From Acidimicrobiaceae bacterium (GTDB lineage Bacteria > Actinomycetota > Acidimicrobiia > Acidimicrobiales > UBA8592): a DNA stretch of 24,000 nt. Shown here one piece after another: positions 1 to 24,000 of this stretch (its first letter is position 1; the number at the start of each line of letters is the position of its first letter). The stretch lies in the NCBI GenBank assembly GCA_024641655.1, contig JAHECR010000030.1, positions 1-24,000 on the forward strand, read 5' to 3'. Position numbers and translations under genes: made by a program. The notes beneath the pieces were generated by a model, which saw only the letters and a list, made by a program, of their open reading frames with translations, was not told the origin of the DNA and did not search any database.

Positions 1-225
1 GAAGTTGCGGTGGTCGCCGCTCCCCATGAACGCCTGGGCGAACAGCCGGCCGCCTTCGTGCTCGCATCGGACCCGGTGGAACCCGAGGAGCTCGCCGCGT
101 TTCTCGACGGCATGGGCATGGCGCCGCAGAAGATTCCCCGGGTCTGGCGTTTCGTCGACGAGCTTCCCCGCACGGCGTCGGGCAAGGTCATCAAGGGCGA
201 CCTCGAGTCGTCGCTGCAGCAGTGA
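1..225 (+). CDS. Acyl-CoA synthetase / AMP-dependent ligase, C-terminal fragment (5' end lies outside the window)
   Basis: Frame 1 is open from the window edge to the TGA at 223-225. The translation ...IPRVWRFVDELPRTASGKVIKGDL carries the conserved C-terminal small-domain motif (P-R-T-x-SGK-x-x-K) of adenylate-forming enzymes. Confidence 0.8.
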   Translation, partial: EVAVVAAPHERLGEQPAAFVLASDPVEPEELAAFLDGMGMAPQKIPRVWRFVDELPRTASGKVIKGDLESSLQQ

Positions 226-243
226 GCCGACAGGAGCCTCACC

Positions 244-1796
244 GTGCGACTCCATGATCACCTCTTCACTCGCGCCGGGCTGCATCCGGATCAGGAGCTG
301 ACGATCCTCGGGGACGATCGCGTCACCTATGGCGAGGGGGCCGCGCATGCGTCCCGGCTGGCTGGAGCGATGGCCGCTCGGGGTCTGCCCAGTGGCGCAC
401 GGGTCGCCTAACTCTCGAAGAACTCCATCGAGTTCGGGCTGTTCTACTTCGCGGCGTCTGCCGCCGGCGTCGTGCCCGTGCCCCTCAACTGCCGGCTCGT
501 GCCCCGCGAGTGGGAGTACATCGTTGGTGACTCAGGCGCCCAGGCGGTATTCGCTCAGCGGGCGTTTGCCGATGGGATCGACTCGATCCGTGACCGGCTG
601 GCCGGTGTTCGACACTTCGTCTCGCTCGACTTCGAACGCGACGGCTGGGAGCCCCTGGGCGAGTGGCTCGACACCGAGCCCATCGGCGAGGCGACCATGC
701 ACCAGCGGGCATGCCCGGACGTCTACCAGATGTACACGAGCGGGACGACGGGCCGGCCCAAAGGCGTCGTCGTCAGCCAGGACTCGCTGCTTTGTGTGCT
801 GGCGCAGTGGCGGCTGGCGCTCGAGATACGCCCACGCGAGCGGGCCCTGGTCGTCGCGCCGATCTACCACGCTGCCGGTGCGCTGGTCACGATCCACACG
901 GTTGCGAGCGGAGGGGCGACCTACGTCATGGTCGACTTCGAGGCTCGCGAGGCGGCGCGGGTGCTCGACGAGGAGGGGATCGGGTTCGCGATGCTCGTGC
1001 CGGCAATGATCCAGGCCGTGGTCAGCGACGTGCCCGACGCCGGCGACCGCGCCTATCGCGACCTTCGAGGCATCCTCTACGGAGCTGCGCCGATTGCCGA
1101 GGCGACGTTGCGCAAGGCGCTCGACATCTTCAGCTGCGACTTCGTTCAGGCCTTCGGGATGACGGAGCTGCCCAACCTCACCTACTTAGGCGCGGCCGAT
1201 CACGAGCGGGCCCTCGCCGGTCGGCCCGACCTGTTGTTGTCGGCAGGTCGAGTCGGGCCGGGTGCCTCGATCGAGATCCGCGACGAGCATGACCGCCCGG
1301 TCGCAGCGGGCGTGGTCGGGGAGATCTGCGGGCGTGGGGGCCAGGTGATGTCGCGGTACTGGAACCTGCCCGACGCGACGGCCGGCGCGCTGAGGGGCGG
1401 TTGGATGCACACCGGTGACGCCGGCTATCTCGACGAGGAGGGGTACCTCTACATCAAGGACCGGATCAAGGACATGATCTCGACCGGGGCCGAGAACGTC
1501 TACCCCCGTGAGGTCGAGGACGTGTTGTTCGAACACCGGCCGTGGCCGACGTAGCGGTGATCGGCGTGCCGAGCGAGCGATGGGGCGAGACGGTTCATGC
1601 CGTGGTCGTTCTCAAGACTGGGCAGCCGGCGACCGCCGAGGAGCTGATGGCGTTCTGTGTTGACAAGGTGGCCGGGTTCAAGCGGCCGCGTTCGGTGGAG
1701 TTCGTTCCCGAGTTGCCCCGCAACCCGAGCGGCAAGGTGCTCAAGCAGGAGCTCCGCACCGCCGCCTGGGCGGGTCACGACCGCAACGTGGGTTGA
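244..1796 (+). pseudogene. Acyl-CoA synthetase (FadD-like) disrupted by an in-frame TAA (409-411) and a 1-nt frameshift near 1534-1538
   Basis: GTG at 244 is preceded by AGGAG (232-236). Frame 1 reads VRLHDHLFTRAGLHPDQELTILGDDRVTYGE...GARVA*LSKNSIEFGLFYFAA..., so the TAA sits where homologues have a sense codon. The AMP-binding motif YTSGTTGRPKGV is present. Frame 1 ends ...YPREVEDVLFEHRPWPT*, while frame 3 continues with the expected (P)AVADVAVIGVPSERWGE...PRNPSGKVLK C-terminal domain (ORF 1542-1796). One C appears to be missing from the expected 'cac ccg gcc'. Confidence 0.75.
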
Positions 1797-2010
1797 GCCT
1801 CGGCTGCCTCGGGCGGAGGGTGGGTCGGCCGACGGCGGGGCCCTGACGACGTGCACCCGGTCGTGCTTGACGAGCACGCGCAGGAGCGGAACGGTCATGG
1901 TGCCAGGCACGCGGTGTGCGGTGCGGGCGTCATTCCTCGTCGCGCCGGTCGCGCGGGCTCGGCAGGTCTGCAGGCGTTACGCTCGCCCCGTTCGCGCGAA
2001 AGGTTGCACT

Positions 2011-3657
2011 ATGCAGGTTCCTGATGTCGGTTTCACCCCGACGATTCCCGTGTTCCTCCGACGGCTTGCTGCGCAGTGGGGCGCTCGCGAGTTCATGGTC
2101 ACCCCCGAGGCGCGCCTGACCTACGCCGACGCCGAGGAGACTTCACGACGCATCGGGAAAGAGCTCGTCGCCCGCGGCTACGGCAAGCGATCCCGAGTGG
2201 GTTTCGTCTTCGGGAACACCACCGACTGGGTGCTCACCTGGTTGGCGGTGGCGCGCATCGGCGCGGTGGCCCTCCCGTTCCCGACGACCTACCGAGCCGC
2301 AGAGCTGCGCAAGGCGCTGTTGTTCGGTGACGTCGACACGCTCGTGATCGGTGCCGAGCTGTTCGGCAACGATCAGCTCGCGTTCGTCGAAGAGGCGGTG
2401 CCGGGCCTGGCCGACACGTCGGGGCCCTTGCTCCGCCTCCCGTCGACGCCCTGCCTGCGATCGGTCCTCGTCACCTCGCCGGTCGATCGCGCCTGGGCGG
2501 GCAGCATCGACCTGTCGCCGGGGCTCGGAGCCGACCACCCCGACGTCGACGAAGCGCTCACCCTTGCGCTCGAGGAACAGATCCATCCCTCGGACCCGAT
2601 GCTCGTCATCTTCACCTCCGGCACCACGGCCGACCCGAAGGGGGTGGTGCACTCCCACGGCACCTACGTCCGCCACGGTTACAACGTTGCCGATGCCAAC
2701 GACGTGCGCGCCGAGCAACGGGTCTTCGGTGGCATGCCGTTGTTCTGGATCGGAGGGGTCAGTCACACGTTGGGCCCGCTCATGCACCGCGGCAACACGT
2801 TCCTGTGCACGCCGAAGTTCGACCCCGATGCTGCCATCGCTCTGATCGAAGAGGCGGGCGCAACCGAGGTCTACATGTTCCCGAACATGGCGCACCGGCT
2901 ACGGGAGCACATCCGCCAGACCGGGCGAGACGTCGCCTCGATACCGGCGCTGGCTCCACCCCCGTCGGACGTGCCGCCGGACCGGAGGGCCTCCTCGCTC
3001 GGCATGACCGAGACCTGCGCGGCCTACATCGCCAGTGGGCCCCGAGAACACGTCGTCCCCGAGGAGTACCGCGGCGCGCACGGTTTCCCGGTGCCGATGT
3101 CGCAGTACCGCATCGTCGACCTCGAGTCAGGCGAGCCCCTCCCCGACGGTGTCGAGGGCGAGATCTGTGTGCGCGGCTACAGCCTGATGCTAGGTATGTG
3201 CAAACGCGAGCGGCACGAGATCTTCGACGACGATGGCTGGTATCACACGGGGGACAAGGGTTATCTCGCCGGCGGGTACATCTTCTTCACCGGGAGGGCC
3301 AAGGACCTCATCAAGACCGCTGGGGCCAACGTCGCCCCGCGTGAGGTGGAGGTGCTCTTCGATTCCTATCCCGAGGTCCTCATGTCGGTCGTCGTCGGGC
3401 TGTCCGATGCCGACCGTGGCGAGATCGTTGCGGTGGCGCTCGTTCCCGCGGCCGGGGTGACGATCGACCCGGTCGACCTCATCACGCGCGCCAATCACGA
3501 TCTGTCGTCGTACAAGGTGCCGCGCCGGGTGCTGATCGTCGACGAACCCGCGGTTCCCTATCTCGCGACCGGGAAACCCGACCGCCAGGCGCTCGCGCAG
3601 CGGCTCGCCTCGGAGGGCGTCGCCGTCGCGCCGGTGCGGACGAGCGGTCAGTTGTAG
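2011..3657 (+). CDS. Acyl-CoA synthetase / AMP-dependent synthetase-ligase (intact paralogue)
   Basis: ATG at 2011 (MQVPDVGFTPTIP...) lies inside the longer ORF 1657-3657. Motifs: FTSGTTADPKGVVHSH (AMP-binding), WYHTGDKGY, GRAKDLIKTAGANVAPREVE, and a C-terminal YKVPRR...TGKPDR. The upstream 118 codons of the ORF look like non-coding read-through. Confidence 0.85.
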   Translation: MQVPDVGFTPTIPVFLRRLAAQWGAREFMVTPEARLTYADAEETSRRIGKELVARGYGKRSRVGFVFGNTTDWVLTWLAVARIGAVALPFPTTYRAAELRKALLFGDVDTLVIGAELFGNDQLAFVEEAVPGLADTSGPLLRLPSTPCLRSVLVTSPVDRAWAGSIDLSPGLGADHPDVDEALTLALEEQIHPSDPMLVIFTSGTTADPKGVVHSHGTYVRHGYNVADANDVRAEQRVFGGMPLFWIGGVSHTLGPLMHRGNTFLCTPKFDPDAAIALIEEAGATEVYMFPNMAHRLREHIRQTGRDVASIPALAPPPSDVPPDRRASSLGMTETCAAYIASGPREHVVPEEYRGAHGFPVPMSQYRIVDLESGEPLPDGVEGEICVRGYSLMLGMCKRERHEIFDDDGWYHTGDKGYLAGGYIFFTGRAKDLIKTAGANVAPREVEVLFDSYPEVLMSVVVGLSDADRGEIVAVALVPAAGVTIDPVDLITRANHDLSSYKVPRRVLIVDEPAVPYLATGKPDRQALAQRLASEGVAVAPVRTSGQL

Positions 3658-3682
3658 CGCACCCCGCCCGGTACGGCCGTCG

Positions 3683-4462
3683 CTACATCTTGGTGCTCGC
3701 GGCGCCGCCATCGACGAGCAGGTGGGTCCCGGTGATCTGGCCTGCGGTGCGATCCGATGCGAGGAACAGGATGGCCTCGGCGATGTCGTCGGGCCGGGCG
3801 ATCTTGCGGAGCGGTGTTTGCTCGATGAAGGTGTCCCGGACCGCGGCGTCCTCCCAGAGATGGGTGACGCGCGGGGTCATGGTCAGGCCGGGACACACGG
3901 CGTTGACCCGCACGCCTCGAGGGCCGAGCTCGACCGCGAGCGAGCGGGTGAGTGAGAGCACGCCGGCTTTGGCCGCGGCATACCACGCGATGTCGGGGGA
4001 TCCGCCGAACGCAGCGATCGACGACACGTTCACGATCGAACCACCGCCATCGACGAGCATCGGGATGCAGGCGCGACTCACGATCATCACCGAGGTGAGC
4101 GTCTGGTCGATTCCTCGTTGCCAGATCTCCAGCGGCGTTCCTTCCCGGTACGCCGTGGGCTGGCCCGCTGCGTTGACGACGACGTCGACTCCGCCGAGTC
4201 GTTCACGCAGCTCCTTCACCAGTTGCTCCACGGCCACGGGGTCGCCGACGTCCAGCACGTGTTGATGCGCCTCGAACCCCTCACCGCGTAGCTCCTCGGT
4301 CACGGTGGTGGCGTTCGTTGGATCGATGTCGGCGACCATGACCGTGGCTCCGGCTTCCGCGAAGACCCGTGCGGTGGCACGCCCGATGCCGGACCCGCCA
4401 CCGGTGACGAGCGCTCGCCTGCCGGCGAGCGGATGGAGTCGGGACGAAATGGGTGGCGTCAT
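3683..4462 (-). CDS. Short-chain dehydrogenase/reductase (SDR family, FabG-like oxidoreductase)
   Basis: Cofactor motif TGGGSGIGRA near the N-terminus, NAAG, and catalytic S...YAAAKAG (YxxxK). ATG at 4462 has GGAG 6 nt upstream. The ORF could instead begin at TTG 4480. Confidence 0.85.
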   Translation of the reverse strand: MTPPISSRLHPLAGRRALVTGGGSGIGRATARVFAEAGATVMVADIDPTNATTVTEELRGEGFEAHQHVLDVGDPVAVEQLVKELRERLGGVDVVVNAAGQPTAYREGTPLEIWQRGIDQTLTSVMIVSRACIPMLVDGGGSIVNVSSIAAFGGSPDIAWYAAAKAGVLSLTRSLAVELGPRGVRVNAVCPGLTMTPRVTHLWEDAAVRDTFIEQTPLRKIARPDDIAEAILFLASDRTAGQITGTHLLVDGGAASTKM

Positions 4463-4591
4463 CGGGGCTCCAGTGGCCAACGGCTGGCGAGGTCGATGTT
4501 CGCAGCGAGTCTACGCAACGGTCCGAAGGGCGGCAGGATGAGGGCACCAGCGCGAGACGGTGCGCTGGTTGCGGTCGATCCCCGCAGGCGT

Positions 4592-4608
4592 TTCAGCCGA
4601 TCTTCAGG
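4592..4608 (+). promoter_or_regulatory. Phased direct-repeat box TTCAGC-cgatc-TTCAGG upstream of RR1 (candidate response-regulator binding / autoregulation site)
   Basis: Two hexamers with 11-bp centre-to-centre spacing, 40 bp upstream of the RR1 GTG (4648). The same architecture recurs at five other 5' regions in this window. Confidence 0.5.
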
Positions 4609-4647
4609 CCGGCGGTGGCACCATCGAGAGTGAAGAAGGAGTCGCGT

Positions 4648-5325
4648 GTGCGCGTCCTCGTGGTCGAAGACGAGAAGAAGCTGGCGGCCTCGATCCGGCG
4701 CGGGTTGGAGGCCGACGGGTTCGCCGTCGATGTCGCGTTGACCGGCGATGACGGGTTGTGGATGGCGCGTGAGCACGACTACGACGCCGTCGTGCTCGAC
4801 ATCATGTTGCCGGGCATGAACGGGTACAAGGTGTGCGAGACGCTGCGCGAGGAGGGCAACTGGACACCGATCCTGATCCTCACGGCCAAAGACGGCGATC
4901 TCGACGAAGCCGAGGCCCTCGACACCGGCGCCGACGACTTCCTGCGCAAGCCCTTCTCGCACGTCGTCCTCGTCGCGAGATTGCGGGCCCTGCTCCGACG
5001 GGGCGCGAAGGAGCGGCCCGTCGAGCTGCGCGTCGATGATCTGGTCGTGGATCCGAACCAGCGGCGATGTTGGCGCGGCGACACCGAGATCGAGTTGACG
5101 GCGAGGGAGTTCTCCGTGCTCGAGTACCTGACTCGCAACGCTGGCTCGGTGGTGTCCAAACAGGAGATCCTCGATCACGTCTGGGACTACGACTTCGAAG
5201 GGGACCCCAACATCGTCGAGGTCTACGTTCGTCACCTCCGCAGGAAGATCGACGAGCCGTTCGATCGATCGTCGATCCAGACGGCCCGTGGGGCGGGGTA
5301 CCGGTTGACTCTCGAGCGGACATGA
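4648..5325 (+). CDS. OmpR/PhoB-family response regulator (RR1)
   Basis: GTG at 4648 is preceded by GAAGGAG (4635-4641). The receiver domain reads VRVLVVEDEKK...VLDIMLPGMNG...LTAKD...KPF. The winged-helix output domain reads ELTAREFSVLEYL...VEVYVRHLRRKID...TARGAGYRL. Its stop overlaps the HK1 start (ATGA). Confidence 0.9.
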   Translation: MRVLVVEDEKKLAASIRRGLEADGFAVDVALTGDDGLWMAREHDYDAVVLDIMLPGMNGYKVCETLREEGNWTPILILTAKDGDLDEAEALDTGADDFLRKPFSHVVLVARLRALLRRGAKERPVELRVDDLVVDPNQRRCWRGDTEIELTAREFSVLEYLTRNAGSVVSKQEILDHVWDYDFEGDPNIVEVYVRHLRRKIDEPFDRSSIQTARGAGYRLTLERT

Positions 5326-6677
5326 GCCGGCTCCGGCGGCTCGCGCCGACGTCGATGCGCGCCCGCGCAACGCTTGCTGCAACCGTGCTGTTCGCCGTAG
5401 CGCTCACCATCGCCGCGGCCGCACTCGTCGCGGTCCTTCGGAGCACCATGACCGACAACGTCGACACGACGTTGGCACTCCGCGCGACCGATATCGCCGG
5501 CCTTTTGGCAGTGGGCGCCGACCCCGCCTCGGTCGCGATCGTCGACGAGGAGGACTCCTTCGTCCAGGTGGTCGTGGGAGACGAGGTGGTGGCTTCGAGC
5601 GTCAACGTGGCGGGGGAAGGCCCGATCGTCGACCTGTTGCCGGGCGAGGTGGTCACCGAGCGGGGAGGTCCACTCGACGGAGCGTTCCGGGTGATCGAGA
5701 CGAGGGTCGAAACCCCCACCGGTCCGGCCCGCGTGATCGTGGGCAACGCGCTCGAGGACGTCGTCCGGACCGTGGAGGTCACCCTGTTGACGCTCGCGCT
5801 CGGTATGCCGGTCTTGTTGCTGCTCGCGGGGGCCATGACCTGGATTGTGGTGGGCCGGTCGCTGCGCTCGGTGGAGGCGATCCGGGCGGAGGTCGCCGAG
5901 ATCGGTGCGAGCGGCCTGCACCGCCGGGTACCGACGCCGCCCGGTGACGACGAGATCGTCCGCTTGGCGGGGACGATGAACGACATGCTGGATCGCATCG
6001 AGTCGGGCACGATGCGTCAGCGGCGGTTCGTGTCCGATGCCTCCCACGAGCTGCGGACTCCGATCGCGACCATTCGGCACGAGTTGGAGGTCGCGTTGGC
6101 GCACAGCGCCGACACCGATTGGGCGTTGATCGCGGGCGAGGTCCTCGACGAGGACCTGCGTATGCAACGCCTGGTCGACGACCTGCTGTGGCTGGCGCGT
6201 CACGACAGCGAGGGTCCACGCCTCCGGGCGACCCTGGTCGACCTCGACGAGGTCGTGTTGCTGCAACTTCGCCGCCAACCGCCACGCCCGGGCGTTTCGA
6301 TCGACGCCAAGGGAGTCAGCGCCGGGCAGGTCCGTGGTCGGGCCGACGATCTGACCCGGGTGGTGCAGAACCTGCTGGACAACGCGATACGTCACGCATC
6401 GGGCCACGTCGTCGTCGGGGTGCGCAGTGAGGGTGGTGCGGTGCAGTTCCACGTCGACGACGACGGCCCGGGCGTCGACCCCGAACTGCGTGCGTCGATC
6501 TTCGAGCGGTTCACGCGCAGCGACGAAGCACGCGACCGGGATCACGGCGGCGCCGGCTTGGGATTGTCGATCGTCGCGGAGATCGTCGACGAACATGGAG
6601 GAGCGGTGACCGTCGGTGAGTCGCCGCTCGGTGGCGCACGCTTCACGGTTGACCTGCCCGACGCCCGGCGCGACTGA
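5322..6677 (+). CDS. Sensor histidine kinase (HK1): two TM segments, HAMP, HisKA, HATPase_c
   Basis: ATG at 5322 overlaps the RR1 stop. There is an N-terminal TM helix (ATLAATVLFAVALTIAAAALVAVL) and a second TM (LALGMPVLLLLAGAMTWIVV). H-box is FVSDASHELRTPIA. N/G boxes are NLLDNAIRH and DDDGPGV...GGAGLGLSIV. Confidence 0.9.
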   Translation: MSRLRRLAPTSMRARATLAATVLFAVALTIAAAALVAVLRSTMTDNVDTTLALRATDIAGLLAVGADPASVAIVDEEDSFVQVVVGDEVVASSVNVAGEGPIVDLLPGEVVTERGGPLDGAFRVIETRVETPTGPARVIVGNALEDVVRTVEVTLLTLALGMPVLLLLAGAMTWIVVGRSLRSVEAIRAEVAEIGASGLHRRVPTPPGDDEIVRLAGTMNDMLDRIESGTMRQRRFVSDASHELRTPIATIRHELEVALAHSADTDWALIAGEVLDEDLRMQRLVDDLLWLARHDSEGPRLRATLVDLDEVVLLQLRRQPPRPGVSIDAKGVSAGQVRGRADDLTRVVQNLLDNAIRHASGHVVVGVRSEGGAVQFHVDDDGPGVDPELRASIFERFTRSDEARDRDHGGAGLGLSIVAEIVDEHGGAVTVGESPLGGARFTVDLPDARRD

Positions 6678-6702
6678 CCGGCGACCGCGTGCGTCGGTGG
6701 GC

Positions 6703-7689
6703 TCAGCCGAGCGCGCCGAGCGCCAGCGCGATGGCAACGAGCACACCGGCGCCGATCCGGTACCAGCCGAAGATCGCGAGGCCCCGTTCGGCCAGCCACG
6801 CGATCATCCACCGGACCGCGGCGAGCGCGCTGAGGAAGGCCACCACGAGGCCGATCCCCGGGGTCACCCATCCGAAGGTGGCGACCAGGTCCGACCCACT
6901 CTTGAGGGCCTCGTACCCCGTCGCCGCGCCGAGGGTTGCCAGGCCGAGCAGGAAGCTGAACTCGACTGCGGCCGGCAGCGAGACGCCGAGCAGGACCGCA
7001 GCGACGATCGTGACGAGACTGCGGCTCACCCCGGGCCAGAGCGACAGTGCCTGGGCTACGCCGACGAGCGCGGCCGTACGGACGCCGATCTCGTCGAGCC
7101 CGATGCCGTCATGGTGAAGCCTGCCCGCGCGGGTGAGCAGCAGGATGCCCACCCCGCCCACGACCCATGCCGCCGCGACCGGTCCCGGACCGAACAACCG
7201 ACTCCGGATGGCGTTCTCGAAGACGAGTGCCAGCGCGGCGGTGGGAACGAACGCGGCGAGCAAGGTCTGCAGGAGGTGTCGCCCAACGGCATCGCGCCCG
7301 ACGAGGCCCGCCAGCATCTGCACCAGACGGGCCCGGTAGAGCACCGCCACGGCAGCGATTGCGCCGGCCTGGATGCAGATCGCGTACGTGTCCAGCGCAT
7401 CGTCGGACTGGGTGGTGCCGCCGAGCCGGAGGATTCGTTCGGCGACGAGGAGGTGCCCCGTCGAGCTGACGGGTAGGTACTCCGTCATTCCTTCGACGAC
7501 GCCGAGCACGGATGCCGCGAGGGCCGACAGCGATCCTGGCTCTGCGGTGAAGCGCGCTACCGCGGTGATGGCGACCAGCGCCGCAGCAGCGCACGTGCCG
7601 ATGATCGCGACCTCCGTCGCCGAGAAGGCACTCGGAGCGCGCAGGTTTGCGGTGCCGGGGTCTCCCGGCGGGGTGGTGGTGCGGCTCAT
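6703..7689 (-). CDS. uppP: Undecaprenyl-diphosphate phosphatase (BacA/UppP family)
   Basis: The signature VEGMTEYLPVSSTGHL is followed by a polytopic hydrophobic protein. The ATG at 7689 overlaps the stop of the upstream gene (ATGA). The roughly 50-aa N-terminal extension relative to typical BacA makes the exact start uncertain. Confidence 0.85.
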   Translation of the reverse strand: MSRTTTPPGDPGTANLRAPSAFSATEVAIIGTCAAAALVAITAVARFTAEPGSLSALAASVLGVVEGMTEYLPVSSTGHLLVAERILRLGGTTQSDDALDTYAICIQAGAIAAVAVLYRARLVQMLAGLVGRDAVGRHLLQTLLAAFVPTAALALVFENAIRSRLFGPGPVAAAWVVGGVGILLLTRAGRLHHDGIGLDEIGVRTAALVGVAQALSLWPGVSRSLVTIVAAVLLGVSLPAAVEFSFLLGLATLGAATGYEALKSGSDLVATFGWVTPGIGLVVAFLSALAAVRWMIAWLAERGLAIFGWYRIGAGVLVAIALALGALG

Positions 7690-8609
7690 TGGGACAGGGT
7701 CACCTCGTCGAATTGGTGGCCGTCCTGGTCGACGGCGCGGAGTTCGATGTGATCGGACCAGATGGCGACGTCGACGAAACTGCGTGTCGACACTGCCGCG
7801 GCGGTGAAGTCGGCCGTCCCGGTGTCACGGAGCTTGGCCGCAGCACCGGTCACCACATAGGTGACCCCGTTGACAGGGATCGAACGTTGGTAGTCGTGGT
7901 CGTGGCCGGCGAGGACGAGGTCAACGCCATAGCGCTCGAAGAGTGGAGCGAAGGCCTGGCGGTTCGCAAGGTCCGAGCCGTGGTACCCGGCCGAGTACGG
8001 CGGATGGTGCAGCGCGACGAACACCCAGGGCGCGGTGTTCCCCGAAAGCGTCGATTCGAGCCACGTCCGCTGCTCGGCGTTACCAGGCTGCGTCGAGTCG
8101 AGCACGATGAGCAGGAGGTCGTCGAGGCGTCGTGCATACCAGCGGCTCGGCATGCCCAGCGCAGCCGCAACCTCTTCGCCGTGTTGGCCGACGACGTCGT
8201 GGTTGCCGAGCACCGCGATCAGCTTGGTGTCACCGTCGAGCACGCCCGAGAACGGCGCGAACACCGCCCGGTCGACCTGGTTCGGGTCGCCATCGGGGTA
8301 GATGTCGTCGCCGAGCAGGAGGAGGGCGTCGAAGGCGCGTTCGCTCTCAAGGGCGTCGATGCGTGTCGCGGTCGCCCACTCGTAGGAGTCACCGGTGCCG
8401 ACGTCGCCGGCGACGGCGAGACGCAGGGTCGGACCCGGATCGTCGGCGAGCGGTCGAAGCGCAGTCGCGACCGCCGGCGTCCCCGCGTGTGAACCGAACT
8501 GCCACCGCACCCAGTGGCGGACGTCGCCGCGAAGCCCGAGCACCGCCACCGAGGCGACGACGACGACACTGGCGATCCCACCCAGGGTCCCGACGCGAGA
8601 TCGGGTCAC
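7686..8609 (-). CDS. Membrane-anchored metallophosphoesterase (calcineurin-like phosphoesterase)
   Basis: GTG at 8609 overlaps the dedA stop (GTGA). The N-terminal TM is LGGIASVVVVASVAVLG. Metallophosphoesterase motifs: AVAGDVGTG, LLLGDDIY, VLGNHD, ALHHPPY, AGHDHDYQR. Confidence 0.85.
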   Translation of the reverse strand: MTRSRVGTLGGIASVVVVASVAVLGLRGDVRHWVRWQFGSHAGTPAVATALRPLADDPGPTLRLAVAGDVGTGDSYEWATATRIDALESERAFDALLLLGDDIYPDGDPNQVDRAVFAPFSGVLDGDTKLIAVLGNHDVVGQHGEEVAAALGMPSRWYARRLDDLLLIVLDSTQPGNAEQRTWLESTLSGNTAPWVFVALHHPPYSAGYHGSDLANRQAFAPLFERYGVDLVLAGHDHDYQRSIPVNGVTYVVTGAAAKLRDTGTADFTAAAVSTRSFVDVAIWSDHIELRAVDQDGHQFDEVTLSQ

Positions 8610-9325
8610 TTCGGTACCGACGGCTGCCGGTCCCGGGACCGCCCGTGACGACGAGCGGCGCGGACCCCGAACCAGGCGACGAAGGCCGCAGCACCCGACA
8701 GGAGCGCGAGGTTGATCCAGTGGCTGACGGTCGCAGTGGCGCCGTAGCGGTCGCCGAGCCACCACCCTGCCGATAACAGCAGGCCGTTCCAGAGCGCGGA
8801 ACCCGCCGCGGTGAGCGCAACGAAGCGTGCCATGGGCATGCGTTGGGCGCCGGCGGGGATCGAGACCAGGCTGCGTACGCCGGGAACGAGTCGTCCCCAG
8901 AAGACGGCCGGCTGCTGCCAGCGACCGAAGACGCGCCAGGCTCGCGCCACGCCTGCCGGCTCGAGGAGCGGCAGGCGCGTAGCGATCAGCCCGATCCGTT
9001 CTTCGCCGAGGGCGGCTCCGGCCCAATACAGACACAGGGCGCCGATGACGCTGCCGACGGTCGCCCAGACGAACGTGGGCCAGAACCCGAGCTCGCCGAG
9101 GCCGGCCAGGTAACCGGCGGCCGGCAGGACCGCCTCGCTGGGAATCGGCGGGAAGATCGTCTCGATCGCAATGATGAGCCCGACCCCCGCAGCGCCGAGT
9201 GCATCGATCAGCGACGCCATCCACCCCGCCACCCCGTCGAGTTGCGCCCCACTGGTGGCAGCGAGAAGGGGGAGAGGGGCCACGAGTGCAGTGTCGGTCA
9301 GCGGAGCTGAAGAGACGCTGAACAT
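8606..9325 (-). CDS. dedA: DedA/SNARE-associated family membrane protein
   Basis: DedA core is ...AGVGLIIAIETIFPPIPSEAVLPAAGYLAG...GRLVPGVRSLVSIPAG. A strong GGAGGA lies 7-10 nt upstream of the adjacent TTG (9328) and ATG (9325). The first ~36 codons have a visibly lower third-position GC, so an internal ATG at 9220 is an alternative start. Confidence 0.8.
   Translation of the reverse strand: MFSVSSAPLTDTALVAPLPLLAATSGAQLDGVAGWMASLIDALGAAGVGLIIAIETIFPPIPSEAVLPAAGYLAGLGELGFWPTFVWATVGSVIGALCLYWAGAALGEERIGLIATRLPLLEPAGVARAWRVFGRWQQPAVFWGRLVPGVRSLVSIPAGAQRMPMARFVALTAAGSALWNGLLLSAGWWLGDRYGATATVSHWINLALLSGAAAFVAWFGVRAARRHGRSRDRQPSVPK
9305..9321 (-). promoter_or_regulatory. Phased direct-repeat box TTCAGC-gtctc-TTCAGC at the 5' end of dedA
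   Basis: On the minus strand, ATG-TTCAGCgtctcTTCAGC-tcc has 11-bp spacing. It overlaps codons 2-7 if dedA starts at 9325, or lies about 85 bp upstream if dedA starts at 9220. Confidence 0.4.
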
Positions 9326-9350
9326 CAAGTGCGGTTCCTCCCGCGGTGGA

Positions 9351-9388
9351 TTCAGCCCTTGTTCAGGTCGCTTCGCCCGACGTTCAGG
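9351..9388 (+). promoter_or_regulatory. Phased direct-repeat boxes TTCAGC-ccttg-TTCAGG ...(21 bp)... TTCAGG upstream of yggT
   Basis: Hexamers at 9351, 9362 and 9383 are spaced 11 and 21 bp apart (helical phasing). They lie 48-85 bp upstream of the yggT ATG (9436). The extended match GTTCAGGTCG is shared with the PepSY and GT4 sites. Confidence 0.5.
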
Positions 9389-9435
9389 CGGTCGGGCCGA
9401 TGGTCATCATGCCCCTGTCGTGAAAGGTACCCTCG

Positions 9436-9687
9436 ATGGCCACCGCCTTCTTGTTCGTCCTGCAGCTGGCTTCGGTGATTCTCATCGCCCGAGCCTTGCT
9501 GAGCTGGTTTCGTCCCCGTTCGGGATCCGCGCTCGATCAGGCGAAGCGCCGCATCACCTCGATCACCGATCCCGTGCTGGAGCCGGTGCGGCGGATCCTG
9601 CCCCGGCCCGCCGGCCTGGATCTGTCGATCGTGGCCGTGCTCCTCGGCATCAACCTGGTGCTCATGCCGGTGATCGCAACGCTGTAG
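9436..9687 (+). CDS. yggT: YggT (Ycf19) family small membrane protein
   Basis: 83 aa with two hydrophobic helices. It has the characteristic ILIARALLSWF...DPVLEPVRRILP...GLDLS pattern. GAAAGG lies 9 nt upstream of the ATG. Confidence 0.8.
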   Translation: MATAFLFVLQLASVILIARALLSWFRPRSGSALDQAKRRITSITDPVLEPVRRILPRPAGLDLSIVAVLLGINLVLMPVIATL

Positions 9688-9756
9688 TTGCGACCAAGGT
9701 GCCCCCGAGCGCCGGTTTCGACGCCGGCATTCGGGTGGCTGGGGGTTGCTGATGGC

Positions 9757-10254
9757 TCAGTCCTGGTGGTCCGCCTCGTCCTGGTGGCCCGCCTCGGGGT
9801 CGTCGGCACCGTCGTGTTCGTTCTGGTGGTCGATCCCGTCGGAGTCGTCGGTGCCCTCGTCGCCGGCTTCCTCGGGGTCGTCCGTTTCGTCTCCTCGGTC
9901 GATCGTGGCGACGCCGGACGTGGCGTCCACCTTGACCTCGACGGTCGCGCCGGTCGGATCGGTGACCGAGACTTCCCAGATCAGCGACCCGTTCTCGTCG
10001 CCGAGCTGGCTGTCGTTCAGGGTTCCACCGGGTGTGACGGTGAGAGCCGCCGCCTCCGCCTCGGGTTGCGTGACCGTTGCCGAAGCGGCTCTCGTGGTGT
10101 CCACCGGCTCGTCGGCGCCGTGCTCTTCGTGTTCGGCGGGAGGGTTCGTGCCGGTGTTCTGGGTCGCTGCAGCAATGCCGTAACCGCCGATCCCCACGCC
10201 GATCGCCGCAGCCGCGGTGATCGCTGCAGTGCGTACCTTGTTGCTTCCGTTCAT
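9757..10254 (-). CDS. PepSY-domain protein with N-terminal membrane anchor and acidic, His-rich C-terminal tail
   Basis: The N-terminal hydrophobic anchor is AAITAAAAIGVGIGGYGIAAA. The PepSY-like core is AALTVTPGGTLNDSQLGDENGSLIWEVSVTDPTGATVEVKVDATSGVATID. The tail is DETDDPEEAGDEGTDDSDGIDHQNEHDGADDPEAGHQDEADHQD. The family call rests on pattern recognition only. Confidence 0.65.
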   Translation of the reverse strand: MNGSNKVRTAAITAAAAIGVGIGGYGIAAATQNTGTNPPAEHEEHGADEPVDTTRAASATVTQPEAEAAALTVTPGGTLNDSQLGDENGSLIWEVSVTDPTGATVEVKVDATSGVATIDRGDETDDPEEAGDEGTDDSDGIDHQNEHDGADDPEAGHQDEADHQD

Positions 10255-10307
10255 GAGTTGCTTCCGTTCATGAGTTGCTTCCGTTCATGAGTTGCTTCCG
10301 TTCGTAG
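10240..10307. repeat. 17-bp tandem repeat (gttgcttccgttcatga x3 plus a degenerate 4th copy ending ...cgtag) spanning the PepSY start codon
   Basis: Perfect copies are at 10240-10256, 10257-10273 and 10274-10290. The fourth copy (10291-10307) differs in 3 of its last 4 bases. On the minus strand each unit reads TCATGAACGGAAGCAAC, so it duplicates an ATG plus the GGAAG upstream of the next ATG. Confidence 0.95.
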
Positions 10308-10344
10308 TCGGGACTGCTCTTGGCCCGCAGTCTCGGCGATCAGC

Positions 10345-10371
10345 CCTGAAGACGACCTGAACCGACCTGAA
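10345..10371 (-). promoter_or_regulatory. Three phased direct repeats GGTTCAGGTC-GGTTCAGGTC-GTCTTCAGGGC upstream of the PepSY gene
   Basis: The plus strand carries CCTGAA at 10345, 10356 and 10366 (spacing 11 and 10 bp). On the minus strand these TTCAGG hexamers lie 57-83 bp upstream of the first ATG of the repeat array (10288). Confidence 0.5.
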
Positions 10372-10426
10372 CCCTGCATCGGCGATGCCTCCGCCTTCAG
10401 GGGACCCCACCGACAGAAGACCCGAC

Positions 10427-11485
10427 CTACCGAAGACCGACAGCGGGAGGCTCGCCTGCGGCAGTCGCCGTGGCCGGGGCGAGCCAACGAGTGGCCAGGT
10501 ACGACACGGCCGAGAGCGGGATCGGGGCCCAGAAGTTGAAGAGCCGGTAGATCGCAACGCCGATCGCGGCCGGAGCTGCGTCGGCGCCCAACCCGACGAG
10601 CGTCGCCGTCATCGTGAGCTCGACGACGCCCAGCCCGCCGGGGGTGAGCGGGATCATCGCCGCGAGGTTCGCGAGAGCGAACGCAACCAGGACCGAGGCC
10701 GGTGAGAGGCGCAGGCCGACGGCGGCGAGGATCAACCAGAGCGCCGCGACATCGATGAGCCAATTGGTGGCAGCCCACAACGCGGCGCGGCGCAACATCC
10801 GCGGTTGTCGGCGCCACAACTGCAGGTGCTGGGCGCAGGCCTCGAGGCCGGAGACGACGTGGCCATGACCGCCTGGGACCCGCCGATCAACGAACCTGGC
10901 CACGGCCCACAACCGTTGGTTGCGGGCCGTCACGGCGTGCGCGGTCGCCGCGAGCATCGCGAGCAGGGCAGTGGCGGGGACTGCGGCGAGCGCTCCGCTG
11001 GCGAGCCCATAGGTCGGCAGCACGGTGAGCAACCCGACACCGAGCAGGATGTTGAGCACAAGAGCGGAGCCGATGCTGGTGAACGCCATCGCGGTGGCGG
11101 CGCGAGCGCGGCCGACGCCGGAGCGTTCGAGCATCTTGAACGTCACGATGCTGCCGGCCGCACTCCCGCCCGGGATCACGTTGCTCACGCCCAGCGACGT
11201 GGTGATGATCCCGAGGGTGTGCCACAGGCCTGGGCGCGGCCCCTCGTCGATGGCCGTTCGCATGAGCTGCGCGTAGGTCATCAGTGCGGCCACCGCGCAC
11301 AGCGCCGCGATGGCGATCAGAACCGGTTGCGCCGAACCAACGGCGCCGATCGCCGACCAGGCCAGGGGGAGCTGGGGCACCGCGAGGAACCAGATCGCGG
11401 TCGTGACGGCGGCGACCTTGGCCGCGAGCTTGAGAGCCGTCGACAGCCGGCGTTGCCGGGCGAGGGGGGCGACGAGGGCGGTCAC
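10427..11485 (-). CDS. Flippase-like polytopic membrane protein (UPF0104 / LPG-synthase-TM, MprF TM-domain-like), paralogue 2
   Basis: GTG at 11485 overlaps the upstream stop (GTGA). About 352 aa and highly hydrophobic, with ...NVIPGGSAAGSIVTFKML... and ...LANLAAMIPLTPGGLGVVELTMTATL.... A PGG(L/V)G(V)xE motif near the C-terminal helices is typical of this family. The 936-aa ORF in the track is an artefactual upstream extension. Confidence 0.7.
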   Translation of the reverse strand: MTALVAPLARQRRLSTALKLAAKVAAVTTAIWFLAVPQLPLAWSAIGAVGSAQPVLIAIAALCAVAALMTYAQLMRTAIDEGPRPGLWHTLGIITTSLGVSNVIPGGSAAGSIVTFKMLERSGVGRARAATAMAFTSIGSALVLNILLGVGLLTVLPTYGLASGALAAVPATALLAMLAATAHAVTARNQRLWAVARFVDRRVPGGHGHVVSGLEACAQHLQLWRRQPRMLRRAALWAATNWLIDVAALWLILAAVGLRLSPASVLVAFALANLAAMIPLTPGGLGVVELTMTATLVGLGADAAPAAIGVAIYRLFNFWAPIPLSAVSYLATRWLAPATATAAGEPPAVGLR

Positions 11486-12543
11486 GCGGGGACCATCTCC
11501 GTCGGTGCTGCGGGCAGCACCGCGGGGGCGGCGAGAAGGGAGCCAGGGTCGGGGCGGGTCTTCGAGCCGTGCGCCATCACCGCGCCGGTGGCAACAGGTA
11601 TCCAGAGGTCGAAGACCCGGAACAACGCGACGGCGAGCGCGGCGATGCCGAGGCTGGCACCGCTCGACACGAGCAGGGCCCCGGTTGAGGCTTCGACGAC
11701 GCCGACGCCGGCAGGCACGATCGACGCCATCGATGCGGTGAGTGCCGTCGCATAGATGATGATGGCGCCCCTGAGACCCAGTGGAGCCCCGACCGCAGCG
11801 GCAGCGCAGAGCAGCATCGCCGCGCCGAGCGCCTTCGAGCCGATGGCGTGGCCGAGCGCGCGGCGCGACCAGCGGCGGTTGGATCGAGCCGCGGCGAGCG
11901 CGTCGGCGAGGTCGTTCACTGCGGTGCCGGGTTCGAGGGGACGCTTCGTCAGGCGATTGGTCGCAGCTGTCAGCGACGCCCACAGACGTTCGGCGAGGTC
12001 CCGGCGCACGACCACCAGGGCAACCGCTGCGGTGATCACGAACGCGTAGGCGCCGAAGCCGGCAGCTCCTACGAGCCACCAGCCCGACAGCGAACCACTG
12101 AACGAGAGCAGGGCAATCGTGGTCGCGAGCAGCACACCCAGGGCCGCGAGTGAGGCGAGCGAGGCGAGCAGACAGGCGGCGATGACCGAACCCTTCGGGT
12201 AGGCCTTCGTGGCGCCGTGGCGGACGAACACTGCGGCGCCGGCGAGGCCACCGAATCGCACGATCTTGTTGGCGGCGAAGCCGATCGCCGACGGGCGGTT
12301 CATGGTGAGCGGTTCCGCAGGAAGCCCAGCGGCATTGTGGGCAGCGCGGTTGAGGCCCCCCCGGTTGACGATGGCGGCGAGGGAGATCGCCAGTCCGGCG
12401 CCGAGCGGCGCCGGCGAGATGTGGCTCATGCCTGCGAGCACGGTGCGGATCGTCACCGCGTTCGCGAACGCGAACGCCGTGGCGGCGCCGGCGATCGCAG
12501 TCACCGCGAAGCTGCGCATGAACGTCCGGGTTCGGGGAGTCAT
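11482..12543 (-). CDS. Flippase-like polytopic membrane protein (UPF0104 / LPG-synthase-TM, MprF TM-domain-like), paralogue 1
   Basis: ATG at 12543 overlaps the stop of the upstream fusion gene (ATGA). 353 aa and polytopic, with ...ALTASMASIVPAGVGVVEASTGALL... matching the same C-terminal motif as paralogue 2. Confidence 0.7.
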   Translation of the reverse strand: MTPRTRTFMRSFAVTAIAGAATAFAFANAVTIRTVLAGMSHISPAPLGAGLAISLAAIVNRGGLNRAAHNAAGLPAEPLTMNRPSAIGFAANKIVRFGGLAGAAVFVRHGATKAYPKGSVIAACLLASLASLAALGVLLATTIALLSFSGSLSGWWLVGAAGFGAYAFVITAAVALVVVRRDLAERLWASLTAATNRLTKRPLEPGTAVNDLADALAAARSNRRWSRRALGHAIGSKALGAAMLLCAAAAVGAPLGLRGAIIIYATALTASMASIVPAGVGVVEASTGALLVSSGASLGIAALAVALFRVFDLWIPVATGAVMAHGSKTRPDPGSLLAAPAVLPAAPTEMVPA

Positions 12544-14414
12544 CGTGGGGCCGTGCTCGTCGCACGGCTGGTGGGAGCAATCGTGGCGGGTGGTTCCAGC
12601 ACTGGTGGGCTCTCGGTGGGCTGCCTCGGCCGTGGCTGGCCGGTAGCGGGATGCTCCGAGCCTGACCGGCCACGGCTGAACCGCTGCTGAAGGCGGGTGG
12701 GACGCGGCTGCGGCGTGTCCGAACCGTTCGTGGGGTAATCCAAGATGTTGCGCCGGGTTCGGCCGTTGCCGCGATGTCCTCGGCTGGCCATTGCACCTGA
12801 TTGCGCGCCTGTGCTGTCGCGCAGCGTTGCGAGAGGATCACCGAGCATCGTTCCGGTGGGGGTTCGACCGGGTTCGATGAACCATTCGTGGCCGAAGGCG
12901 CGAACGAACAACGCTCGAGGCAGCCGGAGGTACAGCGACAGCGCTCGCGGCCCGGCGCCACCGGAGTGCTGCGAGGCATGGGCGCGCATGGCCGCGCGTT
13001 TGGCGTCGATATACCCGGTGACGTCGACGCGATGGGTGATCTCACCGGTGGGGGAGAACGCGGCCCGGAGGGACGCTGGACGGAACTCGCGCGGCAACTT
13101 CGGCACGAGACGGAGCACGCGTGCGGCGCGATGGAGAACGGCGCGGTCGGCCGTTGCTTCGAGCACGAGGGGCGTGGCTGCAAGCTGGGCGGCGCGGGCG
13201 CCCACGTCGTGCACCTTCCGGTGGTCGGGGTGTCCATACCCCCCGGCTCGGTCGTAGGTCGTGAGCACGCCTGCGTCCTCGTCGATCAGCAGCCGGGCCA
13301 GTCGTGTGGCCGCTTCGTCGGTGTCAGCCGACGCGAAGGCTTCGGGAGCAGACGCCAGGCCATCGCGACCCGAGTCGGCGTAGCCGAGCCATTCCACCCT
13401 TGCGCAACCGAGCGCGTGCGCAGCGTCGTGCAGCTCGCCCAGGCGCATGGTCGCGAGCTCCGCTGGGGGGTGGTCCGCGCCGGTGAGCCCCGCCTCGCCG
13501 AGCGTCGCGACCACCACGACCACCCGGTTCCCTTCGGCGGCAAGGCGCGCCAGGGTGCCACCGGTGAAGAGGCTCTCGTCGTCGGGGTGTGCATGGAACG
13601 ACACCACCGTGTGGCGCGGTCCGATCGACGACTCCGGCCGCGCCGGCCGCGACCCGACCGGCATGACCTGCAGTGCCGGCGTGACGCTCCGTCGGGCCCA
13701 GACGCCGGCCGCGCCAAAGCTCGCGGCCAGCCCCAGAGCGGTGCCGGCGGCGACGTCGGCGACGTAGTGGTTCCCCGTCGCGACCACCACCACCGCGGTC
13801 AAGCCCGGGTGCAGTGCGAACAGCGCTCGGGCCCACCACCGGCGGGTGCCGGCGATGCCTGCCGCTGCGACACACACCGCCCAGGCAAGGTGCAGTGAGG
13901 GCATCGCTGCGTATGCGTTCATCGGCAGCGGCCCGTGGGACGAGCCGAAACCGGCCCGAGCGACCAGGTCGGTGAACGCCGCGCCGGGCAACAGCCGCGG
14001 CGGTGCAACCGGATACAGCGCGAACGCGGCGAGGCCCACGACGTTCGTCGTGATCAGGGCGTTGCGTCCGAACCGGTAGGCGTCAGGGCGTCTGCGGTAA
14101 CACCAGGCGAGCACGGCGAACGCGACGCCGATGTGCGCAAGTTGGTAGTACCAGACCGAGAGCGTCGAGAGGGCACTGCTCTGGGCAGTCCAGGCGTTGA
14201 ACCGCGCCTCGAAGCCGAAGAGGCCCTCGGTGCCGAGCAGGTCCAGGCCGTGCTGCACGGCCTCGGTTCGGTGGAGCGGCGCGAGCGACCGTAGATGGTC
14301 GTAGAAGAACAGCAGGCAGACCGCGATCGCGAGCTCACCGGACAACGCGGGTCGCTGCACTCCGTCTTCCAAGCTGACTGCCCGCTCCCTGCGAAGCACT
14401 GCCGCTGGGATCAT
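12540..14414 (-). CDS. Fusion protein: N-terminal PAP2_3 (Aur1/IPC-synthase-like PAP2 membrane domain) + C-terminal PIG-L/LmbE-family de-N-acetylase + ~95-aa basic/Pro-rich tail
   Basis: The N-terminal ~250 aa are polytopic and carry PAP2-type motifs ...YPVAPPRLLP..., AAMPSLHLAWAV and GNHYVADVAAG. The PIG-L domain has VVSFHAHPDDESLFTGG (AHPDDE encoded at 13575-13592) and GGYGHPDHRKVH (HPDH at 13221-13232). Both ends overlap their neighbours by ATGA. Confidence 0.75.
   Translation of the reverse strand: MIPAAVLRRERAVSLEDGVQRPALSGELAIAVCLLFFYDHLRSLAPLHRTEAVQHGLDLLGTEGLFGFEARFNAWTAQSSALSTLSVWYYQLAHIGVAFAVLAWCYRRRPDAYRFGRNALITTNVVGLAAFALYPVAPPRLLPGAAFTDLVARAGFGSSHGPLPMNAYAAMPSLHLAWAVCVAAAGIAGTRRWWARALFALHPGLTAVVVVATGNHYVADVAAGTALGLAASFGAAGVWARRSVTPALQVMPVGSRPARPESSIGPRHTVVSFHAHPDDESLFTGGTLARLAAEGNRVVVVVATLGEAGLTGADHPPAELATMRLGELHDAAHALGCARVEWLGYADSGRDGLASAPEAFASADTDEAATRLARLLIDEDAGVLTTYDRAGGYGHPDHRKVHDVGARAAQLAATPLVLEATADRAVLHRAARVLRLVPKLPREFRPASLRAAFSPTGEITHRVDVTGYIDAKRAAMRAHASQHSGGAGPRALSLYLRLPRALFVRAFGHEWFIEPGRTPTGTMLGDPLATLRDSTGAQSGAMASRGHRGNGRTRRNILDYPTNGSDTPQPRPTRLQQRFSRGRSGSEHPATGQPRPRQPTESPPVLEPPATIAPTSRATSTAPR
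12675..12691 (-). promoter_or_regulatory. Phased direct-repeat box TTCAGC-agcgg-TTCAGC, about 130 bp upstream of the flippase-like pair and inside the 3' tail of the fusion ORF
   Basis: The plus strand has GCTGAA at 12675 and 12686 (11-bp spacing). The architecture and orientation relative to the downstream gene match the other five boxes. Confidence 0.4.
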
Positions 14415-15748
14415 GCCGACAACGCCTCAGGGCGGCCGCTCGGCGATGGGACAGCACGCAAAGACGACGAGCGGTCGACGTCGACCTCGTCGCCGAGTGT
14501 TGTTCCGAGTACCGTTGCAGCGCGCGAGTACAGGTCGTCGGTGCGTCGCAGCGCCTGGGCCCAGCCGAACGCGGGTGCGACCCGGCGATTGTGCGCGGCG
14601 ATGCGGTCACGGAGCTCGGCGTCGGTGACGAGCGACCGCAGGGCCTCGACCATCCCGGCGTCGCCGTCGACGAGCAGTCCCGACTGGCCGTGGTCGATGA
14701 ACTCGTTGATGCCGGATTTGGCCATGGCAACCACGGGGAGCCCTGCCGCACGCGCCTCCAGGGCAGCGAGACCGAAGGACTCCTTGACCGCCGGAGCGAC
14801 GAAGATGTCCGCGGCGCCGAACAGCTCACGGATCTCGTCGTGGGTGGCAACGCCGCGCAGGCTGACCCACCGGTCCATGTCGTGACGAGCAAGGTACCGG
14901 TTCATGGCCGACCGCTCTGGGCCTTCGCCGATGATCACGACCCGGATGGGAACCGCAGCCGGGGTGGTTTGTCGGAGCTTCCTCAGCAGACCGAGCAGCG
15001 GCATCGCCCGCTTTCGAGGTGCGAGGCGCATCACGGCAGCGATGACGATGCCCTCGTGGACTCGGGTGCTGCCCGCGTGCCACTTCTCCACGTCGATCGC
15101 GTTGGTGAGCACGTCGACGGTGGAGTCCTGCCCGAGGACGGTTTGGAGCTGGGCAGCGGCCACATGGCTGACCGAGGTCCACGCGACCGGCCACTCACGC
15201 CAACCCGTGAGGCGATCCAGCCCTCGGTACAGCATCCCGAAACCGCCGACCATCGAGTGCATGGTCACGACGGTTGGTATGCCGGCGCGGCTTGCGGTTG
15301 CGGCGACGGTGAACGACAGGGGCGTTGCCAGCCCTGCATGGATGTGCACGGCGTCGTAGCCGCCGCCGACGATCGCCTCGACCGCAGCGTCGATGGCGCG
15401 GGGCGAGTAGCTCTCGAAGGTGGAGCCCTTCCGGCTCGAGGCCCACGCGACGCGGCCATCGCCGTCTTCCACGACCCCGCCGGCGGACACGACATCCACC
15501 GCGTGGCCCGCCCTTCGCTGGGCCGCCGAGAGCGCAGCGATGTGCACCTCGATGCCGCCGAGTCTCGGGAAGTAATAGTCGCTCACGTGGGCGACCCGCA
15601 GACTCCGTCGCCCGGGCGATGTCGTGGTCCGATCAGCGAGGTCCGGGAACGCAACCTCGGGTCGGTGTCGTCGTGAGGGGAACAGCTCCGAGCTGAGGGG
15701 CCTGTGGTCGTGGGGCCAGGTCAGTGGGACGAGCTGGTTGGACTGCAT
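14411..15748 (-). CDS. GT4-family (GT-B) glycosyltransferase, PimA/MshA/PIG-A-like
   Basis: RVAHVSDYYFPRLGGIEVHI matches the N-terminal GT4 G-rich loop. The EX7E motif is KESFGLAALEARAAGLPVV. ATG at 15748 has AAGGA 9 nt upstream. The ORF could extend to ATG 15787, but that would place the TTCAG box only 12 bp from the start. Confidence 0.85.
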   Translation of the reverse strand: MQSNQLVPLTWPHDHRPLSSELFPSRRHRPEVAFPDLADRTTTSPGRRSLRVAHVSDYYFPRLGGIEVHIAALSAAQRRAGHAVDVVSAGGVVEDGDGRVAWASSRKGSTFESYSPRAIDAAVEAIVGGGYDAVHIHAGLATPLSFTVAATASRAGIPTVVTMHSMVGGFGMLYRGLDRLTGWREWPVAWTSVSHVAAAQLQTVLGQDSTVDVLTNAIDVEKWHAGSTRVHEGIVIAAVMRLAPRKRAMPLLGLLRKLRQTTPAAVPIRVVIIGEGPERSAMNRYLARHDMDRWVSLRGVATHDEIRELFGAADIFVAPAVKESFGLAALEARAAGLPVVAMAKSGINEFIDHGQSGLLVDGDAGMVEALRSLVTDAELRDRIAAHNRRVAPAFGWAQALRRTDDLYSRAATVLGTTLGDEVDVDRSSSLRAVPSPSGRPEALSA

Positions 15749-15798
15749 CGAGAGGTCCTTGGCGATTCGGAGGCGTGACCGGAGCATGCGTACGACGA

Positions 15799-15815
15799 CC
15801 TGAAGGTTGGCTGAA
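15799..15815 (-). promoter_or_regulatory. Phased direct-repeat box GTTCAGC-caacc-TTCAGGTCG upstream of the GT4 operon
   Basis: The plus strand has CCTGAA at 15799 and GCTGAA at 15810 (11-bp spacing). The box sits in the 41-80 bp gap between the lipoprotein stop (15829) and the GT4 start, 51 bp upstream of ATG 15748. Confidence 0.5.
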
Positions 15816-15828
15816 CGACCTCGGCCCG

Positions 15829-16419
15829 TCAGTCGGGGACCTCCGCGCCGCCGGCATCCTTCTGGACTGTTGTGGTCTGGGGTGCGGCTCCGTCCGCGCT
15901 CACCTCGACGGTGACGTCGAGGGCGTTCAGATCGGTGTAGTAGAGGCTGTAGGCGTTCACCGCGAAGTGGTCGGCAGTGCCGGTGTCGTCGAAGTGGATG
16001 ACGCGGGTGGCCCCGGCGGCGATGGTGAACGACGCCGGCAACGCTGCGTAGTAGCTCTCACTGACGTCGGTGATCGGGTCGTGGTAGCGGTAGAAGACCT
16101 CGAAGCCGCTCAGTTCGGTGTCCGAGGCGTTGGTGACGGTGATCTCGAGATGATCGTCCACCGCAGCGCCGCTGGCGTCTTCGTTGTTCTCGACGAGGAC
16201 CGAGTCGATCGTGAAGGCTTCCGTCGTCGCCGTGTTGGTGATGGGGTTCATCGCCACGGGCAGTACCTGATCGGAGCCGCTCGCGGTGGGCGACGCGTGT
16301 GCGTTGCCGGCGCTGCCGCAGGCGCCGAGGAGTCCGGGGCCTCCTGCGAGCGCAGCTGCGGTGACGAGGCCTGCGGCGAGGCGGCGTCGAAGAAGTCGGG
16401 GACCGTGGCGGAGGGTCAT
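15829..16419 (-). CDS. Putative lipoprotein of unknown function (possibly Tat-exported)
   Basis: The signal peptide MTLRHGPRLLRRRLAAGLVTAAALAGGPGLLGAC has an RRR motif and a lipobox-like LGAC. The mature part is acidic and predicted beta-rich, with no motif I recognise. Its ATG overlaps the upstream permease stop (ATGA). Confidence 0.65.
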   Translation of the reverse strand: MTLRHGPRLLRRRLAAGLVTAAALAGGPGLLGACGSAGNAHASPTASGSDQVLPVAMNPITNTATTEAFTIDSVLVENNEDASGAAVDDHLEITVTNASDTELSGFEVFYRYHDPITDVSESYYAALPASFTIAAGATRVIHFDDTGTADHFAVNAYSLYYTDLNALDVTVEVSADGAAPQTTTVQKDAGGAEVPD

Positions 16420-17408
16420 TGTTCTACTCCTTGGGTGATGGCGGGTCGTGAGCGGAAGGTGCGGCGGAGGCCCGAGGTCAGCGCGGTGGCGCCGGCGATC
16501 AGCCAGCCGATGTCGTTGCGCGTGGTGTTGAGCAGCCAGGGCAGGTCATGGGGGCGGTAGCGCTCCTTGACGTCGGTCATCGCAAAGGCAAACCGTTCGA
16601 AGTGCTTCGCGAGCGAGAGCTCTTCGGTCCAGGTTCGGATGCGCTCGTAGCTGGTGAAGTGGGCGAGGATCGTGACCTCACCGTCGTGGCCGAGGCCGAG
16701 GGCGCTGAAGAGCCCGCCCGGGACCTGATTGTCGGCATCGAGGGTGTCGCCGATCTGGGGGAGGATGAGCACGACGATCAGCCACACCCCGAGCGCAACC
16801 ATGAGACCGTTCGCTCCCACGCGCGATCGGGCGGTTACGATGGCGCCGAGACTGTAGAACGCGATCAAGTAGAGCAGCGCGGCGAGATAGCTCAGCAGGA
16901 GCTGAAGCGCCTCTCGGGCGTTGATCCAGTCGTGGCCGATCGTCCCGACGCACAACACGGCCGTGGTAGCGGTGACCGCGATCAGGGTCGAGAACACCGC
17001 ACAGGCACCGACGACGCTGCCCGTCGCGTGTTCGCCGGCGGTGAGTGGCCGTGATCCCAACAGGGCCAGGGTGCGGCTCACTCGTTCGCGCGAGACGGAG
17101 AGGTAGCCCAGGGCGATGGCGATGACTGCGCCGACGATCTCGAGGTACTCCATCGCGCCGCGCAGGAGGGACAGGGGTGCGAGCGGCGACGGGGCGATGC
17201 GGTCGAGGCCGCCAGCGGTGGCGGCCGCCTTGTAGGCCTCGTAGTCGGCGAGTTGGCTCGCGTAGTCGACCGAGCCGATGTAGACCGAGGCGACGGTGAC
17301 CGCAACCAGGATCGCCCCGAGGCTGATCAGGAGACGGCTGCGCGCCGCGGCGCGGTACTCGTGGCGGGCGATGAGGAGCATGCGCGCACGCGCTCGGGCA
17401 TCAGGCAT
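16416..17408 (-). CDS. ABC-2 type transporter permease (subunit B)
   Basis: 330 aa and polytopic, with a large first extracytoplasmic loop, consistent with ABC-2/NosY-like permeases. It overlaps the upstream permease by 8 nt (ATGCCTGA). Confidence 0.7.
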   Translation of the reverse strand: MPDARARARMLLIARHEYRAAARSRLLISLGAILVAVTVASVYIGSVDYASQLADYEAYKAAATAGGLDRIAPSPLAPLSLLRGAMEYLEIVGAVIAIALGYLSVSRERVSRTLALLGSRPLTAGEHATGSVVGACAVFSTLIAVTATTAVLCVGTIGHDWINAREALQLLLSYLAALLYLIAFYSLGAIVTARSRVGANGLMVALGVWLIVVLILPQIGDTLDADNQVPGGLFSALGLGHDGEVTILAHFTSYERIRTWTEELSLAKHFERFAFAMTDVKERYRPHDLPWLLNTTRNDIGWLIAGATALTSGLRRTFRSRPAITQGVEQ

Positions 17409-18318
17409 CGCCGGCGCCCCGGGAGAAGTCGTAACGGCTCACGACGGCGACGAGGGTTGCAGCCAGCAACACGCTTGCGCCGAGTACGGGCGCGACCCGT
17501 TCGAGCGTGCGCCACGACGATTCGGTCGCCGGCGCGGTGGCGAGGATGTGCGCGCTCGCTTCCTTGTACTGCTCGACGATCGAGAAGGGCCGGGCGTGTG
17601 CGGTGGCGCGGAAGAAGGCCTGCGACGTGCTGACCGGTTCGGTGATCGGGTTCAGCGACGACGTAGGCCGCAGGCCCGAGGTGAACTGGGGAACGACGAA
17701 GGTGACCACCAGCCAGACCCCCACAGCGCTGAGCAGCCCGAGCGATCTGTGGCGGCTGACAGCCACCGTCGCCATCCCGACGAGCGCGAACGCGATGAGG
17801 TAGAGCCATGAGAGCACGAAGAAGAGGGCGAGGCGGGCGATGTCAGCGGCGGCGATCGTGTGGTCGACCACCAGGAGGTCTGCGGTGCTGATGCCCAGGC
17901 TGGCCGCCATGGTGGCTGCGAGGACCCCTGCGGCCGCGACCGTCTTGCCGACGAGGTACTCGATACGGTCGACGGGGCGGGAGAAGATCAGGCGGCCGAT
18001 CCCGCCGGTCTGGTCGTCGGCGAGGCTGAGGTGTCCGATGATCAGCGCCAGCAGGGCACCGATGAGGGGCAGGTAGACGACCAGGTTCGAGAGCAAGGAC
18101 AGCGTCGGCTTCAACAGAAAGGGGTTGGGGGGCGGGGGCTTGCCCTGGGACGCGAGGAGCGTCACCGCCTGGTCGTAGACGCCGACGATGGTGTGGTGGC
18201 TCGACCAGCCGAGCACGCCTGCGAGCGCGGTCATGGCGCCCAGAACGCCCAGCATCGCCAGGAACGTTCGTTGACGGGTCAGCGAACGGACCTGGTGCGC
18301 GGCGACCGTGAAGATCAC
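17401..18318 (-). CDS. ABC-2 type transporter permease (subunit A)
   Basis: 305 aa and polytopic. GTG at 18318 overlaps the ATPase stop (GTGA). It is a paralogue of the downstream permease in overall topology. Confidence 0.7.
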   Translation of the reverse strand: MIFTVAAHQVRSLTRQRTFLAMLGVLGAMTALAGVLGWSSHHTIVGVYDQAVTLLASQGKPPPPNPFLLKPTLSLLSNLVVYLPLIGALLALIIGHLSLADDQTGGIGRLIFSRPVDRIEYLVGKTVAAAGVLAATMAASLGISTADLLVVDHTIAAADIARLALFFVLSWLYLIAFALVGMATVAVSRHRSLGLLSAVGVWLVVTFVVPQFTSGLRPTSSLNPITEPVSTSQAFFRATAHARPFSIVEQYKEASAHILATAPATESSWRTLERVAPVLGASVLLAATLVAVVSRYDFSRGAGDA

Positions 18319-19049
18319 GACGAGGCACCTTCCATGCGGGCGTAGATGTCCTCGAGCGACGCCTCGTCGGGGAATCGCCGGGTGGTTGCCGCGATGGTGT
18401 CCTTGTAGATCAGTCGGCCGTGGTCGAGGACGCCGATCGTCGTGCAGACCTTGGCGACCTCCGACAACAGGTGCGTGTTCATGAACACCGTCATGCCGAG
18501 ATCGCTGTTGAGCCGCTGAATGGTTTCGCGTAGCTGACGGACCCCGACGGGGTCGAGCCCCGACGTCGGCTCATCGAGGAACAGCACCTCGGGGCGATGC
18601 ACGATGGCTTGGGCGATGCCGATGCGTTGGCGCATCCCGGTCGAGAACGTCGCGACCCGCCGATGGGCGAGGTCGGCGCACTCGAGATAGTCGAGCGCCT
18701 CCGCCGCCGCGCGCCGCGGGTGGTCGACCCCCGAGAGCTTGGCGAAGAACTCCAGGTTCTCGGCTGCGGTCAGATGACCGTAGAGGCGGACCTCCGAGGG
18801 CAGGTACCCGATGCGCTCCGTGACGCGGTATCGCTGCGCCACGACGTCGAAGCCGCAGACGCGGGCAACGCCGGAGGTCGGCCGGACCAGCGTGGTCAGG
18901 ATGTTCACCGCGGTGGTCTTGCCGGCGCCGTTGTGTCCGAGGAAGCCGAAGATCTCGCTGCGCTCGATCCGCAGGTCGAGGTTGCGAAGTACCAGCTCGG
19001 CGTCATACCGGTGACTGAGATCACGGGTCTCGATGGCAGGGTCGGCCAT
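18315..19049 (-). CDS. ABC transporter ATP-binding protein
   Basis: ATG at 19049 is preceded by GAAGGAG. Walker A is GHNGAGKTT, the signature is FSTGMRQR, Walker B is VLFLDEPTSGLD, and there is an H-loop at MNTHLL. The 134 upstream codons of the track ORF are out-of-frame overlap with HK2. Confidence 0.9.
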   Translation of the reverse strand: MADPAIETRDLSHRYDAELVLRNLDLRIERSEIFGFLGHNGAGKTTAVNILTTLVRPTSGVARVCGFDVVAQRYRVTERIGYLPSEVRLYGHLTAAENLEFFAKLSGVDHPRRAAAEALDYLECADLAHRRVATFSTGMRQRIGIAQAIVHRPEVLFLDEPTSGLDPVGVRQLRETIQRLNSDLGMTVFMNTHLLSEVAKVCTTIGVLDHGRLIYKDTIAATTRRFPDEASLEDIYARMEGASS

Positions 19050-19155
19050 GGTGCTCCTTCGCTGCATCTGTCGAGGGCTCTGGAGCTGAAGGTACGGACC
19101 TGCCGGTGAGCGGTTTGCCAGATCCAGGAGGGACCAGGCGAGATCTCGGCCAGAA

Positions 19156-20433
19156 CTACACGCTGGGAGCCCGCCGCAGCACGATCTCGACGCGCGGGTG
19201 GGGCCCGGACTCGGCGATGAGCAGTCGTCCACCCATGGCGTCGACGAGGCGTTGTGCCAGCGGGAGCCCCAGTCCGTGTCCGTCCGCCGGTGACGTGCCG
19301 CGACGGCCGTCGGCGTCGAAACCCGTGCCCTCGTCGGCGACCCCGATCGTGACCGAGTCGGTGGTGGACGTGACGGTGACCGAGACGCTGCCCTCGCCGT
19401 GACCGAGGGCGTTGTCGACGAGGACGTCGAGTGCGTGGCGCAGCATCGCCGCATTCGCGAGGGCGGCCGGTTGGTACCGGACCGGACCCGTTTGGAGCGT
19501 GCGGCCCTCCTGTCGAAGCCGCCCGAGCCACGTGGCTTCGAGGTCGGCCACCACGGCGACCAGGTCGACGGTTTCGGTCGAGTCGTCGGCGCGGGCGATG
19601 GCGAGCAGTTCGGTCACGGTGCGCTCCAGGCGGTCAAGGTCGCTCGCCATCTCGCGGAGGACCTCGGCGGGGTCGTCGCGGGGAAACTCCAGCTCCGTCT
19701 CGACGGCGGCTCGCATCCCAGCGATCGGCGTCCGCAGCTGGTGGGAGGCGTCAGCGCTGAACGCCCGCTCGCGCCCGACCAACTCGCCCAGCCGCTGGGC
19801 GGTGGCGTTCATGGCCCGCCCGGCCTCGTCGAGCTCGGGGATCGTGCTCGTGGGCACGTGGACCCCGAAATCACCGTCGCCGAGCTGCCGCGCCGCATCG
19901 CGCAACCGACCCACCGGCCGGCTCACCCTGCCCGCGAGCACCCAGGCGATGAAGCCGCTGATGGCGATGACCCCCACCCCGAGCGCGCTGAGCAGCAGCA
20001 GGATCGTCGTCGTGCGGCTGTCGCTCGCGTTGGTCGGCCTCGACGCCCTGACGACGCCGACGACCCGTTCGTCGGCGGCGACGGGGACCGCGACGATCAG
20101 CTGGCCGTCGACTTCGCCGTCCACGACGGCGTTCCCCAACGCGGCACGGGTGATGTCGTCAGCGGGGTTCGGACCCTTCCCGGTCACCAGCACGCCTGCA
20201 GGATCGTAGAGTCCGAAGACGATTCCGTCCGCGTTCCCGGGGAGCTCAACGGGGTCTCCGTCGGTGGCGAAGGTCGTCGAAACGTCTCGAGTTGCCAACA
20301 CGGCCGCACGCTCGACGGTGCTGGTCGCGTTCTCCTCGACGAACCGTTCGATCACGAAGGCCAACGGGGCACCGAAGCCAATGACGGCGAGGGTGGTGAT
20401 CGACAGCATCGTTGCCAGGAGGCGTCGCCGCAT
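19156..20433 (-). CDS. Sensor histidine kinase (HK2): two TM segments, HAMP, HisKA, HATPase_c
   Basis: ATG at 20433 overlaps the RR2 stop by 1 nt (TGATG). TM1 is LLATMLSITTLAVIGFGAPLAFV and TM2 is ILLLLSALGVGVIAISGFIAWVL. The H-box is FSADASHQLRTPIA, followed by DNALGHG and ADEGTGF...GHGLGLPLA. Confidence 0.9.
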   Translation of the reverse strand: MRRRLLATMLSITTLAVIGFGAPLAFVIERFVEENATSTVERAAVLATRDVSTTFATDGDPVELPGNADGIVFGLYDPAGVLVTGKGPNPADDITRAALGNAVVDGEVDGQLIVAVPVAADERVVGVVRASRPTNASDSRTTTILLLLSALGVGVIAISGFIAWVLAGRVSRPVGRLRDAARQLGDGDFGVHVPTSTIPELDEAGRAMNATAQRLGELVGRERAFSADASHQLRTPIAGMRAAVETELEFPRDDPAEVLREMASDLDRLERTVTELLAIARADDSTETVDLVAVVADLEATWLGRLRQEGRTLQTGPVRYQPAALANAAMLRHALDVLVDNALGHGEGSVSVTVTSTTDSVTIGVADEGTGFDADGRRGTSPADGHGLGLPLAQRLVDAMGGRLLIAESGPHPRVEIVLRRAPSV

Positions 20434-21107
20434 CAGGTCTCGAAGCGATAGCCGACGCCGCGCAACGTCGTGACTCTGCTCGGGGCGTCGGGGTCGTCGA
20501 TCTTGCGCCGCAGTGACGCCATGTGGAAATCGAGCGTCTTGGTGGATCCGAACCACTGCTCGTCCCAGACGTCGCTCATCAACGTTTCGCGCGTGACCAC
20601 GCTGCCCGCCTCGGCGATCAGCCGCGCGAGGAGATCGAACTCCTTCGCCCTGAGCTCGATCTCGGTGCCACGCAACCACACCCGACGGGCATCGCCGTCG
20701 ATCACCAGATCACCGTCCACCGGTGGGAGGGGGCGGGCTTCGACCCGGCGCAGCTGGGCCCGGATCCGTGCCGTCAACTCCGCGAGCCGGAACGGCTTGG
20801 TGACGTAGTCGACCGCTCCGGCATCGAGCCCGACCACGACGTCGAGCTCCTCGTCGCGTGCGGTCACCATGATCACCTCGATCAGCGGGTCAGCACCGTG
20901 GATACGGCGGCACACCTCCAGCCCGTCGAGATCGGGCAGGCCGAGGTCCAACAGGACCAGGTCGGGTCGCCGCTGCACCACCGCCGCGAGGGCGTCCGCG
21001 CCGGTGCGGGCCCAGACCGTGTCGTAGCCCGAGCTCGACAACGCCCGCAACAGCGTCGAACCGATCCGTTCGTCGTCCTCGACGATGAGGAGCACGTTCC
21101 CGGCCAC
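20433..21107 (-). CDS. OmpR/PhoB-family response regulator (RR2)
   Basis: The receiver domain reads NVLLIVEDDERIG...LLDLGLPDLDG...VTARD...KPF. The winged helix reads ELRAKEFDLLARL...LDFHMASLRRKID...TLRGVGYRFE. GTG 21107 is chosen because the CTCACC repeat would otherwise abut the ATG at 21155. The start is uncertain (21107 or 21155). Confidence 0.85.
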   Translation of the reverse strand: MAGNVLLIVEDDERIGSTLLRALSSSGYDTVWARTGADALAAVVQRRPDLVLLDLGLPDLDGLEVCRRIHGADPLIEVIMVTARDEELDVVVGLDAGAVDYVTKPFRLAELTARIRAQLRRVEARPLPPVDGDLVIDGDARRVWLRGTEIELRAKEFDLLARLIAEAGSVVTRETLMSDVWDEQWFGSTKTLDFHMASLRRKIDDPDAPSRVTTLRGVGYRFET

Positions 21108-21158
21108 GCCCCCACGGTACGGGCGTGCCCGCGCGGAGCGTAACGATCTGGCCAACTT

Positions 21159-21175
21159 CTCACCTTCGGCTCACC
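21159..21175. promoter_or_regulatory. Direct repeat CTCACC-ttcgg-CTCACC (flanked by CAACTT on each side) in the RR2 / DUF1232 divergent region
   Basis: Two identical hexamers with 11-bp spacing lie 52-68 bp upstream of RR2 GTG 21107 and about 100 bp upstream of the DUF1232 ATG. This is a single occurrence in the window. Confidence 0.3.
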
Positions 21176-21270
21176 GGCAACTTGCCGTGGGTAGGAGCCG
21201 GCGTTGTGTGCCCGCTGGGCCGGGCAGTCATCGATGCGTTGGAGCGGGGGAGCCGGTACGGTCCGGCTCC

Positions 21271-21726
21271 ATGGTCCTGCGCTGGGTCGTTATCGCGGTC
21301 GGGGTGATCGTCACGTCGTGGTTGGTGATGATCGTCCTCGCCCGGCGGCTGCCGCCAGGGCTCGCGAAGGATCTCGCGTCGGTCCTGCCGGCATGTGTGG
21401 CCACGGCTCGACGACTCCGGAGCGACCCGCGCGTTCCGGGCCGAGTGAAGCTGGTCGTCGCCTTTGCGGCACTGTGGGTGCTCTCACCGATCGATCTCAT
21501 TCCGGAGTTCCTCCCGGTGATCGGGCCTCTGGACGACATCGTCGTGGTCGCGCTCGCCTTGCGGTACGCGGCCCGGCGGATCCCTCCCGAGGCAATCGTC
21601 GACGCGTGGCCCGCGGACCGCCGACTCCTGGCCCGCCTTGTGCCCTCGACTGCGGCGGTTGCCGGGTCCGACGCGGTGCCCGGCCCACCCGACGCGACCG
21701 AACCTGATGAAGACCGGGACCTCTGA
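21271..21726 (+). CDS. DUF1232 (YkvA-like) membrane protein
   Basis: From ATG 21271: MVLRWVVIAVGVIVTSWLVMIVL (TM), then the DUF1232 signature LWVLSPIDLIPEFLPVIGPLDDIVVVALAL. The upstream part of the track ORF (21085-21270) overlaps the RR2 5' region and looks non-coding. Confidence 0.75.
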   Translation: MVLRWVVIAVGVIVTSWLVMIVLARRLPPGLAKDLASVLPACVATARRLRSDPRVPGRVKLVVAFAALWVLSPIDLIPEFLPVIGPLDDIVVVALALRYAARRIPPEAIVDAWPADRRLLARLVPSTAAVAGSDAVPGPPDATEPDEDRDL

Positions 21727-21784
21727 CCGAGCGCCTCGACAGTCGGCGGCGGCCAGGGCGTGGTCGGGTCGATGACCGGTCGGT

Positions 21785-21798
21785 GACCGTCGACGGTC
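21785..21798. terminator. Perfect 14-bp palindrome GACCGTCGACGGTC between convergent genes (weak hairpin/terminator candidate)
   Basis: It lies in the 82-bp gap between the DUF1232 stop (21726) and the AKR stop (21809). It would form a 5-bp GC-rich stem with a 4-nt loop. There is no U-tract. Confidence 0.2.
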
Positions 21799-21808
21799 GG
21801 CGGTGCCC

Positions 21809-22714
21809 TCAGGCAGCGAATCGGCGCTTGGCCTCCGCGTAGATCTGAGGTGGCAGGGGACCGTTCGAGGCGGCGGCGACGTTGGCGGCGAGGTGGTCGG
21901 GGTTCTTGGTGCCGACGATCGTGGTGTGCATGTCGGGATGGCTGATCGTGAATCGGAGCATGAACTCCATCTCGGACATGCCGTCGAGGAGATCGCTGAG
22001 GTCGGTCTCCTCGAAGCGTTCGTTGCGGGCGCGGATCATGTCCTTGTAGCGCTCGGGGTAGTCGGCACGAGGTTCGGGCAAGCCCCGGGCGACGCCCCCT
22101 CGGATGATGGTGCCACCACCGGCCTGCGCCGCGGCAGTGATCGCCTCTTCGTGTTCACGTTCGACCGCCGAGTAGGGGATTTGGAACGCGTCGAACACCC
22201 CCATGGCGATCTGGTCGGGGAGATGCGGCAGCGTCCCGGAGATGCCGATGAACCGGAGCTTGCCTTCGTCACGGAGATCGATCAGCTCGGCTACGGCGTC
22301 GTGTTCGGCGAGGGTTTCCGGCGACGGGCTGATGTGGAACTGGACGAGGTCGAGGCGGTCGGTGTGCATCCGGGTCAGGCTCTGCTCGACCGCAGCGCGC
22401 ACGTTCTCGCGCGTGAAGACGTGCTCCCGGCCGGCAGGCCCGTCGGCGCCGGCGGTCTCACCGACCGGACAGCCGCACTTCGACGCGAGGAAGTACTCGT
22501 CGCGGCGGTGGGCGATGGCGCGCCCGATGTGTTCCTCGGAGGCGCCGTAGTCCGGTGAGGTGTCGATCATGTTGATCCCCGAGTCGAGGACGGCGTTCAG
22601 CAACCGGTTGACTTCGCCAGGGTCGAGGCGCGAGCTCCGCAGCTCCATCGCCCCGTAGCCGAGCTTGGTCACCGTCGCTCCGGTCCTGCCGAGGGTGCTC
22701 GTGGGAAGGCTCAT
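21809..22714 (-). CDS. Aldo/keto reductase family oxidoreductase
   Basis: ATG at 22714 is preceded by AGGAG. The sequence runs MSLPTSTLGRTGATVTKLGYGAMEL...GINMIDTSPDYGASEEHIGRA...DLVQFH...IGISG..., the typical AKR (Tas/YhdN-like) pattern. The upstream 243 codons of the track ORF are spurious. Confidence 0.85.
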   Translation of the reverse strand: MSLPTSTLGRTGATVTKLGYGAMELRSSRLDPGEVNRLLNAVLDSGINMIDTSPDYGASEEHIGRAIAHRRDEYFLASKCGCPVGETAGADGPAGREHVFTRENVRAAVEQSLTRMHTDRLDLVQFHISPSPETLAEHDAVAELIDLRDEGKLRFIGISGTLPHLPDQIAMGVFDAFQIPYSAVEREHEEAITAAAQAGGGTIIRGGVARGLPEPRADYPERYKDMIRARNERFEETDLSDLLDGMSEMEFMLRFTISHPDMHTTIVGTKNPDHLAANVAAASNGPLPPQIYAEAKRRFAA

Positions 22715-22787
22715 AGTCACTCCTGTGTCGATCGGGTCGCACGGCCAAGGCCCTCGTCGGGCTCGCTCGGCGGTGTGATGACCCCAT

Positions 22788-22812
22788 GGTGTATACACCC
22801 TGTCAAACAGGG
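22788..22812. promoter_or_regulatory. Candidate operator: perfect palindrome GGTGTATACACC overlapping the inverted repeat CCCTGT-caa-ACAGGG
   Basis: An AT-rich core (TGTATACA) stands out against the high-GC background. It is centred in the 153-bp divergent region between the AKR (start 22714, minus) and the alpha/beta hydrolase (start 22868, plus). Confidence 0.35.
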
Positions 22813-22867
22813 AGGCGTTCCCGAGCGCCGACCACGCATCGGTCGACAGACCAGGGGAGTGGGCCGC

Positions 22868-23917
22868 ATGATCCGTTCGATCGATCTCGACTTCGACGTC
22901 ACCGAAGCCGCCGGACTGGGTGAGCCTGCGTCGATCGCAGCGACGGTCACGTTGCCCGACCCGGCAGGCCTCGGTGAGGACCCGGTGGTCTGCTTCGCGA
23001 AACCCGGTGGTGGCTACTCGAAGGGGTACTACACGGAGGATCTCCCAGGACCCGGCACCGGAGCCCAGGCGCAGTGGCATGCGACGCGCGGCTGGGTGTT
23101 CGTGTCGCTCGACCATCTCGGCGTCGGCTCGAGCAGCCTGCACGAGAACCCGATGCGCCTCGACTACACGACCCTCGCTGCAGCGAGCCAGTCGGCCGAG
23201 GCCCAGCTGTTGGTGCGGCTCGGCGATGGAACGCTCGCCGAAGGGTTCCCGGCAGTGGCGGATCCGCTGCGGCTGGGCATCGGTCAGTCGATGGGTGGGT
23301 GTATGACCATCGTCCAGCAGGGCCGGTACCACTGCTACGACGGCGTCGGGATCCTGGGCTATAGCGCCGTCCATACCCACCCGCCGACCCGGCCGGGCTC
23401 CCCTCCGATCGTGTCGCCGTGGATGCCACGCGACACCCTGCACCTCGGCGCGCCGGCTTTGCTGAACGGGGCCGCGTTGTCGGGCGCCGCCGCTCGCGAC
23501 ACCGAAGCCCCGACGCGGGTGTCGGAGCCTCCGATGGGCTGGGGGTTCTTCTGGGACGACGTCGACCCGGCCATCGTCGCCGGCGACCTCGCGGACTTCC
23601 CGACGCGCAACGGGAATGTCCCCCCGTGGGGATCGGGCACCTTGCCCGTCGGGGTCGCCTCTTCGTGCCTGACACCGGGCGTCGTCGCCTCGGAGGCCGC
23701 TGCGATCACGTCACCGGTGCTCGTCGCCATGGGTGCGCGCGACGTGGGCGCCGACAACGCCGGGGAGCCACGGGCGTACCGGTCGGCCGACTCGGTCGAC
23801 CTGTTCGTGTGTCCTCGCATGGGACACATGCACAACTTCGCGAGCACCCGAGAGCTGTTCTGGCGCCGCATCGACACCTGGGCCCGATGGGTCGGCGAGG
23901 TCAAACGCTCGCGGTAG
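22868..23917 (+). CDS. Alpha/beta-fold hydrolase (serine hydrolase, unknown substrate)
   Basis: ATG at 22868 has GGGGAG about 10 nt upstream. The nucleophile elbow GIGQSMGG (GxSxG) is present, along with a C-terminal ...MGHMHNF... containing a candidate catalytic His. The ORF could begin at 22775, but that would make the palindromic region coding. Confidence 0.7.
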   Translation: MIRSIDLDFDVTEAAGLGEPASIAATVTLPDPAGLGEDPVVCFAKPGGGYSKGYYTEDLPGPGTGAQAQWHATRGWVFVSLDHLGVGSSSLHENPMRLDYTTLAAASQSAEAQLLVRLGDGTLAEGFPAVADPLRLGIGQSMGGCMTIVQQGRYHCYDGVGILGYSAVHTHPPTRPGSPPIVSPWMPRDTLHLGAPALLNGAALSGAAARDTEAPTRVSEPPMGWGFFWDDVDPAIVAGDLADFPTRNGNVPPWGSGTLPVGVASSCLTPGVVASEAAAITSPVLVAMGARDVGADNAGEPRAYRSADSVDLFVCPRMGHMHNFASTRELFWRRIDTWARWVGEVKRSR

Positions 23918-23940
23918 TGCAAAGGGCGTTGCCGGGTGGC

Positions 23941-24000
23941 TCAGGCTGTGGCAGCCGGGACGAAGGCGAACAGGCTCACGTCGTCGGTGACGTGGCGATA
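23941..24000 (-). CDS. 3' end of an unidentified CDS (continues beyond the window)
   Basis: The minus-strand frame is open to the window edge and ends at TGA (23941-23943). 16 of the 19 visible codons end in G or C, which is consistent with coding. It is too short to assign a function. Confidence 0.3.
   Translation of the reverse strand, partial: YRHVTDDVSLFAFVPAATA

What the first reader, a model, noticed from the sequence alone, without database searches (positions are those of the whole stretch)
10427..15815. Four-gene translationally coupled operon: GT4 glycosyltransferase, PAP2_3::PIG-L deacetylase fusion and two MprF-TM-like flippase paralogues - candidate uncharacterised aminoglycolipid pathway
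Seen in sequence: four minus-strand genes are chained by 4-nt start/stop overlaps (ATGA at 14411-14414, ATGA at 12540-12543, GTGA at 11482-11485). Gene 1 is a GT4 enzyme (EX7E motif, PimA/MshA/PIG-A class). Gene 2 fuses a polytopic PAP2_3 domain (PSLH and NHYVADV motifs, the Aur1/IPC-synthase branch of PAP2) to a PIG-L/LmbE zinc de-N-acetylase (AHPDDE and HPDH). Genes 3 and 4 are paralogous ~352-aa UPF0104 proteins of the type that forms the flippase half of MprF. Established knowledge: a GT4 paired with a PIG-L enzyme is the recurrent 'transfer GlcNAc, then de-N-acetylate' logic of MshA/MshB (mycothiol), BshA/BshB (bacillithiol) and eukaryotic PIG-A/PIG-L (GlcNAc-PI to GlcN-PI, followed by flipping). 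The MprF TM domain translocates the cationic lipid lysyl-PG. Inference: tethering the deacetylase to a membrane phosphotransferase/phosphatase domain, and coupling it to two flippase-like proteins, argues that the substrate is a membrane lipid rather than a soluble thiol precursor. The product would be a GlcN-bearing (free amine, cationic) phospho- or glycolipid made on the inner leaflet and moved outward, a bacterial analogue of the first GPI steps and a possible charge-modifying envelope lipid. I do not recognise this fusion or operon as a characterised system.
Basis: partly seen in the sequence, partly recalled or inferred. Interest (0 to 1): 0.85.

Follow-up and report, generated by a model that had tools for sequence, protein, structure and literature searches.

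The report
Actinobacterial amino-sugar membrane-lipid gene cluster
Four overlapping genes encode a sugar transferase, a membrane enzyme fused to a sugar de-acetylase, and two lipid flippases; together they most likely build a glucosamine-bearing membrane lipid and move it to the outer face, a so far uncharacterised actinobacterial version of a lipid-modification scheme recently proven in Pseudomonas and Clostridioides.

Summary
There are four minus-strand genes: GT4, a PAP2_3::PIG-L fusion, and two UPF0104 flippase-like proteins. Only the outer coordinate is wrong: 15815 is out of frame, and the start is ATG 15748 or 15787.

The array is conserved. A 62%-identical relative has the same four genes with the same overlaps. 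GT4–fusion–flippase recurs in six other contexts. The four components also occur unfused.

An unfused GT4 + PIG-L + flippase trio is widespread. It appears in about 40 of the 80 actinobacterial species genomes sampled. The fusion itself is a single narrow lineage.

Topology places the PIG-L domain in the cytoplasm and the PAP2_3 His-His-Asp triad on the outer face, with the flippases logically in between.

The "glycosyltransferase, deacetylase, MprF-like flippase" logic is already proven in gpgSDF (GlcN-PG) and HexRK/hexSDF. Those systems use unrelated deacetylases and have no PAP2 step.

Verdict: a new variant of a known kind. The lipid acceptor (PI, PG or DAG) and the PAP2_3 reaction are unresolved. 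A link to the "unknown glucosamine phospholipids" of actinomycete chemotaxonomy is possible but untested.

The parts
14411..15748 (-). G1: GT4 retaining glycosyltransferase, the predicted lipid GlcNAc-transferase. An alternative upstream ATG lies at 15787. The GT-B fold begins about 50 residues after the start, and the N-terminal extension is not conserved.
   Evidence: Pfam PF00534 92.8 bits and PF13439 64.9 bits. EX7E at nt 14756-14782. NCBI's product is 445 aa (P0121). A family profile matches BshA 5d00 and PimA 2gej equally, at 113 bits. Orthologues sit next to the fusion or to an unfused PIG-L gene in 50 loci.
13680..14357 (-). G2 N-terminal half: PAP2_3 six-helix membrane domain. The triad is His175/His216/Asp220 (PSLH nt 13890-13901; NHYVADV nt 13752-13772), predicted on the extracytoplasmic face.
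   Evidence: Pfam PF14378 133.9 bits. AF2 model with pLDDT 88.7 and six TM helices. The triad is invariant in 14 fusions and in 22 fused or stand-alone relatives. K+R counts are 11-24 in predicted inside loops against 1-7 outside. Foldseek matches are LpxE 6ebu, Aur1 9ivc and IPC synthase 9vj4.
12825..13619 (-). G2 C-terminal half: PIG-L/LmbE zinc de-N-acetylase domain (AHPDDE nt 13575-13592; HPDH nt 13221-13232), predicted cytoplasmic.
   Evidence: Pfam PF02585 95.3 bits. The best NCBIfam hit is MshB at 135.7 bits, below its 224 cut-off. Foldseek gives MshB 4ewl at E 1e-14, TM 0.72-0.74, 30% identity. The metal and catalytic motifs are invariant.
12540..12824 (-). G2 non-conserved Arg/Pro/Thr/Ser-rich tail, which runs into the ATGA overlap with G3.
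   Evidence: Absent from all 13 homologous fusions. Codon-position GC is flat (0.66/0.72/0.71), against GC3 of 0.83-0.88 in the other coding parts.
11482..12543 (-). G3: UPF0104 / LPG_synthase_TM flippase-like protein, the divergent paralogue (group A).
   Evidence: Pfam PF03706 56.3 bits. Its orthologue is L088_F1, at 57-61% identity.
10427..11485 (-). G4: UPF0104 / LPG_synthase_TM flippase-like protein (group B), with a GTG start.
   Evidence: Pfam PF03706 110.1 bits. TIGR00374 flippase-like domain scores 71.6 bits, above its 43.2 cut-off. Orthologues are L088_F2 and L087_F, at 64-65% identity. A terminator-like hairpin lies at 10440-10422 (the count is no higher than chance).
4648..5325 (+). 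OmpR-type response regulator. It is the orthologue of the regulator that lies directly upstream of GT4 in related loci, so it is the candidate regulator of the operon.
   Evidence: Pfam Response_reg plus Trans_reg_C. It is 79% identical to the L005 and L090 regulators. GTG start with an AAGGAG site 6 nt upstream.
5322..6677 (+). HAMP/HisKA histidine kinase, partner of the regulator above (ATGA overlap).
   Evidence: Pfam HAMP, HisKA and HATPase_c. It is 55% identical to the L005 and L090 kinases. The overlap was read.

Best explanation
This is a self-contained envelope-lipid modification module of the 'synthase-deacetylase-flippase' type, with one extra outer-face step.

1. Inferred from family: the GT4 enzyme, at the cytoplasmic face, transfers GlcNAc, presumably from UDP-GlcNAc, to a diacylglycerol-based membrane lipid. 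I favour an anionic phospholipid, PI over PG. DAG is the alternative.
2. Domain, catalytic motifs and cytoplasmic location are shown. The substrate is inferred. The PIG-L domain of the fusion removes the N-acetyl group and leaves a free amine (a GlcN-lipid).
3. Inferred by homology to the MprF flippase domain, GpgF and HexF: G4, helped or diversified by the older paralogue G3, moves the lipid to the outer leaflet.
4. Topology and an intact triad are shown. The reaction is inferred. The PAP2_3 domain of the same polypeptide uses its His-His-Asp triad on the outer face for an SMS/Aur1-type phosphodiester exchange. The flipped lipid would act as donor or acceptor, and diacylglycerol would be released.

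The expected outcome is a less anionic outer surface. Expression is probably controlled by the conserved OmpR-type two-component system, as with HexRK-hexSDF. Most actinobacteria carry only steps 1-3 (the unfused trio). The PAP2_3 step is an add-on in one branch.
For: Domain identities and intact catalytic motifs.

Synteny:
- GT4-fusion-flippase occurs in seven independent contexts, and the identical four-gene array occurs in L088/89.
- Among 80 species-representative actinobacterial genomes, 40 of 41 loci with a PIG-L of this clade (>=285 bits) have the GT4 orthologue adjacent, and 34 also have a flippase. None of the 39 loci with the lower-scoring PIG-L clade do.
- The closest stand-alone PAP2_3 relatives sit in PIG-L | GT4-PAP2_3 | flippase clusters (L092-94). 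L024 and L019 show the same. The four components therefore travel together in three different gene arrangements.

Topology: the AF2 model has pLDDT 88.7 and six TM helices. The positive-inside count holds in all 13 fusions. This matches the solved Aur1, whose termini are cytosolic and whose triad is luminal (PMC12122681).

The PIG-L half is structurally closest to MshB, a GlcNAc-inositol deacetylase.

Precedents with lipidomic proof: gpgSDF makes GlcNAc-PG and then GlcN-PG (PMC12713373). HexRK-hexSDF makes an aminohexosyl glycolipid and confers daptomycin and bacitracin resistance (PMC10128005).

The orthologous two-component system lies directly upstream of GT4 in L005 and L090, and within 4 kb here.

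Acidimicrobiia isolates contain PI and PIMs, and one is reported with an aminophosphoglycolipid.
Against: No lipid, donor sugar or acceptor has been observed. Everything functional is inferred from family membership and gene context.

The GT4 profile is equidistant from BshA (soluble acceptor) and PimA (PI acceptor), so it does not identify the acceptor.

Structure comparison of the PAP2 half alone is weak. It ranks the phosphatases LpxE and PgpB at or above SMSr (E 9e-3, 0.26, 0.45). 'Transferase rather than phosphatase' therefore rests only on the Pfam PAP2_3 assignment and on the absence of the C1 Lys and C3 Ser-Arg motifs.

Flippase activity of stand-alone UPF0104 proteins has not been demonstrated biochemically, even for GpgF (PMC12713373).

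The two-component-system link is seen in only three of about eight contexts.

Most modules lack PAP2_3, so its step is not essential to the core pathway.
Confidence: 0.55

Rival explanations
1. GlcN-diacylglycerol route. The PAP2_3 domain's job is to generate diacylglycerol, either by hydrolysing a phospholipid or as a by-product of head-group transfer. The GT4 glycosylates that DAG to GlcNAc-DAG, PIG-L converts it to the cationic glycolipid GlcN-DAG, and the flippases export it.
For: In Actinomycetota, PAP2_3 domains are repeatedly fused to DAG-consuming enzymes. Examples are WS/DGAT (P0056 and many others) and MGDG-synthase-like glycosyltransferases (P0054, P0063). In L092-94 and L024, PAP2_3 is co-transcribed directly after GT4. 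GT4 members match the alpha-monoglucosyl-DAG synthase model (31 of 32 members, best E 2e-24). HexS acts on a glyceroglycolipid rather than a phospholipid.
Against: The predicted active site is on the outer face while GT4 is cytoplasmic, so DAG would have to flip back. Most trios work without any PAP2_3 neighbour. The domain lacks the Lys and Ser-Arg residues typical of phosphatidate-type monoesterases.
Confidence: 0.17
2. Carrier-lipid or cell-wall decoration, an Arn-like logic. The sugar is assembled and de-acetylated on a lipid carrier and then flipped. The PAP2_3 domain or another enzyme passes it to a wall polymer or lipoglycan, or PAP2_3 recycles the pyrophosphate carrier.
For: An LCP (LytR-CpsA-Psr) gene directly follows the fusion in L001. 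The UppP/BacA gene lies nearby in the window. The best structural neighbour of the PAP2 half is LpxE. GT87-PAP2_3 fusions in Streptomyces place this domain beside outer-face lipoglycan enzymes.
Against: GT4 enzymes are not known to build polyprenyl-phosphate sugars. No polyprenyl-phosphate GT2, phosphoglycosyltransferase, Wzx or GT-C gene is conserved with the module. The LCP and UppP neighbours are each seen in a single context only.
Confidence: 0.12
3. A soluble low-molecular-weight thiol or pseudo-disaccharide pathway: MshA/MshB-like or BshA/BshB-like, or the aminoglycoside-type GT4 + PIG-L pair. The membrane genes would be merely adjacent.
For: The best NCBIfam hits are BshA/MshA for G1 and MshB/Mca for the PIG-L half. 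MshB is the closest solved structure.
Against: All scores are far below the equivalog cut-offs (99 vs 274; 88 vs 462; 136 vs 224). The deacetylase is covalently fused to a polytopic membrane domain. Flippase genes co-occur in 34 of 41 unfused loci. No cysteine ligase, acetyltransferase or aminoglycoside genes are nearby.
Confidence: 0.04

Closest known systems
gpgSDF of Pseudomonas aeruginosa (GlcN-phosphatidylglycerol synthesis; PMC12713373)
   Same: It is a three-step operon logic: a GT4 lipid GlcNAc-transferase, a cytoplasmic de-N-acetylase and a UPF0104 (MprF-TM-like) flippase. The product is an amino-sugar lipid that lowers membrane negative charge.
   Different: GpgD is a COG3233-type deacetylase, unrelated to PIG-L. 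There is no PAP2 domain and only one flippase. The window proteins are not orthologues: GlcN_PG_synth scores 45 bits against a 480 cut-off, and GlcN_PG_flip scores 27 against 320. The phylum differs, and the acceptor here is unknown.
HexRK-hexSDF of Clostridioides difficile (aminohexosyl-hexosyl-diradylglycerol; PMC10128005)
   Same: It combines a synthase, a deacetylase and an MprF-like flippase under an adjacent OmpR-type two-component system. It is linked to resistance against membrane- and lipid II-targeting antibiotics.
   Different: HexS is annotated as MGDG-synthase-like rather than GT4. HexD is a polysaccharide (CE4-type) deacetylase. The acceptor is a glycolipid. There is no PAP2 step.
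Eukaryotic GPI steps 1-2 (PIG-A complex, PIG-L) and mycothiol MshA/MshB
   Same: A GT4 GlcNAc-transferase is followed by a PIG-L-family zinc de-N-acetylase acting on a GlcNAc-inositol moiety. In GPI synthesis the product is then flipped.
   Different: No evidence here identifies inositol or PI as the acceptor. The MshA and MshB equivalog thresholds are not met. MshA and MshB are soluble. PIG-L is not fused to a PAP2 domain.
Aur1/Ipt1 IPC synthases and sphingomyelin synthases (PAP2_3 / LPT-type phosphotransferases)
   Same: The domain belongs to Pfam PAP2_3 and has a six-helix core with a His...His-x3-Asp triad at the exoplasmic surface and cytosolic termini (PMC12122681). It lacks the phosphomonoesterase Lys and Ser-Arg motifs.
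   Different: It is not an orthologue: the bacterial phosphoinositol-dihydroceramide synthase model scores 26 bits against a 480 cut-off. Structural similarity is weak (E 2e-3, and not recovered with the isolated domain). No Kei1-like subunit was identified. Donor and acceptor are unknown.
MprF
   Same: G3 and G4 belong to the family of the MprF flippase (TM) domain, PF03706.
   Different: There is no aminoacyl-PG synthase domain. The bifunctional MprF model scores 59-60 bits against a 600 cut-off.

Membership tests
Synthase-deacetylase-flippase aminoglycolipid operons (gpgSDF / hexSDF type) | A lipid-directed glycosyltransferase gene in the operon | tested here: met
   G1 is GT4, the same CAZy family as GpgS. 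It is not a GpgS orthologue (45 bits against 480).
Synthase-deacetylase-flippase aminoglycolipid operons (gpgSDF / hexSDF type) | A de-N-acetylase gene in the operon, homologous to GpgD (COG3233) or HexD (polysaccharide deacetylase) | tested here: not met
   The deacetylase here is PIG-L/LmbE (PF02585), a different fold. It is analogous to GpgD and HexD, not homologous.
Synthase-deacetylase-flippase aminoglycolipid operons (gpgSDF / hexSDF type) | A stand-alone MprF-TM-like (UPF0104) flippase gene in the operon | tested here: met
   G3 scores 56 bits and G4 110 bits to PF03706. G4 passes TIGR00374. The feature is conserved in related loci.
Synthase-deacetylase-flippase aminoglycolipid operons (gpgSDF / hexSDF type) | HexNAc-lipid and HexN-lipid products that depend on the genes | not testable with these tools
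   This needs lipidomics of a deletion mutant or a heterologous expression strain.
Mycothiol pathway (MshA / MshB) | Scores above the NCBIfam equivalog cut-offs for MshA (462.5) and MshB (224.35) | tested here: not met
   G1 scores 88.1 bits and the PIG-L half 135.7 bits. Unfused orthologues score 135-149.
Mycothiol pathway (MshA / MshB) | It is the only MshB-like enzyme of the genome, or it complements mshB | not testable with these tools
   Only a 24-kb window was available. A separate lone PIG-L clade is common in Acidimicrobiia genomes.
PIG-L / LmbE zinc de-N-acetylases | The Pfam domain, plus the metal and catalytic motifs (A/H)HPDDE and HPDH, plus an MshB-like fold | tested here: met
   PF02585 scores 95.3 bits. 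The motifs are invariant. Foldseek to MshB gives E 1e-14 and TM 0.72-0.74.
PAP2_3 (Aur1 / Ipt1 / SMS-like phosphotransferases) | The Pfam PAP2_3 domain with a His...His-x3-Asp triad | tested here: met
   PF14378 scores 133.9 bits. H175, H216 and D220 are invariant in 14 fusions and in 22 fused or stand-alone relatives.
PAP2_3 (Aur1 / Ipt1 / SMS-like phosphotransferases) | The triad lies at the exoplasmic membrane surface and both termini are cytosolic | tested here: met
   This is a prediction only: AF2 helices plus the positive-inside count in 13 homologues, compared with the Aur1 structure (PMC12122681).
PAP2_3 (Aur1 / Ipt1 / SMS-like phosphotransferases) | Closest structural neighbours are phosphotransferases rather than phosphatases | tested here: inconclusive
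   With the whole model: LpxE 9e-4, Aur1 2e-3, IPC synthase 2e-3. With the isolated domain: LpxE 9e-3, PgpB 0.26, SMSr 0.45, and Aur1 is not listed.
PAP2_3 (Aur1 / Ipt1 / SMS-like phosphotransferases) | Phospho-head-group transfer from a glycerophospholipid with release of DAG | not testable with these tools
   This needs an enzymatic assay. Indirect hint: recurrent fusions to DAG-consuming enzymes.
MprF | A C-terminal aminoacyl-PG synthase domain fused to the flippase domain | tested here: not met
   Only PF03706 is found. NF033480 scores 59-60 bits against a 600 cut-off.

The most novel reading that the evidence does not exclude
The module is a bacterial GlcN-phosphatidylinositol pathway: GT4 acts like PIG-A/PimA on PI, the PIG-L domain makes GlcN-PI, and the flippase exports it. 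That would be a prokaryotic counterpart of the first GPI-anchor steps. In the unfused form, which is common in Streptosporangiaceae, Intrasporangiaceae and other families, it would be the long-missing genetic basis of the 'unknown glucosamine-containing phospholipids' (GluNU, phospholipid types PIV/PV) used in actinomycete chemotaxonomy since the 1970s. In the fused branch, the Aur1-like domain would then pass the GlcN-inositol-phosphate head group to an outer-face acceptor.
Probability: 0.2. Interest if true: 0.85.

Novelty: new variant of a known kind. Interest (0 to 1): 0.6.

Why it matters
Charge-modifying membrane lipids such as lysyl-PG, GlcN-PG and aminohexosyl glycolipids are determinants of resistance to cationic peptides, daptomycin and bacitracin.

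This cluster would extend the synthase-deacetylase-flippase scheme to Actinomycetota with a non-homologous (PIG-L) deacetylase. That would show convergent assembly of the same pathway logic.

It also gives a defined three- or four-gene candidate for amino-sugar lipids that are reported in many actinomycete descriptions but, as far as the searches here could find, have not been linked to genes.

The fusion has one active site on each membrane face and the flippases between them. That makes it a compact system for studying how lipid synthesis, flipping and outer-leaflet head-group transfer are coupled.

The question is directly testable by expressing the module and running lipidomics.

Tried and rejected
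1. The upstream ABC-2 transporter, the adjacent two-component system and the 196-aa acidic protein (15829-21155) were considered as operon members. I rejected them as core parts because none is conserved next to the module in any related locus.
2. Mycothiol or bacillithiol enzymes: rejected on equivalog scores and context.
3. Rosetta-stone fusions PIG-L+flippase (P0055), PIG-L+GT4 (P0094, P0115) and PIG-L+ABC-2 (P0090): hmmscan shows only partial domains. These are probably frameshifted or mis-called metagenomic genes, so they were not used as evidence.
4. Discriminating the GT4 acceptor with a family profile against PDB and NCBIfam: BshA and PimA tie at 113 bits, which is uninformative.
5. 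Discriminating phosphatase from phosphotransferase by folding the PAP2 half alone: the matches are weak and mixed.
6. All-vs-all clustering of neighbouring ORFs, to find further conserved partners: swamped by high-GC shadow ORFs and family-level synteny. Pfam scans of the flanks in Dactylosporangium and Nocardioides showed nothing recurrent.
7. The look-up of encoding contigs for the window's own fusion protein found nothing on record. The organism could not be named. The nearest named relatives are Acidimicrobiales MAGs.
8. The genome scan used only PIG-L motifs as seeds, so it could not directly recover fusions.
10. Literature searches for PAP2_3+PIG-L, for LmbE+MprF+glycosyltransferase+glucosamine, and for GluNU biosynthesis found no characterisation.


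Full report
**Observation**

The window is high-GC (about 0.69). Its minus strand carries four consecutive ORFs:

| Gene | Coordinates | Length | Pfam result |
|---|---|---|---|
| G1 | 14411-15787 | 458 aa from the first ATG | Glycos_transf_1 92.8 bits, Glyco_transf_4 64.9 bits (GT4) |
| G2 | 12540-14414 | 624 aa | PAP2_3 133.9 bits (res 66-231), then PIG-L 95.3 bits (res 273-408) |
| G3 | 11482-12543 | 353 aa | LPG_synthase_TM 56.3 bits |
| G4 | 10427-11485 | 352 aa, GTG start | LPG_synthase_TM 110.1 bits |

- I read the three junctions directly.
- The public annotation of the same protein is 445 aa, which puts the start at ATG 15748 (P0121). An AAGGA sequence lies 9 nt upstream of it.
- G3 and G4 are homologous but distant: 35% identity over 141 residues.

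**Conservation**

Proteins with both halves of G2 form a small group: about 18 clusters at 90% identity, 53-62% identical to G2 (one outlier at 36%), all from metagenomes or Acidimicrobiales MAGs. In a library of 1.84 billion 50%-identity representatives, only one representative covers both halves. The fusion is therefore a single narrow lineage.

- Around these fusions the order GT4-fusion-flippase recurs with otherwise unrelated flanking genes (L001, L002-4, L005/6, L087, L090/91).
- L088/89, whose fusion is 62% identical, has the same four genes, including two flippase genes and 4-nt overlaps.
- G3 and G4 each have their own orthologue there (57-61% and 64%). The single flippases of other loci belong either to the G4 group or to a third group.

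A scan of one genome per species used PIG-L motifs as seeds. An HMM survey of the 80 loci it returned gave a bimodal result:

| PIG-L score to this clade | Loci | GT4 orthologue adjacent | Flippase adjacent |
|---|---|---|---|
| >=285 bits | 41 | 40 | 34 |
| <=270 bits | 39 | 0 | 0 |

- The higher-scoring loci come from Nocardioides, Terrabacter, Nonomuraea, Streptosporangium, Herbidospora, Planomonospora, Microbispora, Kribbella, Saccharothrix, Dactylosporangium, Actinomadura, Iamiaceae and others.
- The closest stand-alone PAP2_3 relatives of the N-terminal half (44-47% identical) lie in clusters of the form PIG-L | GT4-PAP2_3 | flippase (L092-94). Actinomadura violacea (L024) and L019 also carry PAP2_3 beside the trio.
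- So the widespread unit is an unfused GT4 + PIG-L + flippase trio. PAP2_3 is an accessory that joins it in three different gene arrangements, one of which is the fusion seen here.

**Anatomy of the fusion**

The AlphaFold model of residues 1-535 is confident (pLDDT 88.7). It shows six transmembrane helices, a disordered linker (245-268) and a PIG-L fold.

- The PIG-L half superposes on M. tuberculosis MshB (E 1e-14, TM 0.72-0.74, 30% identity). The zinc and catalytic motifs are invariant.
- It scores 135.7 bits on the MshB equivalog model, whose cut-off is 224. The unfused orthologues and the lone clade are also below the cut-off. It is an MshB relative, not MshB.
- In the PAP2_3 half, His175, His216 and Asp220 are invariant in fused and stand-alone relatives. 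Their spacing matches Aur1 His255/His294/Asp298.
- In the solved Aur1 structure that triad sits at the luminal surface and both termini are cytosolic (PMC12122681).
- The loops predicted to be cytoplasmic carry 11-24 Lys+Arg, against 1-7 in the outer loops, in all 13 fusions.
- The inference is that the triad faces outward and the PIG-L domain, which follows helix 6, is cytoplasmic. The polypeptide then has one active site on each side of the membrane.
- The domain lacks the Lys of motif C1 and the Ser-Arg of motif C3 that phosphomonoesterases of this superfamily use. This fits the SMS/Aur1 phosphodiester-transferase type.
- Structure comparison cannot settle that point. LpxE and PgpB score as well as Aur1 or SMSr.

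**Known precedents**

NCBIfam now holds models named GlcNAc-PG synthase and GlcN-PG flippase, which gave weak hits. That led to two characterised systems:

- gpgSDF of P. aeruginosa: a GT4, a COG3233 deacetylase and a UPF0104 flippase. Lipidomics of mutants and expression in E. coli show GlcNAc-PG followed by GlcN-PG (PMC12713373).
- HexRK-hexSDF of C. difficile: an MGDG-synthase-like transferase, a polysaccharide deacetylase and an MprF-like flippase, controlled by an adjacent two-component system. It is needed for an aminohexosyl glycolipid and for daptomycin and bacitracin resistance (PMC10128005).

What has no precedent that I could find is the PIG-L deacetylase in this role, the PAP2_3 step, and the actinobacterial distribution.

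**Regulatory context**

- A response regulator and histidine kinase pair lies directly upstream of GT4 in L005 and L090/91.
- Its orthologue (79% and 55% identity) is in the window at 4648-6677 on the plus strand. That is about 3.7 kb beyond G4, past the PepSY, metallophosphoesterase and UppP/BacA genes.
- The other two-component system, the ABC-2 transporter and the acidic 196-aa protein lie immediately upstream of G1. They are not conserved with the module.

**Mechanism and its limits**

The best-supported account has four steps:

1. The GT4 adds GlcNAc to a membrane lipid at the inner leaflet.
2. The cytoplasmic PIG-L domain de-N-acetylates it.
3. G4, with G3, flips the product to the outer leaflet.
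4. In this branch, the outer-face PAP2_3 domain performs a phosphodiester exchange involving the flipped lipid and releases DAG.

Shown here: the domains, the motifs, the conserved gene linkage and the predicted topology. Inferred: the donor sugar, the acceptor, the flipping and the PAP2_3 reaction.

- The acceptor is open. A profile of 32 GT4 orthologues matches BshA and PimA equally, at 113 bits.
- PI is attractive because PIG-A/PimA, PIG-L/MshB and Aur1/Ipt1 all act on inositol head groups. Acidimicrobiia isolates also contain PI and PIMs.
- DAG is a serious alternative, because actinobacterial PAP2_3 domains are repeatedly fused to DAG-using enzymes: WS/DGAT and MGDG-synthase-like glycosyltransferases.
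- A carrier-lipid or wall-decoration reading is suggested by the LCP neighbour in L001 and the similarity to LpxE. It has little conserved support.

**Speculative link**

Several families that carry the unfused trio (Streptosporangiaceae, relatives of Intrasporangium) are the ones described as having 'unknown glucosamine-containing phospholipids'. Other carriers (Nocardioides, Kribbella) are, from my own recollection of the chemotaxonomic literature rather than any tool result here, not usually described that way. I could not run a genome-wide correlation, so this remains a lead.

**Verdict**

The feature is real, conserved and uncharacterised in its own right. It is a new variant of a known kind of system rather than a new kind.

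Noticed in passing
window 12540-12824 (-): The last 94 residues of the fusion are Arg/Pro/Thr/Ser-rich and absent from every homologue. They also lack the third-position GC bias of the surrounding genes (0.71 against 0.83-0.88). This looks like read-through into former intergenic DNA after loss of the ancestral stop codon. P0005 has a different long tail.
   Followed up: partly
window 4648-6677 (+): An OmpR-type response regulator and a HAMP histidine kinase, joined by an ATGA overlap, are orthologous (79% and 55% identity) to the pair directly upstream of GT4 in L005 and L090. They are the candidate regulators of the operon, although they lie 3.7 kb away on the other strand.
   Followed up: partly
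window 15829-21155 (-): Directly upstream on the same strand lie a second two-component system, a DrrA-like ABC ATPase, two ABC-2 permeases, and a 196-aa protein with one hydrophobic N-terminal segment and a very acidic remainder (25 D/E against 3 K/R, no Pfam hit). None of these is conserved with the module elsewhere. The set looks like an antimicrobial-export or immunity unit.
   Followed up: partly
window 6703-10254 (-): UppP/BacA (undecaprenyl-pyrophosphate phosphatase), a 512-aa metallophosphoesterase and a PepSY-domain protein lie between the operon and the conserved two-component system. With the flanking systems, this makes the region look like an envelope-stress neighbourhood.
   Followed up: no
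L040-L086 (39 loci, e.g. L054 Mycobacterium colombiense, L060 Mycolicibacter algericus, L064 Microthrixaceae): A second clade of stand-alone PIG-L proteins is 44-50% identical to the fusion's C-terminal half. It has no GT4 or flippase neighbour, and it scores below both the MshB and Mca equivalog cut-offs (92-157 bits). It is apparently a third, uncharacterised PIG-L paralogue that is widespread in Actinomycetota.
   Followed up: partly
P0056, P0078, P0054, P0063, P0100, P0112: Actinobacterial PAP2_3 domains occur fused to WS/DGAT acyltransferases, to GT87 (PimE-like) glycosyltransferases, to MGDG-synthase-like glycosyltransferases and to UPF0104 flippase domains. The recurring DAG-using partners suggest that these PAP2_3 domains release diacylglycerol.
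   Followed up: partly
L001 12036-13247: In the Acidimicrobiales MAG GCA_041394285.1, a LytR-CpsA-Psr (LCP) gene directly follows the fusion. The flippase gene lies 4.7 kb further on, after a glycogen-debranching-like gene and a PP2C gene.
   Followed up: no
window 10427-13237 (-): The reading frame of G4 stays open for 936 codons, running back through G3 and into G2. This is an artefact of the high GC content, not a gene. Many long antisense shadow ORFs occur throughout the region.
   Followed up: yes
window 10422-10440 (-): A terminator-like hairpin followed by a T-rich tract sits exactly at the G4 stop codon. It is consistent with the end of the operon, but the number of such sites in the region is no higher than in shuffled sequence.
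   Followed up: no
window 472-4480: Two AMP-binding (acyl-CoA or adenylate-forming) enzyme genes and a short-chain dehydrogenase gene lie at the left end of the window. No link to the operon is evident.
   Followed up: no
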